Assembly: GCA_044892525.1 (NCBI GenBank)
Contig: CM097885.1
Coordinates: 227,478,001 to 227,542,000, forward strand
Length of the DNA stretch: 64,000 nucleotides
Reading direction: 5' to 3'
Source: Schmidtea polychroa
Taxonomy: Eukaryota
In this document: positions 1 through 64,000 of the stretch, piece after piece
Layout of the letters: each line of letters starts with the position of its first letter
How positions within the stretch are numbered: position 1 is the first letter of the stretch
Program-made: the position numbers and the translations under genes
The notes under the pieces: model-generated
Databases searched by the model: none
Told to the model about the DNA's origin: nothing
Seen by the model: the letters and a program-made list of their open reading frames with translations, nothing else

Positions 1-235
1 CGTTCTTAAAATATGTGGCATTGTTCTAAAAATATTAGGCATCGTTCTAAAAATATTAGGCATCGTTCTAAAAGTATGACGTAATCGTTCTAAAAATATC
101 AGACATCGTTCTAAAAATATTAGGCATCGATTACGTAATAGTTCTAAAAATATTAGGCATCGTTCTAAAAATATGACGTAATCAATCTAAAAATATTAGG
201 CATCGTTCTAAAAATATGATGAGTCATTGTCTTTG
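1..235. repeat. Minisatellite, ~21-bp unit (catcgttctaaaaatattagg); a further short array at ~622-695
   Basis: Directly visible degenerate tandem units. Confidence 0.85.
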
Positions 236-269
236 TTTTAAAAATGTGATGAGTCATCGTATGATAAAA

Positions 270-600
270 ATCTATATCTCATTAGAAAGTTCTTGCACAG
301 AGCTTTAAAATAAGCTATCGATCAATATAATATGTTGGCAGGAACATTAATCTTTGGGATGAAAAAAAAGTGTGAGCCCGCTGGGCCATTAATAATATTT
401 TGACAAATAATAATAATTTAACTTTGAAAAGATGGTGGTCATTAAATGTTAATAACATTAAAACTATTAAAGATGTATAAGATACCTAGAGCACATCTTA
501 AAGGTCTTGGACTGAGCTTTAAGATGAGGTATCGGTCAATAAAATCTGATGGTGGGAACATTAACTTTTGGGATGAAAAAAAGTGTGAGCCCGCCAGATC
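270..600 (+). repeat. Two copies (~270-385, ~495-600) of a dispersed non-coding repeat; inverted copies at ~26540-26676 and ~28645-28725
   Basis: Shared block atatctcattaRaaaggtcttgcactgRgctttaaRatRagctatcg...ggaacaYtaaYttt seen at all four loci. Confidence 0.6.
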
Positions 601-3600
601 ACTTAATTTTAAAAAAAAAATTACGTAATAGTTCTAAAAATATTAGGCATTGATTACGTAATAGTTCTAAAAATATGTGGCATCGTTCTAAAAATTTTTT
701 TTCCCGGGGGGGAGGGGGTATATGTGGCTGGGCGGGCTCCTGGCCGGGCGGGCTCCAATCATACTACTATTGAAATATGAATTTCTCTATAGTTGTTGAT
801 AAAGCCGCTGAGATTGGTCCATTCTAGTTGTGTGTGTGTGGGGGGGGGGCTTACTATATTTTAGTTTTTCAGATGATGGACGGTTGATAAAGGAGGGTCA
901 CACCGCCCTAGTAATAACAATAATAATATCAATAATATGCAATAAACTTAATAAATGTAAGAGTGTTAATGAAATAAATAATATTAATAACATGCAATAA
1001 ATTTCACGAATGTAAGAATAATAATGAGATAAATAATGTTAATAACATGGTAATAAACCTAAATATTGCCAGAATAATAACAAATAAATAATAATAAATA
1101 AAGTGTTAATCAACCTAATAGTTGCAAGAATAATAATAGGTACATAATAAAAGATTAATAAACCGTATGAGGGTGGTATTAGTAATGATCCATCTGATAA
1201 AATAGCAATACTAAGGTCGATATAAGGTTTTCGGCAATGATAAGGTGACCATTGTATCGCTTCTAAAAGGTTTATTATTATAATAAGGTCGTCCATGTAA
1301 ATTTACTATACAATTTTGATGATTTAACATAGCTGGTAAAAAATCTATTATTAGTAGGGGCACTATTGTAAATTTATTATGAATTTCTCTGATGTATGAG
1401 ATCTTGACTGTGAGATCTTGTACTGATACGGTCTCCATCGTAAACTCACGGTAAAATTTATAAAAGAAGAATGTTAAGTTGGGCATTGCAACTACGCTAA
1501 AAATGGTGATAAATAATGAATATAAAAGTCATCATGGCAGAAAACTTGTTGAGGCATTAGTTTGTCGATAATGAAGGTGATGTGATATTGTCACTATTGC
1601 AGCTTCTGAACAATAAGATGTAAAAATTTGGAATTTTTCCTAAGTTTTCAAGTTCCCTTTGAAAATTTTGAGCATGGATCCCCTGTTATTTTGATTATTA
1701 ATATTTTCGAATTTGGTTTAATATTAAAATTATAAATTAATTTATAGCTAGGTTATTTGAAAATGACCGACTACATATTTACTATATTGTGATGAATTTG
1801 AATCTGTATACATTATTCGTTTACCTCCTTCAACCGAACACGACTTGAGAGGATAACCCTTAGTGTACTATAGTATAAATATTTGAATGTGAAATTTAGG
1901 TATGTATCGTTAATGCTGAAAAGTTAATGACTGAAAATTTGTTTATTTTCCCCGTCAAACTCGACTCGGTACGATAGACCCGATTGTCATGTAGTGGTCA
2001 ACATTACAGCAAAATTTATTGTAATGCCGAAGCTATAATAGCTTCAACAATAATTGTTGAGGTTCTAAAAGTAAATTATTAAATTATATAGTTCAGATTA
2101 AAAGGAAAACCGAAATTGAATGGGGGTCAAGCAGAGTAGCAATGGCAAAGAAAGATATGATAAAAACAGAACTATGAAAGGGTACAATCAGACATGAAAT
2201 GGAAAAATTCGCAAACCTGAGGAAGTGGAATAAAGTGAAAAGTTATCGAAATTGAAGCTGGAAAACGGGAGAGAGGTAGATTAGGGAATGGTGAAGAAGA
2301 CAGTGAGCAAGAAATTGTTAGAAAATGTTTAGAAAGGGTCGTAAAACAGACAAATGTGAAAAACGTAAAATATTAATTAATTAATTAATTGTCTAATGGG
2401 AAACCCGAGCTAATGGAAAACCCGAGCCAATGGAGAACCCGAGCGATGAAGAAAACCCGAGCACGGCAATTTGGAAGGCTAAACAAACGAGGAATTCAGA
2501 GGGCAATTATCCAAGCAACCGGATAAACGAGGGTAAACAAAAGAAGGGGAATTACGAAGAAGGTCAACAGAAATAGCTAATTAGGGAATGATAACCAAAG
2601 AAGTCAAAACCAATTAGGTCGAAAATGGGGCAATTACAACGATTATGGGAGTATATAAGGAAACTCAAAATTCACATAATCGGCGGTAGCCTTAGGTAGG
2701 GAAGAAGAAATTGACAGTAGGAGTTAGAGGAAAAAGTTAAAGGAAGAAAAGGATTATAAGAAAAATTCAAGAGTTAGACAAAGAGTTTTAAAAGGGATTG
2801 AATCGGAGAGCGGAACCAAATCGAAAGGGGAACTTATTTTTAAAATCGTACAAGGTTGAGACCTTCCAGAGCGGAGTTCGATCGGAAGTTGTGTGAGAAT
2901 TGTGGTTAACCAACAGTGTAATTAATTGTTGAGAGTTGTAAATTTTTATAAAATATATACGTTGGGAGTTTGTGTTTATTGATTTTGGAACACGTGGAGT
3001 CAGAGTAATCAACGGTTGATTTTGATATCATAAAACCCAACACTTTTAATTAATTTGATTTTTGCCCACATAGCCTTATGGCTATGCTGGTCACCGCAGA
3101 GCAGATTATCTCACGAACTACGTGATGTAAAGCACGAAGTATGTGGAACCTCTGGTGATAAAGAACTTTGATTTGGTCTGCGTGCTGGGTCGGAGACCTA
3201 CATGACTGCTGGGGTTGTGGACCCGACAACAGAGAATTTGTTGAGGATATCTAAATGACAAATTATAAATAAATAAATAAAATTACTTGGGGAAAGATCG
3301 TCATGACAAATGGGACGATATATGGGAACTCCGAAAAGAAAACGGAAGCAAAAAGAAATGAGAAATGAGAAAGAGGAAGGAAACAAAAGAAATCAAACAT
3401 GAAAATAAAAACCAAGGTCAGTACTAATTAATTAGTACAAAAAGGGAAAAGGAATTTTGAAATCTGGAAAATAGAAAAACAACAATATTCTTATCTCGAC
3501 AGCTTGTCAGAGATAAGGGAAACAAAGAAAAAACGGGCCGGAGCCGCAAAAGAAAAATATTAGAAAATATTGCGACAGCTGTCAGAGATAACTCGGTCAC

Positions 3601-5787
3601 AGGGAAAACTGGAAAATGAGGTTGGAGAAAAAAATGTGGAATTGAAGAAAAACTAAAGTGCCACAAATTGACGAGGTATAAAAGGAGGTGGCACAGCAGA
3701 AGCAAAAGAGAAACTGTAGAGAGGACAATTTAGAAAATTAAGAGAACCTGGGAGAATTGTATTTGCGAACAGTTTGGAGAAACCATTGAGCGAACAATTT
3801 GGAAGAAAATTTGAATAAAACTGAAGCAGAGAAACTAAAGAGAAAACTGAACTAAAGAGAAGCAGCCAGAGTTATTTACTTGAATTCTCTTGACGGAGAC
3901 TTGATCCCCAGGCAAACCATTCAAAGTGCGCCAACACTTTTTAAGCATAGAATACACTGATGACAAAGCATTAAATAAATGTTTAATATTATGTTGTATT
4001 ATAAAAAAGTTCACTTAACAAAAAATCAAGCCAACAGCACGTGGGAATTAAAATTACCCTAAACACAATGTTCGCCGTAAACAGCTCTTCGATATTTGGT
4101 TTATTTTAACGTTTGGTGTGTCAATATTAACTTCAGACGAAAAATAATCAAAAATAATGAACAAGCCCAGAATTAGAAATGGGGATCAAATCTCGTTAGG
4201 GATCAAGTGTCCTACATCTCCCCATATATTTACATAATGTATTGTTATACAAAATCTGATTTTAAGGCAACATAGCTGTTACGTGACTGGAATGCGTCGG
4301 AAAATAGTATGCAGACACAACACTAAGTAGAGTCAAACAAGAAACACGTCAAAACATCGATTAAACAAAAAATAAAATAAAACAAAAGCAGGATGTATTA
4401 CACGAAACAAACTTAAACATAACATAGACACATAACAGGTAATTATTTGTTTCCCTTAATAAAATTAATTGTCAGCACTAACACTTGAGCATGAGCTGGA
4501 TTTCAAATTTTTGGAATTGCCAAAAGAATTGTACTTAAAGAAATTACAAAATTTTAAATATTACATATCAATATCGACATAAATTATACTATATAATACT
4601 TGGACTTTTTGAAATTTTGTCCTATCTCCTTACTAACATACCAGAATAAAATTCAAGGGTAAGGTGGCACCAGCTCCTGAGTTAGAAATCTGCCAACTGT
4701 AAAAAAAATCCCCGGGAAGCAGATACCGTCATTACTGATATCAAAAATATTGTACGTTCTCTATAGTGGTGGTTGGCGTGTACAACAATTTCTCACTCAC
4801 CAATTCATGTACTGAATTGCTCATCATTTATGTATTTTGGAAATTAATTTTAGGCATTTTACAAATGGCTTTCAAGTAATTTTTTTTATTTAAAGTAAAT
4901 TTTAAGACGTGAATTCTGATCCATATGAGATATGAGATCATTATTCAAGTTCTTAAATATTACTTTTAATCAACAGTATAACTATAAATTATTTTTAATT
5001 ACTTTCAGGGTTTTTTAGGAATTTTATGACATTTATCTTTATTTATTTTGGAATTATTTCGAAAAAATGTGAGTCCGATATATTTTTAATTATAATTAAT
5101 TAAATAAATAAATCAATCACTAAAAATGTATTTTTTTAAAACATTTTGGGAAAAATCGCTGATTAAAATAATTTTTTTAATTTTTGTAATTTTTTTCTGA
5201 GCTCAATATGAGGGGCTTCTTTCAGGAAATCAAATCTGGATTGAAAAGATATTGAACCAAATTCAGCTGCTCTTGATATTTTCATTAAAAATATAATTTT
5301 AAAAATTCTCAAAGATCTTTTTTTTCTAAAAATTGTCTAAAATAAAGTTATTATAGAAACGTATCTCATCGTTACAGTTCTACGAATCAAAAGTTTGTAT
5401 GTGTTTTTTAGTATGTGTTGCGTTTGTGCGCAGTTTTTAATTTTTCTTCCACTTTTCCGATTTCTATAGTATAAGATGAATCTTACAGAGCTATAAATGA
5501 GAACATCAACGTGAAATCAAAGTAAGTATGTATGTTTCTATAATGTAAGATTATTGATATTTTTGTTATAATATAGGAAACGGTTCTCAGTGGTGTTTGG
5601 TGTATTTGGTCTTTCATAAAATTCAGCAAAATTTAAGGTCACAAGAAAAAAGTTTTTGACGTGGTTGCCGTACGCTCCATCGCTACTAACGGTAATTATT
5701 AAAATAATAATAATAGATTTTACAAATATTTTCAGCTTTTAAACATACCATATTCAATGCAATTCAAAACTCAATATTAAATAGACA

Positions 5788-6306
5788 TTGATGAATAATT
5801 ATTTATTTAAAAATAAACGTAAGAAAGTTGTAAAGAATTCTGGACTAAAGTTGTTTCGACATAAAACTTGCAGTTGTATTACGCCACTAAAACACCAAAA
5901 AAGATTGAAGGTATTCAATGATAAAGCATTTGAGCTAGAAATGCTCTGTGAATCATTAGTTGAAATTACAAATGATGGCGAACTCATCACTGAACGGTGC
6001 TGCTCAGTCAACAGCCAATATGCCTCGTTAACAATGCAGCCAGGAAAGTTCCATTACAACTATGAAAATCCTATTCAAATAGAAGGGACAACTTCAAAAC
6101 GATCTTTACCAAATTTGAAAACCAGCCTCTCGACATTCAGTAACATGCACCACGTTTATTATCCATTCAATATTCAAACTATTTTTATGGAAGAAAAAAT
6201 AACCAAAGCAAATAATTTCCATAAACAAACCCCAACAAAAAGCGAACAGTGGTTAATCGGGAATTTTTATTTTTATCCACTAAACTCCTCAGAGAGTTTA
6301 ATATAA
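5788..6306 (+). CDS. Hypothetical 172-aa ORF, possibly a host exon; no recognisable domain
   Basis: Long ORF for AT-rich DNA, preceded by splice-like sites (5523, 5692); no motif recognised. Confidence 0.25.
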   Translation: MMNNYLFKNKRKKVVKNSGLKLFRHKTCSCITPLKHQKRLKVFNDKAFELEMLCESLVEITNDGELITERCCSVNSQYASLTMQPGKFHYNYENPIQIEGTTSKRSLPNLKTSLSTFSNMHHVYYPFNIQTIFMEEKITKANNFHKQTPTKSEQWLIGNFYFYPLNSSESLI

Positions 6307-6791
6307 TATATTTGTTTTTATGATTTAGTTTAATTGAGTGGCCCATTTTACACCTGACTAGTACACATTCTTATTGTGACCAGTCTCCTATGTGTCCTGG
6401 CCAAAAAATTAAAAAAATAAAAATATGTCAAATTTCAATATTACAAGGAATCTTTAGTGAAATAAGAATATTTTACGGAGTCTAGTCATAAAACTTAACA
6501 GGTTAAACGCGATGGCGGTCATAATGACCACCAGGAACACTGTACCCAGGGGCCATGGCGGTTATTCTGATTGGCCACGTATTCATTGTTCGGTGTGTTG
6601 GTTGCTTCGCGATAGGCTCTTTTTCGATACATTTTCCGCCGTGAGATGCCCTCTGATTCTGTAATTTGGATTTTCAAAACAATTTCTAAATTATTATTAT
6701 AAGAATTTTTCTTTTTCAAATTTCCCCACTGATTTCTTTTCCATTGACATTGTATTTATTAAAAAGCTTGACTATGAATCAGTAAATATAT

Positions 6792-9075
6792 TGCTGGGGT
6801 AGTGCTCGGTTGACTTCAACCCACGTACGCGCTGGTCTAGGAGATGGGTGTCCATTTAACTTACATTAATTAAACCCACGTCAATCCTGAGCAGAACCCT
6901 GCACAACCTACACTCCAACATAGCACCCGTGAATTGCTTCACGTTGGAAATGTGCTATGTCGGCGAGACTCCAGTAAGCAGGTGAGCCCCTGCCTTAGGA
7001 CTACTCCTTACTGTGGCCTCGACGTCCTTTCCCTGACTGCCGATAGAAGGACTTACGTCGTAATCGCATCATCAAACTTCACTTATCTTCGACCCCGAAT
7101 TAGATGCAAAATTGACAATTACTTTTCGAACTGCAAAAATCCCTACTTGACCTATAAAAGCTACTCCGAGCTACTTGCAAAAAGTACTTAAACACAGAAA
7201 CGAAGGAATTGATAACCAAGAACTGTTTTATTTTGTCATCGAAATACAATACATGGATGAGTGACATATAACATATACAATTTCATAGACAAACGGTGTA
7301 AGGAAAGAGTTAGACCATGATAGTTCAGTTTGGCCGCTACTACACCGCTCGATTGCTCTATGAGGAAGTTTTCATTTCTCCCATCCTGCGTCTGCTAATA
7401 ATTCATCCAAGTCGAAGAACTCGGAGGCGTTTTCCTACCAAGTCACACCAGCGGCAGAGATGATTCGCCCTGGGTTCCCCACCGTTAGATCGATCGCAAC
7501 AGGAAGGTGGTTGAGATTAGTCGGGTTGTCCGAAGATGGTTGACTTTGTTTGGCGACCGCTCGCTCACGTTGCCTCTTTTTACGTTCTGCTCTAGACAAT
7601 TGTCGACGCTTGGTTTTCGGAAAGCTTGGTGCATTCAATGGCACTACCGATGTAGACGCGGATGTGGGCAACACTTTACCGACTTTAGTGATGACTTCTT
7701 CGGTTGGCCTGGGAGAGAGGTCGGCCTCTACGCATCCACGACAGGATTTCTTGGGAGAAGGTGGTAAATTGAACGAAGGATCGTGGTGGACGGGGAAGAT
7801 ATTGTCGGCTTCGTTAATGGGAATACTCACAATCTTCCGAGTAGTTGCTGCTTGGACATATACTTTATGTAGAGCTTCTGACTGCTCTTTGATCAAACTG
7901 CGCTGAGATCTGCTCTCATTTATTAGGGCATCACGACAATGCTCACTACGGTACAGCTTCTTCTGTACCTCTTTCATTTGTACTGGGCTAAACCATGTAC
8001 CTTCCAAATCGTCGATTTTCTTTTTATATCGACCGATCTGGGCCTGTAAATCTCGGATTATAGTGTTTTTGTCTGCGCAGGAGAAGCAGGGTTTGATAGA
8101 AGACTTCGTGCTTGGCAACATTTCGATAACTGTAATGGAGAAAGAATAATAAAGGTAAACGAAAATTGGCTAACTCTACTAAATTCTCCGTGTGGCGTAT
8201 TTATTTATTTAGTTTATAGTTTCTATACATTACGGTCATGAGGTTCAAAGGATTGGCAAGAAGAAAGCAAAATGACGGGCCGGAGGAATCCCCTGTTAAT
8301 CGATATTAAATCCGAGGATGATTTATGTGTATATGGGCTGGTAAGTGAATTCCCCCCCCCCCTTTTAATCTAATATAATAATTTATTGCTGACTAAGAAA
8401 ACTTATAAATGTATGGTCGTAACCATGTTCGCCTTTATTTCGGTCAATAGTTAATGCATGTATAACATACAGAAACGATAAACTAATTAAATAATTTTAA
8501 GTCCGCTTGACAATATAATATTCCAATTTAATATTAAGTGTTATCGATCACAAAAATGTAGAACCTAACTGACTTTACTCGCTTTGATTAATTGCATTAG
8601 TGATAATTAGTGATAATTCTAGTAGTCTAATTTGGTTTGATTGTCTGGATGGTTGAGTACCTGTAACTGTAAGTGTTTGGTTTTAACAGTAACTACAATG
8701 AGTTTACGGTTTACTTATATATGAATTTTTCGTTTATGCGGACCAATCAGAATTTAGTACCGCTTAATTTTTTAAATTAATTTGCTTTTTCCTATTTCTT
8801 TGGATATTTTACTTATTTTTCCTATTTTTATTATATTTTTTATTTATTTCTTAAATTCCTTATTATTTGTTGTATTTTTCGTTATCTTATTCGTTATCTT
8901 ATTACCTTATTTTTAATTTTCTCATTTTTATTTTTGGTTTTAATCTTTATATCTTATTTTATTGTTTCTTTTATGTCTTGACTTATTTATTTTTAAAATT
9001 TGTTGTCTTATTTTATTTTATTCACATCCTATCTGTCTTAATTTTCGACGATTATGTTTTCGACTCAGCCCAACA
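6792..9075 (-). mobile_element. Solo LTR A (2284 bp) of a giant-gypsy-related family
   Basis: Termini TGCTGGGG (6792, one mismatch to TGTTGGGG) and CAGCCCAACA (9075); 4-bp TSD ATAT (6788-6791, 9076-9079). The 5' end TGTTGGGCTGAGTCGA equals that of solo LTR B. Contains the LTR ORF and the RNA module. Confidence 0.9.
7372..8121 (-). pseudogene. LTR-encoded protein, copy A, with a premature TAG at 7435-7437 (228 aa; ancestral 249 aa)
   Basis: Homologous to ORFs at 22668, 30637, 35219 and 61598 (PCFSCADKN, EGTWFSP, EHCRD). The frame continues after the TAG as ENASEFFDLDELLADAGWEK*, matching the copy B C-terminus. Confidence 0.85.
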
Positions 9076-12000
9076 ATATCAAAAACATCAATATATTTAT
9101 CAAAATAGTTCCAAATAGTATCTCAATGGCTATTTTTCGATACCTTTATATGTTACATCTGAGTGCTATGTTATAACTTGACAGCTGATCAGGTATATCT
9201 ATCCAAGATTTGTCATCGTTGTAATTTACTATTACTTGAGTTTTTGTGATATATATGGTCACCAATTCATCAGAATTTTGAGTAAAGAGTATCGTGCCAC
9301 TTTAGAACTCAAATTCCATGAGCATTTTCTAAGGCGATTCTTTTCTCTTTTCCATAATTTTTTGTTGGGTGACTTCTTTTGGACTACCTCTTCGATTCGA
9401 ACGAAGAGTCCACAGTAGATGTGATTTGTTGTCAAGGAGTATAGCAGTTCCAGGTATAATTTAATATAGTTCATTAATCAAGTGACTCAGAAATACATCT
9501 CTGCAGATAACCTAAAAGAGAACATTAGTGTTTATTTCAAAAATTTGATAAATTCATAAGATTTTAATTCGTTCAGATGACTATGCCCACTGGACTTCAG
9601 CGAGAACCCTTAGTGTTATGTTTTCAAGATCAGAATTGTCATTTGGATTTTTTTATTTAAATTTCCATATAAATTAATTTATTCAATTTATGTTGAATGA
9701 TTTTTCACTATTGTGTGTAATGTGTATTCAGCTGCGGGACCGAAAAATTTCGATGTATAAATTTCTTGAAAAGCAAAACAATATATATAAATTCTTAACA
9801 TATCAAAAATTCAAAATTAAGCCTTAAAATGTTTAAAAAAATGCTATAGAATTATATAATCGATAAAAATTATCCTGCATGCAATTTCAGACAAAATTGT
9901 TGGCCTACTCATCAAAGTGAAATTGGGAGAAATAGAGTAAGTATTTATACTTGATCTTGTCTGTGCGAGTTAGTGTCCCTACATTAGTTCATTTAAACAA
10001 ATTCACTTATTTTTAATCAATTTATTTCCGTAATTTTTATCATTTTGAAGGCGATTTTTTATTACTTTTTATTCAATTAATTTTTAAAATTTTTTCTATT
10101 TTTTAAAATTTCTTCTCACAGGTTTTAATCAATTTTGTTCCCCTTTTTGAAAATTTAACTAATTGTAAAAGTAATTTTTTGAAAAAATTTTTTTTCCATT
10201 TATTCTATTTTAAATTCATTTTGATGAAATTTTATTTTCTTTTATTTCTTATTGAATTTTCTTTGAATTGATTTTATCTTTGTTATTCGCCTTTTGTTAT
10301 GTTTGTATAATTTTCTTGCTGAACCTTTTGCACGTGTTATTATTTTATTAATATTTTTATGTTTATGATTTTTTTGTGCCTGTTTTGTTAAACAAATTAG
10401 AATATATGGCGGGTAAGGAAAAATAAAAACTTGAAATAAAAAGATTTCCATAAAATAACGTTAAAAACGAATAAAGAATTGAAACTATAATAAAAATGAT
10501 AAAAACGCTAAAATATTATATAAAAATGTTAACATCAACAAACTGACATCAACAACAACTAAACCCAAAAATAAAATTTAGAAAATTAATTCATTAAAAA
10601 ACAATATGAAAATAACTTCAAAGAAATAGGAATCATAAATTACAACTATTAAAAATAGCTTAGAATATTCTAGAAAATGGCCATATCTTTCTTGGCGGCG
10701 AAATTAAATAAAATTAAATAAAATATAAAAATCAGAAAATAAAATAAACCATAAATTATAAAAAATAGTCATCAAAATTGATAAAAATAAAAATTCAAAA
10801 TTAATCAGAATTAAAATAATTCAAATTCGTTTTACTGAATCCTACACATACTCGCAGACCAAAATTAGGTTATAAATAAATAAACTCATTTCAGTCAATT
10901 TAATGCTGAAATTTTAGGTAGATCAAATTTTTCAATTTGAAATTGTGAAAATTGAAATTTTGGTTGAACGTAAGGAATCCTTTATTGCATGTCATATTAT
11001 GATTTAATTTTGATTATGATTTTGATTTTTCACTTAATTGAAATGAAATCATTTTTCATTGATTAAAATCATACATCTTTTCGACCCACAACCACTACAC
11101 GAAACTGCAAGTCAGTAAAATTTAAACATGTCTTACAAGAAGTGAGGCAGTTCTACTGCGCCGATTGACGGTATCTTCTTGTGTCCAGTGCGGACGATGG
11201 CAAGTGGAGAGAGGAATGCTCTAACGCCCAGGTGTCTACCACTGGAAATCTTGCGTGTGTCCATGCTATGCTCGCGATAGGTAAGACGAGTAACAGTGGA
11301 ACGTCAACCGGCAAGGTCGGGGTTTTTAGTTCGGTCGTTATTCTAAAAGTCTTAGCACATAATACTAAATGCTTGCCACACTAGTGTCCAGTGGACCATC
11401 TGGAATGAACAATTTTCATTTAATTGCAATTGTAATCGACCCAGAGCAACCATGCGACAAAGTTAAATTACGAATATTTTATCTATAGATAGCTATGGAT
11501 ATGGGTCGCGAGCATCTAACACACTATTGACTTAAACCTCTAACAAATTACAGAGAGAAATGAGATCCTTGAAAAAGGTTTAGAATCCAAAAACCATGTG
11601 AGTCAAGCAAATAGCGCCAATTAAAGTTATTTGGGTCAGATCATCGTATTAGAAATAAGGGTAGACTCCTCCCCGAAATTTTAAGGAAGGCTATAGGGTA
11701 TTCAAAATAAAACTTTCATAATAGAAAAATATGATTAGATCCCTGCTCAAAATTTTAAAAGTGTTTGGGTTATAAAATAATTTAAAGTTAAATTAAATTA
11801 TATTTGTAATTAAAGGAGTGAGAGAAGTATACGACTGGTCAGAGAGAGAATTGACAACGCGAAGAAATAAAATGAGTAAAAAGGCTCGAGAAGGTACATC
11901 AGTAAATGTGAAAAGCAGAAAAATGTGAATTGTGGAAAATCGATAAAAGATTCATAAATTCGAAATGAAGTTTGGGAAATTGGTCACTGGGGGAACAGGT

Positions 12001-13452
12001 AGCAAAAAATAACATGGTGAGAACGGAAATTTCAGAAAGTGCTAGGAAGGGTGCGAAAAGGTGTGTAAAAAATGAAAAACAAGAAAATGAAATTAATTAA
12101 TTAATTGATTAATTAGCTACTAGAAAAAAATCACGAGTTGGGTAAACAAAGAAAAAAGTAAACAGAAGAAAAATTTGGGCCCATTATCTTGTCACAATGA
12201 ACAAGGCACGAAAAGCCACCAAAAAAAAGACACCACTATTAATTTGAGCATAGTTATGAAAAAATAGTTCTAGGAGCTACTAGAGTCTACACGGATAAGT
12301 TATTAATATGAATAAATGATATAAATTACTTAAAACAATAAAGTGATAATTTAAGCCTTTTACTGCGAATAATGTAATTAATAAAAAAATTTTCGACTAT
12401 ACGATAGTCCTTGTCAAGCTCCTGGAGATAATAAGAAGGGTAATAGATAAAACCTTAGTACATCTCAATCCAATTTGCCTCGATCAGATGTTCAAAGAGT
12501 AATATTTAGAAAATTTTTGGGGATTCTGATCCAACGTATTTCGATTGAATATTCACCTAATCTAAAATAGGAAAAGCTTAGAAAATCTAATTGCACACTC
12601 AACAAGTATGATGTGCAGGATTCGGAGAACAAGAACCCGTTAATTTGCTTAACCATTTTGTATGATATATTTGATCACTAATTTTTGATAAACCAATCGC
12701 GAGTGACTCAAACACGAGATATCTAACCACTGTAACTTCATAGACACCACCATTTCTAACACAATCGTAGAGCGACCATCATGTTTCGGTAATAGAAATG
12801 GGCTAAATGACTTTCCAAAAAAATGAGTCCGTTAATAATAAATAGAACTCAGATGAAAAAGGGTAACACAGTATGATTGGGTTAGTCGACGGATTGATGT
12901 GAAGCATAATTGGAGAGAAATAAATGGGTTACAAATGACAATGAATTAGAGTGGGAATGGTGTGTCAGATAATGGTGTAGTGGGGGGAGAAGTGACAACA
13001 AATTATAATGAATAGCGACCCAATAGAGAGCTTATTCGGTGAAGGAATTAAAAATTTAATAGTTAAATTAATTTTAGATGGAAGAAGTATATACTCAGCT
13101 CCCCGACGCGCCAATTACGCAGAAGATCGTACGAAAATAGCAATGTGGAGCTAAAGGTATCGCACCGACACGAGCTTGGAGTGAGGACGAAAAAATCACC
13201 CATGATGATCCTCAAAAGTGAACCCACACTCAATTATTAGCGTTCCGCTAGGTTCAGTGCAATCCAGACGGTAAAGATATCGGTCATGAAACTATACCAA
13301 GTGAAAATGGATATTTGCGACGACTTGTGGTATAATTCGAAGAGTGAGTGTAAAACACTTATGCGGTACATTGACCAAGAATTCAACACGCAAGATGACG
13401 AGCCACAGTAGATCACGAGTCAGGAGCCCCAGTCGGGGCGGCCGTCACTAGT

Positions 13453-13627
13453 NNNNNNNNNNNNNNNNNNNNNNNNNNNNNNNNNNNNNNNNNNNNNNNN
13501 NNNNNNNNNNNNNNNNNNNNNNNNNNNNNNNNNNNNNNNNNNNNNNNNNNNNNNNNNNNNNNNNNNNNNNNNNNNNNNNNNNNNNNNNNNNNNNNNNNNN
13601 NNNNNNNNNNNNNNNNNNNNNNNNNNN
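13453..13627. other. Assembly gap (N run); others at 26302-26437 and 26677-26804
   Basis: N characters. Confidence 1.
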
Positions 13628-14527
13628 AAATGAGAGGGTGCACGTCGGCGGGCCCACAAGGAAGCCCACAATATCGGGCATTCAAGTCGCGTTTTGTCAG
13701 GTCTCGACCTACCCAAAAAACATAATGTGACTAAATATATAGGTTGAATTTTCTTGTGTTCCTGTTAGGATATAAGTATTAAAGGGGAGACTGCCAATCC
13801 GACGATAATTTGGTACAGTTGTACCGCGATCTGTTAAAATTAACCAACCTGTGTTAATTTCAGTACGTGAGGAAATCTATACATTGTGGCGAGAAAAACA
13901 CAACATTTGAGCGTTAGCGAGGCAAGCAATCGTCGGGTTCGAGAAGAGATACTCAAGACAATGTCCAATGAGTGTATTCAAAATAAAACTTTTCTACTGT
14001 TTAATGTAATGGCTAATAAATTTTAGTTTAACGTAATTTGAGTTTCTTACAAATCGTACAAGTACTTTAGCTTCTAAGGGACTCAAGCCAAACTGAGAAA
14101 TACCTTTAAATGGTAGTCCACGAACCCGCCGAATGCTTGACGATTATAGTGTAGAAAAATAAGCTCACTTTTCGCGAGTATTCACCCATTGGATACAGTT
14201 CTAACGTTGATTTTTAACGAGTATCGAGTGGTAAGGCAACGTTATATTCTGGGTTACGCTAGAGGGTATATTTTGGTTACCAGTAACCCACTACTAATAA
14301 GCCGAACTTCGATCATGTTTTCTCGATCTATTGCATTCAAATTGTTTCAATTAAAAATATTGTATCGAGTCTGTTAAATTCGTTTTTATCAACTATGGGT
14401 CTTATTCGGAGTTTGTGATCGATTCTGATGTGCTAAACTTCAGTTACGTTTTCTCGATGCAAGATTATATAATTTTTTGAAATGAAATGAAAATGAAATT
14501 ATTAATAAAAAAATTAAGAAAAATGTA

Positions 14528-14709
14528 ATGAGTAGTTCTAGTAGTGGAGCTCACCTACTCATGGATTTTCAGCCAGTGTACACTACTAACATAGTTTTTT
14601 CCGTTGTTACATGGATGGTAGAAAGTTAAATAATCATGAAGGAAGAGTTACTGACAAATCTTTAAGCAACCCTAGAACATTTAAACAGCACACCCATTAA
14701 ACGCCAACA
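14528..14709 (+). mobile_element. Relic LTR 3' end with partial RNA module
   Basis: GAGTAGTTCTAGTAGTGGAGCTCAC helix, ACTACTAA bulge, and terminus AAACGCCAACA identical to the end of solo LTR C. Confidence 0.55.
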
Positions 14710-14721
14710 CAAAGTGCTATT

Positions 14722-15043
14722 TGTTGGTAACCGAATAAACCACATTTTATATATTTTACATTATATTTTCTACATATTTTTTCATTTGACTCATTTTTGT
14801 ATATTTAAAAGAAATTATTAAAATAAATGAATTTTATATCAAAGTCCACATTTTACCCTTTCGTGATGTTTCCAGCGTAACCCAGAATAATATGATGTCG
14901 CACCGCTTAATACCCTTTGAGTGATCAACGTTGATACTGTATCAAGGGTTGGAATACCAGCAAGAAGTGAGCATGCTCTTGGATACTAAAATTGTCAGGT
15001 ACTCTCAGCGGGCCCACGAACTGCCGATAAAATGCCTGTACCC
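14722..15043 (-). mobile_element. Relic LTR 3' end with RNA module (ORF-less subfamily, similar to 29935-30120)
   Basis: The reverse complement aligns over ~180 nt with 29935-30120 (tatcggcagt, gctcact, tattctgggttacgctggaaaca); candidate TGTTGG terminus at 14722. Confidence 0.65.
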
Positions 15044-17650
15044 GATTTTCCATTAAGTCCCTATTCTGCTAATTTCTTTCATCTATGACCAGGCTTCTAC
15101 TTTCATATCCCTACCCGTATAAGTTCACGCATGTAATTATTTAACTGCTAATACCACCTTACTACTTGTTTGCGCATTGTATGCCCGGTCCCACTTCTAG
15201 GTTATTTTATCTGACTACATCTATTTTCTTCTACACTGAGCCTAGGTTTTAATTAATTCTATACTGTTATGATAGTTCTACATGGATTCCACCTTAAATT
15301 AAACCCGGTCTTTATCATCTATTCCTAAATTTTAAGTTAACTGTATTCATATAAGAAATTTAAGAAAATTTTCCCTCAAGATATTGCCATGCCTACTTTA
15401 ATATCCAATTATTTTCATGCTTAATTTGGTATATTACTAATTTACTTTATTTTAGTAATTAACTTGACTTAATTGAATCTAATTGTTTCAAATTTTTTAC
15501 TTGTTATTATGTGTATAGGCGCGTTATTTAGACAACGTATTTATAAATATATAAATGTATTTCTAATTATATAAAAATATTTTTTGGACAAAGTTATACT
15601 CTTGTGGTCCATACTTTCCTCAGTTGTGACTGCTCAAAGAGACACAAATGTCAATTTATAGTATTTTTGCCTCATTAGATTTTAGCGAGCGGAAATTTGG
15701 ATTGGCCGTCGGGTAATTTTATTTAATTTAATTGCACTAACTGTCCCTTAAGAAGTATGAGGAAGATTGATTCATCGAAATGGAAAAACAGACCCAAATA
15801 AATTAACAATTATGTGCTCACGCGGTAAATTTATCATTTTGATTAATTCTCACTGGAGCAACATGCCTTTGAAATATTTGTACGCAGAATTTTGTTGTGA
15901 TCCATAAGAATTATGACCTTAATTTTGAAATGTAAATGAAATAAATGTTAGATTTGTGTTAATATTTTTGAATTTTTGTTAATATTTCTGAATTTTATAT
16001 GGAATTTTTATGACGTAACGCACGTGAATATCTAATCTGGGTCGTACTAAAGACCCGATACGACTTGTGCAGAGGTTCGACAAAAGGGATTTTGATTTTT
16101 TCGATGGGTTAATAGTTGTGGCTGTGGTAGGAGTGATTGGCTATCGACCGGGGAATTGCAATGCAAGTGTGTGGGCCAACTGGCTATCATATGGTTTTCT
16201 GCTGATGTTGGGTCATCGATGAAAATGCGGGGGGGGGGGGGGTGGAGGGTTTGGTAAAAATATATTTTTGTCTTTTCCAGCGACCTCATTGGATGGATGT
16301 TTTATTTTTGTTCTACCATATGCCGGATATGTGTGTTATGCACCGACACATTCCGTCACAATCCTAACTTTCCGTCTAAAAATCAGTTTTAGCCCAACAA
16401 TAAACAAAAATATATCTGATGTATTAAAAATATTTATTTAATGGTCACTATGGTTGTTTCATTAGAAATAATGCTATTGTTTTTTTCAAAACTAAGAAAC
16501 TTCATTGTATGGAATTAATACTGCTCACAAAACAGGTTTAAATTGTATAATACACGCACAACTCTTTTAGAGTTCCATATTTTAGAAAAAGTTATATTGC
16601 ATGAAAGAAAACTCATATAAGCGGCGAGATTTCATTCCTGTTCAAATTTGCACAAACAGGCTTTTCTCCAAACGTCCGATGCTTCTCAATGGCAATACTT
16701 TACTCAGGATGTATTAATAGCTACCAAGTTATTAATTATTATTTATTAACTTTCATAGTAAAGAAAATGAGTCACAATTATTTTATTTTTTATTAACTAT
16801 TTCTCACACCTGACACTGATCACGCACCCCGGGTAGTGTAAGAAGTATTTTGGCAATAACTGGGCTATATGAAAGAAAAGAGTTATACTCGTATCATCAC
16901 TTCGATCAATCCGGTTTATTCTACAAATTCTTTTGAGATGTGGATTAACCAATTATTGTCACTCTTGTATTGTTTTATTTCTTATTTATATGTTTTCATT
17001 TTCTTTTGATTTTTTGATTTTTATTAATTAATTTATTAATCATGCTTTATTTATTTTTACATGTTTGTTATTTTGTGGTTTAATTGATGCTTTTAATTAA
17101 TTTTGAATATACTTGGTACAGCGCGTGCCATGTTACTGGTGCGTTGGAATAAACTCAGGAATTATTGAATTTTAGCCCAACAAAAATTTGAAGTGATTTT
17201 TTTATCGTAAAAGTTGTGTTGGTAATTTGTGTATTTTGGTAATTAGTGTAAAATCAATCTATTACTATTTAAAAATAAAAATATTCAATAGTGAAAATCA
17301 AAATTTTAAGACCTTACAAGATATATAAACCCGATTGTGTAATTAAAACCCATAAAATCATGTTTCCATTGACCTTTTAATAATTACAAAATTTTCAAAA
17401 CACAAAATTTTCAAAAGTATAAAGGGAAATCTTTCCAAATTTTGAAATGTCAATAAAAATTAATCTTGTTTAAATTAATAAATATAACATTTCGTTAGAA
17501 ATAAATTATTTGAATTGTTACTAATAGATTATCTATTATACTTTATTTAATTACATTTTATAATATTTTAAAATTATTTATAAATTTAACATTTATTTAA
17601 TTAAAGTATTGATTTAAAAATCATTTTAAACATTAATTTTGCTGAGAAAG

Positions 17651-20600
17651 ATGTTATATTTATGTTTCTTCTATATTTTTCTTTGGATAATATTGATAGT
17701 TATGCCATTGATAATGTTAGCGATTTGTCAAAATGTTGATTTTGTCTCAAAATTTACACGTAAATTTCTAACTTGAAATCCAGTAAAAAACTTTCTAGAT
17801 TAGGATATGGATTATTCGAAAAACGATTATTAAGTTTTACAATGGGACTTTTATTAGGAGATGTATTTTTAAATATCATGCCAATGGTGTGGAGAAATTA
17901 TAAAAGTAAGAAACATTGATTTTTGTTTATTAATGTCTTTTAAAATGCTAATTTTATATACTATCATATAAATAAAGTGATTATATTTTAACAAAGTTAC
18001 ATGTGATTACTGACTAGAAAAAATCCTCATTTTCAACATTTAAGTTATGTTAGTATTAATTTTATCCACAAAACTGTCATCATTTTGAGACCAGCTTTGA
18101 ATAGCACTTTGGAAACTAACTTTGAATTTTCTATATGTACAGTTGATCATTGCATTCTGTGAACCTTGTTCCAATTTTTGTTTGGATGCTGCATTAAAAT
18201 AATCAAAATCAAGAGTTCTATATCTCTGATTCGAGTAACTCTCAATATATTGTCCACATTTTAATACATTGATGCTGTTCAAATTTCTTGGCAAGCTATG
18301 GCCACAAAATTGTGTGTTAGTATATGGGACTTTACATGCTATTAGAAATTGTATGCATATCGGGAAACTTTTTATTTCGATTGCTTGGCTACCTAAAACA
18401 CATTAACCGTTTGCGGACGATAGGCCAGCCGTGCTGGCCTTAAATTGCTTATACGGTTGCAAACGGTAGGCCAGCAAATTTTGGCCACGAATTTTGTTCC
18501 AGATGTTTAACAATGTATAACAATGTATTAACCAGCTGTGCCGGCCAAACTTTAAAAAAGTCATACCACAATATCAAGCATTCGTATACTAAAAAAATTT
18601 ATGCTAAAAAATATAATAAATTAATTTCGTCCGCAAACGGTTAAAACAAAATTTATATACAGTCTTTCATTATAAATATATACTATATTGGTACAGTGAT
18701 ACACACAATAATACAGAAAATCTACGTCATTATATCCTCAATTATCACTAAAATTGATTTATAACGTGTTTTACACTAAAAACATTAAAAATAACGAAAT
18801 ATATTTTGGTTTGTGACGATATTTTACTGAAAGTGGATTGGCCGTCAATGTGTTAAAAAAAACTTCAAAATATTTTATTATTTTACATTTATTTCTCGAG
18901 AAATATTATTTTAAACAAAAGATATAATAAATCATTTGGAAATAAAGCATCAGTAAAAGCCAACCAGAAATCTTTAGATATTATAGATTATATAAACAAG
19001 TTTCAAAATGTTATTATTTTAAATTGGTATTTATTTTCTAGTTTTTGTAAATTCAGTAAAAATTGTTGATAAATTGTTTGAGTTGTTGATAAAGAATGGT
19101 TATTCAAAGTCATTATATTCAAAATCTACTGATAAATTTATTAAGAATTCTAGGGATCCGTGTTTGCAAATGTTTGTGCGTAATTCGAGAAGTATAGGTA
19201 AGCTTTGCAAGCTTAGAAAAGAAAATTGTTTTTTTACAATATGAGAAACCCATTGTTTTTTTAATCGTTATGTGGATTATATTTTTCTTATATTTGAAAA
19301 TCATAGCCATGTTCAACCATTTTTGTATTATATGAACAGTTTAAACAAAAACATTGTATTCACATATGAAACTGAAAGAAAGTCATTTATCACATTCTTA
19401 AATTTGTTAATTCAGCGAAAAAATAAACATGTGAAAGAGATTTATAGAAAACAAACTGATACTTTCTATACTTCTGAAAGTTTATGTGAATTTCAGGTAA
19501 TAATGAATGTAATGATGATCAACCTAAATTTGTGTTGGTATTGCTGTACTTAGAAGGATTTACAGATTATAAGAGAAATATAAGCAAGCAGTTGGAAAAT
19601 TCAAAATATAAAATTGTGTCTAATTCATGTTATGTTTATTGATAAATCTAAAACTCTGATTGGACTGTGTTCGGATCTCGTTTATCGATTTACATGTAAT
19701 GAATACAATTTTACATACATTGAAGAGACTTACTATCAGCTCTGTATTCGAGTTCTTCAATATTATCGACCGAAGGGATTGATCAATATTATTGACTTCA
19801 ATAAAAGCGGTTTGAGTAAAATAGGCTTGCTTGATTTTAAAATATTATTAATTTTTTTTAATAATTATTGATAACGTTATATTTTTGTTAGGATTTGTCT
19901 ATAAGATTATTGAATTCGAAACGTAATGTGGAAAATTCGTTGAATACTTGTGTTTTGAATATTTTCAATAGTTTTGATATTGGATCGAATACATCTAATA
20001 TATAAAGATGAAAGTTTGTTTGTTTGCTACCCTTAGAATTTCCCACCGTCGGACCTAGGGTGCTGAAATTTTGCATGTGACCCTCATTTGACTCGAGACA
20101 GGTGTTGGGCTGAGTCGAGAATTTAATCGTTGAAAAATAAGAAAGTAGGGAAGTAGAACGTTAAGAAAAATAAAAATAAAATAAATAAAATCAGAAATAA
20201 AATAGAATAAGATATAAGGAAAATAATAATTAAGACATAAGAATTAAAACAAAAAAATAAAATTAAGAAAAGATCAAAATAGAACAAGTTGACAAATAAA
20301 TAAAGAGGAATTCAAGAAATAATAAGGAAATTAAGGAAATAAATAGAAAAACATATTAAAAATAAAGAAAATAAGGAAAAAACAACCTAAAAACAAGAAA
20401 ATTATATTAAATTAATAGAAATAAGCGGTACTCAACTCTGATTGGTCCGCACAAATAAGAATTTGATATATATACAACTACCAAAAACATTAAATTTACT
20501 GTTAACCCCGAGCATTTCATAGAGAGACATTCACTATTCGCGGAATTCTATTTCAAGGATCGACACTACTAGCCAAGCAACCGTCATTCAGAAAACTCCA

Positions 20601-23600
20601 TAACTATTCAAAACCAGTTCAGAGACCGAAATACCATTCATCACAATCATCGACATCCAACGGACCACCATTAGAACTATTTTGGAACGAACAACATTGA
20701 ATTTTGACTCAGCCTAACAATAGTAAGGGGTATTTCATTTGTTTATAGATTTATTTAAGTATTTGCAAAGCTAATAGTAATGTTAAATATTAACGATTAA
20801 ACATTTCAGTTAACTCTCTTCATTTGATTCTCCATTTTAATAACTTTAACGTATTGATGGAATTTGTATTATTTAAGTATTTCAGAATTAATAAAATATT
20901 TTTATCCAGATGTCCGTATTTTACTTGAATTAAAGATTTTATGAATTTTCATTTAACGAGTAACGTGGAGTTGAGATACTCCATGTCATGGTATGAGGTG
21001 CCTTCGGGAGCTCAGCCGGTGGACATGGAGTATTTCAATCACGCAGTTAGATTGGGCCGAAATGTGAAGGCTTCTTCACGGGTCCTATCGCTGAAGATGC
21101 GACTAAATTATCACAATGGGTTATGGTTAAAAGAATCGCTGGTAGACAATGATTTTCACAAAGATAGTCGTACGAATGAAGGGATTTTCAAGGATTTGCA
21201 CAGTGACTGAGGGCGTCGCATTCCTTTTTCTTTCGTCAAGTCGTTTTCGTAAATCTTACCCCTATTGAAAAATGAGATCCAGACAACGATTTAGTGAACT
21301 TCGTCAAAAGTAACGACATCTCATAGTACGCTTCATCTGGAAACATGGTTTTATCAATTTAATTGCGACAACGTCTATTTGCCGGACTCAGTAGAACTGA
21401 TTTCGTATGAAATTCCGTTATCATAGACCCGATGTCATCTAGCCTGTCCAGATTGCATGTCAGGTTACGAAAGTATTCTAAAACTTTAACTAACTTGAAA
21501 CTATAAAATGCGAGATTCTACGAAAACCTCTCTAATGTTATAATCAGAAAGTTTTATAGACTTAGTTATTTCAAAAATTATAAACAGGTAAAATATCACC
21601 AAATTTAATTAATAACATTTATTTCTACAATAAGAGCCAGGTCATCACTGTGTATATCCAAATTATTGAACCTGAGAGAAAATTTCGAACGGCTAAGGAC
21701 AGGTTTCATCGAGACGGCATTACATCTGAATAGGAAAATCCGAGTAGAATGACGCGAGTAGTAATATGCTTCAGCTTTTGGTAGAATTATTCCCTCGACG
21801 ATCACTGAAAAGATCCAATAAATTTCCAAACGATGGTGATCATTCACACAAGTTGATCAGGGTAAAATTCCGCGATGAGAACTGACGGCAGCATAAATCA
21901 TGATTCACATAAATCACTGTGCAGAGAAAATCATACGACAGTAGGATCGATAAAATCACCGTGAAAATGGCATACACCAAGTGAGTGAGATAAGATAGTA
22001 GCCATACACGAATCCATGTGGTGAGAGCACAGAATATCAGACTAGCATACATAGTAGTCGCGACACGTGACAGTCACAATAGGTCGATAATGTAATCAAC
22101 CAGTCGACAGCAGTATCCGCAAATTTGAACATGTGTTATGACCGATGAGATCTCCCATTAGAGTGTTAAAGTAACGGCTGATGTAAACTCATCACATATT
22201 CTCAGACAAATGGTAGACAATATGGATAATCACATTCACTACCGAATTAAAAGTGCACTTCCAATAACAAATTTCGAATCAAAAAATATGTTGAGAATAG
22301 CGATAGTAATTTGTTTTTAATAAAATAAAATAGATAACTTACAGTAAGGTTTGGTCGCATACTATAATGTTCCTCTACTAAAGCATTATTATACTGTTTC
22401 ACCAATAGTATATTTACACCCTATTAATTATTACTTCCCTCATGCATACAATTAGATCAATAGAGAGTCAAAGTTAATAACATGCGTCAAACCGATGGCA
22501 TTTGGTTAAATAAACTGTTTTAACAAATAAGATCCGTAGTAAAACCGGATTGTAGAATAAGTTTTCCTTCTTTTCGTCGGTCAAGCATCCACGAATGGCC
22601 GTGGGTCGTATCTAATTTATTCTAAAATCGTATGTTCTACATTTCATTAGTATTATTTATAGCAAGCATGCTACCAACCACTAAATCAGCATTACGGCCG
22701 TGCTTCTCGTGCGCGGATAAAAACACGGTGATAAAGGACCTACAAACTCAGATTGGACGTTACAAGAGGAAGATAGACGAGCTGGAAGGGACATGGTTTA
22801 GTCCCGCTCGGATGAAAGAGATCCAAAGGAAGCTCGATCGTAGCGAGCATTGCCGGGACGCGCTAATATCTGAGAGCCGTGCCCAAAGAAGTCTAATCAG
22901 AGAACAATCCGAGGCACTGCATAAGGTTTACGTGCAGGCGGCTACAACCCGAAAAATAGTGCAGATTCCCATCCGAGAGGCCGATGACATCTTTCCGCCT
23001 CATCACAACCCTTCCTCGAATCCATCTCCACCGTTCAAGAGACCGTGCCGAGACTGCGTCGAAACCGAATTGTCCCCCAAGCGACCAGATGTTGTCATCA
23101 CGGGTACCAGTAAGCCCCCCACTGCTAGTCCATCTGTATCAGTCACCCTTCTGCAAGTGGCATCTTCAAGCAAACCCAAGCGCAAACAACTCTCTCGTGC
23201 AGAGCGCAAGAAGAGACAGCGCGAACGCGCTACTACAAAGCCAAACATCCCATCAATAGAGGACTCAACCAACGGTGGCAACTCTCACGTGTCCATCGAC
23301 CTAACAACGGGACCCTCGGCACGAATCATATCAGCCGCTGGCGTAATGTGGGAAGAGAACGCTTCCGAGTTTTTCAACCTCGACGAATTATTCGCCGACG
23401 CTGAATGGGAGAAACAATAAAACCCCAGTGGCGGTCAGGATGAAGAACAAGGATCCGATCTATGTTGATTATGATGTTTCCTCTTCTTTCGACAGACATT
23501 AGTAAAGTGTACAGCTGAATCCTTGTGTCATAACGTTGAAATTAATAAATATTGTTGTCTTACACGTTTTCGTTCATGAATAATTAGACTTTAATTAAGC

Positions 23601-26600
23601 GGGTTGAGTAGAGAACCCGCAAGATCTAGTGAGAAATTCCCAATTTGCATTCAGCGAATCCTGGTAAGTGGTTGTGTAAGGAAATGGACGTAAGCCCTTC
23701 TATCGGCAGTCGTGAATGGGAAGTCGAGGCCTCAGCAAGGAGTAGTTTTAAGGCAGAAGCTCACCTGCTTGCTGGCGTCTCGCCTGCATAGTGCAGTACC
23801 AACGTGAAGTGATTCACGGGCACTATGTGGGAAGAAAGTTATGTGGGGTTTCACTCCAGGTTGACAAATCGGTGGCACCTTTTATTCGAGATGGACAATC
23901 AACCCTTAGACTCGTCAACGTGGTAGAGTGGTCAGCCGAGGTGTAACCCCAACACAGGTCATAAGCTATGTTTCAACCCCAGATGACCACCCATAGGGTA
24001 CCCTAAGTCGGTTTGTTTGTCTGTCCGGTCAGCAATTTACCATATAAATAATAATTTATTATATGCTTGCTACTTGCAGTTGAAAGTAAGATAATTTAGT
24101 CAAAAGTTTTCAAAGCAGAATTCAAACATGGAGAATTTGAATTTTATTTGATTAGCAAACCAATTTGCAATTGGAAAAATATAGCCAGTTATTTTTCGAT
24201 TTAAATTGGAGTGCGTTTTCGAGTTTACAAATTGTGAATTAAACATGGAATTGAAGCTGTTATAAAATTAATACTGGAACGTAATAACATTATTAAACAA
24301 AAAATTAATTTAAATGAATTATTATAATAAATGTAAACTCTGGCGAAGCCGGGTACAACAGGTAGTTGAATAAATAAATATATAAATATATATATATTTT
24401 TAAAAAGATTTAAATTCATAGATTATTTGTTAAAATTAAAATAATAAATTAAAATTATAATAAAATATTCTAGAAATTTTTAAATGTATTTATTGAAAAT
24501 AGTCTTAACAGGAGAATTATTGATTATTGGAATTAAATAAAATTTTCTTAAAATTTATGTAATTTGTTTATTAAATTTATAATATTTATAGGTTTTTCTA
24601 TCTTATCTGATAATGAGAGTAAATCCGTCGAAACATATCACAAATCGTGAGGCTTTCTAATAATTAAATCATTGTCATGTTTAATCGTTTTCCTTTGGCT
24701 GGATTAACAAGTCTAAGAACATAATGAATGGTATTTATTGGTAACATGTGATATGTGAAGCTTTGCTAATAAGATCATAGGATCCGAAAGTTAATTTAAA
24801 ATTGCTGTGAACACTTTGTAGGAACAATACCAATATTTAAAAAGTATTCATGAGAAAATTTGATAATTCCATTAGGTGAGCTTCAAACACTGATAACACC
24901 GAAATATGTTAAAAAAACAGAGAGAATGATGTTGCTTAAATGATATGTTCGGCAGAGATCAAATGGTGTTGTATTGAGGATTATAATATTGACTTTTGGA
25001 AATGATATATCTTTGGATTGAACTGTAGATCATATAGAACTGGAATATACCAATGAGAAACCAATACCAGATTTTTACCACAAATTGCTGCAATTCCAGA
25101 GTTTTGAATTCATGTTGAAATAAAAGGTGGTAATGTTCGAAAAAGATTGAATGAATGAATATTTGTTTTCGTTGTTTAAATTAAGCATCATCCTATGACT
25201 AATTTGTTTCATTATTTTTAATTACTAAAACGTAATTCAACCTAAATCTTTTAAAATACCCATGATGGAAAACAACGACAATGAGACCAGGAGGCGTAAA
25301 ACCAGAACGATACTAACTGCAAAAGATCTTGAAACGATTAATGCGATGCGTAAAGATGGTAATTCTTTCGTAAAAAATCGCCCAGAATTTAAATCTATCA
25401 ATTATAACTACTCAGAAACGATTTGTGGAGATTGAAAGGTGTAAGGTTGAGGACATTAACTTATCGACTTTGATTTAGAAGAAGGGCAGGGCCGTTTTAA
25501 TTTTTAACATGCTTTTACAGTTGCAGAGAATTATCCAAGACGACCCACTTTTAACGCAAAGTGGAATGAAGAAAAAATTGGAAGAAAATAATATTAAAGT
25601 GGAATGAAGAAAAAATTGGAAGAAAATAATATTAAATTAAAAGATGTAGAGATAAAAAGAAAAGAGTAAAAATGTACATGAAAAAGTGAATGATGAACGA
25701 AAGTTCTTTTCGATAAAATATAAAAATACTCCAAATTCTAAATTATTGCATCTCGACGAAACAGGACTTAATCTTCACACAATGATGAATTTCGGATATT
25801 CACCGAAGAATTCCCCGGTAAATGTTCTTGTGAAACCAAGAGAAAGGATTGTAAACTGAATGGTTTTGATTTCTAATGAACGTATATTAAAATATAAATT
25901 AATAGACGGGGTTTATAATGCGAGTAGTTTTCAGGATTTCATGAATGAGTCTGTGGAAGAAGGTATTGATTTTAGAAATCAAATTGTATTGATGTATAAT
26001 GTAAGATTTCACAAAACTGCTTCGAAAAGAGAGTTTTTTAGTTCAAAAAACATTGCTTTTGATTTTATACCTCCTACTCGCTCGCATTAAATCCAATTGA
26101 AGAATGTTTTAAGGTAAGATATTTTAATAAAAGACCACTACCACAGACGATATTAAACAGTTAAAAATAACGACCGACGAACATCATATATATAATAATG
26201 AATAATATATATATCAAAAAAAGGTATTTGAGAGGCGATAATGATGGTTATATCCTCGAAAGTTTATGGTGGATCAATATCCTTCAAAGGGTGATCAAAT
26301 TNNNNNNNNNNNNNNNNNNNNNNNNNNNNNNNNNNNNNNNNNNNNNNNNNNNNNNNNNNNNNNNNNNNNNNNNNNNNNNNNNNNNNNNNNNNNNNNNNNN
26401 NNNNNNNNNNNNNNNNNNNNNNNNNNNNNNNNNNNNNTATAACAAAGACAATGACTCATCCGATGACTCATAAAAACAAGTCTCCACTAGAACAAAGCCA
26501 TTGACTTATCCTAAAAATATTTAAAAAAATTATATCATTGTTCCAGCAGTGACCTACTTTTTTTGGCAAACCAAAAGTTATTGTTCCTATCAACCGATTT

Positions 26601-27067
26601 TATTGAACGATGACTTATTTTAAAGCCCAGTGCAAGACCTTTTTAATGAGATATCATTACTAGATTTAAAGTTATTNNNNNNNNNNNNNNNNNNNNNNNN
26701 NNNNNNNNNNNNNNNNNNNNNNNNNNNNNNNNNNNNNNNNNNNNNNNNNNNNNNNNNNNNNNNNNNNNNNNNNNNNNNNNNNNNNNNNNNNNNNNNNNNN
26801 NNNNAAAAACCTAAAATATTTTTACACACATAAGTTATGGGGTAGAGAATTATTGTGTTTGCAATAATTAAGGGCAAAAATATGAAATTTTATCAAAATT
26901 TCTTAAATTTATGAAAAATCTATGTTTTCTGTGTGTGCCTTAAAATAAAATTATCAATAAGGAGCAATAATTTGAATAAAAAGGGAAACATTTACATACA
27001 TTCTATATCACATTCGATATGTATTGCACATGCCTTGTTTAACATGAGTGTATATGCTTAATATGTG

Positions 27068-27139
<72 letters not shown>

Positions 27140-28737
27140 ATTTTTATTATTATTATTATTGTAGTCAGAGTTTATCCAACAAGATATTTTAATTAAATTA
27201 TATAAATTGAATTGAAAGAATTTTTCAAATAATTAAAACAAATATTTTCCGAATTTTTAAATTTTAAATTCGAATAAAAATCTAAATGTTATTTCAATCA
27301 AATATGTATTTACTTAAAAAATTTTGGCGTAACTCAAGTTATTCGAGTACAGGTTTTATTTTTCTAATAAATTTTCAACAAAAATTAAAATTTAAATAAA
27401 AATTAAGACAACTCAAAATTACATTATGCTAATCTGTAATTTATGTTACTATCAAATATTGTGGATTTCAGTGAAAAGCAATCAGAACTTGCTTATAGCA
27501 GGCCTATGGACAATTGGTGGATTAATCACTTTCTTTATTTGCGAAAAGTCATTAAACATAATTGGGATCACCGTTGGCCGAGTATGTTTGTTTTTATTTA
27601 CTGAATAAATGAATTTTATAAATAACACAAATAAAAACAATTAGAGTGCTGATATGACATTGAAATGCCACGATCAATCGGTTTTGAATCACAATTCCAA
27701 CAACAACAACAACAGCAACAATCATGCAATAAAAACGAAAAAATTATTTTCGAAAAAAATAAAGGTTTATTTAAAGTATATATCTTTTTTCAATTACCGA
27801 ATATTTTGTCGCAAAGGAAATCGGTTATCTGGCTTTAATTGTTTCTTGCCTTGAAAATTTATTTTATGGTATTCTAATGGGGACAGCTTTCACATTGACA
27901 GGAAAGGTTTCATCGTTTTTTATAACTAGATAGGTATTTAATAAAAATGGCATTAAGATCGGGTTGTTCACAACGCTCTGTGTTCTTATTCATGAAATAC
28001 CTTATGAATTAAGGGATTTTGTCCTTTTAATCCACTCAGGATTCGATATCTACCACACAGTTTTGTGCCAAGTATTTATATTTTTTTGATTAATAGATCG
28101 AATGAACTTTAGATAACTTTAGAATCATTTAAAATGTAATTAATTAAATAGATAAATATAATAATTCTGAAAATTCTATGCTGAATAACCAAACTTTTCA
28201 ACCTAATCAAATAAAGAAACAAATGTCAAAATTTATCTATAAATATTTGTAAAATCTTAATTTTTTTTGTTCACCTTTGATCTGTTTTCTATTTTTGATA
28301 TTTTATTTATTTTCATTATGACGGAAAAGATCAAAAATTAATTTTCTATACAACACAAACGTTGCGGTATTTTAAATTTAAATATATTTTAATTATTAAA
28401 TATATTACGTTGAGGTATTTTAAAATTTAAATATATTTTAAAAACTTTTTTTGACGCTTAAGTTGACAAAATAAAATTATTGCACATACTTTGCACATAC
28501 TTTGCATAATCATATATAGTCTATCAGAGAAGATATTCTGTTCCCCTATGGGTAATGGTCACAAAGGTACTGCTCAAACTTTAACATATTATTACACACA
28601 CACAATGTATAAAAAATATTATTAGTGTCCACACATGGTTTTGGTCATGCGACAAGTTAGTGTTCCCATCGATAGCTCATCTTAAAGTCTGGTGTAAGAT
28701 CTATCTAATGATATATTATTATTATAATTGGTAAAGA

Positions 28738-28792
<55 letters not shown>

Positions 28793-31700
28793 TCTATTAC
28801 TAAAAAAACAAAACAAAAAATAGTTAAACATAAAAATTTATTTGGATAAAATTTGACAAAAATGATAATTACGAAGTGTCTTTAGCAAAGACCATTCGAA
28901 CTATAACCTATAATCTCATAATAAGTTGTAAATATTTTATTAACAACCCCCCCCCCCCTAAAATACGTAATCGTTGAAACAAATGTTCAGATATGTATAT
29001 TTGAAACTTATAAAAGTATAAATTACATTTTTTCATAAGTACCCCTCAAACTATACATTAAGCGAGAACAATATATATACAGTTATCAAATTTAATAATT
29101 CCTCAGATCACCTAACCATTAATTATTGTTTAAATGCATTAATTCAGACTATTTTACATGTATATTGGACTTACCTTAAAATTAACTTTTTAAAATAGCA
29201 ATAAAAATATTTCGTAAAACAGAATATATTCAAAATTTTAAATTTAAATTTAGCGGCATTTGGGTACATAGCAGAATATAACTTTCATTGGTTATAACAA
29301 ATTTTTTTTTAAAAAATTAATTGTAGTTCTAATACAACCATTTCAAAAGTCCTACTAATTAATAAATAGTATTTGCATAGCATATCATGTAGTAATTTCT
29401 TTCCATATTATTATTTTCAAAAAGTGAAACAATTATTAAAGGATCGATAGTTAAACTACTTAGAATTAAATTTAAAATTTAGTTGAATTTTAAAGTACTT
29501 TATTGTTTTGGTATCTGCCCGTAGGGAAATTCCCATAGTTAAGAAATTAAATATGAAAAGTTTATGAAGATACCAACAATAGGAAGCTTTAATCAGTAAC
29601 ACGAATTACTATGCCAATGAATACAACCAGTCGTGAGGCGCATATAAAACAGGCGTAGTTCGCTTATAATAACTTGATGCAATTGTATATGGTTATGGGT
29701 GTATGTGAATAGGGATGGGTGTTTGAGACAGAAGGTGTGATCAACAAAAATGCTGATGGTCTAAAATCGACAAGCAAAACGATGGGTAATAGCGGGCACA
29801 CTCAGTCGCACACCGGTATGGTCAACGACTATATTAGACATAGGGTTCATTAGATCATTAGTTAAAGAAACGGACGATAACAAGAGCCGAACCATCAAGA
29901 AAAGTGGTTAGAAGGATAGAGACCAGGCAAAATCGGACACAAGCCTTCTATCGGCAGTCCGTGAACTCAAAGGAGTGCCCGACAATTATAGTGCGGATAA
30001 CGCGCTCACTTTTTGCGAGCACTCGCCCAGTTGATACACTACCAACATTGATCGCTCAACGGGTATCAATTGGCAGGACCATCGTTGTATTCTGGGTTAC
30101 GCTGGAAACAGCACTAAAGAGCCAAATAATTGATCATCATTAACCCGTCATACAAATTATATATTCACCATTTTGTACAATTATTTTCTGCCTTATTGCA
30201 AGTTAATTAAAAATGCCATCATCCCAGAATATATTTGGTTTCTGGGCGAAAAACTGTTCAAGGTGCATTTAACATTCTCCAAAAGATGTGAAAGTTTTCT
30301 CATTTAAATAATTTTGCGAAAATTGAAATAAATGAAAATCAGAATATGTAAAATGTTGGGCTAATAATCAATCTTCATTTTAATTTTTTTGTTGTTTTAA
30401 TTAAGTAAGTAAATGGTCAACTGAGACCGCCCACATAACACTCAAAAAGCACAGAGAACATTTTAATGATCTGGTCTCGACTAATAGTGATGGTTCCAGT
30501 TTTCTCTCCACGCCCCTTAACATGCTAATCATGTTCCAAATATTTTTGAGTAGTCAGTTAAAGATCCGATATACGTGTTCCCCTGTCATCAAAAATGAAC
30601 CAGGATAATTCCTTTCCTTAAAATTTAGTTGTGGATATGAACAGCAAATCCAATACTCTGAAAGCATGTTTTTTCTGTGCTAATAAGAATGCACAAAACT
30701 CGCTACTGAAAGAAGAGATCCTAATATTAAAAGTGAAAATTGATCGTCTGGAGGAAATTTGGTTCACTCCCTTCCAGATAAAAGAGAGGAATAAAAAAAT
30801 CCATCGCCGGAAGTACTGCTGTGACAGTCTAATCAAGGAAAGCAAAGCCCAGGGTGCCTTTATACAAGAGCAGTCTCAAGCTGTGTATCAAGTATATACA
30901 GCCCGCGAACTCGAAACTCACATTTCAGGACTCAGTGCTGACGAGAAAGCCAATATTGTTCCATCTTACCACCTGATGCCGGAACTAATGCTCCCAACGT
31001 CCCAACCCCGGCCAAAGTAAGCATATGTCTCGTGGCGGCACCATTCATAGATTTGAGTGTGCCTACCCAGGTACCGCAGTTCACAAGCCAAAGAAACGAA
31101 ATTTGTCCAAAGCCGAAAGAAACGCTAAAAAGCGGGCAAGAAAAGCCGCTGCATTGGTCCAGATCTGCAACGCTATCTATCTTCCAGACCTTACCTTGGA
31201 GCTGCTGGACGAAGCAGATATACTGTCGGCAGGAGAAAATGAGTTCGAGTTGGATGCTTCACTGACAGATCAAAATGACTGGTAAAGCCTCTCCAATTTT
31301 CTAAACAACTTAGCTCTATTTGTGTTCATACTTATGTTTATAAATCAAATGTTGCTACATCAATATAATAAATTTTCTTTGTTATTGTTTTTCATCTTAA
31401 TAAATTCCTCTTTCTGTTGGATAAAGTTAAATGAGATGGGAGCGGCTGGAGTGAACTTCATGTTCACCTTGGAGGAAAAGTGAATATTCGGACGTAAGAC
31501 CATCTAGCAGCAGTCGAGGACCAGTCCAAAACTCAGGGGGAGTAGTTGTATGGCAGCAGCTCAGCTGCCCCCTATTGTTCAACGACAGTTGGCAGCACAA
31601 ACATGACGGTTGTCATGGTCACACTGATCAAAACATCATAAGTCATGGGCGTTTATTTACAGAGCCAATCAATGATCCGCCTATCAATTCTATTTTCCGT

Positions 31701-32222
31701 TCCCCTAAACGCCAACAAAAATAATATTCATCCATCTAATTAATACAAAACTCCGAAAGTTTTTCAAATAATTTTATTCATCTATTTAAATTTTTTATAG
31801 TGAAATTTTATGAATATTTGTTTTTAAGAAAAATAATGTTATCTAAATTAAATAAAATATTTAGTATTTTTCATCGTCATGGAAAATCATTGGTGGCTTA
31901 TTGTGCTTAATTGTAGATGAAAGGTTATCAAGTAAATTTCAATGCAAATATATATCTAGTCATGATGTTCTTTAAAGATTTATTAGAATTATGGCTACTT
32001 CCAGTGATTGGTGGTGCTCTACTTTATATCGCTCTAGTTATTATGGGACCTTTCATCATCAGTGAGCAATCACCAAAGTAATCATTATTATACAAGCTTT
32101 TTTAAAACTTTTATCTATTAAGGGAATCAGGACTTCAACTTTTACTTATATGTGTTGGAATTGCTATTACTGCTTGCATTTCACTAGGAAGCAAATCTGT
32201 ACCGTTTTTTATAAAATTTTAG
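17651..32222 (+). CDS. Host ZIP/SLC39 (LIV-1 subfamily, ZIP13/ZIP7-like) metal transporter, 9 exons, ~303 aa
   Basis: Phase-consistent GT-AG exons 17651-17759, 17804-17905, 27472-27581, 27645-27764, 27817-27906, 27958-28071, 31865-31931, 31978-32077, 32123-32222 (912 nt). Motifs RLLSFTMGLLLGDVFL, GLWTIGGLITFFICEK, LIHEIPYELRDF, WLLPVIGGALLYIALV. An upstream exon is possible. Confidence 0.85.
18407..18640. mobile_element. piggyBac-type MITE (234 bp)
   Basis: Perfect 14-bp TIR CCGTTTGCGGACGA / TCGTCCGCAAACGG flanked by TTAA on both sides (18403-18406, 18641-18644). Confidence 0.85.
19120..19870 (+). pseudogene. Degenerate Penelope-like retroelement (RT C-terminus + GIY-YIG endonuclease)
   Basis: RYVDYIFLIFE...MNSLNKNIVFTYETE...FLNLLI...IYRK (YVDD decayed to YVDY) and LVYRFTC...TYIEET GIY-YIG-like motif; stops and frameshifts. 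Confidence 0.8.
20103..23954 (+). mobile_element. Solo LTR B (3852 bp)
   Basis: TGTTGGGC (20103)...CCCCAACA (23954); 4-bp TSD CAGG (20099-20102, 23955-23958). Contains an intact LTR ORF and the RNA module. Confidence 0.93.
22668..23420 (+). CDS. LTR-encoded protein, copy B (250 aa, intact)
   Basis: True start MLPTTKS follows a 3' splice site (tttatag|caagcATG). CxxC + coiled coil + basic patch + acidic C-tail; homologous to copies A, C and D. Confidence 0.85.
   Translation: MLPTTKSALRPCFSCADKNTVIKDLQTQIGRYKRKIDELEGTWFSPARMKEIQRKLDRSEHCRDALISESRAQRSLIREQSEALHKVYVQAATTRKIVQIPIREADDIFPPHHNPSSNPSPPFKRPCRDCVETELSPKRPDVVITGTSKPPTASPSVSVTLLQVASSSKPKRKQLSRAERKKRQRERATTKPNIPSIEDSTNGGNSHVSIDLTTGPSARIISAAGVMWEENASEFFNLDELFADAEWEKQ
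25262..26125 (+). pseudogene. Degenerate IS630/Tc1-like DD34E transposase
   Basis: HLDETG, MYNVRFHK (D to Y), and frameshifted PPYS.ALNPIEECF; 34 residues between the second catalytic position and E. Confidence 0.8.
27068..27136. repeat. (ATT)n microsatellite; another at ~28735-28790
   Basis: Visible. Confidence 0.95.
29935..30120 (+). mobile_element. Relic LTR fragment with RNA module, no upstream LTR ORF
   Basis: GGAC-ACAAGCCTTCTATCGGCA-GTCC and CAGTTGATAC-ACTACCAA-hairpin-GTATCAATTG; termini not found. Confidence 0.7.
30354..31717 (+). mobile_element. Solo LTR C (1364 bp, compact family)
   Basis: TGTTGGGC (30354)...CGCCAACA (31717); TSD AAAA (low complexity). Contains the ORF homolog and the RNA module. 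Confidence 0.8.
30637..31285 (+). pseudogene. LTR-encoded protein, copy C, frameshifted near 31020
   Basis: KACFFCANKN, EEIWFTPFQIKE, YCCDSLIKES in frame 1; KKRNLSKAERNAKKR and acidic tail in frame 2. Confidence 0.8.
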
Positions 32223-32308
32223 TTTAATTTCATTGTTGTGGTAAAAATGGCATCAATATTATTTTAATTTGTCTTTATTTAAAAATAAATTTCTCATTTG
32301 AACTATAA

Positions 32309-32311
<3 letters not shown>

Positions 32312-32374
<63 letters not shown>
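32312..32374. repeat. (AT)n microsatellite
   Basis: Visible. Confidence 0.95.
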
Positions 32375-32377
<3 letters not shown>

Positions 32378-34038
32378 TTTTTACATATTTCTGAAAGATC
32401 TTGTTCACTTAATTCAAAATTAACAAGAAATTAGTGATTCTCATGATTCATCATATGATGGAGTATCAAACAATACAATTTTCAACAATCATTAGTTTTT
32501 CTTTTAGAAAAACCTTTTAAAAAAAACCTTAACACGTCTTGTGAATGTGTTGATAAAAATAAAATATGTATTAAACCAACATTTGTCATAAAATATTACT
32601 CTAAAACTATATTAACAATTAATGAAATAAACGTGGTGCGCCCCAAAGGTTTCCGGCCTATCCCAGTTAAAAACTGTGAACACCGACTTTTTTTGATTAG
32701 TATAACATCAGTATTTTTCAAACCAATTGACCAATATTTTGATACTTATTCTTTAAATGCGCCTCACATTTTTAGTTATAAAATATTGTATTTTTGATAT
32801 TTGTGCCCAAAAAAATTATTTTCTTTTTAGTCCACAAGAAAAACATGGTATTTTAAACAGTTTTTTTACATATATTATTTTGTTCTTTTTAGTCTTCTCA
32901 AATCTTACAACCGATCTTCTGTTAAAACCAATCTTTTTCATACATACATTTTTTATGCAGAACATATTTTTCTCCTAGATCGCGACTTATGACTTAATTC
33001 ACAGTAGTGCAATACATAAATGGAATTTGACGACAGATATATTAGCATTTAAAAAATTTTAAAAATGTTTATGTGTTGCGTCATACGTGCGTTTTTCACC
33101 TAAAACAAATCGGTTAAGTATAATTAAGTTCTGAGATTATTAAAATATTGTCTTGTCATCGAAGGCAAGCATGTTTACAAAATTTCAGCGAAATTGGATT
33201 ATGGAAAGTGCTTCAAAATTCGAACGAAAGATTTGACCCGAACATACAAGAAAGCAAGTTAAGAAAAACGTGATAATAATAAAAATAAAAAAGTCCATTT
33301 CTAACTAGGTGCGAAAATCTTTTGTGCGCACCACGTAATAATTTTTTTATGTCAAATTTAAATCAGCTCGTGTGTTATTTAGAAAAACAAACAAAGTTAC
33401 AATTCCAATGTATTCAATAAAGTTCTTTGATTTCGATTAAAACATCGTTATCAAGCCAAATGTCAAGAACTTCAAATTGCATTCATCAATTAAAGAGAAA
33501 ATAAAACAAAATTAACCGAGCATTCCTTAGGGGTCATAGCTACACTTTTAGCTAATAAGTTTTGACAAATATCTGCGCAGTTAATATTGAGTTAATTCAA
33601 TTCTGAAATAATTTTGGCAATACTTCATATAATTTTCAAATTTCAGTTTCAGTTATTAAATTAATTATAAAATTATTAATAAAATTCCAAAAAGTAACAA
33701 AAAAAATTTTCTTGAGCATAATAAAATGTATTAAAATCTTGGTGAATTTTATACAAAACCATTGGTTGAAAATTACAGTTTTTCCCATATGAAAATAAGT
33801 GAATCATTGACAGAAAAATATTTACCCTACCAGAAAGTGATAATGAAAAAACTGAGCGAAAGAAAGGATAATTACTATTGATAATCTAAATCATTTACCA
33901 AAATATTTCAGCACGCAATAATACTGTTGGGCGTATATGGGAGAAGTCAAACGGACATTCGTAGTGCCGCTGGCATCATGTTCCTTTAGCTCGGGCCATT
34001 CCCCCACATAACCCGCATGATTTACAAATATTCCCTCA

Positions 34039-34174
34039 TGTGAGCCCGTGATGATCTACCCACGTTGGTGCTGCTCACACGGGTCGGAGTTGATCCGCAG
34101 GTGAGCCCCTGCCTTAGGACTACTACGGACCCACTCTCAGTTCAGGTTCCCCGGTGCCTAAGAAGGTCTTACCC
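34039..34174 (-). ncRNA. Conserved structured RNA module in U5 (class unknown); second copy 60418-60553
   Basis: Three helices with compensatory changes across copies at 6919-7059, 23686-23827, 31490-31627, 29935-30073, 14906-15043 and 14528-14614. Confidence 0.6.
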
Positions 34175-34457
34175 ATACTCGTCATGCATTCTTGGTACGA
34201 CCCTGGTCCAAGGGGACGACCCACATTCTCCAATGGTCATTCCAATTCATTTATCCAGTCATAACTCATCACTCTATAACTTTTACGGGACAACACAACG
34301 AATACTATGATTATATTAATGAAATTGAGGATACATATAAACACAAATTGCAGAATCACAACACGTAGGAGAGTACAAACATGCATCATCCAAGTCATTT
34401 ATAAAGATTGTTGAGCTTGATCGCGTCGGATGAGAGATGGGTCAACGACATGTCCAA

Positions 34458-35219
34458 TTATGGGAAAACTTCCCCTTCGGCGATCATCTCGTCGATGTCG
34501 ACCGGTAACCGACGGTCTCGCACGAGCTGGACCCCTTCGGGCGAGATCACCCGGAATATCTCCTTTGTGGGGGTAGAGGGTATTGACGATAACTTCTCCA
34601 GAGAAGACTTGGCCACAGATAACGACGCCTCAAGAGCCGCGATTGCATCTCGGCGTCTTTGATTTTTGGCGGCTCGGGTCGGCCGTTTTCTTTTACGCTG
34701 TGGTTGATGGTTGTCCGCATCGGGTGCTGTAACTGATGTCACTAAAACTGGAGCCAAGATAGGGGCGGATGGACCATCCACCGGCGGCTGACAACTATAT
34801 AAGGCCGGTGCTGGAACAGGCGGCAGATAGGAGCCGTGCCCCAGACAACTGGTTGTAGCGGTGGAAGTACTTTGGTGGTGAGTTGGAAAAACATTACTGG
34901 CCTCCAAGACGGGAAATTCTCGTACCCGTTTGGCCAATTCTGCCTCCGTGTAGACCTTGTGGAGGGCTTCCGATTGCGCCTTGATCGTCAGTCTTTGACA
35001 GCGACTCTCCTCTAGGAGGCTGTCCCGGCAATGTTCCAACCGAAGAATTTTACTGCGCTCCTCCTTCATCTGTGGCGGGGAGAACCACGTGCCTTCATAG
35101 AGATCAATTCTCTTTTTCAGTGCCCCGATATATAAGTGGAGTTGTGCTATGACTGCGTTTTTATCTGCGCAGGAGAAGCATGGACGAAGATCCTTGTTCG
35201 TAGCGGTTGAAGCAGGCAT
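34458..35219 (-). CDS. LTR-encoded protein, copy D (253 aa), in the 3' LTR
   Basis: Intact ORF; splice acceptor directly before ATG (tctttag|ATG); homolog family present in solo LTRs. Confidence 0.85.
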   Translation of the reverse strand: MPASTATNKDLRPCFSCADKNAVIAQLHLYIGALKKRIDLYEGTWFSPPQMKEERSKILRLEHCRDSLLEESRCQRLTIKAQSEALHKVYTEAELAKRVREFPVLEASNVFPTHHQSTSTATTSCLGHGSYLPPVPAPALYSCQPPVDGPSAPILAPVLVTSVTAPDADNHQPQRKRKRPTRAAKNQRRRDAIAALEASLSVAKSSLEKLSSIPSTPTKEIFRVISPEGVQLVRDRRLPVDIDEMIAEGEVFP

Positions 35220-37506
35220 CTAAAGATCAAGACGTTTTGTTATTCGTGGAGTGTAAAAAAAAAATTGCATTGGAGGGTCGTTTCCAAATTTTTGACTACG
35301 AGTTTTACCCTATTTTCAATCATACTACTCGACAATGACCCACCTACCCATGGCGCTGGTCAACATTCACACTCATTTGTCTGCAAGCATCCATACTGAT
35401 AGAGAAAAAGAAAACGGAATTCCTCGAAATAATACATTTATCATAACTTTGACTTTATGTTTGTCTTTCTGAAATTGGCCATTTTTATTTAATGTGTTTT
35501 TATTAATTTACCACAGTCGAATTTATTATAAGTATCCTTCCCTAGTAATAGCATTCCCACTCCCCGCACTACTATATTCATGAAATTACGCGCGAGTTGT
35601 GTCGTAAAAACCTAGTTCGGTATGACTGGTGACTATGGGTGTTTTAAACATCGTGATCGGCTTCATAGAAAAAGAACCGCAAAAATTTAATTTCAATCTC
35701 ATTATAATTTGCTGTTTGATCAGCTTAAATCTTGCGCCATAAATGTCGTCATGACGACGCTTGTTTGTGAATAGTGGTGTATTAGTTTCACTCTGGATGT
35801 AGGCTAGCAGATGTCGTCAGGTCTGTTCGTATGTATGCATTGTATGATTTATTGTCAGCCTGTGTTTGTGGACTAGGTAGAAATTCTACTATTCAGTATG
35901 ACGTAATCTCGCTGTCGGGTTGGACATGTAGTCTAATCATCTCTTATTTTACCGGTACGCAATTGTGAGATAAATTTATCTACTATCTGCACACTAGACA
36001 TGACATTGCTGGCTGATTTTCCAGATAGGTTGGAGTCTGAGAGAGTGTCACAGAAATCACATGAATCTAATTGTGTGGGTTAAATTGCGAATCTACTAGA
36101 TAAGATTGATTTTATATTTAGATTTTTCTCTACTAATTGGTTTTGAGATAAAAACTGTCGACTCGTTTGCTCGTGACTGAGGCTTCAGATGTCTTATCAA
36201 TCGATTTCCCGGCAGTCTCCTACACTCACTCGATGTTGTTGGCGACCGTTTCTTTCGGACTCATAGCCAGTGTTTAAATCTACTATCTGGAGATGTTCAC
36301 TCATCTCTAAAACGGCTATTATCGATGACAGCGACTAGTTGTCGGTTGGTGATTAAGTTTCCCCGGAGTCGACGATAAGCAAGACGATGGATCTATTCGC
36401 TAACCTACTGGCGGTGTAGATTCTAAGGCATCTTCAGATTGCAAGATACGAAATGGGCTTAATACAGAGAATTTCTCGTAAAAACTCGAAATTAATAACT
36501 CCTTCCGGTGGACATTCTAACAGTCACTTTTCTCAATGCAAGACGAATATGGCTCAAACTCCAAGATTATTTAATTACGTGATTGGACACAATGCTGATG
36601 ATAGTTTTAATGGTATATCTCCTGGAGTTCCCAAGGTATCGTTGATTCAAACTATGTCACTCAGAAGTTTCTGCAATGGGTGATTTTCGACAACTAAGAT
36701 GGTTGGGTTTCACTCGATGAAAGAAAGCATTTACTTGATTTGTTAAATCTCACATGGTTTCCTCGCTCCTCACACCCCACCCAAGGCAGTACGCATCTCT
36801 GCCCACTGCTCTTGGACCGGTGTAAAGGACGACTCGACCCGTCTCATCGCAACTCCATTCTCAATAAATGTGCAATAATACAATTTAATTATTCAATAAA
36901 TCAATATAGAAATAATGGAATTATGAGGAAATCAATTAAATAAATGTTCACCTGGCGACCACGACATTTGGATTCCGGGCATGATGACTCTGGTTAATAT
37001 AAATCTCTCATTCATTAAGTAATCACTTTAGTTTCTAAATTCATATGGATCTTGGGCTGGTTCTATCACTTCAATTTCCTGAGTTCATATTCGTAAATGT
37101 CCTCTCCGTAGGACGTTCGAAAAATCCAACTACATCATACCCGGACTCCAGAGGACGTCGTCGCCAGCATCATAGAGAGAAAGCAACACCTTCGTTTAAA
37201 ATATGAAATTTATTGGATTATAAACGTCTTGTTAAATTCATAATAAATATTTAAATCATCATACTAAAATCTAAAAACATAATTTACCAAAAATCTCCGA
37301 AGGTGTTAGATCAAAGTAATATAAGTTTTCTTTAGATAGACTCGTTCGGCTTAACTGAATTCGATCTCCGGTAAAAGTATACGTTATCCGATGTATGAAT
37401 ATGGTTCAATAATCTGTGCTCGTGAGTGGTTCCTAGTTTTCCTGTAGAGTTTCGGGTTAGAATGATTATATAAAGGATAAAATTTTACCTGTAGAGTTTC
37501 GGGTTA

Positions 37507-37559
37507 GAATGATACTCTACAGATTTTTGTCGCTCTTTATATATTACTTTTCGTCCAAT
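37507..37559 (-). promoter_or_regulatory. Putative LTR core promoter (ATTGG box, TATATAAA, Inr-like TCATTC); 5' LTR copy at 63886-63938
   Basis: TATA 37536-37543 lies ~33 nt upstream of the Inr-like A at 37510. CTGATTGG followed by a TATA-like run is conserved in solo LTR A (8715-8747) and B (20441-20475). Confidence 0.55.
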
Positions 37560-38277
37560 CAGGACGCGACTTGCATGTAATATTATTATTTATTATGATT
37601 TTTATGTTTTTTAATGTAATCAGGTATATTTTAATGACTTTTTTCCTATTTTTATTATTATTTTATTTATTTTCCTATTTTTTATTATTTTATCTGTTTT
37701 TCTTGTGGTTTTGTTGCTATTTTATTGTAACTTCATTTTTTGTTTTAATTAGCCTTATGGATGGTTTTTTATTTTTATTTTGTTTTTCTTCTTTTACTTT
37801 TGTTCATTTTTCTTAAATTTTCTGCTATTTTATTTTTTTCTTTTACTGTCGTTTATTAGGTGCCTTCCCTCTTGTCTTATTTTTCCTTTAGGGGTTTTGT
37901 TATTTTAATTAGTTTTTCTAATTTCTTTGTTGGATATTTAATTTGTTTCCTCCTATGTTTCTCGTATTTTTTATATGTTTTTATTTTATTTTACTCTATC
38001 CCTTCTTCGGTTCGCTTTTCCAACACCTTCGGAGCTTGGCCCAACAAATCACTCCGGGACCCGTTAAAATTGCGTCCCGCAATTCACATAATATCGTACA
38101 TTCGAATCGTACCTTCTTTCAGTATAACAACTAATCTCACAATCAAAATCCACACAAACATAAAATTAAAATAACTAAATAATACTTTAATTAAACAGAT
38201 AAAAGGACAAAAATAAGCAAGCAGTGGCCACTTTAGGTGACCGGATTTATACACACAAAGTTTATGAATGGTCGATG

Positions 38278-38913
38278 TCACATGATCTCGAGGTTCGGAA
38301 TGTTATTACTGTCTTGGTTGGTTGAATTCTGGGTCGGATGGCTGGTTGAAGTTGTTATCGTGGGGAGCGGGATTGTAACAGGCATTTGGTCAGGGGATAG
38401 ATTTTGTTGCATTTGGTCGGGTGGGCTTGGTTGTTGAAAATGTACTGCTCGTTTATGTTTATTTTTCGGTCGTGGGTTCTTTCTTTCGTGTTTCTCGGAT
38501 AGTGACTGGTTTCTTCTCCATGTTCGATGAATATCATACGCTTTCCAGATGACTAGTGCGCAGATGATAAGGGTTTCACTGATGGTAGCATAGAGTAGGA
38601 CTTGACTTTCTTTTACTTCCTTCTTCACGATGATTTCCTTCAAGGATTGTTGGGTGGTTTGTTCTTGTAAGAGAATTTCGAGCTGTTCGATTTTTTGGGT
38701 TTGTAGGTGGAGTTGCATTTGAAGTTTTTGCCAGACGGCTTTGTTCCAGCATTGTTTCGGGATGTTGTTGGAGAGCTTTCTTTCGCTTTTTAGTTTGGTT
38801 AACGGGTTTTGCTGTTTCTCGGGATTCTCCCAGAGTGTTGGGATTGGCTGCCACATGGGTACTCCGTTTATCGCTATCATCATTATTGTCACCAGGGTTG
38901 CTCCGAACCACAT
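38278..38913 (-). CDS. Accessory ORF, 211 aa, predicted signal peptide + one TM segment
   Basis: Hydrophobic N-terminus MWFGATLVTIMMIAING and TM-like LLYATISETLIICALVIW; preceded by an acceptor-like TATAG. Confidence 0.6.
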   Translation of the reverse strand: MWFGATLVTIMMIAINGVPMWQPIPTLWENPEKQQNPLTKLKSERKLSNNIPKQCWNKAVWQKLQMQLHLQTQKIEQLEILLQEQTTQQSLKEIIVKKEVKESQVLLYATISETLIICALVIWKAYDIHRTWRRNQSLSEKHERKNPRPKNKHKRAVHFQQPSPPDQMQQNLSPDQMPVTIPLPTITTSTSHPTQNSTNQDSNNIPNLEIM

Positions 38914-38968
38914 ACTACTATACGAAAATTTTTATTTACAATTATTTACATTGATCATTCATCTTTAA

Positions 38969-39712
38969 TTATTGCCGGGTTTTCTTTTTACGGGTTTTCT
39001 CGGATGTTCTCATCACTCTCGTTTCTGCTTTTATTACTCGTTTTCTCAATTCGGGTAGTACTTTTAATTGTTTGTCTCTTTCGTCTAACTGTTGCTTTAG
39101 GGTTATTATTTTTTCTTTTAGTGCTTTTATTTCTTGTGTTGCTCTTTCGAGGTTTTTATGGTTCATTATCTGTAGAAAATCATTTTCCCTTTCCCCGTCT
39201 TCTTCGTTGTCTATTTCCTGGTATTTGTTGTTCATTCGTCTCATTATCTCACATTCTTTCTGTTTTTGGTGTAGTTGGAGTTGTAACTCTTTCAGGCTTT
39301 CTCGGTGTTTCCGTGCCTCGGTTTTCCAATAGTCACTAATCACTTCGTCGGCCTTTCGACTGGCCCTCTCCTGCCATAATTCTTCCGCGATCTTTTCCCA
39401 ATTTCTCCCTCGCTTTCTTTGATCGTGAAGCCATTCGTTTTCTTCCTCTACTTCTTTCTTTACTTCTTCTAGCAAGGTGTATTCTCTTTTCAATACTTTA
39501 ATCATTTTTCGATTATCTCTCCACCTTTCTACTAATCTTTCGTTTTCCTGTTTCTCTTCTTGTAATTCTTCTTTGATAGTTTTCTTCCTCTCCACTTCAT
39601 CAACTTCAATTTCTCCCTCCTCTAGCTCGGTCATGGTGGATATTTCTTCTATTTTCATTTCTACAATATTTACAATTAATAGTGCGCTACAGTGCGGCTT
39701 ATACTTATACAT
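38969..39712 (-). CDS. Accessory coiled-coil ORF (up to 247 aa; real start may be MKIEE ~39658)
   Basis: E/K/R-rich heptad-like sequence, with the same purine-rich composition as the polyprotein. Confidence 0.7.
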   Translation of the reverse strand: MYKYKPHCSALLIVNIVEMKIEEISTMTELEEGEIEVDEVERKKTIKEELQEEKQENERLVERWRDNRKMIKVLKREYTLLEEVKKEVEEENEWLHDQRKRGRNWEKIAEELWQERASRKADEVISDYWKTEARKHRESLKELQLQLHQKQKECEIMRRMNNKYQEIDNEEDGERENDFLQIMNHKNLERATQEIKALKEKIITLKQQLDERDKQLKVLPELRKRVIKAETRVMRTSEKTRKKKTRQ

Positions 39713-39827
39713 TTGTAGGTAATTTTATAATCAGGGTTACAGTCCCTTTCATACTTTTACTGTACCATTAATTTTTTTGGTTGGGATACAGGTCCTGATT
39801 TTGTATTTTTTATCTTTCCCTTTATCT

Positions 39828-40904
39828 TTATACAAAGGTCTCTTCCTGGCCTACATATCCTTCATCGCTTTCTACTGACGTTTGTAATTGGAGTGCGATG
39901 GGATTAAATGGGATGTAGTACCGGGGAATCTGCGCTCTAAGTTCTTGCACTTCGTCTCTTAGTGCTCTTGACACGTTAAGTTCCTCGTCTAACAGGTATG
40001 TTAGATACCTGGTTTCATCGTCTCTTACCTCTATCTGTTTTTCTAGCTCTTCCGCTTTTTCGCCGTTTTCCCATTTCTTGATTTCTATCTCCAGATTTTT
40101 GAGATTTTCGTTATACATTTTCCTTTCGTTTTCTAACTTTTTGTTTTTCCCCGCCAGTACCATATTTCTCTGCTCCAGAGCTCCTTGGTATCCGTTGACA
40201 TCTCGTTCTAGTTCTGCGACCTTATTTACCAGTTCCACGAGTCGTCCTGACTGTTGAAGTATCAGTTCTTCCATTGCGGCATTCTCGTGCTCCCTTATGG
40301 AGATTTTCATGGCTAGATGTCTTTCAAATTCCATGGCTTTGGTCTGCCATGTTTGGCTTCGGGCCGCAATCTTTCTGAGCCGTTTCAGTTCTTCTCTTAT
40401 GACCAGATTTTCCTCCCATTTGCCTTGTTCGCTTTCGTATTCTAATCTCATAGGCAATTCTTTCATTTCTTTTTTCATCTCGTTGTTCTGTCGCTTCCAG
40501 TTTCGGGCTTCTGCCAATAGGTGATTCATTTTCCTTCCTTCCTTTTGTTTTTCTGCTTCTCGTTTTGTGTTTTCGTCCGTCAATCGTTTCCGTGCTTCCT
40601 GCACTAACTGTTTCAAATAGTGGCTGTGCGCTTCTTGGCGAGTGTTTTCCAATGATGCCCACTTAGAGGCTCTTTTGCATGCTTCTGCTTCGGCTCTCAA
40701 ATTGTTTACTAACCACTGATATTTGTTATTCTCGTATTCCCTGGCCTCTTCGAGGTGGTTGCGGGTCTGGTTCGTCAATTGTAACATTACTTTGACCCAT
40801 TTTCCCTTATGGATTTTATTGACTTTGGTTTCGTGGTTTGGGGCTTCAGTTCCTTCTTGTGTCATCTTGATCTGAACAATGATATTATTAACTTGACGTC
40901 GCAT
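39828..40904 (-). CDS. Accessory coiled-coil ORF (358 aa)
   Basis: Long intact ORF, coiled-coil-like. Confidence 0.75.
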   Translation of the reverse strand: MRRQVNNIIVQIKMTQEGTEAPNHETKVNKIHKGKWVKVMLQLTNQTRNHLEEAREYENNKYQWLVNNLRAEAEACKRASKWASLENTRQEAHSHYLKQLVQEARKRLTDENTKREAEKQKEGRKMNHLLAEARNWKRQNNEMKKEMKELPMRLEYESEQGKWEENLVIREELKRLRKIAARSQTWQTKAMEFERHLAMKISIREHENAAMEELILQQSGRLVELVNKVAELERDVNGYQGALEQRNMVLAGKNKKLENERKMYNENLKNLEIEIKKWENGEKAEELEKQIEVRDDETRYLTYLLDEELNVSRALRDEVQELRAQIPRYYIPFNPIALQLQTSVESDEGYVGQEETFV

Positions 40905-41080
40905 TTTTATATTCGTTGTTTATTCATTGTTTATAATTCGTTATCGGTGGGTTGTTTTTAGAATTTTTCCGTTTAAGTTTATCCTTAACATATTTGGGGT
41001 TTTCTACACTATTATATAATATTTTACTGGGTATATTCATCGATATTTACAATTTAATATATACAAAATTATTCGTTTCT

Positions 41081-42469
41081 CTACTCAGTCCTACTCTTAC
41101 CGTCTCGCCTCACCGCTATTTTTATGTATATGGTGTCGTTTTTCGTCATGTCTTCTACTTTCCGCTGTAGGATGAAGTTCGGTGCTCCGGTTGCTGATCC
41201 TTCTTCTTCCAAGGGCCTTTGGTAACATACGAGGTTTCCCGCTGTATGGAAACTCTGTTCATGTATACTTTGATAGTTCATCATTGCGAGGTCTATTTTT
41301 GCTTTGAATGGCCATTCTATTAACTCGTCGTATAGCCCTTTGCATATCAAGAAGAATACTGAGAAATGCGTTCCATATGCACTTCCATCCCCATTGGGGT
41401 ATGCTTTCATTTTCATTTTATACCCGTTTTTCCATGAGTAGAATGCTGGACTTAGTAATGTTGTATCCTTTCCATTTCTCGCTCTCTGCATCTTCTCTTT
41501 TACTCCCGTTATCTTCCATATGTATGGAGCCGTTGGTATTAATTCGTTGAGGTTTAATTCGCTTACTTTTTGATGTAGTTCTTTCACCATAATGTTGCTA
41601 GTTTCTACTAGATCTGTTTGTATCTTTGTGCTTGTTCTCGCCTCTTCGAATGCTTCCTTTTCTTCCAATAGTTCTTTTACCAACGCTTTTAGCGAGACTA
41701 TTTCTCTTTCTAAGTTTTCGGTTTTCCTTTCGTTTTCTTGTAATACCGTTGACCATATTTCCGCGTGTGTTGATACGTTTTCTGCTAGATGTTGGGGTAA
41801 TTCCCCTCGGTGTAATTGTTTCTGACATCCCCATTTTCCTAACACACACCTTATCTTTTTCCTTTCACATTCTTTCAGATGTTGAGCGAGTTTTATTACT
41901 CCGGGTTTATCGCATTTGTTGGGGCATTCTCCTCTGAATTCGGCGCACACTTTCTCCTCTTGTATGTTGTGATGTTGACTGATTAGTTTTTTCCAGGTGT
42001 CGGTTTCTCCGCAATACTCACATTTCTCCAGTCTTTCTTCGCATCGACTTTGATGTTCTGCTTCTTCATTGACTTTAATCTCTTCTTGGCAACGTTTGCA
42101 TTGACTGATTTTATATTCACATTGCTCCATATGTTGCCTCACTTCCCATATCACTCCTCGCCAATTACATGGGGTGTTTTTGCATCCTAGGTTTGCATTC
42201 ATCATATCTTTTACAGCTGCTTTATCTTCGTTTGTATCTCCCAAACTTGTTATCATTGTTTCTTTGCATACTGGGCACCATTGTGGTCCCTTCTTTATTA
42301 CCTCCTCTACACATTCTCTGCACATTCTGCATCCACATCGGGTTTGGTGAGGTTCTCTTAATAAGTTCTTGCATATTCCACACGTTACATGGTTGTGTAT
42401 TCGAATTGTGGTGGACTTTCTGACTTGTTCAACAATTTCTTTGAATTCTTCTCGTTGTCGCTTATCCAT
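41081..42469 (-). CDS. TRAF: Full-length TRAF-family protein (RING, TRAF zinc fingers, coiled coil, MATH), intronless, element-borne
   Basis: RING CGIC...CGCRMCREC...CPVC; zinc fingers CxxC...HxxxC; MATH YIWKI...LSPAFYS..NGYKM...YPNGDGS.YGTHFSVFF...WPF. Confidence 0.93.
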   Translation of the reverse strand: MDKRQREEFKEIVEQVRKSTTIRIHNHVTCGICKNLLREPHQTRCGCRMCRECVEEVIKKGPQWCPVCKETMITSLGDTNEDKAAVKDMMNANLGCKNTPCNWRGVIWEVRQHMEQCEYKISQCKRCQEEIKVNEEAEHQSRCEERLEKCEYCGETDTWKKLISQHHNIQEEKVCAEFRGECPNKCDKPGVIKLAQHLKECERKKIRCVLGKWGCQKQLHRGELPQHLAENVSTHAEIWSTVLQENERKTENLEREIVSLKALVKELLEEKEAFEEARTSTKIQTDLVETSNIMVKELHQKVSELNLNELIPTAPYIWKITGVKEKMQRARNGKDTTLLSPAFYSWKNGYKMKMKAYPNGDGSAYGTHFSVFFLICKGLYDELIEWPFKAKIDLAMMNYQSIHEQSFHTAGNLVCYQRPLEEEGSATGAPNFILQRKVEDMTKNDTIYIKIAVRRDGKSRTE

Positions 42470-42558
42470 TTCTATAATTATATATATACATATATTCGTT
42501 ACTGGTACAGTTTCGTATTTTTATTTACAGTTATTTACATTGCTATTTTAGGTTATAT

Positions 42559-42918
42559 TTATTGGCTGGAAGAGTCGGCCTCTTGTCCGCCCTCTTCCCT
42601 GCTGGTTAACCATTCTGACCAGTCTTCTATCTCCTCTCGCTCCATCTCTTCCGCGATTCTTATTAACTCCTCTTCTTGCACCTGGCTGTATCGTGATATT
42701 CGGTCTATCTCTCGCTGCATTTGTTCTATTTTTATTCGTTGGTCTTCGATTATTCTTACATAACTGAAGCCTTTATTTAAACTTTCGACTAAGCTTCTTT
42801 GTACAGCGAGTCCTTGTTCCTGTAAATTCGAAATCACTTGAGTTAACATTGCACATTGTTGTTTCCACATCTCCTCGGTTGTCGTACTGTGATTTACTTC
42901 CTCGCCTATTCGTTCCAT
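42559..42918 (-). CDS. Small accessory coiled-coil ORF (~119 aa from MERIGEE)
   Basis: ORF between the polyprotein and TRAF, helical and acidic. Confidence 0.6.
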   Translation of the reverse strand: MERIGEEVNHSTTTEEMWKQQCAMLTQVISNLQEQGLAVQRSLVESLNKGFSYVRIIEDQRIKIEQMQREIDRISRYSQVQEEELIRIAEEMEREEIEDWSEWLTSREEGGQEADSSSQ

Positions 42919-43086
42919 TCTTAAGTTATATATACTTTTCAATCCTTATCTAATTTTATTTTTATGTTAATTATCCCCATCATTATATACTATTGATACC
43001 GCGCTTGTATAAAAATATATCATACTGTTATATAAATAAATATTGTCTACTTACTTTTTACAATCTATATACAGTCATAATCCTTT

Positions 43087-46000
43087 CTATATACGTGAGC
43101 TTGGAGGGCGCTGAGCATTCCAGGCCTCCACCCACTGTTCCTGCTTGATATTACTTGGTCGTCTTATACGATGTTGAAAATTTCTTATTCTGGCCATTTC
43201 TAGTTCTCCGCGATGCCGCCTATCTTTGATTATTTTTATTGTCCCCCCGGTTATGATTAAAAAGGCCCCTGTTATTATTATGCCGCTGATCCACATCATC
43301 TGTTTTATGCTTATAATTTCCGCTTTTTCCTTGTTCGTTATTGTTGATATTGCTTCTGTGCTTTTTAGATTACCGTCTTTGCCATTTCCTTTCATCATTC
43401 CTCGTATTCTTGCTATTTCCTCGTTCATACCTTCCTTTGCCATTCTTTGTATTTTCTCCATCTCCTCCTCGGATACATAATTGTCTTGATATTTCTCATC
43501 GGTTTTCTTGCGTTTTCCTTGCTCATCTTTTTCGTCATTGATTTTTCTTTTCCTCCCTCTTTTCCCAGGGTACCGTCGACATTCTCTCGCTGTATCGTTT
43601 CTCCAGATGCATACTGTGTATTCTTTTGGAGGTTGTTGCTGTGTTACATATTGTAGACAGTCTTCACCCGGTCCTAATCTTGAAATGCAGACTTTGTGTT
43701 CTTTTCTTGGCTGGAGTTGCGTTATCACTACCTCACCTCCTTTTCTCAGGTGTACCTCCTTCCCTTTGACTTTAGTTATTCTCTTCCCGTCTCGATTCCG
43801 GTATGCTTCTTGTATTCTTACTTCCGTTATCGGTTCTGTATCTTCATTTATTAATACTAGTCTCCGATATGCTCTCGACATACATCTTCCTAGTATGCAC
43901 CTTTCTTTTAGATCCCATTCTTCTTTTAAATCCCATTGTTGCTCTCGTACTTGCTTCTTCTTTTCTTGCTTTAGTTCCTTCTCCTTGTTGTCTTTGTTTT
44001 CCGTTTCCTTGGCTTCTTTTATCGTTCCCATTCCACCGTGGGCTGTTATCATTTCTATCATTGTTAGTATGAGTATCATTACCATCATATTTGTTTCCAT
44101 TTCCTTGTTGGTAAAAAGTGGGCATACCCTCTGTTTCCCATTATTCGTCTTTTCCTCTTCCTTTGTTCGGCTTCCCGGTTTATTTTCCTCCTTTTTTATA
44201 CCTGAGTCGTTATTCCCTTGATTATTTTCCTCTGATTTCTCTTTCTCTCCATTCTCGTTTCGACCTTGTTCATTATTATCGTCGTCTTTATCGTCTTTAT
44301 CTCCCCCGCTATCGTTTGAAATGTCGTCCTCGACATTTATGTCGTTCAATAATCTGCGATATGCCGTTAACACTCTATTCCTTGCTAATTTTGCCTCGAA
44401 TTCAAACTCTTTTCTGCCTGTTGCTACATGTCTCTTTCTATTCCATTCTTTTACCAGTTCTCTCAATTGTGTACGGCGATGTTTTCCAATCCGCTTTTGT
44501 TCGTTTAGATTTTGCGTGAATTTGAGGTCTTCTCTGTTCAATACGATCATTATGATTTTCGGAGTTCCTCCTTTTGTTAGTGTATTTTTAACCATAGCAT
44601 TTTCTCCGTTTTCGTAGAACTCATTTATATTTATTGCATATTTATTGCTTTGCGGTATTTTCCATGTTAGCAATAACTTCATGGCTTCTAAGTTCATCCG
44701 TATCGTGTTCCATTGGAACTGTGACGTGTTTTTACAGATATTTTCTACCTCAGTTCTTGTAGCATTTTTACAAATGAATCTAATCATTTCCAAGTTTGGT
44801 TGTATGGTTGCCCAATCCATGGTAGAATTTCCTTCGTTTGATATTTCGTCCAGTCTTGATCCCGATCGATGTAGTATATGTAATGTTTTCGGGTGTATAT
44901 TTGTTATGGCTGCATACATTATTGCTGTTTCTCCTTGTTCATTTTTTGCATTAGATTCTTCTCCGAAGTCTCCAAGGATTCTTATGATGGTTATTGCTCT
45001 GTTTTCTTTTGCTGCTAAAATGGCTTGTTGTAATGGTGTTCTTGAGTCTTTTGTTGGTAAGGTGAATGCTAGTGGTATAAATGTTTTTATTTTTTCTATG
45101 TCTAGATTTGTGGTCTGGTCTCTTGCGTAGGTGTGTACTGTTTTTGTTATTTTTGCTAGTATCGCTTCATCGGATAGATCTTGCATTTCTTCAAAGAACA
45201 CCTCTTTGGCTTTGCGTATTATTATCTCCTGGTCTGAGTTTATTATCTTGGGTTTACTTGTTGTTGCTATCTCGGTTATTATTTGATCGACTTGCTCCTC
45301 AGACTCTCTTGTTTTTACTTTCTTTATTTTTATCTTTTTCTTGTTTGAACTGTTAATGCGTTCTTCCGCCGTAAGCACTTGAATAATACTTAGGTAGTTT
45401 TCTCGAATGTTGTTCATAGTTTCCATCATATATAATACACTCACGGTTTCCCAAAATTTTACTTGTACTTTATCGGAAAATTGAGATATAGCTTTTTCGA
45501 AGTTGGTAATTCGTTTTCTGATTAGTTGTTCGTCTTTGTGATTTGAAAATTTTATGCCACGTTGTAGTAGTTGATTTGGAATTTCGAATAGGTGATGTCC
45601 TCTCATCGCTTCCCTCATCAAGGTATTTTCTCCTTTGGTAAATGTTTCGTTTATATCTACCATATAATCGTTTTTGATCGGGTTCCTCCATGCAATTAGT
45701 ATTCCAGTAATTGTTATTAATTTCTCTTTGATTGCAGTTAATAACCCATCATACATGTTTCCTATCTCCCTATTATCCTCATATGATAATAGATCTATTA
45801 AGATTATGAAGGCTTCCGTACTTTTCCCTTCGATTGCATGATGTAGTGCATTTTTCTGGTTGTGGTCTTGTGTGGTTATCTTTGACCCAGTTTCAAGTAA
45901 TGCGATGATAATATCTTTAGCTTTATCCCGATTGGCTGCTATCATTAGTGGAGTGTAACCTTGGTTATTTTCTTGATCTGTTGAAACGTTACAATCGCGA

Positions 46001-49000
46001 AATGCTTCGATCGTTTCCAGTATTTGTTCATTATTCCCGACCTTTAAAAGTTTGTGCAGCGGTGTATCTCCATAATGGTCTGTGATCGTAAATAATATAG
46101 GCCATTGACTTTTTACTACCCTGAGTAATGGGTGTGTTCTTTCTCGGTTTGCATAATTTTCGATCATTGTTAGCAGACCTCCCAATATCTCAAAATCTAA
46201 TCTGTCTTCTGCCCATCCGGGCATTTTAGCTTTCACTTCCTTTATGATTTTCTCGGCTTCTGATGGTTGTATCCCCAACCGGTTACCTGTTGGTTCGTTT
46301 ATCTGCTGTAACATATTTATTCTATATGTTTGTGATCTTGTTGTTAATGTTCGCCCTTCCGGCTGGCTGGTGGCTGTTTTCGGTATTGGCTTACATCGTG
46401 CCACATTTACATATATTGGCCTTGTGAAGGGGTTGTTTACCAATCGTACTCTTACATTGGTTTCTCCGATGAATAGGATCTCATACGGACCTTTACCGTT
46501 TCGTTGTAATTTTTTGGTGGTTCCTGGAACTAATTCTGGTGTTTCGATCATCACCCAATCGCCTGTTTGAAACGTATGCTGTTTGACGTTTTTCTTTCTA
46601 TCATGTAGATCTTTGTAACTTTCTTGATAAAATTTTATATTCAATCCTGCAGTTTCCCAGATTTCCTGCATTCTTTCCTTGAACTTGGTTACATAATCGT
46701 CTATTTCCATATACTGTGATATTGGTGGCTGATACTCCAAATCCATTGGCATATTGCATTCTCTGCCGTACATCAACTTGAACGGACTCATCTTTGTGGA
46801 CGCGTGAATCGACATTCTGTAAGCCATTAAACATAATTTTATATACTCGTCCCAGTCGCGTTGATGACGATCGACATAATTTGATAACATTTGAATCAGT
46901 GTTCCATTGAATCTTTCTGTCATACCATTAGTTTGTGGATGGTACGGTGATGTTCTTAATTTTGCGATCTTGAAGTAGTTAGTGACTTCGCTCATTATTT
47001 CGCTCATGAAATTTGTTCCTTGGTCAGTTAATATCTGTTTTGGTGTTCCATATCGACAGCATATCTCCTCTACTAGTATTTTCGCGATTGTTCTTGCTTT
47101 CTGATCTGCCATTGCGAATGCTTCGGGGAATTTTGTCAAATAATCTGTGATTACCAATATATATATATTTCCTCTATCTGATTCTGGTAGTGGACCGACC
47201 ACGTCCATTGATATCATGGTCATTGGTTCTGCTGGTACTGGCATTGGCTTTAATGGTGCCTTCCATTTGGTTCCCGTGTTTTTTCTGGTTGCGCAAGTTA
47301 TGCAATTTTTCACCCATTCCGTTACATCCTCGGTCAATGTAGGCCAAAAATACTTTTGTTTCATTCGTGCCAACGTCTTTTTAGATGACATATGTCCTCC
47401 GAGTCTTCCGTCATGGTATTGTGTTAGCAGCTCTTTACGTCTATTCTCGGGGATGCACATCAGTCTTTTTTCTCCATCCATTATCAACAACCAGTCTTTC
47501 TCGATAATATATCGATGTCGATGTTTATCCATATGCTCCTTCAATTTTTGATCTTTCTCATATACCTCTGCTTTCCCTGTTTTCACATATTCAATGATTT
47601 GCTTCAACTCTGTATCCTCTTGCTGGTCTTTCCGTAATTGGCAAAAATCTAAATCTTCTGCTACCATCAGACATATTCGTTGCATTTCGTGATCTACTAA
47701 ATCTGGAAAGATAAATCTGGACATGCAATCCGCATTGGCATTCGCTCTTCCCGCTTTGAATTTTATGAACGGTGAATATTCTTGTAACTGCATTCCCCAT
47801 CGCATCAATCTACTTGAAGCTTCTTTGTGTTGGCCAAGCCATACTAGTGGTTGATGATCTGTTGTGATACATATTTCGTGTCCCCACAACAAATATCGAA
47901 AATGTTTAATCGCTTGTATAATTGCTAATGCTTCTCTCTCGGTTACGGAATAGTTTTTCTCATGCTTTTTAAACGTTCTACTGTAGTATCCAATCACTCT
48001 TTCTTTTCCCTCTTCATCCAGTTGTCCTAATATTGCTCCGGCTGCATATCCACTTGCATCTGTTGCTAATAAGAACGGTTTCTTGAAATCAGGATGTACC
48101 AGTATTGGAGCTTCAATTAATTTATCTCGCAATGTCTCAAATGCTTTTTGTTGTTCTGCACCCCAAATAAATGAAATATCCTTTTTCACTAAGTCCTGTA
48201 TTGGTTTCGCAATACCTGCATAGTTTTTAATGAATTTTCGATAATATCCGCATAATCCGAGAAATTCTTGAACTTGGGTGACAGTTTTTGGTGCTGGACA
48301 TGTTTTTATTTTTTCTATGTTTCTTGGATCTGGTTCTTTGCCTTTTGCTGACACTATGTGTCCTAAGAACGTAACCTTTTCTTTTGCCCAATCACATTTG
48401 GATGGTTTGAGTTTCAATTTCCATTGTCGTAATCGAACGAACACGTTTCTGATATCTTCCAAATGTTGTTCGAATGTTGCTGAATATATTAATAAATCAT
48501 CAATATATACCATACACTGCTTGATCCCATGTGTGACAAAATTCATACATCTCTGGAATGATGCTGGGGCATTGGTCAGTCCGAACGGCATTTTCCTGAA
48601 TTGGTATAGATCTCGGCCCAATGTGAATGCTGTTTTCTCTTTGTCTTCCTCTTTGACTTTGATCTGCCAATATCCGCTTTTCAGATCTAAAGATGTAAAA
48701 TATGCGGCCCCCTGTAACATAAGTAACATCTCATTGATGTCTGGTAACGGGTATGTGTCTCTTTTTGTTACTGCATTTAATTTCCGATAATCGATACAGA
48801 ATCTCTGAGTACCATCTTTTTTCTTCACCATGACTACGGGAAATTGCCATGGCGAACAACTTGGTTCGATCACTTGTGCATCTAGCATTTTTTGTACTTC
48901 TGCTTCGGCTATCTCTTTTTGCTTCTCTGCTAGTTTGTATGGACGTAGTGCGATTGGAGTTTCGTCTATTAATGGTATTGCGTGTAATGTAACATCGCAT

Positions 49001-52000
49001 GCTCCCAAATCTAAATCCGAAATTGCGAATATATCTTTATATTCTATCAATAATTGTTGAAGTCTTTCCTTTTCTTTTTCCGTTAGCAAGGTGCTGTCAA
49101 TTATCCATAATTCGTCAGCTTTCGTTGTTTCGTTGGTGATTTTTGGTAATTCGATGTCTATCATGGGTGTCAATCTACCCAATCTTTCATTTTCATATAT
49201 GATTTTATCTTCTTCCTCGAAATTTGTGATGTTGATTGGTATTTCCCCGTCTTCATTTATTGTTATTATTTCTCTTGCTAATGGTAATTCTCGTCGTTTT
49301 TCGAATGATTTGCTTGGCTCAAAAATGACTTCTCCTTCCATTCCTGCATCCACTTTTATTTGGCATATCATCTGTGATTTTGCTGGTACGATTATTTTCT
49401 CCGGACATCTAATTATTGCGTTCATCTTGCATATTCTACCCGCTTTGTCCTTTAGACACATTGTTGTTAAATCGATTACTACTTCCTTGAACAATTCTGG
49501 CATTAAATCCGTTCCGATTATACATGGTTCACTCAGTTTGGGTATCACCGCTAGATACGTTTCAATTTCGTTATCTTGATATCTTAACGTAGTCCACCAT
49601 CTTCCTACTACGTCTACGGTTTCTTTACTGCATGCGATGATATGGATAGTTGTTTGTTCGATGTCTTTCCAACATTTACTGGGTATTTGGTTGATTGCTA
49701 TTGCTGATACATTTGCTCCGGTATCTATCATTGCGCTTGTCTCTTTCCCGTTGATTTGGATCATGACTGTTACTGCCGCGCCTCCTGGTGAACTCATCAC
49801 TGCTATCGTTCTTACGTCATCCGCTTGGTCTACACTTTTCGTTCTTCGGGTCGGCATGTAGTTCATCCCTGGTTGACTTGGTAACTGTGGATACATATTT
49901 TGTGTCATGGTCAAAGCTGTTTGTTGTCCAACGATATCTGGTGGTATATAACTTCCGTTGGCTATCCAGGTATTTGTTTTTTCTTTCTCCCAATATGGCG
50001 CTGTTTCTATTGGCTTTTCATTCGGGTTTCCACTTGGATATGGGTATTTGTCATTCCCGTTGTCGCCATCATCGCTATCGCTGCTGTTTGACCGATTTCT
50101 AAATCTGTCCAAAAATTTTGGTTTGTTCTTTTTCAGTTGCGCTCTCGTTGCCTCATCATACATTGTTTTCCGAAATCGTCTGCCAACTTCTTCGTCGGTC
50201 CCTTTTATTTTTGTCAGTATTTTGATTAATCGTTTTATTCTGTGTATATCTTTAGAATGACCGTGTAACACCATTGTTTTTGCCAAAAATGGTAAAAAAC
50301 CTACTATCAACTTCCAATTTACTTTCTTTTCTCTCTTATAGATATCAAAACACGCCAACATTTGAGTCAATATTACTCTAACAATCTGGATAATTAAGAT
50401 GATTCCCAATATTCCTGCCATCATTTGACCGAACACTAGAAATCTTCCCCACATTGCTTTCATCATGTTTGACGTGGCTTGTTGAAAATGATCGGGTGAC
50501 AATAATAGTTCGTAATTGGGGCCTGACTGGAAATTCGTTCCCCCAGTTATGGTAACCATATTTGATAGAATGGATTCTCGCCTTGCTGGGAATAATACGT
50601 TTAATCGTGCCGTTTCTAAATCCTCTGGTGAGTACATACCAGCCTTTGACACATCAATTGGTTTGAAATCTTGCTCTGTTGCGAGTTCTATTAATCCAAA
50701 CTTTTTAGGTTCTTGTACTTCGGTTTTTACCGGTAACATTATCCATTTCCCATCGGGTTTTTCATATAACGGTCCATATGCATTTGAACAGTTAAAGGTG
50801 TTCGGATAAAATCCAATTGGGTTCATAATTCGAGTGACTGGTTGAACGAATCTGTTCCGCCCTTTGTAGCTAATTTCTAACTCGTTTGCACATTTCCCTG
50901 GTGGAATTGTGGGCTTTCTTGGCAGTCGCGCAAATGTCTTGGTACATGCATATGTATACATTACCTCTCCCACCATTCTACCAAAATGTCCATCCGGTAA
51001 CGGGAGTGATGGCATTGTGTTATCTGGGTGTGTTATTGCGATAGCTAATTTTGTTTTTAGTATCTCTTTATTCAATGAACAGTCATTTTGTATAAGATCG
51101 TAATACACTTTTTGCATTGTCGTTTGTCCTCGATGAAATAAAAAGTCCATTTTGTTATTAGCGTACAGGTACAATTTTACGTCCTCTGTTGCTACCTTTC
51201 CCACTGCTCGGTCTATTACTTGCCTTGACATGTAGATACCTGCGTAGTTCGTCCGATATACTATGCTGTCACATTTGGTGGTCTCTTTTTCTCTAATGAA
51301 TCTCATGCCGATGTCCGGATCATCTGTAATTAATGCCGTTGGTGTTTTTTGGGTTGTGAGTCTCTTTTCTTTGGGGGATGGCGGGACTGGTTTCCCATTT
51401 CGCATCCTTACGTTCCCATTCTCTTCATCGTCATCCTCGTTTTCGTAAATTTCTCCTTTTACTTCATTGAATAGAGCACTTTTTAACAATTGCAGTCGGC
51501 ATTTTTGGGTGTTAGCTTCATATATTATAGTCGAAATTCCCGTTCTACACACGTTTTCCGTAGCTCTGCATGCTGGGTTGGTTTTCATTTGATAGTTGTT
51601 TGCGTCGAATTGTGCTTCGTATTCCTTCAACTCCACTGTGTAGGACTCAATTACTACTACTCCCGAGATCACTTCTCCTCTGATCGTATATGTGCCTCCG
51701 TTACATGATCCATCAGTTGATTTTACTCGTCCGGCTACATAGATACTTTCCGTCTTGATCATTCCGCTTTGTCCGTGTATGGTTACTCCATCCCTGATTC
51801 TCATCGCTCCGGTTCTAAAAAGTTCTTTACAGTCTTCCCGTTGTATAGGTACTATTTCTTTATCTAATCCCGGTAATATAAGGGTTGAATATGAGTATTG
51901 TCCACAGTAGTATGCCAACACTTTCTTCGATACTACGCATTCTCTAGCTTGCGTTCTAATGAAATCTGATTCTTGGTATACGTGATAGGAGACTTTCTTT

Positions 52001-55000
52001 TTTACTATATCTAATTTATTCGGAGATGCCTGTCTACATTCCTCTATATCTCTCAGGGAGTATCTTTCTCCTATTATTGAATTGTCACAGTCGTAAATAG
52101 TAAATCCCGCGGCTCCACTGGTGCAGAGCATCCATATCATCATGGTCATCATTAGTGAATTAATCGACACTTTTCTGCTGGCTGGGTCTTTCAATGGTAA
52201 TTCCCATTCCAGCTCGTTTAGCAATTTCTTCAACCGAATTTGCATTGATCTCTCTTGCTCGTTTTTTCGTGGCGCTTGTATGAGTCTTTTCCACCCACCG
52301 GCGCGAATAATATGTGGTTCGATTGTATTTTCAATGATTGTAACGGTCATTTCTACATGATTTGCGAATTGTTTGTTAGGTATTTTCCTTGCTGCTAATC
52401 CCATCAAATTGTACATTAGATACGTTAATACTACTAAATGATGTTCGTCGTCGTTTGCGTTTAAAGTTAATTGTTCAATTACTCTTCTTGTCTCTTCCCA
52501 ATCGGTTTTAGTGGTTTTTGTCTTCTCTTTGATTAATTTCGGAATTATTCCGGATATTGTATTCCATAGTTGTCTGGCATCTACGCTTGCTACTTTTCGT
52601 TGCCATAACCGTCGCAATTGTGGGTTCGTTATTATTAGCATATCTTTTACTAGCTCTCGTATCCATTTTTCGCCTCTCTCGATTGTTGGTTGAGCTTCTT
52701 TTAAGTCCCACACTATTTTATCCAGTTTCTCTAATCTGACTTGTCCTTGTTCTTGTTTCAGTTGTTCTCTAGTTTTGAATTCTGGTTTTTCTCCTTGCTT
52801 CCTAGGTCTTCCTTTTGCCCGTTTTTCCATCATTGTTCCGGCTTCTCTTGTCGTTTCATACTTCGGGTTTCTCTCATTATCTGTTCTGGGCAATGAGCTA
52901 TCGTTGTTTCTCAGCCATTCGTTCCATTCGTCTATTATTTTGTCTGTTTGACCTTCTGGTGTTGCTTTCGTTGGTCCTTTCTGTCGTTGGAATTGTTCGT
53001 CGGTTTCGGTTTCTGTTGTATTATCGATAATTTCCTCTATGTTCAGTTTATGTGGTTGTTGATAGCTAGTTGATGGTTGGCTCGTTGTCCATATTTCGGC
53101 TCCTGTCGGCCATCTTACCAGAATTGGTGATCTTTCTCCCGCTCCTTCATCGCTGTCTTCCAATATAATTTCCTCGATTTCCTCGGTTTCATTCGATTTA
53201 CTCGCTACTTTGTTAGGGCTTGGTGTACTCAAGCTACCTTTCGTAGGTTTACTGGATTTGCTCTTCCTTTTAATCGGTTTTCCCAATGTTTCTGCCATTG
53301 TCAATACATTGATCTCCCCCAATCTCATGGGTGTTATTCCGACATCTGCATTATCATCCAACGATTTTCCGAATAGTTGTAGGTGAAATGGAGTTTCGTA
53401 TGCTAATTTCTTTTTTAACTCTCTGATCTTTGTTGTTGGATGTACTTCTATATCCTCAATGCTTTTGTCGGGATACTTGACTCGGATACGATACCTTTCC
53501 TGGGTATCTTGTGCCCATTCTTGGTTTCTCCATTTCCTAATAATTTGTTCTAGCTGTTCTGGGTACCATTCGTTATATTGTCGGTATTCCTCAATCGCTT
53601 TCGCCATTTCTCTTAGATTGTGGATATTCTCTGATGTCTTTAGGATGATGTTAGCCAATGCTATTACTTGACGTTTTTGATTTTTTGCTCCCGTTGCTAA
53701 GATATCACCTAATTGTTTATATCTTTCCTTCTCTTCTCGTTCTCTCGCTTCTTTTGCCTCTTCCCCGTCTATGTCGGCGTATTCGCGTTCCTTCTTTCTC
53801 ATCGCATGAATATGCCTGGTTTCCGTTTCACTTTCTGACGTAACATCCGTTTCGCTTTCGTCGTCCGATGTCGATTTTATTTCGTCCTCTTCGTATTTTG
53901 GAGGTTCATCTTCCTCTTCTTCTGATTCGCTTTCTATCTCACCAATGTCTGTTTCCACGAAAATCCCTTTCCTGATTTCCCATTCTTTGTTTTCCGCATT
54001 CCACATCCTTTCCCATGGGGTTCGTCTGCAGGATCTGGTACTCAGTTTCTTTAATTTTCCTTGAAGCTCTTTTTCTTTTAGCCACTGTTGATGAATTTCA
54101 ATTATCTCTACTGATTTTTGATATAGCGTTTTCATCCTGTCTCGTATTTCTTTCTGGTATGTTACATCTCTTGTTCGGAATTCGTCCATGGGCAATATTC
54201 TGATGATTTGATGATTATCCCACATTCCCATTTCGCTTAGCGAGGTGTCGTCTTCGGCCCGTAATATTATTTTATCGTACATCATGACTACATCATCTAT
54301 CATCCCGTCGCTACTCTCGCTTCGTACTTTTTCCGTTATCTCTTGGTTTATCTTGGTTACTAAGTCGTCCACCGTACTCTGATTACTCATCTTTATTCGT
54401 CGTTTCTCCTCATTTGGTAACCATATGGTTATTTCTAATTTCTGCGGTTGCGTTTCTTTTAATCTTCCGTATTTGTGGATCAAATTTATGGTTCTCCAAT
54501 CGCTCATCCTGAGCAGTTCTGTATCTCGCAGTCGGCTCATTAGTTTATGCATGTCTGCAGTTCGTCTTGTTATGAGCAAATCCCAGTTATCTTCAACTTG
54601 TTCTTGGATTTGTTTGATTAATTTATCTAGATTTCGTCGCAAGGTGTATTGTTTTATTTGTTCCAGCTTCAGCTTGATGTTAAAGTCATACTCGGCCTTG
54701 GCGTCTTTAGCCCATTCGTGAATATTCGCTGGTTGCTTCTCTTTATGCAATTTCAATATTTGAGTTTCTCCTGGCCAGATCAATGCATCTATTAGGTGCA
54801 TGTCTGGTTTGATTTGTTCTCCTTGATATTGATACAGGTATTCTTTCTTTCTCGAGCTGCCCAAATGTTCTCTTATCCAATCGAAAAGATCGTCTGTAAC
54901 TGCATTTTTTATCCATATTCTCTCGAGTCCTTTGCTCGTTCCGATTTTTATTACATAGCGTGTTGTCTCCGCTTGTTTCATTTTTTCCATATACTTCTTT

Positions 55001-56961
55001 ATTATCGCTTTTTCCTCGTTTGGTATTAGATCTTTTTCGTTTCTTTCTAGTTTCATTATCCTTTGTGTGAAGCGTCTGTATGGTATGATGTCAATGAATT
55101 CCTGGTTTCTTACCACCACTGGAAGTATTTCCTTTACTTGTTTTATCGCTTCTTCTCTTTCTTTTCTCAATTTCATTTCGATATTCTCGTCTTCGCTTTC
55201 GCTTGTCACGTTGCTTTCACTTTCATCCTCATCTGCTCCGATCTTTTCTCTTAGTTGGTCGATATTTTCATTTAACTGTAACATTTCTCCACCAAGGCTA
55301 CTCACATAATCCTCATCGTCATCTGTTGACAACACCTTCTTTGTTGTCCTCATCATATTAATTCGTAAATTTCTCATTCTTGGTACTTTCTTTAATTTTT
55401 TGTTCTCGAGTATCGTTAGCTCCTCTGAGTCTAATCCTCGTATCATATCATGATTTAGATGATTAATCTGTTTTTCATTTTCGTTATTTTCCGCTTCTGC
55501 TTCTGTTTTTGTTTTTTCATTTTCTCTTTCGATTTTATCTTTTATCTTTTTCCAAAATATTTTCTGAATTCTCTGATTTCCTTTTAGCGATGTTGTTGAA
55601 TTTTCCTTTTTTGCTGCTGGAATTGTTTCTTTCGGTTTCTCTGGTTCGCTCATAGGTACAACTCTTGGATTTTTACCGTAATTGTAACAATATTGCTCTT
55701 TTATCTCCCTTGCCATTCTCATCATATTTATTCGTAATGGTTGTTCTTGTCGCTGCTGGATTCGCTCTCTTTTTATCCTCTCTTCTTCAGCTTGTAGTCT
55801 TTGCCATTCTTGTGCATGTTGTTGTACTTCATAGTTGTTAAGATTCTCGGTGCTCCTCATCATGCGTATATTCTGGGTTTGTTGTGGTACTTGCTCTTGT
55901 CTCGGTCTCATCATTTGTTGCATCATCTGCTTCATTTGTGAAATTTCTTGCATCACATTCATTTGCTTTCCCTCACTAGGATTACTTTGTCGTTGCGGAT
56001 TTGGTGCATAGTTATTATTTCGCTGTGGTGGTCGTTGTTGTTGGCTCCTTTCTCGACAGTCTCTTGAGATATGACCTAGTTGACCGCAGTTAAAACATCC
56101 TCTTAATTGGCATATATTTTCCGTGTGTCCTCGTCGTCCACACCTATTGCAATTTGCGTTTCGGTAACAATCTCTATCCCAATGTCCTGGTTTACCGCAT
56201 GTTCGGCATTGTTTGTTATCGTTCGTGTTTCGTCGATTATTAAAATTATTCCCATTGTTCGGGTTGTTGCGTTCACTGTTATTCCCATTTGATCGTCCTT
56301 GCGGTGGTTTGAAAATTTGATGCGCACCGGGTATAAACTGATTCATTTTTGGTTCATGATTGCTGTTCTCTCCATTTTCAGTTTTTACCGTTGCAGTTGC
56401 GATTCTTCCTTCCTCTTGCATGACATTCATTTGTGCCGGGAGGTGGAGTTCGCATCTCGTGGCCCAATCTATGGCTTCCTCTAGTGTTTTACACATTTGA
56501 CATCCCACCGAGGCCCTTACCTCTTCTCGGCGCAGTCCTTCTATGAAATAACCAATTAAATTTTCCTCCGGCAAGTTTCCGTTCATGGCCTTCTTTGCCA
56601 ATCTTCGCAATTCACTCGCATACAACGTTATGGATTCATTTGCTCTTTGTTTTCTACTCGCTAATTCTCCTAGGGCTTGATTTATTGGTTTGCTGGCTCC
56701 GAATGTTTTTCTCAAAAATGTTTTGATGCTTTCCCAATTGTCTAACTTCGTATTTCTTTCTTTTGCTTCTAGATACACTTCTAATGCGCTATCACATAAA
56801 AACAACGGCATCCGTTTGCTAATTGCTTCTGATGTCCATCCACACACATCGATATAGACTTCAAAATTTGTTATGAACGTTGCCAACTTGTTCGCATTCC
56901 CGTTGAATGGTTCGCCTCTAAATTTTTCTTTATATTCGTCGGTTTTTACCACATTCGTCAT
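43087..56961 (-). CDS. gag-pol: 4624-aa Gag-Env-Pol polyprotein with extra Ubl-like, Bcl-2-like, ankyrin and membrane segments
   Basis: Capsid-like N-terminus; 3 CCHC knuckles 56054-56208; protease DTG 49717-49725; RT YIDD 48496-48507; RNase H TDAS ~48055; integrase HHCC ~47300-47420 and D,D35E (47203, 47023, 46915) with GPY; glycoprotein 50270-52104; ankyrins 44570-46100. No stops or frameshifts. Confidence 0.97.
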   Translation of the reverse strand: MTNVVKTDEYKEKFRGEPFNGNANKLATFITNFEVYIDVCGWTSEAISKRMPLFLCDSALEVYLEAKERNTKLDNWESIKTFLRKTFGASKPINQALGELASRKQRANESITLYASELRRLAKKAMNGNLPEENLIGYFIEGLRREEVRASVGCQMCKTLEEAIDWATRCELHLPAQMNVMQEEGRIATATVKTENGENSNHEPKMNQFIPGAHQIFKPPQGRSNGNNSERNNPNNGNNFNNRRNTNDNKQCRTCGKPGHWDRDCYRNANCNRCGRRGHTENICQLRGCFNCGQLGHISRDCRERSQQQRPPQRNNNYAPNPQRQSNPSEGKQMNVMQEISQMKQMMQQMMRPRQEQVPQQTQNIRMMRSTENLNNYEVQQHAQEWQRLQAEEERIKRERIQQRQEQPLRINMMRMAREIKEQYCYNYGKNPRVVPMSEPEKPKETIPAAKKENSTTSLKGNQRIQKIFWKKIKDKIERENEKTKTEAEAENNENEKQINHLNHDMIRGLDSEELTILENKKLKKVPRMRNLRINMMRTTKKVLSTDDDEDYVSSLGGEMLQLNENIDQLREKIGADEDESESNVTSESEDENIEMKLRKEREEAIKQVKEILPVVVRNQEFIDIIPYRRFTQRIMKLERNEKDLIPNEEKAIIKKYMEKMKQAETTRYVIKIGTSKGLERIWIKNAVTDDLFDWIREHLGSSRKKEYLYQYQGEQIKPDMHLIDALIWPGETQILKLHKEKQPANIHEWAKDAKAEYDFNIKLKLEQIKQYTLRRNLDKLIKQIQEQVEDNWDLLITRRTADMHKLMSRLRDTELLRMSDWRTINLIHKYGRLKETQPQKLEITIWLPNEEKRRIKMSNQSTVDDLVTKINQEITEKVRSESSDGMIDDVVMMYDKIILRAEDDTSLSEMGMWDNHQIIRILPMDEFRTRDVTYQKEIRDRMKTLYQKSVEIIEIHQQWLKEKELQGKLKKLSTRSCRRTPWERMWNAENKEWEIRKGIFVETDIGEIESESEEEEDEPPKYEEDEIKSTSDDESETDVTSESETETRHIHAMRKKEREYADIDGEEAKEAREREEKERYKQLGDILATGAKNQKRQVIALANIILKTSENIHNLREMAKAIEEYRQYNEWYPEQLEQIIRKWRNQEWAQDTQERYRIRVKYPDKSIEDIEVHPTTKIRELKKKLAYETPFHLQLFGKSLDDNADVGITPMRLGEINVLTMAETLGKPIKRKSKSSKPTKGSLSTPSPNKVASKSNETEEIEEIILEDSDEGAGERSPILVRWPTGAEIWTTSQPSTSYQQPHKLNIEEIIDNTTETETDEQFQRQKGPTKATPEGQTDKIIDEWNEWLRNNDSSLPRTDNERNPKYETTREAGTMMEKRAKGRPRKQGEKPEFKTREQLKQEQGQVRLEKLDKIVWDLKEAQPTIERGEKWIRELVKDMLIITNPQLRRLWQRKVASVDARQLWNTISGIIPKLIKEKTKTTKTDWEETRRVIEQLTLNANDDEHHLVVLTYLMYNLMGLAARKIPNKQFANHVEMTVTIIENTIEPHIIRAGGWKRLIQAPRKNEQERSMQIRLKKLLNELEWELPLKDPASRKVSINSLMMTMMIWMLCTSGAAGFTIYDCDNSIIGERYSLRDIEECRQASPNKLDIVKKKVSYHVYQESDFIRTQARECVVSKKVLAYYCGQYSYSTLILPGLDKEIVPIQREDCKELFRTGAMRIRDGVTIHGQSGMIKTESIYVAGRVKSTDGSCNGGTYTIRGEVISGVVVIESYTVELKEYEAQFDANNYQMKTNPACRATENVCRTGISTIIYEANTQKCRLQLLKSALFNEVKGEIYENEDDDEENGNVRMRNGKPVPPSPKEKRLTTQKTPTALITDDPDIGMRFIREKETTKCDSIVYRTNYAGIYMSRQVIDRAVGKVATEDVKLYLYANNKMDFLFHRGQTTMQKVYYDLIQNDCSLNKEILKTKLAIAITHPDNTMPSLPLPDGHFGRMVGEVMYTYACTKTFARLPRKPTIPPGKCANELEISYKGRNRFVQPVTRIMNPIGFYPNTFNCSNAYGPLYEKPDGKWIMLPVKTEVQEPKKFGLIELATEQDFKPIDVSKAGMYSPEDLETARLNVLFPARRESILSNMVTITGGTNFQSGPNYELLLSPDHFQQATSNMMKAMWGRFLVFGQMMAGILGIILIIQIVRVILTQMLACFDIYKREKKVNWKLIVGFLPFLAKTMVLHGHSKDIHRIKRLIKILTKIKGTDEEVGRRFRKTMYDEATRAQLKKNKPKFLDRFRNRSNSSDSDDGDNGNDKYPYPSGNPNEKPIETAPYWEKEKTNTWIANGSYIPPDIVGQQTALTMTQNMYPQLPSQPGMNYMPTRRTKSVDQADDVRTIAVMSSPGGAAVTVMIQINGKETSAMIDTGANVSAIAINQIPSKCWKDIEQTTIHIIACSKETVDVVGRWWTTLRYQDNEIETYLAVIPKLSEPCIIGTDLMPELFKEVVIDLTTMCLKDKAGRICKMNAIIRCPEKIIVPAKSQMICQIKVDAGMEGEVIFEPSKSFEKRRELPLAREIITINEDGEIPINITNFEEEDKIIYENERLGRLTPMIDIELPKITNETTKADELWIIDSTLLTEKEKERLQQLLIEYKDIFAISDLDLGACDVTLHAIPLIDETPIALRPYKLAEKQKEIAEAEVQKMLDAQVIEPSCSPWQFPVVMVKKKDGTQRFCIDYRKLNAVTKRDTYPLPDINEMLLMLQGAAYFTSLDLKSGYWQIKVKEEDKEKTAFTLGRDLYQFRKMPFGLTNAPASFQRCMNFVTHGIKQCMVYIDDLLIYSATFEQHLEDIRNVFVRLRQWKLKLKPSKCDWAKEKVTFLGHIVSAKGKEPDPRNIEKIKTCPAPKTVTQVQEFLGLCGYYRKFIKNYAGIAKPIQDLVKKDISFIWGAEQQKAFETLRDKLIEAPILVHPDFKKPFLLATDASGYAAGAILGQLDEEGKERVIGYYSRTFKKHEKNYSVTEREALAIIQAIKHFRYLLWGHEICITTDHQPLVWLGQHKEASSRLMRWGMQLQEYSPFIKFKAGRANANADCMSRFIFPDLVDHEMQRICLMVAEDLDFCQLRKDQQEDTELKQIIEYVKTGKAEVYEKDQKLKEHMDKHRHRYIIEKDWLLIMDGEKRLMCIPENRRKELLTQYHDGRLGGHMSSKKTLARMKQKYFWPTLTEDVTEWVKNCITCATRKNTGTKWKAPLKPMPVPAEPMTMISMDVVGPLPESDRGNIYILVITDYLTKFPEAFAMADQKARTIAKILVEEICCRYGTPKQILTDQGTNFMSEIMSEVTNYFKIAKLRTSPYHPQTNGMTERFNGTLIQMLSNYVDRHQRDWDEYIKLCLMAYRMSIHASTKMSPFKLMYGRECNMPMDLEYQPPISQYMEIDDYVTKFKERMQEIWETAGLNIKFYQESYKDLHDRKKNVKQHTFQTGDWVMIETPELVPGTTKKLQRNGKGPYEILFIGETNVRVRLVNNPFTRPIYVNVARCKPIPKTATSQPEGRTLTTRSQTYRINMLQQINEPTGNRLGIQPSEAEKIIKEVKAKMPGWAEDRLDFEILGGLLTMIENYANRERTHPLLRVVKSQWPILFTITDHYGDTPLHKLLKVGNNEQILETIEAFRDCNVSTDQENNQGYTPLMIAANRDKAKDIIIALLETGSKITTQDHNQKNALHHAIEGKSTEAFIILIDLLSYEDNREIGNMYDGLLTAIKEKLITITGILIAWRNPIKNDYMVDINETFTKGENTLMREAMRGHHLFEIPNQLLQRGIKFSNHKDEQLIRKRITNFEKAISQFSDKVQVKFWETVSVLYMMETMNNIRENYLSIIQVLTAEERINSSNKKKIKIKKVKTRESEEQVDQIITEIATTSKPKIINSDQEIIIRKAKEVFFEEMQDLSDEAILAKITKTVHTYARDQTTNLDIEKIKTFIPLAFTLPTKDSRTPLQQAILAAKENRAITIIRILGDFGEESNAKNEQGETAIMYAAITNIHPKTLHILHRSGSRLDEISNEGNSTMDWATIQPNLEMIRFICKNATRTEVENICKNTSQFQWNTIRMNLEAMKLLLTWKIPQSNKYAININEFYENGENAMVKNTLTKGGTPKIIMIVLNREDLKFTQNLNEQKRIGKHRRTQLRELVKEWNRKRHVATGRKEFEFEAKLARNRVLTAYRRLLNDINVEDDISNDSGGDKDDKDDDNNEQGRNENGEKEKSEENNQGNNDSGIKKEENKPGSRTKEEEKTNNGKQRVCPLFTNKEMETNMMVMILILTMIEMITAHGGMGTIKEAKETENKDNKEKELKQEKKKQVREQQWDLKEEWDLKERCILGRCMSRAYRRLVLINEDTEPITEVRIQEAYRNRDGKRITKVKGKEVHLRKGGEVVITQLQPRKEHKVCISRLGPGEDCLQYVTQQQPPKEYTVCIWRNDTARECRRYPGKRGRKRKINDEKDEQGKRKKTDEKYQDNYVSEEEMEKIQRMAKEGMNEEIARIRGMMKGNGKDGNLKSTEAISTITNKEKAEIISIKQMMWISGIIITGAFLIITGGTIKIIKDRRHRGELEMARIRNFQHRIRRPSNIKQEQWVEAWNAQRPPSSRI
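50270..52165 (-). other. Class III fusion-glycoprotein-like domain (chuvirus/Jingchuvirales-type) inside the polyprotein
   Basis: Internal signal-like INSLMMTMMIWMLCTSGAAG|FTIYDC; Cys pattern YDC...EEC...ECVVSKKVLAYYCG...DCKE...DGSCNGG; TM GILGIILIIQIVRVIL. Confidence 0.8.
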
Positions 56962-57326
56962 GATTGGTTCTTGAAACTCGATTATTCCTTTTAAATTTTC
57001 CAGCGATGTAGCTAAACTATGGACGGATAATTCTTCTGTTGACCCGGTTAGGTTGTTTGTTATATCGGATAGGCTTTCTCTACTTCTAGATCGACTGGGC
57101 GTATGTCCGGCTGTGGGGTTTTCTTGATCGTATATCGGTGTTTTGTGGGGTCTTTTTGCTCCTTGTGATATTCCTCTCTGCTGCCTAAATGATCGTCCTC
57201 TTTTGAGTTGATCTAATTCGTCTCCTGAAAATAATACGTCTCCTGGCTTACTTGAAGATCTAAGGTTGGGTTTATCCGTGATTCTTTCTTACTCTTTTCT
57301 GTCTTTTCACGTGGATTTTTCTACGG

Positions 57327-57671
57327 TTAGCGGCTGCTGAATTGGTCAAGTTTGGTTCTGATAGTGTTTCCTTCGAGGAATATTCCGCGTAATTTCTCGG
57401 CTGATTTCCGGAGGAGATATCTGAGTCCTTGATTGACTGCTGCTATTACGTCGATGCTAGATATTTCGATAATTCCGTCGTAGGTAAAGATGTCGTTGTC
57501 GTCCTCCGTGTTCGGATTGGCTTGTTTTTCTTTATGCGGGTTCTGAATTGCTTTTCCTGGGTTGTTTGTATATTCTCTGGCTTCCTTTTGAGCTGGTTCT
57601 GAATTGACTTGGCTGGATGGGTATCTACAATGAAAAAATGATATCGTGTTGCATTTGCTTACACGAATCAA
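57327..57671 (-). CDS. Possible leader exon/ORF upstream of gag (<=114 aa)
   Basis: Purine-rich coding-like composition; acceptor-like TTTTTTCATTGTAG near 57620. Confidence 0.35.
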   Translation of the reverse strand: MIRVSKCNTISFFHCRYPSSQVNSEPAQKEAREYTNNPGKAIQNPHKEKQANPNTEDDNDIFTYDGIIEISSIDVIAAVNQGLRYLLRKSAEKLRGIFLEGNTIRTKLDQFSSR

Positions 57672-58343
57672 TCATTCCTTTTTACCACATTCAAGCACAG
57701 ACACCATTTTTGGGCCTCTGTTATGCTTCTCTTCATTTCCCCTCATACACTTCTCCGCGGAATATAATTACCCATCAACCCATAGTTTTCGTCGATTTTT
57801 AATTATCTATTTGGGGTAGTAACAATTATCTATATAGTCGTATAAATTATCTATAGTTAGCATTTATAATATCGATAGGTCGTTGTCAGTTACTGCTTAT
57901 TACCCCCCACATTTTCCTTACTCCTTTTGCGCGGTTCCGCTTATTCATTTAATCTTTCATCTCTATTTCCTTTTACTCGGTTCTGCTCTGGAACCAAAAC
58001 AAAATTCGTTTAACCGGTTTAAACCAAAAAAAAAATCTGTAGAACTTTTGTCTATTTACCTGGGATCCCCTTTAATTAATTAATTATTTCCTCTTTGATT
58101 CATCATCTATTCATACTTATTCTTTGTTCCTATTATTCCTAATTCATTTTCCTTTTCCGTTTCTCCTTCTTTACTGAAAGAATTTTTCTATCATCTTTTA
58201 CGAGCTCGTTTGATCCTTTCTAAATTCAAATTCCATATTTCAAACTCAATTTGCTTCTAGCTATCTTTAATATTCTATCTCACTAGTAATTTAAATGTTA
58301 TCAACTTGTAGCTTAAATGCTATCTCACTATTACTTTAGGCCT

Positions 58344-58745
58344 TTACGACTGGCTGGCACTTTTCAACAGCTCAATCTTCTTCTCCTGACCGGTTGGACT
58401 ATTCAACAACTCGATCTTACGACTGGCTGGCACTATTCACAGCTCAATCTTCTTCTTCTGACCGGTTGGACTATTCAACAACTCGATCTTACGACTGGCT
58501 GGCACTATTCACAGCTCAATCTTCTTCTTCTGACCGGTTGGACTATTCAACAACTCGATCTTACGACTGGCTGGCACTATTCACAGCTCAATCTTCTTCT
58601 TCTGACCGGTTGGACTATTCAACAACTCGATCTTACGACTGGCTGGCACTATTCACAGCTCAATCTTCATCATCTCCGAACTGGCTGGACTTTTCACAGC
58701 TCAGTTTTAATTTTCCCTGACCGGCTGGACTTTTCAACAGCTCGG
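58344..58745. repeat. 72-bp tandem repeat (~5.5 units), each unit a dimer of related 36-mers, in the 5' leader
   Basis: Units start at 58344, 58417, 58489, 58561 and 58633. Confidence 0.95.
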
Positions 58746-59327
58746 CCTTAATGTCTCTAAACTCTGCATGCTTCTATTTCCTCCTCTCCTTTTATTCTAA
58801 ACTGTCATTTCCTTTATTTTTTACTTTATTTGTCGACCTAATCTTCACCGCTTGAGAATATTTTCCCCTTTCCCCCCTTGCTCAAAACGCAAAACGATCG
58901 CATTGATCCATTTCTACATTGGTATGGTGATCAGCCATACCGTAGAAACTTTTCAATATTCGCGATGGTACCTCGCCTTACCTCTCTTACTCGGGGTGAT
59001 CGGTTGTCCTTTCCCACACGGCATTGTATAACGTACCTCCCGAAGGTGGCTCGGTTTATTCCCCCTTTAACCCTATGTTGGGACTAGTTCCACTTTATAT
59101 TATTTGTTTAAATTAAGTTTATTGATGCTCTCTCTCTATGGTGAAAATTATCATAAAGTTACTGAATTCACAATAAAATGAACACACAAAACATTCTATT
59201 CATTATTTGGCTTAAGCCACATGCAATATACACATTTACTAAAAAATTATTGACCCATCAATTAAACATAAAGGATTTAGTCAAATCGTCAATCAGATCA
59301 ATTCTTTCACCGAGTGCTGATCGCGTG

Positions 59328-59807
59328 CTAACTGAAGTAAATCGTGTGCTTCTCCTTTATCACACATACACATAAAGAACAATGCGTTAAACTGACGGCA
59401 CATTCGTCACAATGGCTAAGGTGTCCACACGGTAGAATTAGAATTTTGGCAGGTCGCGTCTTACAAATGTTACAGGTTCTTAAGACCGCTGCTTTCTCTA
59501 CTATCGATGTTCGTATTCTTTGAGACAAAGTTTTTACTTGTTCGCGTATTCTCACATATTCGATGTTCAGAGCGGGGTCGTCGAGTCGTTGCTGCATCCA
59601 TTGGTAATGGGTAGACAAGTCGGTATCGGTGTTTGTTGCTCCCAGTTTATTGGTTAAATAATTTTGTTTTGATATCAGAGGTGCATCGTGGCGTTGTTGT
59701 TCTAGGGTCTCTATTTGTTGCAGTTTTTCTCTTAACGTCTTTAGGGAATCGTTTTCTATGTCGATGAATCTGCTTAATTGTTGTAGATGTTTTCTAGCTT
59801 CCGACAT
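59328..59807 (-). CDS. IAP-type C-terminal RING E3-ligase-like protein (159 aa, no BIR), in the leader
   Basis: CNICKTRPAKILILPCGHLSHCDECAVSLTHCSLC...IYFS* matches the XIAP/cIAP RING spacing and C-terminal aromatic tail; acceptor TTTTTTTAG|AT ATG. Confidence 0.85.
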   Translation of the reverse strand: MSEARKHLQQLSRFIDIENDSLKTLREKLQQIETLEQQRHDAPLISKQNYLTNKLGATNTDTDLSTHYQWMQQRLDDPALNIEYVRIREQVKTLSQRIRTSIVEKAAVLRTCNICKTRPAKILILPCGHLSHCDECAVSLTHCSLCVCVIKEKHTIYFS

Positions 59808-60278
59808 ATCTAAAAAAAATGTGTTGTTATTATTTGTTTTGCGGGTATTATTAATAATATTGTCAGGTTGGTATTTAATTTTCGTTTGACTTTTATTGTT
59901 AATGTTTCTAACTTTTGTATTTTATTCCATCCTTGGGATTCCCTCGTCATATTTTTCACTTTAATCATTTACTTTTATTATCATTACTTCCTTTCATCCC
60001 TCTTTTTAATTTAATAAATTAGACTAAACAAAATAAGTGATTCCCGTTTTCTTTTCTCACCGCACTCTTTCACATTCATTCAACCTTATTTTCATTCAAA
60101 CTCGTTTAGGTTCGTTTTTATTCATACATACTCTCTTTCAAACTCAGACAGTTCGTATCATTTCATTGCACTATAATTCGTTTCAGCCCCGATTCCATTT
60201 TTATCATAATTAATTAAATTGTTAATCTAACACATCATAACACAAAAATAGACAATCAAACAAATCAATATATGATAA

Positions 60279-60296
60279 ATCCCGGCTGAGCCCCCA
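60279..60296 (-). promoter_or_regulatory. Primer-binding site, tRNA-Pro type
   Basis: TGGGGGCTCAGCCGGGAT, 16/18 identical to the classical tRNA-Pro PBS TGGGGGCTCGTCCGGGAT; 7 nt from the 5' LTR end. Confidence 0.85.
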
Positions 60297-60303
60297 AAAA
60301 TCA

Positions 60304-63300
60304 TGTTGGGCGTATATGGGAGAAGTCAAACGGACATTCGTAGTGCCGCTGGCATCATGTTCCTTTAGCTCGGGCCATTCCCCCACATAACCCGCATGAT
60401 TTACAAATATTCCCTCATGTGAGCCCGTGATGATCTACCCACGTTGGTGCTGCTCACACGGGTCGGAGTTGATCCGCAGGTGAGCCCCTGCCTTAGGACT
60501 ACTACGGACCCACTCTCAGTTCAGGTTCCCCGGTGCCTAAGAAGGTCTTACCCATACTCGTCATGCATTCTTGGTACGACCCTGGTCCAAGGGGACGACC
60601 CACATTCTCCAATGGTCATTCCAATTCATTTATCCAGTCATAACTCATCACTCTATAACTTTTACGGGACAACACAACGAATACTATGATTATATTAATG
60701 AAATTGAGGATACATATAAACACAAATTGCAGAATCACAACACGTAGGAGAGTACAAACATGCATCATCCAAGTCATTTATAAAGATTGTTGAGCTTGAT
60801 CGCGTCGGATGAGAGATGGGTCAACGACATGTCCAATTATGGGAAAACTTCCCCTTCGGCGATCATCTCGTCGATGTCGACCGGTAACCGACGGTCTCGC
60901 ACGAGCTGGACCCCTTCGGGCGAGATCACCCGGAATATCTCCTTTGTGGGGGTAGAGGGTATTGACGATAACTTCTCCAGAGAAGACTTGGCCACAGATA
61001 ACGACGCCTCAAGAGCCGCGATTGCATCTCGGCGTCTTTGATTTTTGGCGGCTCGGGTCGGCCGTTTTCTTTTACGCTGTGGTTGATGGTTGTCCGCATC
61101 GGGTGCTGTAACTGATGTCACTAAAACTGGAGCCAAGATAGGGGCGGATGGACCATCCACCGGCGGCTGACAACTATATAAGGCCGGTGCTGGAACAGGC
61201 GGCAGATAGGAGCCGTGCCCCAGACAACTGGTTGTAGCGGTGGAAGTACTTTGGTGGTGAGTTGGAAAAACATTACTGGCCTCCAAGACGGGAAATTCTC
61301 GTACCCGTTTGGCCAATTCTGCCTCCGTGTAGACCTTGTGGAGGGCTTCCGATTGCGCCTTGATCGTCAGTCTTTGACAGCGACTCTCCTCTAGGAGGCT
61401 GTCCCGGCAATGTTCCAACCGAAGAATTTTACTGCGCTCCTCCTTCATCTGTGGCGGGGAGAACCACGTGCCTTCATAGAGATCAATTCTCTTTTTCAGT
61501 GCCCCGATATATAAGTGGAGTTGTGCTATGACTGCGTTTTTATCTGCGCAGGAGAAGCATGGACGAAGATCCTTGTTCGTAGCGGTTGAAGCAGGCATCT
61601 AAAGATCAAGACGTTTTGTTATTCGTGGAGTGTAAAAAAAAAATTGCATTGGAGGGTCGTTTCCAAATTTTTGACTACGAGTTTTACCCTATTTTCAATC
61701 ATACTACTCGACAATGACCCACCTACCCATGGCGCTGGTCAACATTCACACTCATTTGTCTGCAAGCATCCATACTGATAGAGAAAAAGAAAACGGAATT
61801 CCTCGAAATAATACATTTATCATAACTTTGACTTTATGTTTGTCTTTCTGAAATTGGCCATTTTTATTTAATGTGTTTTTATTAATTTACCACAGTCGAA
61901 TTTATTATAAGTATCCTTCCCTAGTAATAGCATTCCCACTCCCCGCACTACTATATTCATGAAATTACGCGCGAGTTGTGTCGTAAAAACCTAGTTCGGT
62001 ATGACTGGTGACTATGGGTGTTTTAAACATCGTGATCGGCTTCATAGAAAAAGAACCGCAAAAATTTAATTTCAATCTCATTATAATTTGCTGTTTGATC
62101 AGCTTAAATCTTGCGCCATAAATGTCGTCATGACGACGCTTGTTTGTGAATAGTGGTGTATTAGTTTCACTCTGGATGTAGGCTAGCAGATGTCGTCAGG
62201 TCTGTTCGTATGTATGCATTGTATGATTTATTGTCAGCCTGTGTTTGTGGACTAGGTAGAAATTCTACTATTCAGTATGACGTAATCTCGCTGTCGGGTT
62301 GGACATGTAGTCTAATCATCTCTTATTTTACCGGTACGCAATTGTGAGATAAATTTATCTACTATCTGCACACTAGACATGACATTGCTGGCTGATTTTC
62401 CAGATAGGTTGGAGTCTGAGAGAGTGTCACAGAAATCACATGAATCTAATTGTGTGGGTTAAATTGCGAATCTACTAGATAAGATTGATTTTATATTTAG
62501 ATTTTTCTCTACTAATTGGTTTTGAGATAAAAACTGTCGACTCGTTTGCTCGTGACTGAGGCTTCAGATGTCTTATCAATCGATTTCCCGGCAGTCTCCT
62601 ACACTCACTCGATGTTGTTGGCGACCGTTTCTTTCGGACTCATAGCCAGTGTTTAAATCTACTATCTGGAGATGTTCACTCATCTCTAAAACGGCTATTA
62701 TCGATGACAGCGACTAGTTGTCGGTTGGTGATTAAGTTTCCCCGGAGTCGACGATAAGCAAGACGATGGATCTATTCGCTAACCTACTGGCGGTGTAGAT
62801 TCTAAGGCATCTTCAGATTGCAAGATACGAAATGGGCTTAATACAGAGAATTTCTCGTAAAAACTCGAAATTAATAACTCCTTCCGGTGGACATTCTAAC
62901 AGTCACTTTTCTCAATGCAAGACGAATATGGCTCAAACTCCAAGATTATTTAATTACGTGATTGGACACAATGCTGATGATAGTTTTAATGGTATATCTC
63001 CTGGAGTTCCCAAGGTATCGTTGATTCAAACTATGTCACTCAGAAGTTTCTGCAATGGGTGATTTTCGACAACTAAGATGGTTGGGTTTCACTCGATGAA
63101 AGAAAGCATTTACTTGATTTGTTAAATCTCACATGGTTTCCTCGCTCCTCACACCCCACCCAAGGCAGTACGCATCTCTGCCCACTGCTCTTGGACCGGT
63201 GTAAAGGACGACTCGACCCGTCTCATCGCAACTCCATTCTCAATAAATGTGCAATAATACAATTTAATTATTCAATAAATCAATATAGAAATAATGGAAT

Positions 63301-64000
63301 TATGAGGAAATCAATTAAATAAATGTTCACCTGGCGACCACGACATTTGGATTCCGGGCATGATGACTCTGGTTAATATAAATCTCTCATTCATTAAGTA
63401 ATCACTTTAGTTTCTAAATTCATATGGATCTTGGGCTGGTTCTATCACTTCAATTTCCTGAGTTCATATTCGTAAATGTCCTCTCCGTAGGACGTTCGAA
63501 AAATCCAACTACATCATACCCGGACTCCAGAGGACGTCGTCGCCAGCATCATAGAGAGAAAGCAACACCTTCGTTTAAAATATGAAATTTATTGGATTAT
63601 AAACGTCTTGTTAAATTCATAATAAATATTTAAATCATCATACTAAAATCTAAAAACATAATTTACCAAAAATCTCCGAAGGTGTTAGATCAAAGTAATA
63701 TAAGTTTTCTTTAGATAGACTCGTTCGGCTTAACTGAATTCGATCTCCGGTAAAAGTATACGTTATCCGATGTATGAATATGGTTCAATAATCTGTGCTC
63801 GTGAGTGGTTCCTAGTTTTCCTGTAGAGTTTCGGGTTAGAATGATTATATAAAGGATAAAATTTTACCTGTAGAGTTTCGGGTTAGAATGATACTCTACA
63901 GATTTTTGTCGCTCTTTATATATTACTTTTCGTCCAATCAGGACGCGACTTGCATGTAATATTATTATTTATTATGATTTTTATGTTTTTTAATGTAATC
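60304..64000 (-). repeat. 5' LTR (truncated by the window edge)
   Basis: Matches 33925-37621 with no indel; no substitution noticed by eye. Confidence 0.97.
60837..61598 (-). CDS. LTR-encoded protein, copy D', in the 5' LTR (253 aa)
   Basis: Translation identical to 34458-35219. Confidence 0.85.
   Translation of the reverse strand: MPASTATNKDLRPCFSCADKNAVIAQLHLYIGALKKRIDLYEGTWFSPPQMKEERSKILRLEHCRDSLLEESRCQRLTIKAQSEALHKVYTEAELAKRVREFPVLEASNVFPTHHQSTSTATTSCLGHGSYLPPVPAPALYSCQPPVDGPSAPILAPVLVTSVTAPDADNHQPQRKRKRPTRAAKNQRRRDAIAALEASLSVAKSSLEKLSSIPSTPTKEIFRVISPEGVQLVRDRRLPVDIDEMIAEGEVFP

Follow-up and report, generated by a model that had tools for sequence, protein, structure and literature searches.

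The LTRs of a giant retroelement and of its diverged relatives carry a folded RNA of three consecutive modules (A, B and C), which is real and under selection. The window, i.e. the whole 64-kb stretch of DNA analysed here, holds nine copies of it, and a fourth predicted stem links the fold with the primer-binding site (PBS). We put about as much belief as doubt in the reading that this region may be a primer-loading and reverse-transcription initiation platform on the element RNA; a docking platform comes into view because some lineages bear stretches predicted to pair with further arms of the primer tRNA.

The window is AT-rich (35% GC) and belongs to a host genome of 781 Mb. It contains a full-length LTR element of 30.5 kb on the minus strand, running from 33925 to ~64425 and flanked by a 4-bp target site duplication (TSD), with identical LTRs of 4122 bp each. 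The Pfam matches along its polyprotein follow the order PF03732, PF00098, PF24664, PF00077, PF00078, PF17917 and PF00665, and the 16 matches on the element proteins include Ank and MATH; going by this layout, the element is a Burro-type giant Gypsy. The remaining motif copies sit in solo or broken LTRs, three of them with clean TSDs, all TSDs around LTRs of the window being 4 bp long. A scan of the whole window against Rfam also gave three matches, one of them a mir-753-like hairpin, none of which overlaps the motif. That hairpin and the giant element both suggest a planarian.

We labelled the subfamilies F1 (the 34039/60418 type), F2 (6919), F3 (23686), F4 (the commonest PBS-linked type), F5 (29935, 14906 and 14088), F6 (31490) and F7 (other F2 relatives). 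The parts of the window referred to below are:

6792..9075, minus strand: solo LTR of F2, 2284 bp, 4-bp TSD, bearing the focal copy
6792..6906, minus strand: module D, predicted long stem-loop with the LTR end as its 3' strand
6833..6853, minus strand: D-box of F2, predicted pairing partner of host tRNA-Pro(UGG) at its D arm (and variable loop)
6915..6963, minus strand: module C, with a lower stem, an 8x1 internal loop with CCAA (CCAAC within 6943-6947) and an upper hairpin
6964..7021, minus strand: module B, with a long covarying stem, a 3x1 internal loop of C-loop type and an apical hairpin
7022..7034, minus strand: unpaired A-B linker, purine-rich in F2 and T-arm-complementary in other subfamilies
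7035..7059, minus strand: module A, a short hairpin whose internal loop is 4x1 and whose apical loop is pyrimidine-rich
7227..7232, minus strand: AATAAA followed by a U/GU-rich stretch, predicted poly(A) signal, 168 nt upstream of module A
14088..14293, plus strand: ninth copy, F5-type, decayed (motif 14088-14234, linker 14122-14128)
14485..14709, plus strand: partial copy (B-C-D) with LTR end
14900..15049, minus strand: F5-type copy, interrupted downstream (linker 15009-15016)
20103..23954, plus strand: solo LTR of F3, 3852 bp, 4-bp TSD (motif 23686-23831, AATAAA 23544-23549)
23893..23911, plus strand: D-box of F3, the same 19 letters as the box of locus L122
29935..30158, plus strand: F5-type U5, LTR end (~30150) and spacer, with no PBS behind (T-arm-complementary linker 29962-29968)
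30354..31717, plus strand: short solo LTR of F6 (motif 31490-31627)
33925..38046, minus strand: 3' LTR of the full-length element, 4122 bp, type F1 (motif 34034-34176, linker 34143-34149)
43087..57288, minus strand: open frame of 4733 codons with Gag, zinc knuckles, fusion glycoprotein, protease, RT, RNase H, integrase and ankyrin
60279..60296, minus strand: PBS, perfectly complementary to the 3'-terminal 18 nt (including CCA) of host tRNA-Pro(UGG)
60297..60303, minus strand: 7-nt spacer from LTR end to PBS, whose predicted pairing with 60395-60402 closes module D
60304..64000, minus strand: 5' LTR, identical to the 3' LTR and reaching ~64425 past the window (motif 60413-60555, linker 60522-60528)

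Covariation and folded strand of modules A to C

The nine copies were found with a covariance model, for which 7 of the 9 are present in, or identical to, its training rows. All eight stretches listed in the initial annotation are present where, and on the strands on which, it had placed them, and its three modules can be found in the sequence together with the stem variants that it quoted. The distance of 90-130 nt to the LTR end that it gave applies to five copies (127, 127, 90, 114 and 114 nt) but not to the copy at 29935 (~77 nt), and no LTR end lies behind 14906, which had been counted among the LTR-end-associated copies.

Covariation was scored on a MAFFT alignment of 31 copies (6 from the window and 25 loci hand-picked from 63 clusters) that left out near-duplicates, low scorers and deletion-bearing copies, and in which pairwise identity ranges from 0.36 to 0.90 with a mean of 0.57. 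A structure of 36 pairs leaves 88.0% of the cells paired in these 31 copies, a figure biased in its favour as the structure was derived from the very sequences it was scored on, while slid registers pair only 33-43% of cells. Both sides change in 28 of the 36 pairs, and none of 500 shuffles equalled these results. The two helices of module A (helices 1-2) are 90-91% paired and the lower stem of module C, in a gap-free register, 94.4% paired over its 8 pairs; RNAalifold, run unprompted, recovered 22 pairs, 18 of them with double changes.

Because kinship between copies inflates such counts, we compared the observed covariation with columns that had been simulated on the tree as independent. The 34 testable pairs had a mean corrected G statistic of 11.2, against 0.21 +/- 0.69 for the null (maximum 3.09 in 300 simulations), and of 10,878 column pairs the two ranked highest are members of the structure. 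On the other hand none of the 34 pairs reached E<0.05 singly under this tree-based null. The claim that pairing is kept while the sequence changes is supported. G-U cells exceed A-C cells (92 versus 41) and the folding z-score is lower on the sense strand in all seven window copies tested, and for these reasons we regard the sense strand as the folded one, as first proposed. Folding of single copies is unexceptional in three of these seven (z -1.0 to -1.3).

The 3x1 loop of module B consists of CAC opposite one base, with a closing pair that is G-C in 23 and A-U in 6 of the 31 rows. It has the form of the internal loop of a C-loop motif, which is asymmetric (3x1), starts with C and lies between two Watson-Crick pairs (as outlined in PMC9516175). 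No non-nested column pair stood out in the covariation scan, nor did the A-B linker have an intramolecular partner among the top 30 column pairs. The pseudoknot once suggested between the loop of module B and UGC has to be given up, the loop complement being found in only 11 of 21 rows and the loop varying while the 3' motif is fixed. No copy of the motif matched an existing Rfam family at E<=1 in the scan of the whole window.

Position in the LTR, carriers and a predicted fourth stem

The core of module B has at least 3768 exact copies in the genome versus 1 for the reversed control. When LTR-PBS junctions were sampled blind to the motif (90 of 628 genomic), it lay upstream of 88 of the 90; for a second type of spacer, with 30 of 385 junctions sampled, it did so in 29 of the 30. 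In F2, F3, F5 and F6 loci, module A is preceded at 143-168 nt by AATAAA followed by a U/GU-rich stretch; at the same distance F1 shows variant hexamers, F4 has no clear poly(A) hexamer, and a TATA-like box lies ~500 nt into the LTR of F1. These positions would put the fold in U5 and imply a very long R; the U5 location originally assigned is supported, the border itself being presumptive.

The elements that carry the motif differ widely in what they encode. Behind the PBSs of F2 and F3 lies a polyprotein 86-90% identical to that of the window over the first ~2300 codons compared, and one F5 element possesses a Gag of its own (45% identity), its LTRs enclosing no pol match. Of the F4 elements, one bears a Gag-like frame and another (L318) has neither a match nor, over the 10 kb that follow its PBS, any 200-codon frame, which supports the persistence of the motif in elements that lack the open reading frame. 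Since the signal is kept in Gag-only and non-coding dependents, it is a cis element that copying requires. For F6, no copy linked to a PBS was found, and a search with the protein of the LTR ORF gave no relatives among 1206 candidates. An RT-region search returned seven env-bearing giant polyproteins in other assemblies, and a metagenome scan returned 80 loci, two of them Burro-like but without the U5; run over 100 loci (78 of the 80 from the metagenome and 22/22 of the phage pattern; 498,663 bases), the RNA model gave four partial matches at E 0.18-0.84.

The fold is predicted to extend beyond A-C into a fourth stem, module D, a long stem-loop whose base is formed with the LTR end and with the spacer of 7-8 nt in front of the PBS. 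The D-spacer helix terminates at the first PBS base and, because the spacer lies outside the LTR, it is complete only in the 5' LTR. A swap test covered 107 distinct U5 sequences linked to a PBS, and in it the 5' strand of D was found to track the spacer type, the duplex with the own spacer scoring -6.6 versus -3.1/-2.9 with foreign ones in 74 copies, and -3.8 versus -2.4/-1.8 in the 25 copies of a second group; for 7 copies with another spacer variant the test was non-discriminating (-6.4 versus -6.5). Neither this stem nor the tRNA-complementary boxes described below appear in the initial annotation, and part of them falls outside its coordinates.

The tRNA-Pro primer and possible roles of the region

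The PBS is complementary, without mismatch over 18 contiguous nucleotides, to the 3' end of a host tRNA-Pro(UGG) gene. A further candidate contact, the D-box, is a segment of ~20 nt situated about 45-65 nt before the LTR end in F2, F3 and F7, and it is the best conserved 12-column window of module D (0.76 versus a mean of 0.45, nine representatives). Its C residues that face a G of the tRNA vary to U at differing positions, a variation that wobble pairing would allow, and UA is fixed in 9/9 rows. In unconstrained cofolding the D-box pairs with tRNA positions ~8-25, with the anticodon stem retained in 8 of 10 cofolds and, in 6 of the 10, a three-way junction in which the variable loop too pairs with the D-box.

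Mean binding of the D-box to positions 1-57 of tRNA-Pro is -15.0 kcal/mol against -7.7 +/- 2.3 for shuffled tRNAs, of which 1 in 500 was as good, with ranges of -0.5 to -8.0 for host tRNA-Lys and -2.5 to -8.5 for tRNA-Arg. For the box at 6833-6853 the values are -17.2 kcal/mol (Pro), -1.8 (Lys) and -6.4 (Arg), and the L122 box, which shares its 19 letters with the F3 copy, cofolds at -18.2. In U5-wide scans, which used 4-6 representatives per group, the D-box was the best of 28 windows and its value was reached by 0/40 shuffles; in a prior window scan the p value of the D-box group was 0.016 when z-scores were used and 0.098 with raw energies, and a naive best-helix test, covering all rows but the last two, gave per-copy p values of 0.01-0.99, mostly not significant. 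F4 has a shorter and weaker version (p 0.057) and no D-box was found in F1 or F5; being found in one related group of subfamilies, the D-box may have a single origin.

For the A-B linker the case is weaker. In F1, F4, F5 and F6 its 7-8 nt match the 5' strand of the T arm, and it is the best tRNA-binding window of U5 in the first three and the second best in F6, although not significantly so across all windows (10/40, 16/30, 3/30 and 14/30 shuffles were as good). Among 7 segments it reached p 0.04, uncorrected. The match is largely lost in F2, F3 and F7 (p 0.40), and the linker binds tRNA-Lys about as well as tRNA-Pro, so that its binding is not Pro-specific; as a T-arm site it is suggestive only. 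The bulge of module C could form 4 bp with the anticodon loop, which is not significant (p 0.19-0.21). The A loop, B core and C bulge, which are conserved best of all, have no significant tRNA complementarity (p 0.19-0.85), and hence their role is not explained by the tRNA. Pairing of the A loop with the D loop of the tRNA was considered and rejected (p 0.82-0.85).

How might such a platform operate? With a poly(A) signal 140-170 nt upstream the fold would lie in U5, so that only read-through (genomic) RNA would have it beside the PBS. The helix of D and spacer, stopping at the first PBS base, would keep the first-copied bases in a helix that abuts the primer. Annealing of the tRNA 3' end would release the 5' part of the tRNA, which may then be caught at a second site, namely the D-box in F2, F3 and F7 (D arm and variable loop, with the anticodon arm kept) or the A-B linker in F1, F4, F5 and F6 (T arm). 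Modules A-C with their invariant internal loops could serve as a scaffold read by the Gag/Pol proteins of the element, which non-autonomous elements would borrow in trans. A more daring proposal, to which we assign little probability, is that U5 acts as a modular tRNA clamp, anticodon reader and licensing switch, i.e. a T-box-like tRNA sensor in an animal retroelement. The clamp would grip the tRNA beyond the 18-nt PBS by its D arm and variable loop or by its T arm, with lineages swapping grips; the invariant CCA-A bulge of C would read the anticodon of tRNA-Pro(UGG) as a codon does; and primer binding would be the switch that licenses only RNA read through from the 5' LTR for packaging and copying.

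The initial annotation had offered a packaging or RT-initiation signal as one of its options, and this option is the one that gained support, although the route to initiation would be a tRNA primer with its exact 18-nt PBS rather than an epsilon-like bulge. The main rival reading, possible if on balance doubtful, is that A-C chiefly serves packaging or Pol recruitment by setting genomic RNA apart from short LTR-only transcripts, acting like a retroviral psi element or like the Pol-encapsidation signal of foamy viruses, with the tRNA boxes secondary. Such a role is compatible with the platform and both may hold: foamy viruses provide a precedent (PMC5035957), the motif is kept in Gag-only (45% Gag identity) and non-coding elements, invariant internal loops such as the 3x1 loop of C-loop type are typical of protein sites, and a position in U5 shuts out transcripts that end at the LTR poly(A) signal. 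It leaves the D-box and the spacer-closing stem unaccounted for, and the 31-copy alignment, judged by eye, has no conserved palindromic dimerisation loop. Service to the host machinery, through export of unspliced RNA or through U1, which would bind GUAAG in module A and thereby suppress the poly(A) site of the 5' LTR, appears unlikely. GTAAG is present in 109/110 loci with a CAACA end, 140-170 nt behind the poly(A) signal, but the 37 loci with a CACCA end have no GT donor by pattern (35 have other words and 2 were unparsed; the 147 loci of both kinds include a few places counted twice). Module D does differ between the 5' and 3' LTR, and in foamy virus a splice donor controls poly(A) (PMC5035957), yet the U5 site occurs in both LTRs, and no joint from module A was seen among the contig matches listed, these contigs being only guessed to be RNA-derived.

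The other readings fare worse. LTR-borne ribozymes exist, namely the hammerheads of plant retrozymes (PMC4918200), and the invariant loop nucleotides amid variable stems, together with the room left by the absence of an Rfam match, would suit an undescribed self-cleaving ribozyme that defines an RNA end. We judge this very unlikely: the known families drop out, with no Rfam ribozyme at E<=1 and with core motifs (hammerhead, HDV-like, twister, pistol, hatchet and hairpin) absent or scattered in 5 window copies, there is no supported pseudoknot or outstanding non-nested pair, and cleavage in U5 would presumably sever R from the primed template. Crossovers among F1 copies, which may in part be homoplasy, are spread over the LTR and not fixed at the motif; in the same mapping F3 had too few rows and F5 was reduced to a single row. 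The leader extends over several kb and bears an upstream ORF, as might befit an IRES driving the downstream frames past the LTR ORF, but that suggestion is now highly improbable, as the first Met of the nearest frame is 611 nt away and that of the polyprotein frame 3457 nt with 68 ATGs between, and the motif is kept in L318 with its lack of a 200-codon frame. Lowest of all we place an epsilon-like origin, in which the C bulge would template a protein-linked primer matching the LTR terminus and which is largely refuted. The stem-bulge-stem layout is indeed there, and the bulge CCAAC does equal the usual LTR end, as had been pointed out; it stays CCAAC, however, in 37/37 loci with the different terminus CACCA, an exact tRNA PBS, integrase and TSDs are all present, and there is neither an Rfam epsilon match nor a terminal-protein family among the 16 Pfam matches of the polyprotein.

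Comparison with known systems

A literature search returned no publication on this U5 RNA; the original Burro paper lay outside that search, and its supplements may bear on LTR layout. New here are the fourth stem with the spacer, the D-box and the T-arm linker, the latter two as predicted tRNA contacts. As a fold in a retroelement leader belongs to an expected class of element and sits in an expected place, the surprise is moderate. To the best of our knowledge, initiation-complex structures are known for very few retroelements (HIV, avian retroviruses, Ty1 and Ty3), and it is still debated what pairing beyond the PBS does. The thousands of copies in several diverged lineages are a natural covariation series, each lineage coming with a testable prediction as to which tRNA arm is contacted, and the RNA model provides a marker that joins the autonomous giants to the Gag-only and non-coding dependents with which they jointly shape the genome.

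In the Burro/GYPSM1 giants of planarians a single, very long frame places env between gag and pol, and there are ankyrin and MATH/TRAF domains (PMC6431247). The window element resembles them in its length of >30 kb, its env in frame between gag and pol, its ankyrin, its kb-sized LTRs and its separate MATH/TRAF frame. The descriptions of these giants considered here cover proteins only, with no U5 RNA structure or primer (PMC6431247).

[quoted passage not shown] The likeness noted in the initial annotation goes no further than layout, since unlike hepadnaviruses the element has a tRNA priming site, no terminal protein was found among its Pfam matches, and the bulge is independent of the terminus.

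In HIV-1 the primer activation signal (PAS) pairs with the T arm of the primer tRNA (PMC11181671), although its role is disputed even there (PMC3185550). Upstream of the PBS our linker, as a short candidate match to the T arm's 5' strand, may be a counterpart to this part of the HIV-1 PBS segment (PMC11181671, PMC3185550, PMC11251516). Also as in HIV-1, the template is folded just upstream of the primer and the CCAA bulge could meet the anticodon loop, and as in the retroviral PBS segment an 18-nt PBS is complementary to the 3' end of a host tRNA. In contrast to HIV-1, there is no similarity of sequence or fold (no Rfam match), and the linker lies ~230 nt upstream. The U5-leader stem of avian retroviruses is a further parallel.

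For Ty1 and Ty3, segments complementary to the T and D arms have been described that aid primer packaging and initiation (PMC4974528, PMC5371799). Our elements are like them in having predicted arm-complementary segments outside the PBS, in a strongly folded 5' region that mini-elements use in trans; a conserved segment complementary to the D arm is shared with Ty1/Ty3 in F2, F3 and F7 only. They are unlike Ty1/Ty3 in the PBS itself, which is a contiguous 18-nt site of retrovirus type for tRNA-Pro rather than a short split site for the acceptor stem of a tRNAiMet primer. They differ further in that the extra boxes lie upstream of the PBS within the LTR, and in that the matched arm is not the same in all subfamilies.

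Insertion age and LTR ends

The full-length Burro-type giant Gypsy element on the minus strand (33925 to ~64425) carries identical 4122-bp LTRs (33925-38046 in the window versus locus L233) flanked by a 4-bp target site duplication, and because the two LTRs are identical it is a very recent insertion. The spacers that separate the LTR ends from the priming sites are unusually long:

60297-60303: spacer from LTR end to PBS, 7 nt in this element and 7-8 nt overall
38047-38051: spacer from purine tract to LTR end, ~5 nt

Long spacers at both sites would imply long overhangs for integrase to trim.

Leaders and non-autonomous relatives

Across loci L121-L210 several unrelated leaders were attached to near-identical LTR ends; the joint lies exactly behind the 18-nt tRNA-Pro PBS and is ragged by 0-5 bases. 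Among 51 loci of F4, the commonest PBS-linked LTR subfamily, the 22-mers directly following the PBS were of 25 different kinds. Such joints would fit an exchange of templates at the PBS in which plus-strand transfer is imprecise.

The U5 fold and PBS were also common to a group of non-autonomous elements of 13.5-15.5 kb (L314-L321), which are either Gag-only (Gag identity 43-45%) or without long frames, one set being arranged in tandem. Within the fold, a CC-AA-C motif opposite a G run occurs in both the module C bulge and the module D base, with opposite polarities; the module D copy differs in the F5 subfamily.

Additional frames, a microRNA-like hairpin and tRNA genes

34458-35219, 7435-8169 and 22626-23420: LTR-borne ORF, ~250 codons
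41081-42520: accessory frame with RING and MATH (TRAF-like) domains, downstream of pol of the Burro-type element
59328-59921: accessory RING frame in the leader of this element
4898-4959: mir-753-like hairpin, Rfam match

The LTR-borne ORF had no Pfam match and no relatives among the 1206 candidates of the protein search. The hairpin matches mir-753, a planarian microRNA family, with an E-value of 3e-8 and 50.3 bits, under the Rfam gathering score of 62. Long tandem arrays of tRNA genes were found at L384-L389 and L390-L419, and the 3' part of tRNA-Pro gave 2164 matches.

Burro-like polyproteins in other genomes

Seven giant polyproteins from the RT-region search (P0110-P0113, P0116, P0118 and P0119; loci L234 and L235) possess an in-frame fusion glycoprotein, and their pol is 42-46% identical to that of the Burro-type element in the window. 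These represent Burro-like lineages outside the S. polychroa genome.

Follow-up and report, generated by a model that had tools for sequence, protein, structure and literature searches.

An open reading frame that lies wholly within a long terminal repeat (LTR), and that recurs in neighboring LTRs, raises the question of whether it is a gene at all and, if so, how it is copied, how it is transcribed, and what its product does for the element that carries it. We addressed this question in a window of 64,000 nucleotides of Schmidtea polychroa DNA (G000:C1:227478001-227542000) from an AT-rich genome of 781 Mb. The window holds the following gene copies and host elements.

20103..23954, plus strand: solo LTR of 3,852 bp, TGTTGGG...CCCAACA, with a CAGG/CAGG target-site duplication
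22668..23420, plus strand: gene in this solo LTR, 250 aa, in the same sense as gag-pol
6792..9075, minus strand: second solo LTR, with an ATAT/ATAT duplication, an internal deletion, and a homologous ORF at 7372-8121
30637..31717, plus strand: decayed copy of a third clade, with a U5 remnant and the LTR end at 31717
about 33925-64425, minus strand: full Burro-type element of 30.5 kb, with a 4-bp target duplication and LTRs of 4.1 kb that are 99.9% identical
33925..38046, minus strand: 3′ LTR of the full element, 4,122 bp, with a clade A gene at 34458-35219 (253 aa)
43087..57288, minus strand: Gag-(Bcl-2-like)-Env-PR-RT-RH-IN-ankyrin polyprotein frame, 4,733 open codons, 4,624 aa from the first Met
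about 60279-60296, minus strand: primer-binding site after the 5′ LTR of the full element
60279..64000, minus strand: 5′ LTR of the full element, running past the window end to about 64425, with a clade A gene at 60837-61598

The initial annotation counted five copies of the gene in four LTR families. The five frames (8121-, 22668+, 30637+, 35219-, and 61598-) are homologous (tblastn E values of 2e-109 to 1e-21), and all of them sit in LTRs or LTR remnants. However, they represent four insertions and three protein clades, 35219 and 61598 belonging to the two LTRs of a single full element, and two of the five copies are broken. The 8121 protein, 68% identical to that of 22668, meets a TGA at codon 229, and its LTR is missing most of exon 2 and intron 2 (described below), which leaves only 627 nt between promoter and ATG. 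In the 30637 copy, the frame stops at codon 128, the segments for the basic and acidic parts are read in a different frame, and we found no promoter ahead of it. The basic and C-terminal sequence strings originally quoted for the gene are right for clade B, the clade of 22668, but their clade A equivalents differ in sequence.

By its size, domain order, and cargo, the host is assigned to the Burro-type giant gypsy elements, which are an already known kind. Burro/GYPSM1 elements of planarians are ~30 kb long, encode a huge polyprotein with env between gag and pol, and number thousands of copies (PMC6431247). In the full element studied here, env is likewise in-frame between gag and pol within a single polyprotein, whose Pfam matches run in the order gag, zf-CCHC, fusion glycoprotein, protease, RT, RNase H, integrase, and ankyrin, together with a weak Bcl-2 match (Pfam, E value of 0.075). 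Bcl-2-like, TRAF, and ankyrin modules are common to both, but TRAF/MATH is here a separate ORF downstream of the polyprotein, unlike in Burro/GYPSM1 as described in PMC6431247; RING and other ORFs are also present. Several internal ORFs start a few bases past an AG (RING and TRAF, 2 nt each; 39658, 2 nt; 38913, 3 nt). A second full element of 29.8 kb lies at G000:C1:49.29-49.32 Mb, and both of its LTRs are 95.9% identical to the 20103-23954 solo LTR. No gene inside a Burro LTR appears in the portions available of PMC11410931, PMC8532177, PMC13524379 (including its supplement), and PMC7264820, and the text of section 7 of PMC6431247, its figure aside, names neither an LTR-internal gene nor an R region for Burro/GYPSM1; the original Burro figures or Repbase may draw one.

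It had been proposed that solo LTRs spread the gene. The data do not support this view: solo LTRs bear the target duplications of their parent insertion (10 of the 21 LTR stretches examined), and many are decayed. The gene is copied by full-length elements, and solo LTRs are leftovers rather than vehicles. Five protein searches of the S. polychroa genome each returned between 4,055 and 6,519 first-look candidates, figures that are not copy numbers and of which 150 were scored; matches were often paired, about 26 kb apart. Broken copies made up 5 of the 12 best matches of the 8121 type and most matches of the 30637 type. As a sample chosen regardless of the gene, we took the first 30 of 638 exact LTR-end/primer-site matches and found it in 14 of them (11 open, 2 frameshifted, and 1 partial).

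The case that the frame is a gene rests on its pattern of substitution. Genome-wide, 104 loci with the ATG and motif gave 67 full-length frames, which reduced to 16 representatives at 92% identity: 11 in clade B (22668-like) and 5 in clade A (35219-like), with interclade identity of 34-39% (about 36%). Over codons 10-112, pooled pN/pS was 0.079/0.759 in clade B and 0.050/0.678 in clade A, which is far from the ratio near 1 expected of an unselected frame, and since many dS values are saturated, these ratios are in effect upper bounds. The linker, originally described as divergent, is also constrained (pN/pS of 0.32/0.69 and 0.24/0.58), while the clade B basic segment (pN, 0.083) and tail (pN, 0.104) are conserved like the core. 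Identity at codon positions 1/2/3 is 0.78/0.85/0.48 and 0.83/0.89/0.51, lowest in both cases at the third position, and the protein is 247-254 aa long in 16/16 intact representatives, a count that, like others given here, overstates independence because the copies are related to one another. Were the frame open merely by chance, or decayed, within a GC-richer LTR segment, the lack of database homologues and the many broken copies could be accounted for, but this reading is refuted by a pN about one-tenth of pS, by the low conservation of third positions, and by the uniform length, and we give it next to no credence. That the gene is real is, in our judgment, practically certain, and selection at the protein level, as first suggested, is borne out in both clades. 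Read from these substitution patterns, purifying selection acts on the replicating lineages; on solo copies, many of them broken, the data say nothing. Private changes (5/30, 0/5, and 0/5; mostly synonymous) were considered as a sign of selection after insertion and dropped, because the copies had been picked by protein similarity.

We then considered where in the LTR the gene lies. The features that bear on this, in the 20103-23954 solo LTR unless stated, are as follows.

20103..20496, plus strand: probable U3, A-rich, 394 bp
20440..20474, plus strand: inverted CCAAT box (GATTGG) at 20440 and TATA box at 20467, conserved in clades A and B and in a gene-less family
20497..20722, plus strand: putative noncoding leader, with exon 1 at 20497-20522 and exon 2 at 20523-20722; no ATG in 226 nt
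20723..22662, plus strand: intron 2, GTAAGG...TTATAG, 1,940 nt
20961..21100, plus strand: predicted, conserved RNA hairpin pair inside intron 2, with a loop resembling the primer-binding site
23544..23549, plus strand: AATAAA poly(A) signal followed by a GT-rich tract; R would end about 20 nt further on
23571..23954, plus strand: probable U5, with a conserved block and a donor-like GTAAG(T/A/C)CCTTC motif at 23690
37543, near 37494 and 37293, and near 34317, minus strand: TATA, two donors, and AATATA, respectively, in the 3′ LTR of the full element

Across undeleted LTRs of both clades, the distance from the LTR start to GATTGG and TATA is 380-610 nt, and a further 2.0-2.7 kb separates them from the ATG; in the 20103-23954 copy, the ORF begins 2.2 kb downstream of this conserved promoter. 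The general order after the promoter is a 25-nt exon, an intron 1 of 44-52 nt, an exon 2 of 120-230 nt, and a GT-AG intron 2 of 1.7-2.4 kb that ends 0-10 nt ahead of the ATG (12 LTRs). In the five frames of the window, the ATG falls 0, 0, 5, 8, and 8 nt past a YAG, as first reported. Donor and acceptor of intron 2 are at equivalent places in 12/12 LTRs examined out of 21 (the others had no promoter match or were excluded as duplicate, deleted, or spliced), with donor 2 picked by pattern in 11 of the 12 and checked against a junction in one subfamily only. An in-frame ATG at 22632, 12 codons upstream, was rejected as the start since it falls inside the intron. Exon 2 is poor in ATG, with 2 in 12 sequences against 9.2 ± 2.5 in dinucleotide shuffles (0/500 as low); a mononucleotide test (3 versus 30.3) was set aside for the dinucleotide one because TG is scarce in the leader and the effect was overstated. 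Downstream of the gene, a poly(A) signal comes at +112 to +141 nt from the stop: AATAAA occurs at +112 to +140 in 11/11 clade B representatives, and the equivalent place in the 5 clade A copies holds AATATA in 3 and AATACA in 2 (the latter scored by eye). AATATA/AATACA-type variants are reported as planarian poly(A) signals in the part of PMC5068929 available.

A probable 5′ end of the transcript can be placed from intron 1. This intron is absent from 23 of 63 distinct promoter sequences, including the 20103-23954 copy, and its tail repeats exon 1 in 39/40 intron-bearing copies, among which about 11 different unit sequences were distinguished by eye. The repeat begins at TATA+29 to +31, counted from the first T, in 28 of the 39. 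We infer that the intron-1 tail was rewritten from spliced RNA and thus marks the RNA 5′ end. Given the usual TATA spacing and the position of this repeat, the start site probably lies ~30 nt after the TATA box. Copies with 0, 1, and 2 introns exist, and unequal crossing-over could also homogenize the intron-1 repeat.

Genomic evidence for intron 2 comes from an LTR (L164, G000:C3:38.416 Mb) in which U3, both exons, the ORF, and U5 are present and the long intron is missing to the base. The exon-2 end is joined directly to the 9 nt that follow the acceptor, with no microhomology, while GTAAG follows the exon-2 end in 17/17 sister loci shown. TTTG stands on both sides of this LTR, whose left end carries 33 additional bases, and the 40 kb upstream showed no internal region belonging to the family. 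It is rare (1/40 scored) and was the only such match among 12 pattern matches. This LTR shows that the intron-2 splice occurs in RNA that was reverse-transcribed, and the splice acceptor originally proposed before the ATG is thus a used one. It proves the splice, not which LTR made the RNA. Contigs from sequencing runs, most of them of guessed RNA origin, covered two LTRs without a GT-AG joint, but their coverage included the intron, and they are uninformative about splicing.

If R runs from near 20497 to near 23570, it would measure about 3.07 kb, U3 0.39 kb, and U5 0.38 kb. On this layout of signals, the gene probably lies in R, and its mRNA is likely short and spliced, starting and ending within one LTR. 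The initial annotation, which placed the gene within the LTR, was correct to that extent, the position being likely R and not U3. Its description of each solo LTR as a self-contained promoter-gene cassette fits the 22668 solo LTR, where promoter, donor, acceptor, and AATAAA are all present.

Further evidence on the promoter comes from LTRs that do without the gene. The 16 of the 30 sampled matches that are gene-less form a family with LTRs of 1.55-1.66 kb. Two of its elements were examined: their LTR pairs show 99.94% identity, and the interior, about 12 kb long, carries gag and zinc knuckles; no pol match was found in its long frames and no homologue of the gene in the interior. In the gene-less LTRs, U3 is still A-rich, the promoter lies at the same position, and the donor, the clade B hairpin, and the U5 block are retained. 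Loss of the poly(A) signal in this family was considered and rejected, as AATAGA variants occupy its place. Because LTRs that need no promoter for a gene share its position, the CCAAT/TATA pair appears to be the general LTR promoter, and because the family keeps hairpin and U5 without the gene, the former would be needed in cis and the latter not. We count a gene-less family with such nearly identical LTR pairs in favor of a gene product that likely acts in trans.

The layout above has to be weighed against one in which the gene sits in U3, as sag does in mouse mammary tumor virus (MMTV). Here either an upstream promoter would serve the gene only, or the mRNA would arise solely by a long splice from the leader of the 5′ LTR to the acceptor of the 3′ LTR, and no protein would come from solo LTRs. 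Precedent exists: according to the part of PMC12789967 available, MMTV has the whole sag ORF and upstream promoters in U3, retroviral R measures 15-250 nt, and sag and nef sit in U3. A strong-stop DNA of 3 kb is far beyond that range, the long-splice version yields an identical mRNA sequence, and internal ORFs that start near AG fit a shared leader. On the other hand, by eye we found no second conserved TATA between the stop and the poly(A) signal, the gene-less family shares the promoter position, and the intron-1 repeat starts at TATA+30; these arguments against a U3 location leave the long-splice-only version untouched. Overall, we consider this alternative layout, the long-splice version included, rather improbable. 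In MMTV, as is likely in the LTRs studied here, a whole ORF inside the LTR is expressed from spliced RNA, but sag lies upstream of the main promoter, R is 15 nt, and the product is a membrane superantigen (same portion of PMC12789967), whereas the gene studied here lies downstream of the conserved promoter, shares its LTR with its intron and its poly(A) signal, and encodes no membrane segment past the spliced start. No homology to Sag or Nef was detected (Pfam, 16 members; PDB sequences).

The protein itself has a predicted anatomy, with a CxxC motif (C12 and C15), a coiled coil at residues 13-98, a disordered linker, a basic helix at 169-189, and an acidic end helix at ~229-250. AlphaFold predicts helices at 13-40 and 46-98 with confidence, a weaker one at 177-189, and a short end helix at 238-244, with disordered linkers (pLDDT of 61 for the whole protein and 78 for residues 1-118). 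Modeled alone, the protein folds as a helical hairpin; in the dimer model, the two chains touch in register over residues 12-87, and the interface includes C12 and C15. The homodimer model scored 0.56 against 0.22 for the best control, with runs agreeing in at least 87% of contacts and pLDDT of at least 76; the mark, calibrated without ligands, is reached by 21/30 solved homodimers and 0/23 monomers and, among eukaryotic proteins, by 17/29 and 0/30. The prediction is that of a parallel coiled-coil homodimer with two CxxC motifs at its tip, and we infer from the model that the pair may form a zinc clasp. Arginine is abundant in the basic helix, which has a conserved S/T-x-x-E cap, and the last 22 residues carry a net charge of -3 to -8 in 16/16 proteins.

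As first noted, no known family was recognized for the protein. No homologue was found for the single protein or two alignments among 5.8 billion proteins, for a profile among 1.84 billion representatives, or in PHROGs, PDB sequences, viral contigs, and metagenome contigs, and none of the 16 members had a Pfam match above the cutoff. The best ESM Atlas matches (0.88 and 0.84) are leads only. A clear match to a characterized domain was likewise absent: a fold search with the N-terminal part returned generic helical hairpins (best Z of 10.2 and rmsd of 1.3 over 66 residues, tied with many unrelated entries). Fold searches without a specific match do not show a new fold.

The reading that we favor, tentatively and with somewhat less than even confidence, is that of a selected accessory gene in an R of ~3 kb, expressed from a spliced early mRNA as a dimeric nuclear transactivator of the element's own expression. 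Transcription would start ~30 nt past the TATA box of the 5′ LTR, and use of the poly(A) signal of the same LTR would give the short spliced early mRNA, while genomic RNA would keep intron 2 and read through that signal. Under this layout, the 5′ LTR would most simply yield the short spliced mRNA; a switch to full-length RNA would be needed, and the protein made from the early mRNA would drive that output. In complex retroviruses, a nuclear protein from a short mRNA is the usual route to full-length RNA. The basic helix is a putative means of nuclear import and nucleic-acid binding, and the acidic end helix is a putative activation domain that would recruit host transcription factors in the manner of foamy-virus Tas. 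By composition and conservation, the protein has a basic NLS-like segment and an activation-like C-terminal tail, and the available parts of PMC13030746 and PMC12282171 describe an NLS and a C-terminal activation domain in Tas, which at ~250-300 aa is also similar in size. However, the Tas gene lies between env and the 3′ LTR under an internal promoter, and the DNA-binding domain of Tas has been mapped (same portions of PMC12282171 and PMC13030746), and we found no similarity to it in sequence or fold, nor, in protein, profile, Pfam, and PDB searches, any sequence homology to Tas/Tat/Tax-type transactivators. No DNA-binding domain and no target site in U3 were identified for the LTR protein. 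That the basic helix stands 60 disordered residues from the dimer counts against a transactivator. Acidic amphipathic tails also bind partners unrelated to transcription.

A further likeness to foamy viruses concerns the donor. By complementarity, the opening 30 nt of U3 can pair with the last part of exon 2, adjoining or across donor 2, through sequences that differ by lineage; of the 15 LTRs that had an intron control, 13 gave a duplex better than the best such control. Since U3 occurs only at the RNA 3′ end, the predicted duplex might hide the donor at that end or hold the two ends of the RNA close to each other. In foamy viruses, the available part of PMC3694450 reports a U3-dependent structure that masks the major donor, which lies upstream of the poly(A) signal within R, as the donor here probably does.

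A different kind of switch would act on RNA. As a switch of the Rev/Rex/CERV kind, the protein of the fully spliced LTR mRNA might bind the intron-2 hairpin through its basic helix, so that intron-keeping read-through RNA escapes splicing, early polyadenylation, or nuclear retention. Progeny LTRs almost always retain intron 2, and the RNA that is copied must consequently keep it. The hairpin is stable (z of -5.2; 0/200 shuffles as stable) and shows two-sided changes at 11 of 52 pairs in 6 sequences; it covaries within an intron that the gene's own mRNA loses, and the gene-less family keeps it. The arginine-rich basic helix with its S/T-x-x-E cap, which we take to resemble the Rev motif, also fits, as does, on DNA evidence, a fully spliced mRNA in an element whose genome keeps introns. 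Gypsy elements offer a precedent in CERV of Cer1 from Caenorhabditis elegans, which the part of PMC10309623 available describes as made from a spliced mRNA and required for export of genomic RNA. CERV resembles the LTR protein in its cysteines, its coiled coil, its basic NLS, and a prediction that it self-associates. It differs in its length of 517 aa, in its M and G domains, in having exons in common with gag, and in being encoded outside the LTR (same source); database searches gave no homology between the two. Against an RNA switch, no conserved leucine-rich export pattern occurs past residue 115 in 16/16 proteins (9 pattern classes), the tail being acidic; a hairpin loop that resembles the primer-binding site fits packaging or priming equally; and clade A has no clearly equivalent hairpin (of 4 LTRs scanned, stable in 2, weak in 1, and none in 1). 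The intron-2 hairpin has no Rfam match, and U5 alone folds only weakly better than shuffles (z of -1.6). Export of intron-keeping genomic RNA fits a Rev-like switch at least as well as it does an activator. We regard such a switch as a close second, possible but doubtful, and prefer the activator because the end helix is acidic and no conserved export signal turned up.

The product might instead act on the host, as a cysteine-capped coiled-coil dimer that blunts PIWI/piRNA or chromatin repression or acts on host signaling. Burro elements are repressed by SMEDWI-2 according to the part of PMC8532177 available, the element carries TRAF, RING, and Bcl-2-like modules, and a small early mRNA would suit a counterdefense protein. 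But there was no match to a known suppressor, the sole hit being a furovirus cysteine-rich protein at noise level (E value of 0.17; TM of 0.28), and saturated synonymous sites with nearly fixed amino acids look unlike an arms race with the host. We consider a silencing antagonist or host-directed effector unlikely and rank it third among the functions.

What is new here is a selected orphan gene in an unusual position within the LTR; the host element was already known. Known LTR genes lie in U3, as the available part of PMC12789967 has it, and the probable position in R is the unusual part. Taken furthest, and as a possibility that we hold with considerable doubt, R may have become a full spliced gene, 3 kb long, that encodes an orphan regulator; acceptor choice in the 5′ LTR would give a short early mRNA, and its protein would turn the element over to production of full-length RNA. 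Any solo LTR that is intact, and there would be thousands, could then serve on its own as a source of the regulator, such that debris of past insertions controls live elements and gene-less parasites in trans. If so, a 3-kb R holding a selected, spliced gene would represent a novel design for an early/late switch, reverse transcription would have to copy a strong-stop DNA of about 3.4 kb, and solo LTRs, normally promoters only, would become potential high-copy protein sources in an animal rich in stem cells. The gene offers a small, sequence-defined target for testing the control of the dominant transposon of such a genome.

In 39 of 40 intron-bearing copies, the short first intron ends in a sequence identical to exon 1 of its own lineage, and the number of such introns varies among copies (0, 1, or 2). 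This repeat lies just after the TATA box in loci L151, L153, L155, L158, L160, L161, and L163, among others. The first 30 nt of the LTR are predicted to pair with the 3′ part of exon 2, next to the splice donor, with changes that match between lineages. Approximately 145 to 150 nt 3′ of the poly(A) signal, a donor-like motif, GTAAG(T/A/C)CCTTC, is kept in every clade, and the gene-less family has it as well. Positions in the window are as follows.

20103-20133 with 20691-20720: complementary segments
23690: GTAAG(T/A/C)CCTTC motif
34172, minus strand: GTAAG(T/A/C)CCTTC motif
37441-37490, minus strand: region of the short first intron with its exon-1 copy
38278-42945 and 59328-59921, minus strand: accessory ORFs of the full element
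60279-60303, minus strand: primer-binding site and TGATTTT spacer of the full element

The accessory ORFs of the full element encode a TRAF protein (RING, zinc fingers, and MATH), two coiled-coil proteins, a small ORF product, and a RING protein, while one further ORF possibly encodes a membrane protein; in four of them an AG stands 2 to 3 nt before the start. A 72-bp tandem repeat (58317-58751), also found in the other family's element, lies in the part of the leader that separates the polyprotein frame from the RING ORF. The 3′ LTR of the full element is preceded by a GAGTGATT motif and not by a purine-rich tract. Polinton-like gene sets, with frames that by appearance are capsid-like, ATPase-like, and integrase-like, adjoin several of these elements (L035, L272, and L294-L295).

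The primer-binding site, which we take to resemble the end of a proline tRNA, is separated from the LTR end by 7 nt (TGATTTT), and its CTCAGCC core is found again in the intron hairpin loop. At least 21 tandem units of 2,806 bp form an array at G000:C2:173.67-173.73 Mb (L184-L196 and L278), each including ~1.6 kb of a clade-B LTR in which the promoter, the leader, and the hairpin are present. A gag-only element of ~15 kb whose 1.65-kb LTRs lack the LTR gene is abundant (e.g., G000:C1:5728807-5744373 [L271, L284, and L285] and C1:44.136-44.151 Mb). Its primer site is the same as that of gene-bearing elements, and this family accounts for 16 of the first 30 of 638 exact LTR-end/primer-site matches, sampled regardless of gene.

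Follow-up and report, generated by a model that had tools for sequence, protein, structure and literature searches.

This analysis revealed that a giant LTR retroelement with the architecture of the planarian Burro/GYPSM1 type, located in a 64,000-nucleotide stretch of Schmidtea polychroa DNA (hereafter the window), carries a TRAF gene of its own. The gene is a 462-aa ORF that encodes a complete TRAF of the TRAF1/2/3/5 type, with a RING, zinc fingers, a trimerising coiled coil and a TRAF-C domain. It was acquired long ago by the element lineage and then took on the purine-rich composition of its carrier. The reading that we favour, to which we assign a probability of roughly 80%, is that a young Burro-type element carries this ORF as an accessory gene of old capture, whose product would work in host signalling as an active adaptor or E3. 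Since TRAF modules have already been published for Burro elements, the presence of a TRAF in such an element is known and only its arrangement is new, namely as a free-standing ORF downstream of pol.

The sequence-only reading of this locus had described a full-length RING-zinc finger-coiled coil-MATH protein, intronless and complete, and had given no strand. The ORF fills exactly positions 41081-42469 on the minus strand, and Pfam, phmmer searches of the PDB and an AlphaFold model all agree on this architecture (Table 1). As neither the ORF nor the model shows any interruption, the description as intronless and complete holds. The Pfam C3HC4 RING was found at aa 30-68, scoring 23 bits where 21 are required, and two MATH/TRAF-C models matched aa 316-453 with E values of 2.8e-25 and 3.5e-25 (89 bits against cut-offs of 27-32). 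Phmmer matched the TRAF domains of TRAF3, TRAF2, TRAF1 and TRAF5 in the PDB with E values of 6e-29 to 3e-24 (down to 1e-29 for TRAF3/TRAF2), and the first 230 residues matched the RING and zinc-finger regions of TRAF6, TRAF5 and TRAF2, with aa 22-157 aligning to the TRAF6/TRAF5 RING-ZF chains. The Pfam zf-TRAF model gave no match at E<=0.01 in this protein; in homologue alignments, its conserved Cys/His columns extend to H235. The coiled-coil helix directly precedes TRAF-C, and no domain characteristic of the TRAF family, from the RING and the TRAF-type zinc fingers to the coiled coil and TRAF-C, is missing. A six-frame profile search of the window found no further TRAF or MATH sequence, whether concealed in the polyprotein or outside it, and this ORF is the sole TRAF-like sequence there.

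Table 1. Features of the retroelement and of its TRAF gene; positions refer to the window.
Feature	Position	Strand	Evidence or remarks
Burro-like giant Ty3/gypsy LTR retroelement	33925..64000	minus	at least 30,076 bp visible; 5' LTR runs off window end
5' LTR, cut by window end	60304..64000	minus	ends ...CA at 60304
Primer binding site-like sequence	60278..60296	minus	starts TGG; 7 nt after 5' LTR; read directly
Leader ORF, 159 aa	59328..59807	minus	coiled-coil N-terminal part and IAP-type C-terminal RING; without BIR
Tandem repeat array in leader	58295..58743	.	72-bp unit, 98% matches
Polyprotein, single intact ORF, 4,624 aa	43087..56961	minus	gag through IN plus ankyrin repeats
Possible BCL2-like polyprotein segment, weak	52291..52491	minus	Pfam Bcl-2 E 0.027, 15.5 bits, below cut-off
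Env-like region, aa ~1602-2209, between gag and PR	50335..52158	minus	Monjiviricetes fusion glycoprotein, PF24664, E 4e-72
Best ankyrin repeat block, 3' of integrase	45793..46017	minus	Ank_2, E 4e-18
Helical ORF, 119 aa, between pol and TRAF	42559..42918	minus	
Intergenic motif with AATAAA, 24 nt	42517..42540	minus	48 nt upstream of TRAF ATG
TRAF accessory gene	41081..42469	minus	intact ORF, 462 aa, ATG to TAG
RING finger, aa 30-68	42266..42382	minus	Pfam zf-C3HC4; TRAF6/TRAF5 RING alignment; column counts
TRAF-type zinc fingers, aa ~93-230	41780..42193	minus	Cys/His columns; TRAF6/TRAF5 RING-ZF chains; AF2 model
Coiled coil / TRAF-N, aa 232-310	41540..41776	minus	long AF2 helix; TRAF3 coiled-coil alignment
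MATH / TRAF-C, aa 316-455	41105..41524	minus	Pfam PF21355 and PF22486, E ~3e-25; PDB TRAF3/2
Accessory ORF, 358 aa	39828..40904	minus	coiled-coil-like, no family match
Accessory ORF, 247 aa	38969..39712	minus	Glu/Lys-rich, coiled-coil-like, no family match
Accessory ORF, 211 aa	38278..38913	minus	hydrophobic N-terminus, one membrane-span-like segment
3' LTR, matchable part	33925..37621	minus	100% identical to 5' copy over 3,697 bp
GC-rich ORF, 253 aa, inside 3' LTR	34458..35219	minus	same ORF at 60837-61598 in 5' LTR

The AlphaFold2 model of the monomer, built on 123 homologues, reached a mean pLDDT of 91.8. In it, the RING is followed by four or five small zinc-finger units over aa ~93-230, by one extended helix at aa 232-310 and by a beta-sandwich at aa 316-455; Foldseek matched its fold to the TRAF domains of TRAF3, TRAF2, TRAF1 and TRAF5 with target-normalised TM scores of 0.73-0.85. 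The near-invariant core of TRAF-C is kept (S340, F343, G349, Y350, D381, W386, P387 and F388). The Ser-Ser-Ser stretch of TRAF3, which we take to be part of the receptor-peptide groove, aligns to Leu-Val-Cys in the element TRAF, and the partner specificity of mammalian TRAF2/3 therefore cannot be transferred to this protein; a similar x-x-Cys is seen in host-type planarian TRAFs.

With regard to the RING, all eight zinc ligands are present and all are cysteines (C30, C33, C45, C47, C50, C53, C65 and C68), a C4C4 variant in which position 4 is Cys and not His. This substitution had been pointed out from the sequence, and it is real: the element's C-G-C-R-x-C aligns with the C-G-H-R-x-C of the TRAF6 and TRAF5 chains. 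Cys is also found at this position in 22 of the 123 homologues, including Dendrocoelum TRAF-2, -4 and -5 and echinoderm TRAF3-like proteins, and is thus not peculiar to the element copy. As the cysteine preserves a zinc ligand and the change is a lineage variant seen in ordinary planarian and echinoderm TRAFs, we rejected it as the mark of a special or disabled RING. Both sequence and predicted structure suggest that the element TRAF protein is likely functional.

That the gene is borne by the element, as had been proposed, is confirmed by the identical LTRs, the primer binding site, the gag-env-pol polyprotein, the common strand and the shared codon usage. On the element strand and within a single LTR pair, the TRAF ORF follows the pol stop at a distance of 617 nt and precedes the 3' LTR. 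BLAST gave an LTR identity of 99.87%, but all five mismatches fall in the 15 nt beyond the true LTR terminus; the LTRs themselves do not differ at all, which indicates that the insertion itself is very recent. The inner boundary of the 3' LTR lies beyond 37621, so that LTR length is at least 3,697 bp, and a purine-rich candidate polypurine tract is located near 37993-38020. The window contains no tRNA gene with which the tRNA-type primer binding site could be compared. The 24-nt motif upstream of the TRAF recurs at 38928-38951, upstream of the 211-aa ORF (two matches, with none expected by chance). The element is apparently a young, intact copy.

The polyprotein begins with gag (aa 52-145), CCHC knuckles (~aa 245-303) and the in-frame fusion glycoprotein, and continues with PR (aa 2399-2490), RT (aa 2712-2870), RNase H (aa 2933-3062) and IN (aa 3170-3360), followed by the ankyrin repeats and a long C-terminal tail. 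The RING of the leader ORF matched Pfam zf-C3HC4_3 (E 2e-8), and its best PDB matches were the RINGs of cIAP1, cIAP2 and XIAP (E 5e-9). The single-sequence AlphaFold model of the BCL2-like segment had a pLDDT of 44 and was too poor to use, and the ubiquitin match in the polyprotein was weak (E 0.12). Pfam searches of the polyprotein and its pieces returned neither a BIR domain nor a dUTPase, and neither Pfam nor the PDB yielded relatives of the 358-, 247- and 211-aa accessory ORFs or of the LTR ORF.

Burro/GYPSM1 elements are giant gypsy-like elements of dugesiid planarians, similar to endogenous retroviruses, for which a MATH_TRAF_C module has already been reported (PMC6431247), and by its architecture, matched to the published descriptions, the present element probably belongs to this type. 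It shares with Schmidtea Burro-1 a length of more than 30 kb, multi-kb LTRs, a single huge ORF, CCHC knuckles, tandem repeats, an in-frame mononegavirus-like env between gag and PR, the order PR-RT-RH-IN followed by ankyrin repeats, the presence of RING, coiled-coil and MATH_TRAF_C motifs, and an AT-rich host genome, Schmidtea genomes being over 70% A/T (PMC11410931). The published elements have their TRAF elsewhere. In Burro-1, MATH_TRAF_C lies inside a 4,873-aa ORF1 (PMC6431247), whereas here the 4,624-aa ORF1 contains no TRAF, which is instead encoded by an ORF of its own downstream of pol. In Dugesia (Girardia) tigrina, the Burro-like element likewise has its TRAF on an accessory ORF apart from the polyprotein, but upstream of a 5,140-aa ORF1 with a midasin-like region (PMC6431247). 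BIR and dUTPase, reported for Burro-1 as motifs of one subfamily and not stated to define the family (PMC6431247), were not detected here. Of the BCL2-like and ubiquitin/SUMO-like motifs that Burro-type elements have 5' of env, the present element gave weak BCL2-like and ubiquitin-like matches.

We also identified two metagenomic relatives, P0167/L001 (JGI 3300027940) and P0168/L002 (ENA ERZ2271731), with polyproteins of 3,700 and 3,865 aa. Both have CCHC knuckles, an in-frame Monjiviricetes fusion glycoprotein, PR, RT, RH and IN, and their identity to the element is 43-44% across PR-IN and 32-38% across env. None of the ORFs downstream of these polyproteins is related to an ORF of the element; they gave weak RNase_T exonuclease matches. 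No TRAF was found anywhere on the two contigs, and the gene is therefore not essential to such elements. A search of viral contigs with the PR-IN alignment found nothing.

In the reading that we favour, the TRAF protein would be made from a subgenomic transcript, either a spliced or a trans-spliced message, and would feed, as an active adaptor or E3, into the host signalling for survival, NF-kB/JNK and apoptosis that depends on TRAFs. Its partners may be the cell-death and ubiquitin modules found elsewhere in the element, namely the IAP-type RING ORF of the leader, the ankyrin repeats and, possibly, the BCL2-like segment. The net effect could be that the expressing cell is kept alive or that its innate response is blunted, and the TRAF, IAP and BCL2 homologues that large DNA viruses possess would offer a parallel.

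Alternatively, the TRAF may serve the particle or genome biology of the element, with MATH and RING forming an E3 that ubiquitinates Gag or Env or marks a host restriction factor. Ubiquitination of Gag or Env would act in trafficking or budding, and a restriction factor would be marked for degradation. MATH domains are substrate-recognition modules in other ubiquitin ligases, which is in keeping with such a role, as are the intact RING and zinc fingers and a putative receptor-peptide groove that is unlike TRAF2/3 at Ser-Ser-Ser. The module of Burro-1 has moreover been reported as part of the structural polyprotein (PMC6431247). Nevertheless, TRAF-C is closest to the receptor-binding TRAF1/2/3/5 and not to MATH domains of the SPOP or USP7 type, and the IAP-type RING and the possible BCL2-like companion point to cell-death control. 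We regard this explanation as unlikely, albeit one to be taken seriously.

The sequence-only reading had also suggested a decoy, which would be a dominant-negative protein that trimerises or competes with host TRAFs and does not signal. The coiled coil and TRAF-C, intact in the predicted structure, could indeed mix or compete with host TRAFs, and the groove residues have diverged. However, natural interfering TRAFs such as TRAF1 have no RING (PMC7586133), whereas the element TRAF keeps all eight RING ligands and all of its zinc-finger Cys and His ligands, and Cys-for-His is common to ordinary TRAFs. This conservation appears to weaken the suggestion of a decoy and favours an active adaptor or E3; a decoy thus seems rather improbable to us.

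There is little to recommend a third possibility, that the gene is a decaying passenger which has no current function and remains open only through the youth of this copy. It is true that one copy was examined, and that P0025 and P0030, two of the closest relatives described below, have no recognisable MATH domain. Against this, the gene has re-equilibrated in composition and fallen below 40% identity, yet has kept every zinc ligand and the TRAF-C core over 462 codons, and its model reaches a pLDDT of 92.

The composition of the gene matches that of its carrier, in agreement with the claim that it is purine-rich like the element. The coding strand of the TRAF has 42.0% A and 65.4% purine, compared with 41.9% and 63.6% for the polyprotein; A occupies 49% and 47% of third positions, respectively, and the RSCU values of the two correlate at 0.79. 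The DNA flanking the element has 52% purine and 32% GC.

An exhaustive search of a library of 1.84 billion representatives, covering about 15 billion proteins, returned nothing closer than 37% identity along the full length and 40-42% along the N-terminal part. The nearest named TRAFs were those of Dendrocoelum and Dugesia, which is in keeping with a planarian host, as is the AT-rich flank. In the tree, the element TRAF forms a clade with P0018, P0025 and P0030 (99% bootstrap), in which it sits on a long branch with these three compositionally biased relatives; identity within the clade is 33-70%. An N-terminal helix, seen in the alignment and in the AlphaFold2 model, is specific to this clade. 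A fourth relative, P0108, was too short to be placed in the tree, and BLASTP puts its identity at 36% with the element TRAF and at 47-50% with P0025 and P0030. Among the 166 TRAF hits, these four proteins are the strongest purine-codon outliers, and they are exactly the four richest in Glu, Lys, Arg and Gln. Given its element-like composition, the low best identity and the well-supported clade, the capture looks old by these sequence measures.

Word-indexed protein searches, run with the single sequence and with an alignment, gave only distant matches (24-29% identity); as they missed the relatives found by the exhaustive search, they are uninformative. Exact-sequence look-ups of the element TRAF, P0018, P0025 and P0030 found no contigs, and no related TRAF loci were found in two scans of metagenome contigs or in viral contigs.

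These results bear on the possibility that the gene is a recent, one-off retrocopy or transduction of a host TRAF mRNA, and thus a passenger new to the element lineage. The identical LTRs of a very recent insertion, an ORF free of introns and the two metagenomic relatives that have no TRAF would all fit such an origin. However, third positions and codon usage are already element-like, no protein in the libraries searched exceeds 37-42% identity, the nearest relatives carry the same purine-driven amino-acid bias at 33-70% identity within the clade, and TRAF modules occur in Burro families of two planarian genera (PMC6431247). A recent retrocopy is therefore highly improbable, and the earlier claim of long adaptation is upheld. 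A chromosomal host TRAF trapped between two unrelated LTRs, for which the only point is that the window does not show where the 3' LTR ends on its inner side, can be practically dismissed in light of the collinear minus-strand array (polyprotein, 119-aa ORF, TRAF and three further ORFs), its short gaps and repeated junction motif, its enclosure in one identical LTR pair with a primer binding site, and an internal composition that is uniform and unlike the flank.

The element TRAF resembles cellular TRAF2/TRAF3-type proteins in the order of its domains and in a TRAF-C that is closest to TRAF3/2/1/5, and it shares the all-Cys RING variant with planarian TRAFs, among which TRAF-like proteins are known to regulate cell survival (PMC7586133). 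It differs from them in being encoded by a retroelement, in its long branch and in its clade-specific N-terminal helix, and it is only 29-34% identical to Dendrocoelum TRAF-2/-4/-5, Dugesia TRAF-2-like A and Smed-TRAF-2A/B.

TRAF-like folds of iridoviruses and giant viruses were also among the Foldseek matches in BFVD (E 4e-21 to 4e-15). The vTRAF of the megalocytivirus ORF111L type, which binds TRADD and drives caspase-8 (PMC3352826), and the giant-virus TRAF-like proteins are comparable to the element TRAF in that a viral or mobile genome carries a homologue of a host TRAF. In contrast, their carriers are DNA viruses, identity is 19-23% and they score below cellular TRAFs. A shared acquisition with iridovirus TRAFs was ruled out on these grounds; the acquisitions were independent, and the likeness is an analogy of strategy and not of common descent.

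If the favoured reading is correct, the element provides a clean example of an apparently intact, retrovirus-like element armed with host-derived cell-death and ubiquitin parts (the TRAF and the IAP-type RING, to which a BCL2-like segment may have to be added), a habit better known in large DNA viruses. A broader proposal, which we hold tentatively and at slightly less than even odds, is that Burro-type elements carry their own anciently captured TRAF lineage, that this lineage diversifies with the element families, that the module has been relocated among them, and that it accounts for a substantial share of the planarian TRAF/MATH expansion. Burro elements are present in thousands of copies, and 99-121 MATH transcripts or domains have been counted in Schmidtea (PMC6431247, PMC6109357). 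It is plausible that element-borne copies inflate host TRAF counts, as had been suggested for this locus. Should this be true, part of the supposed immune and regeneration complexity of the host would be retroelement cargo. Planarian TRAF/MATH counts and TRAF-like transcripts should be separated into those of cellular genes and those carried by elements before being read as innovation in immunity or regeneration. The shifting position of the TRAF among related elements suggests that accessory genes shuttle between polyprotein domain and free-standing ORF.

The lineage in question would comprise the element TRAF, P0018, P0025 and P0030 together with the BLASTP relative P0108, the relatives being assigned to elements by composition alone. 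The positions of the module would be in frame in ORF1, in an upstream ORF and in a downstream ORF.

This analysis revealed a complete, intronless TRAF encoded by a single uninterrupted ORF within a giant LTR element. The sequence-only reading had proposed a RING, zinc finger, coiled coil and MATH architecture, and Pfam, solved structures, AlphaFold2 and Foldseek all agree on it. Pfam placed a C3HC4 RING at aa 30-68 and a MATH/TRAF-C domain at aa 316-453 (E about 3e-25; score 89 bits, cut-offs 27-32). When compared with solved structures, the C-terminal half was found to resemble the TRAF domains of TRAF3, TRAF2, TRAF1 and TRAF5 (E 6e-29 to 3e-24), with weaker scores for TRAF4 and TRAF6, and aa 1-230 resembled the RING and zinc-finger chains of TRAF6, TRAF5 and TRAF2 (E 5e-15 to 6e-11). 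An AlphaFold2 model based on an alignment of 123 homologues had a mean pLDDT of 91.8 and comprised an N-terminal helix, the RING, a string of zinc-finger units to about aa 230, a single long helix (aa 232-310) and a beta-sandwich (aa 316-455). Its top Foldseek matches were the TRAF domains of TRAF3, TRAF2, TRAF1 and TRAF5. The near-invariant TRAF-C core residues are all kept in the alignments.

With regard to the RING, the cysteine noted earlier at the usual histidine position was recovered by alignment, C-G-C-R-x-C lying over the C-G-H-R-x-C of TRAF6 and TRAF5. In the alignment of 123 TRAFs, this column holds Cys in 22 proteins and His in 65. The 22 include TRAF-2, -4 and -5 of Dendrocoelum lacteum as well as TRAF3-like proteins of one sea star and two crinoids; the substitution is therefore not special to this gene but a lineage trait. 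As eighth ligand the TRAF6 chains have Asp, whereas the query has Cys, as do 69 of the 123 homologues. This makes the RING an all-Cys variant that lacks none of its zinc ligands. All Cys/His ligands of the zinc fingers downstream of the RING are kept as well.

The TRAF is element-borne, as had been suggested: it lies between two identical direct repeats, in a gene array that runs entirely on the minus strand, includes the polyprotein and is nowhere broken within the window. The visible element spans at least 30,076 bp. A BLAST value of 99.87% for the LTRs was set aside, as the shortfall stems from 15 flanking bases outside the repeat. The repeat ends in CA on the minus strand. The window end truncates the 5' LTR, so that the inner boundary of the 3' LTR is not fixable. 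The window holds no tRNA gene to compare with the putative primer binding site. The LTRs are identical and none of the element's ORFs in the window is interrupted, which marks this copy as a very recent insertion; assembly collapse or gene conversion could also have produced the LTR identity.

Features of the element and its flank, in window coordinates
Feature	Position	Strand	Description
LTRs (direct repeats)	33925-37621; 60304-64000		3,697 of 3,697 visible positions identical; second copy runs past window end
Putative primer binding site	60278-60296	-	19 nt, starts TGG, 7 nt after upstream LTR copy
Leader ORF, 159 aa	59328-59807	-	Upstream of gag; coiled-coil protein with C-terminal RING
Tandem repeat array	58295-58743		72-bp unit, about 4.6 copies, 98% matches; between IAP-type RING ORF and gag
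Polyprotein, single 4,624-aa ORF	43087-56961	-	
Post-integrase tail (aa ~3360-4624)	43087-46880	-	About 1,260 residues
Helical ORF, 119 aa		-	Between polyprotein and TRAF
24-nt motif with AATAAA	42517-42540; 38928-38951	-	Spacers just upstream of TRAF and of the 211-aa ORF
TRAF ORF, 462 codons	41081-42469	-	ATG to TAG
ORFs of 358, 247 and 211 aa		-	After TRAF; two coiled-coil-like, one with membrane-span-like segment
Candidate polypurine tract	near 37993-38020		Purine-rich tract
LTR ORF, 253 aa	34458-35219; 60837-61598	-	
LTR ORF paralogues	7435-8121 (-); 22632-23420 (+); 30658-30972 (+)		
28-nt exact match	6978-7005; 34097-34124		
Purine-excess flank stretches	2001-4000; 12001-14000; 20001-22000	+	AT skew 0.14-0.30
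N runs	13453-13627; 26302-26437; 26677-26804		

The polyprotein comprises Retrotrans_gag, CCHC knuckles, an in-frame Monjiviricetes-type viral fusion glycoprotein (E 4e-72), aspartic protease, RT, RNase H, integrase and ankyrin repeats. Its post-integrase tail, in which ankyrin repeats are the sole family match, exhibits at least two ankyrin blocks, long low-complexity stretches of acidic and basic character and, close to the C-terminus, a hydrophobic segment resembling a membrane span. The unusual layout of the element agrees point for point with the published description of Burro, the giant gypsy-like elements of Schmidtea mediterranea, which exceed 30 kb in total and carry one enormous ORF starting with gag and CCHC knuckles, a mononegavirus-related env in frame between gag and PR (called the first such case), PR-RT-RH-IN, ankyrin repeats and tandem repeats, the latter also drawn on the published maps (PMC6431247). 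That review equates Burro-1 with the GYPSM1 of Jurka (2007) and credits Burro-1 to -4 to Grohme et al. 2018. AIR1/RING, Smc, MATH_TRAF_C, BIR, SUMO-like and BCL2-like motifs are listed, TRAF modules are reported from elements of two genera, and Burro is suggested to "meddle" with apoptosis and ubiquitination (PMC6431247). Given this plan, the planarian origin of the nearest named TRAF relatives and a flank as AT-rich as the published Schmidtea genome, we have chosen to file the element as Burro-type. BIR and dUTPase were not detected in it, and BCL2-like and ubiquitin-like signals were sub-threshold. As regards the TRAF, what sets this element apart is placement: a profile search found no TRAF/MATH inside the polyprotein, and the gene stands as an ORF of its own downstream of pol.

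The proposed likeness in composition was borne out. The TRAF coding strand has 42% A and 65% purine (polyprotein, 42% and 64%), third-position A is 49% (polyprotein, 47%), and relative synonymous codon usage correlates between the two at r = 0.79. The flanking DNA, in comparison, shows 52% purine and 32% GC.

The start codon of the TRAF is 617 nt past the pol stop and in a different frame, so the protein would have to be made from a subgenomic message. An AG precedes the ATG by one to four bases in four ORFs (leader RING, 119-aa, TRAF and 211-aa), and the 24-nt motif occurs exactly twice (0 expected by chance); these would be consistent with acceptors for splicing or trans-splicing and with internal poly(A) signals. 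The motif itself may mark a gene junction or serve as a poly(A) or promoter signal. A T-run and AG just before the leader ATG resemble a splice acceptor.

The TRAF resides with an IAP-type RING protein, ankyrin repeats and a possible BCL2-like segment. The leader RING is closest to those of cIAP1, cIAP2 and XIAP (E 5e-9), and no BIR domain was found in that ORF. Cellular TRAF2/3 work with IAP partners. By analogy with these, with a megalocytivirus TRAF that binds TRADD (PMC3352826) and with planarian TRAF-like proteins that control cell survival (PMC7586133), the protein would most likely engage, in element-expressing cells, the host's TRAF-dependent survival, NF-kB/JNK and apoptosis pathways. 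A serious rival is a role in trafficking of the element's own proteins or in host-factor degradation. The RING and zinc fingers are intact, which speaks for an active adaptor or E3 rather than a decoy. Opposite the Ser-Ser-Ser of TRAF3, which we take to be part of the receptor-peptide groove, the protein has Leu-Val-Cys. A similar x-x-Cys occurs in planarian TRAFs of host type, so mammalian binding partners are not transferable.

The TRAF is accessory rather than a core part of this element type, since two metagenomic contigs that share its arrangement of gag, in-frame env and pol (polyproteins of 3,700 and 3,865 aa, 43-44% identity over PR-IN) carry none. No TRAF-bearing relative was retrieved from the metagenome and viral collections. 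Downstream of pol, both contigs show an ORF (L001:12169-13473 and L002:11946-12911) with weak, sub-cut-off RNase_T-type exonuclease matches (E ~1e-3); accessory cargo differs between the related elements, such an ORF standing in place of the TRAF.

When 1.84 billion cluster representatives were searched exhaustively, 6,302 hits were obtained, the closest being P0018 over the full length (37%) and P0025, P0030 and P0108 over the N-terminal part (40-42%). In a neighbour-joining tree of 123 TRAFs, which left out P0108 (265 aa) as too short, the query joined P0025 and P0030 at 93% bootstrap and then P0018 at 99%, on a branch long enough to draw the midpoint root. These four UniParc-only entries rank as the top four of 166 hits for Glu/Lys/Arg/Gln excess and Phe/Tyr/Leu/Ile/Ser/Val deficit (2.4 to 4.8 standard deviations off the mean), a bias in common with the query and the polyprotein. 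As a purine-rich coding strand yields such a bias, we infer that they are also element-borne. Mutual identity among the five is 33-70%, and in two of the four no MATH domain is recognisable. Beyond this clade, the query stands about equally far (29-34% identity) from planarian TRAF-2/-4/-5, schistosome TRAF3 and vertebrate TRAF2/TRAF1, which narrows the donor only to TRAF1/2/3/5-like. The low identity to relatives, the equilibrated codon usage and the TRAF modules in Burro of two genera argue for an old capture, in line with the long residence suggested earlier; they do not fit a very recent retrocopy of a host gene confined to this locus.

TRAF modules in planarian Burro elements have been in the literature since 2007 and were reviewed in 2019. 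The present analysis makes modest additions to this: the module in a third position, namely as an ORF of its own downstream of pol; a clean predicted model of the full-length protein; evidence for a distinct, compositionally marked TRAF clade; and the recognition of the RING variant as a lineage trait. Planarian TRAF/MATH expansion has been put at 121 domains or 99 transcripts (PMC6109357) and, for each human TRAF used as query, at 150-212 contigs, most of them partial (PMC7586133). No literature tying it to Burro cargo was found in the searchable library; this link is a worthwhile, purely descriptive question.

The purine-excess stretches of the flank showed no protein similarity to the polyprotein. 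The LTR ORF is GC-rich (53%), without purine bias, and had no match in Pfam or PDB. Its paralogues, intact or partial, lie within GC-rich islands of the flank (36-42% identity), the N-terminal ~115 aa being strongly conserved. Two of these ORFs are followed, at comparable spacing, by the 28-nt exact match. These flank paralogues may represent solo LTRs of related families with a conserved LTR-encoded protein.

Follow-up and report, generated by a model that had tools for sequence, protein, structure and literature searches.

The polyprotein of a giant Ty3/gypsy retroelement in the planarian Schmidtea polychroa contains, immediately ahead of its envelope glycoprotein (Env), a helical domain that is very probably of Bcl-2 ancestry. 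The element lies in the 64,000-nucleotide stretch of DNA analysed here (hereafter the window) and is of the Burro type, as matched by published layout and not by sequence to a named Burro. BCL2-like cargo and its pre-Env position are already known for Burro elements; what is added here is that, as aligned below, the Trp-Gly of the BH1 motif is lost in all five families compared, with its Arg retained in none.

The element spans 30.5 kb between TG...CA ends, is flanked by a 4-nt target-site duplication (ATAC), and carries two 4,122-nt LTRs with 0 mismatches between them (minus strand; 3′ LTR at 33925..38046, 5′ LTR at 60304..64000 and continuing 425 nt beyond the window end). A minus-strand frame of 4,733 codons from stop to stop (43087..57288, first Met at 56961) encodes a Gag-Env-Pol polyprotein and contains the Bcl-2-like segment. 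The Pfam order along this frame was Gag with CCHC knuckles (core plus three knuckles at 56053..56808, sequence inspection contributing), a Monjiviricetes-type fusion glycoprotein with a C-terminal transmembrane segment, which is Env and lies in frame between Gag and Pol (50335..52104; PF24664, E = 4e-72), aspartic protease (49492..49767), reverse transcriptase and RNase H (47776..48828), integrase with zinc finger and core (46936..47454), and an ankyrin-repeat region (44899..46080, limits approximate), all on the minus strand. A ubiquitin-like segment was weakly matched at 53383..53487 (E = 0.023), and Pfam further identified two accessory minus-strand ORFs, one TRAF-like with a RING, a Cys/His-rich middle and a MATH domain (41081..42520), the other a C3HC4 RING ORF upstream of gag (59328..59921). 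There was no BIR match in the polyprotein and the other ORFs scanned, and no Pfam match at E ≤ 1 for a dUTPase-like region. The family of the window's element is young and abundant; in a genome search all 150 copies scored, of 840 candidates, were 93-100% identical to the window's domain, 50 of them (the window copy included) being identical and 4 containing a stop.

Several further features of the element were noted. The end of the polyprotein (window 43090-44160) carries another signal-like segment together with a Cys-containing domain and a transmembrane segment, a layout shared by the polyprotein end of a second family (family B, L061:8950-9834); this C-terminal part gave no informative Pfam match and is likely a second surface protein. 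Each LTR contains a 253-codon ORF (window 34458-35219 and 60837-61598) with no Pfam match, and the stretch separating the TRAF-like gene from the 3′ LTR (window 38278-40919) contains three further accessory ORFs, two of them charged and coiled-coil-like (363 and 251 codons) and one (217 codons) having stretches that look like signal and transmembrane segments. Ahead of gag, the leader that follows the 5′ LTR includes a 72-nt tandem repeat of 4.6 copies with 98% matches (window 58344-58675). A tRNA primer-binding site was not obvious in window 60274-60303 after the 5′ LTR (no TGG start), and a clear polypurine tract was not seen before the 3′ LTR; the supplement of PMC13524379 lists the tRNA type as "none" for two related elements. 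Contigs of sequencing runs, whose RNA nature is a guess, cover the polyprotein frame.

Profile, alignment and model evidence place the Bcl-2-like helical domain at 52270..52749 on the minus strand (aa 1514-1673 of the frame), with the best-supported core at aa ~1596-1672, equivalent to helices 4-8. A first-pass annotation had put it at 52276..52700, which was the right location, although the domain begins upstream of 52700, at about 52750. The motifs named in that annotation lie where it had placed them on the minus strand, namely VIEQL at aa 1603 (52482), HHLVVLTYL at aa 1616 (52443) and the BH2-like GGW at 52291..52299 (aa 1664-1666). GGW occurs once in the entire 4,733-aa frame and is kept in 11/11 aligned rows, these rows having been cut at GGW; in the BH2 pattern W-x(5)-GGW, the first Trp, 8 residues ahead of that of GGW, is present in the other four families and replaced by His in this one. 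The BH1-equivalent position (52441..52452, minus strand) reads DDEH (aa 1613-1616) in place of NWGR, according to the family-based alignment and a comparison with Bcl-xL. The annotation had called BH1 degenerate, correctly as to the absence of NWGR but with a register one residue off. Just upstream of the domain lies an AT-hook-like GRPRK (52798..52812, minus strand), and a GRP[RK] motif is present in families B and E too. Downstream, hydropathy indicates an internal signal-peptide-like segment of Env (52105..52176, minus strand) composed of basic, hydrophobic and small residues, a candidate tail anchor with a putative cleavage site. Its hydrophobicity peak (aa 1707-1721) falls 43-47 residues past GGW depending on the averaging window used, in agreement with the roughly 40 aa first claimed, and a hydrophobic segment starts 27-55 residues after GGW in 6/6 sequences from the five families.

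Taken by itself, the window's copy gave low scores. In a Pfam scan of a 168-aa segment, Bcl-2 (PF00452) was the sole family at E ≤ 1, but the match (15.7 bits, E = 0.022) was under the curated cut-off of 31.4 bits. Against a profile built on 9 non-Burro Bcl-2 sequences of this genome, the copy reached 11.1 bits (best shuffle 9.2), a value that fell to 3.6 bits when the domain was scored inside the entire polyprotein. A phmmer search of the single domain against the PDB returned 0 matches at E ≤ 10, and homolog searches found one relative among 6,113 candidates (P0002), 0 among 2,977 and 0 among 1,428. The sole match in a representative-library search, a repetitive prealbumin-fold protein, was judged spurious, and an Atlas search was uninformative, its best score of 0.80 going to unnamed phage clusters.

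The comparison was extended to four further families, B (L061, with a 3,053-codon frame), C (L081), D (L084) and E (P0002), obtained through genome searches with PF00452 and PF24664 and a protein-database search; the window's family is A. The Env proteins of families B-E shared 31-38% identity with that of the window, and in each of these families a helical domain closed with a GGW that lay 48-76 residues ahead of a conserved YDC near the Env start. Pfam Bcl-2 matched at the same pre-Env position in all five families, with E values of 0.022 in A, 2.2e-6 and 8.4e-7 in B, 0.0016 and 0.0089 in C, 7.3e-6 in D and 0.055 in E (the last of 5 matches in a whole-protein scan). The matches of B-E were below the cut-off in those scans (28.6-29.9 bits for family B), and two family-B copies reached 32.2 and 33.3 bits in the genome search. 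A leave-one-out profile of families B-E (6 rows) scored the window's domain at 29.4 bits, the best stretch of the polyprotein, a value reached by 0/2,000 shuffled sequences (1,970 scored, best 11.9); the cutting of segments at GGW favoured these profile tests. The non-Burro Bcl-2 profile scored B, D and E at 24-30 bits, C at 17-19 and A at 11-13 (best shuffle 9.2), and family A, with the lowest score, is therefore the most diverged of the five. In a profile-profile comparison, Burro against 7 non-Burro Bcl-2 sequences of the same genome gave a probability of 94.8 (E = 4.9e-8). A Burro-only profile searched against 177,635 PDB sequences placed Bcl-xL first (E = 7.6e-4, covering the helix 4-8 region), and among the best 60 of 153 matches at E ≤ 10, all 60 were Bcl-xL or Bcl-2. 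A genome-wide BIR search (150 scored of 309 candidates) also revealed many dispersed 392-393-codon ORFs, such as that at C3:89659468; two of these were examined over 4 stretches, where neither Env nor a Bcl-2-like domain was matched and one had distant reverse transcriptase/integrase, so that the BIR search added no sixth family.

Structure prediction pointed the same way. AlphaFold, run on an 11-row Burro-only alignment, predicted eight helices with a mean pLDDT of 59.9, about 70 in the core and mostly <50 over the first 42 residues; a single-sequence model (pLDDT 49.6) had no significant fold match. Foldseek against the PDB, the check that the first-pass annotation had suggested, returned Bcl-2-family proteins in all 40 rows listed, but at E 0.09-0.43 and TM 0.38-0.48 for a model of middling confidence; the top viral row was the lancelet adintovirus Bcl2 (E = 0.054). 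VIA-align ranked Bcl-xL, Bak and iridovirus GIV66 first (Z 8.1-8.2, 105-123 residues aligned; GIV66 at rank 3 with Z 8.1, rmsd 2.8 and 105 aligned), and 13 of its top 15 rows, including all 3 with Z ≥ 8, were Bcl-2 proteins matched over residues 16-160. The tool sets its caution level for helical bundles above 8.2, and Z values of 8.0 and 7.9 went to designed helical proteins. Structural alignments with cellular Bcl-xL, Bcl-2 and Bak showed 10-15% identity. The fold scores of the predicted model are singly below significance, and their weight lies in their agreement with the sequence evidence. Pfam, the family profiles, the PDB profile search and the model searches together support the Bcl-2 ancestry and fold first claimed for the domain.

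The presence of such a domain in an LTR retrotransposon is not new, contrary to the first-pass annotation, which knew of no precedent. Citing Grohme 2018, PMC6431247 describes a BCL2-like motif in Burro-2, -3 and -4 with a ubiquitin/SUMO-like motif before it, places Env between BCL2 and protease, and gives planarian Burro elements as >30 kb with a polyprotein of 4,873 aa. The window's element resembles Burro/GYPSM1 (Grohme 2018 and Jurka 2007, via PMC6431247) in its length of about 30 kb, long LTRs and one polyprotein, here of 4,733 aa versus 4,873 and 5,140 aa. Common to both are a Gag with three CCHC knuckles, a ubiquitin-like segment (weak here), the BCL2-like domain, an in-frame Env, protease, RT, RNase H, integrase, and ankyrin, TRAF/MATH and RING cargo, whereas two points differ: the window's polyprotein gave no BIR match, and its element has the TRAF-like gene as an ORF of its own, downstream of the polyprotein, while the Burro elements of PMC6431247 have it in frame or in an upstream ORF. 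Section 7 of that article, on Burro, is silent on BH1 loss and on the signal as an anchor. In the GAG-ENV-POL errantiviruses of Platyhelminthes with an HSV/gB-type Env (PMC13524379), Env likewise separates Gag from Pol, with a signal peptide on one side and a transmembrane segment on the other; "BCL" has 0 occurrences in the main text and 7 supplementary files of that article. The accessible portions of PMC8532177 and PMC11410931 hold nothing further on the Burro Bcl-2-like domain, and no functional test of the Burro BCL2 motif was found in the literature searched, where only PMC6431247 surfaced; Grohme 2018 and Lee 2026 may cover more.

Cellular Bcl-xL, Bcl-2 and Bak (PF00452) share with the domain a helical bundle (predicted here), the BH2-like GGW, a hydrophobic central helix and a downstream hydrophobic segment; they differ in that NWGR is absent here, the domain is embedded in a polyprotein, and its candidate anchor is the Env signal. 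Viral Bcl-2 proteins (GIV66, KSHV Bcl-2, adintovirus Bcl2, M11L, A52 and B14) are comparable as captured Bcl-2 folds in virus-like elements, but they are stand-alone genes of DNA viruses, whereas here the fold is a domain of a retroelement polyprotein. In a tree of 17 rows, with 3 near-duplicate rows dropped, the 8 Burro rows fell on one side with a support of 79/89, a grouping neither shown nor rejected (branch not starred), and a long branch led to family A. The Burro rows adjoined the Bcl-2 of a Maverick-like element (L076) and a related gene (L042) with a support of 80/86, also not starred. The Burro domain and the Bcl-2 genes carried by Maverick/adintovirus-like elements of this genome may have a common origin.

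Other Bcl-2 genes of this genome were observed as well. Maverick/adintovirus-like elements carry multi-copy stand-alone Bcl-2 genes (L076, L077 and L046-L060), and adintovirus Bcl2 homologs are published (PMC8502044). At L077 the Bcl-2 gene is apparently intron-containing and lies near a Pox_A32-like ATPase. The Bcl-2 ORF at L076:6878-7333 (G000:C1 near 15.4 Mb; Pfam 32.6 bits) lies near a 1,389-aa ORF whose only Pfam match was Endonuclease_7 and which has what we take to be family B polymerase-like motifs. A canonical Bcl-2 gene of the NWGR type is present in seven near-identical copies, grouped in two clusters at G000:C4 89.9-90.8 Mb (L031-L037).

The equivalents of NWGR were DDEH in family A, NRDK in B, DRDV in C (YRDV in one copy), DKEV in D and SRNK in E, so that the BH1 Trp-Gly is gone in 5/5 families and the Arg is replaced by His, Lys, Val, Val and Lys, respectively. 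In Bcl-xL, Arg139 forms a salt bridge with the BH3 Asp and is called conserved across all pro-survival proteins (PMC6540150), and the triple mutant G138E/R139L/I140N loses Bax binding (PMC5348979). Loss of Trp-Gly together with replacement of Arg makes canonical BH3 binding doubtful, and capture of BH3 in the canonical manner by the Burro domain is unlikely as predicted from these residues. M11L and ORFV125, both poxviral, bind pro-apoptotic proteins although their sequences show no evident similarity to Bcl-2 (PMC7823800). A search of 3 flanking stretches with a single motif pattern revealed no BH3-like exon of the two Bak-like host genes.

Against 6 copies, dN/dS of the domain was 0.01-0.05 where dS was measurable (its N-terminal half was saturated in three), similar to the values for Gag, Env and protease. 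Spacer regions were also low (0.05-0.09, with one value of 0.29), and selection therefore does not set the Bcl-2-like domain apart. The domain is maintained as a protein, and purifying selection says nothing on its purpose.

We tentatively favour, at somewhat short of an even chance, the explanation that the domain is a membrane-tethered, viral-type survival factor of non-canonical kind that keeps the host cell alive during element replication. An ancestor would have captured the Bcl-2 domain once, before the five families split, a single capture being likely because the pre-Env position is shared. Hydropathy would place Gag and the cargo through the Bcl-2-like domain in the cytosol; the basic-hydrophobic-small segment (aa 1705-1728) would send Env into the ER, and the transmembrane segment near aa 2293-2307 would bring Pol back to the cytosol. 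Signal peptidase would cut before the Env N-terminus and leave the hydrophobic stub as a C-terminal tail, while the element's protease may free the domain from Gag. The cleaved domain would then face the cytosol at the ER with the stub acting like a tail anchor; alternatively, the stub might be trimmed further. It is plausible from the sequence that the Env signal doubles as the C-terminal anchor of the domain. A signal-derived anchor is expected in the ER and not in mitochondria, which counts against the survival role. With the BH1 Trp-Gly-Arg replaced, any binding of a host pro-apoptotic protein would need a non-canonical mode. We nevertheless give the survival role this standing because the IAP cargo of a related element reportedly shields stem cells from apoptosis mediated by caspases (PMC13465017, citing Lee 2026).

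The possibility that the resemblance is fortuitous, a helical spacer with a GGW and no Bcl-2 descent, draws on the window's copy alone falling under every curated threshold, on its single-sequence model without a significant fold match and on an Atlas search with nothing above 0.80; it is largely refuted and very improbable, given the independent Pfam matches at the same position in four other families (down to E = 8.4e-7), the family profiles, PDB profile search, profile-profile comparison, Foldseek and VIA that all favour Bcl-2, and the BCL2-like motif already annotated in print. If the ancestry is accepted, the fold could have given up BH3 binding and taken on a scaffolding role in signalling, like vaccinia A52/B14; together with the TRAF-like, RING, ankyrin and ubiquitin-like cargo that the element carries, it would then dampen immune or stress signalling of the host. 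The loss of BH1 Trp-Gly throughout the families is consistent with such a scaffold, as are the TRAF-like ORF, RING ORF and ankyrin repeats that the element encodes and the precedent of A52 and B14, which share the fold, are without a groove and inhibit NF-kB (PMC2494871). However, the family B polyprotein keeps the domain yet lacks an ankyrin match, and the fold searches place cellular and herpes/iridoviral Bcl-2 first, with A52/B14 absent among the matches listed, and we regard this role as unlikely.

We judge similarly improbable a present-day structural role for the domain, in which a helical bundle would bind the membrane and, together with the cut or uncut Env signal, hold the Gag precursor at the membrane where Env resides, much as a matrix protein does. 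The domain's fixed place directly before the Env signal in all five families, despite Gag-proximal cargo that varies in length and content, and a constraint similar to that of Gag, Env and protease would fit such a tether, but the fixed position is equally explained by the need for an anchor under the survival role, and the BH2-like GGW and BH1-like turn kept in all families suggest a retained Bcl-2 surface. Other explanations share a small residual probability. That the BH3-binding signature was lost before the families radiated and the domain works outside apoptosis, as a scaffold or as a Gag-Env tether anchored by the Env signal, is a somewhat doubtful reading; if true, it would make the domain a retroelement parallel of poxviral A52/B14.

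With motif and position in print, the finding has no discovery value as such; its value lies in the functional question and in the family-wide BH1 loss, which sharpens the test of Burro Bcl-2 function. Planarian genomes contain Burro elements in abundance, and one of the domains these carry, IAP, reportedly aids stem-cell survival and regeneration; whether the Burro Bcl-2 cargo acts like the IAP cargo or took another job is directly testable.
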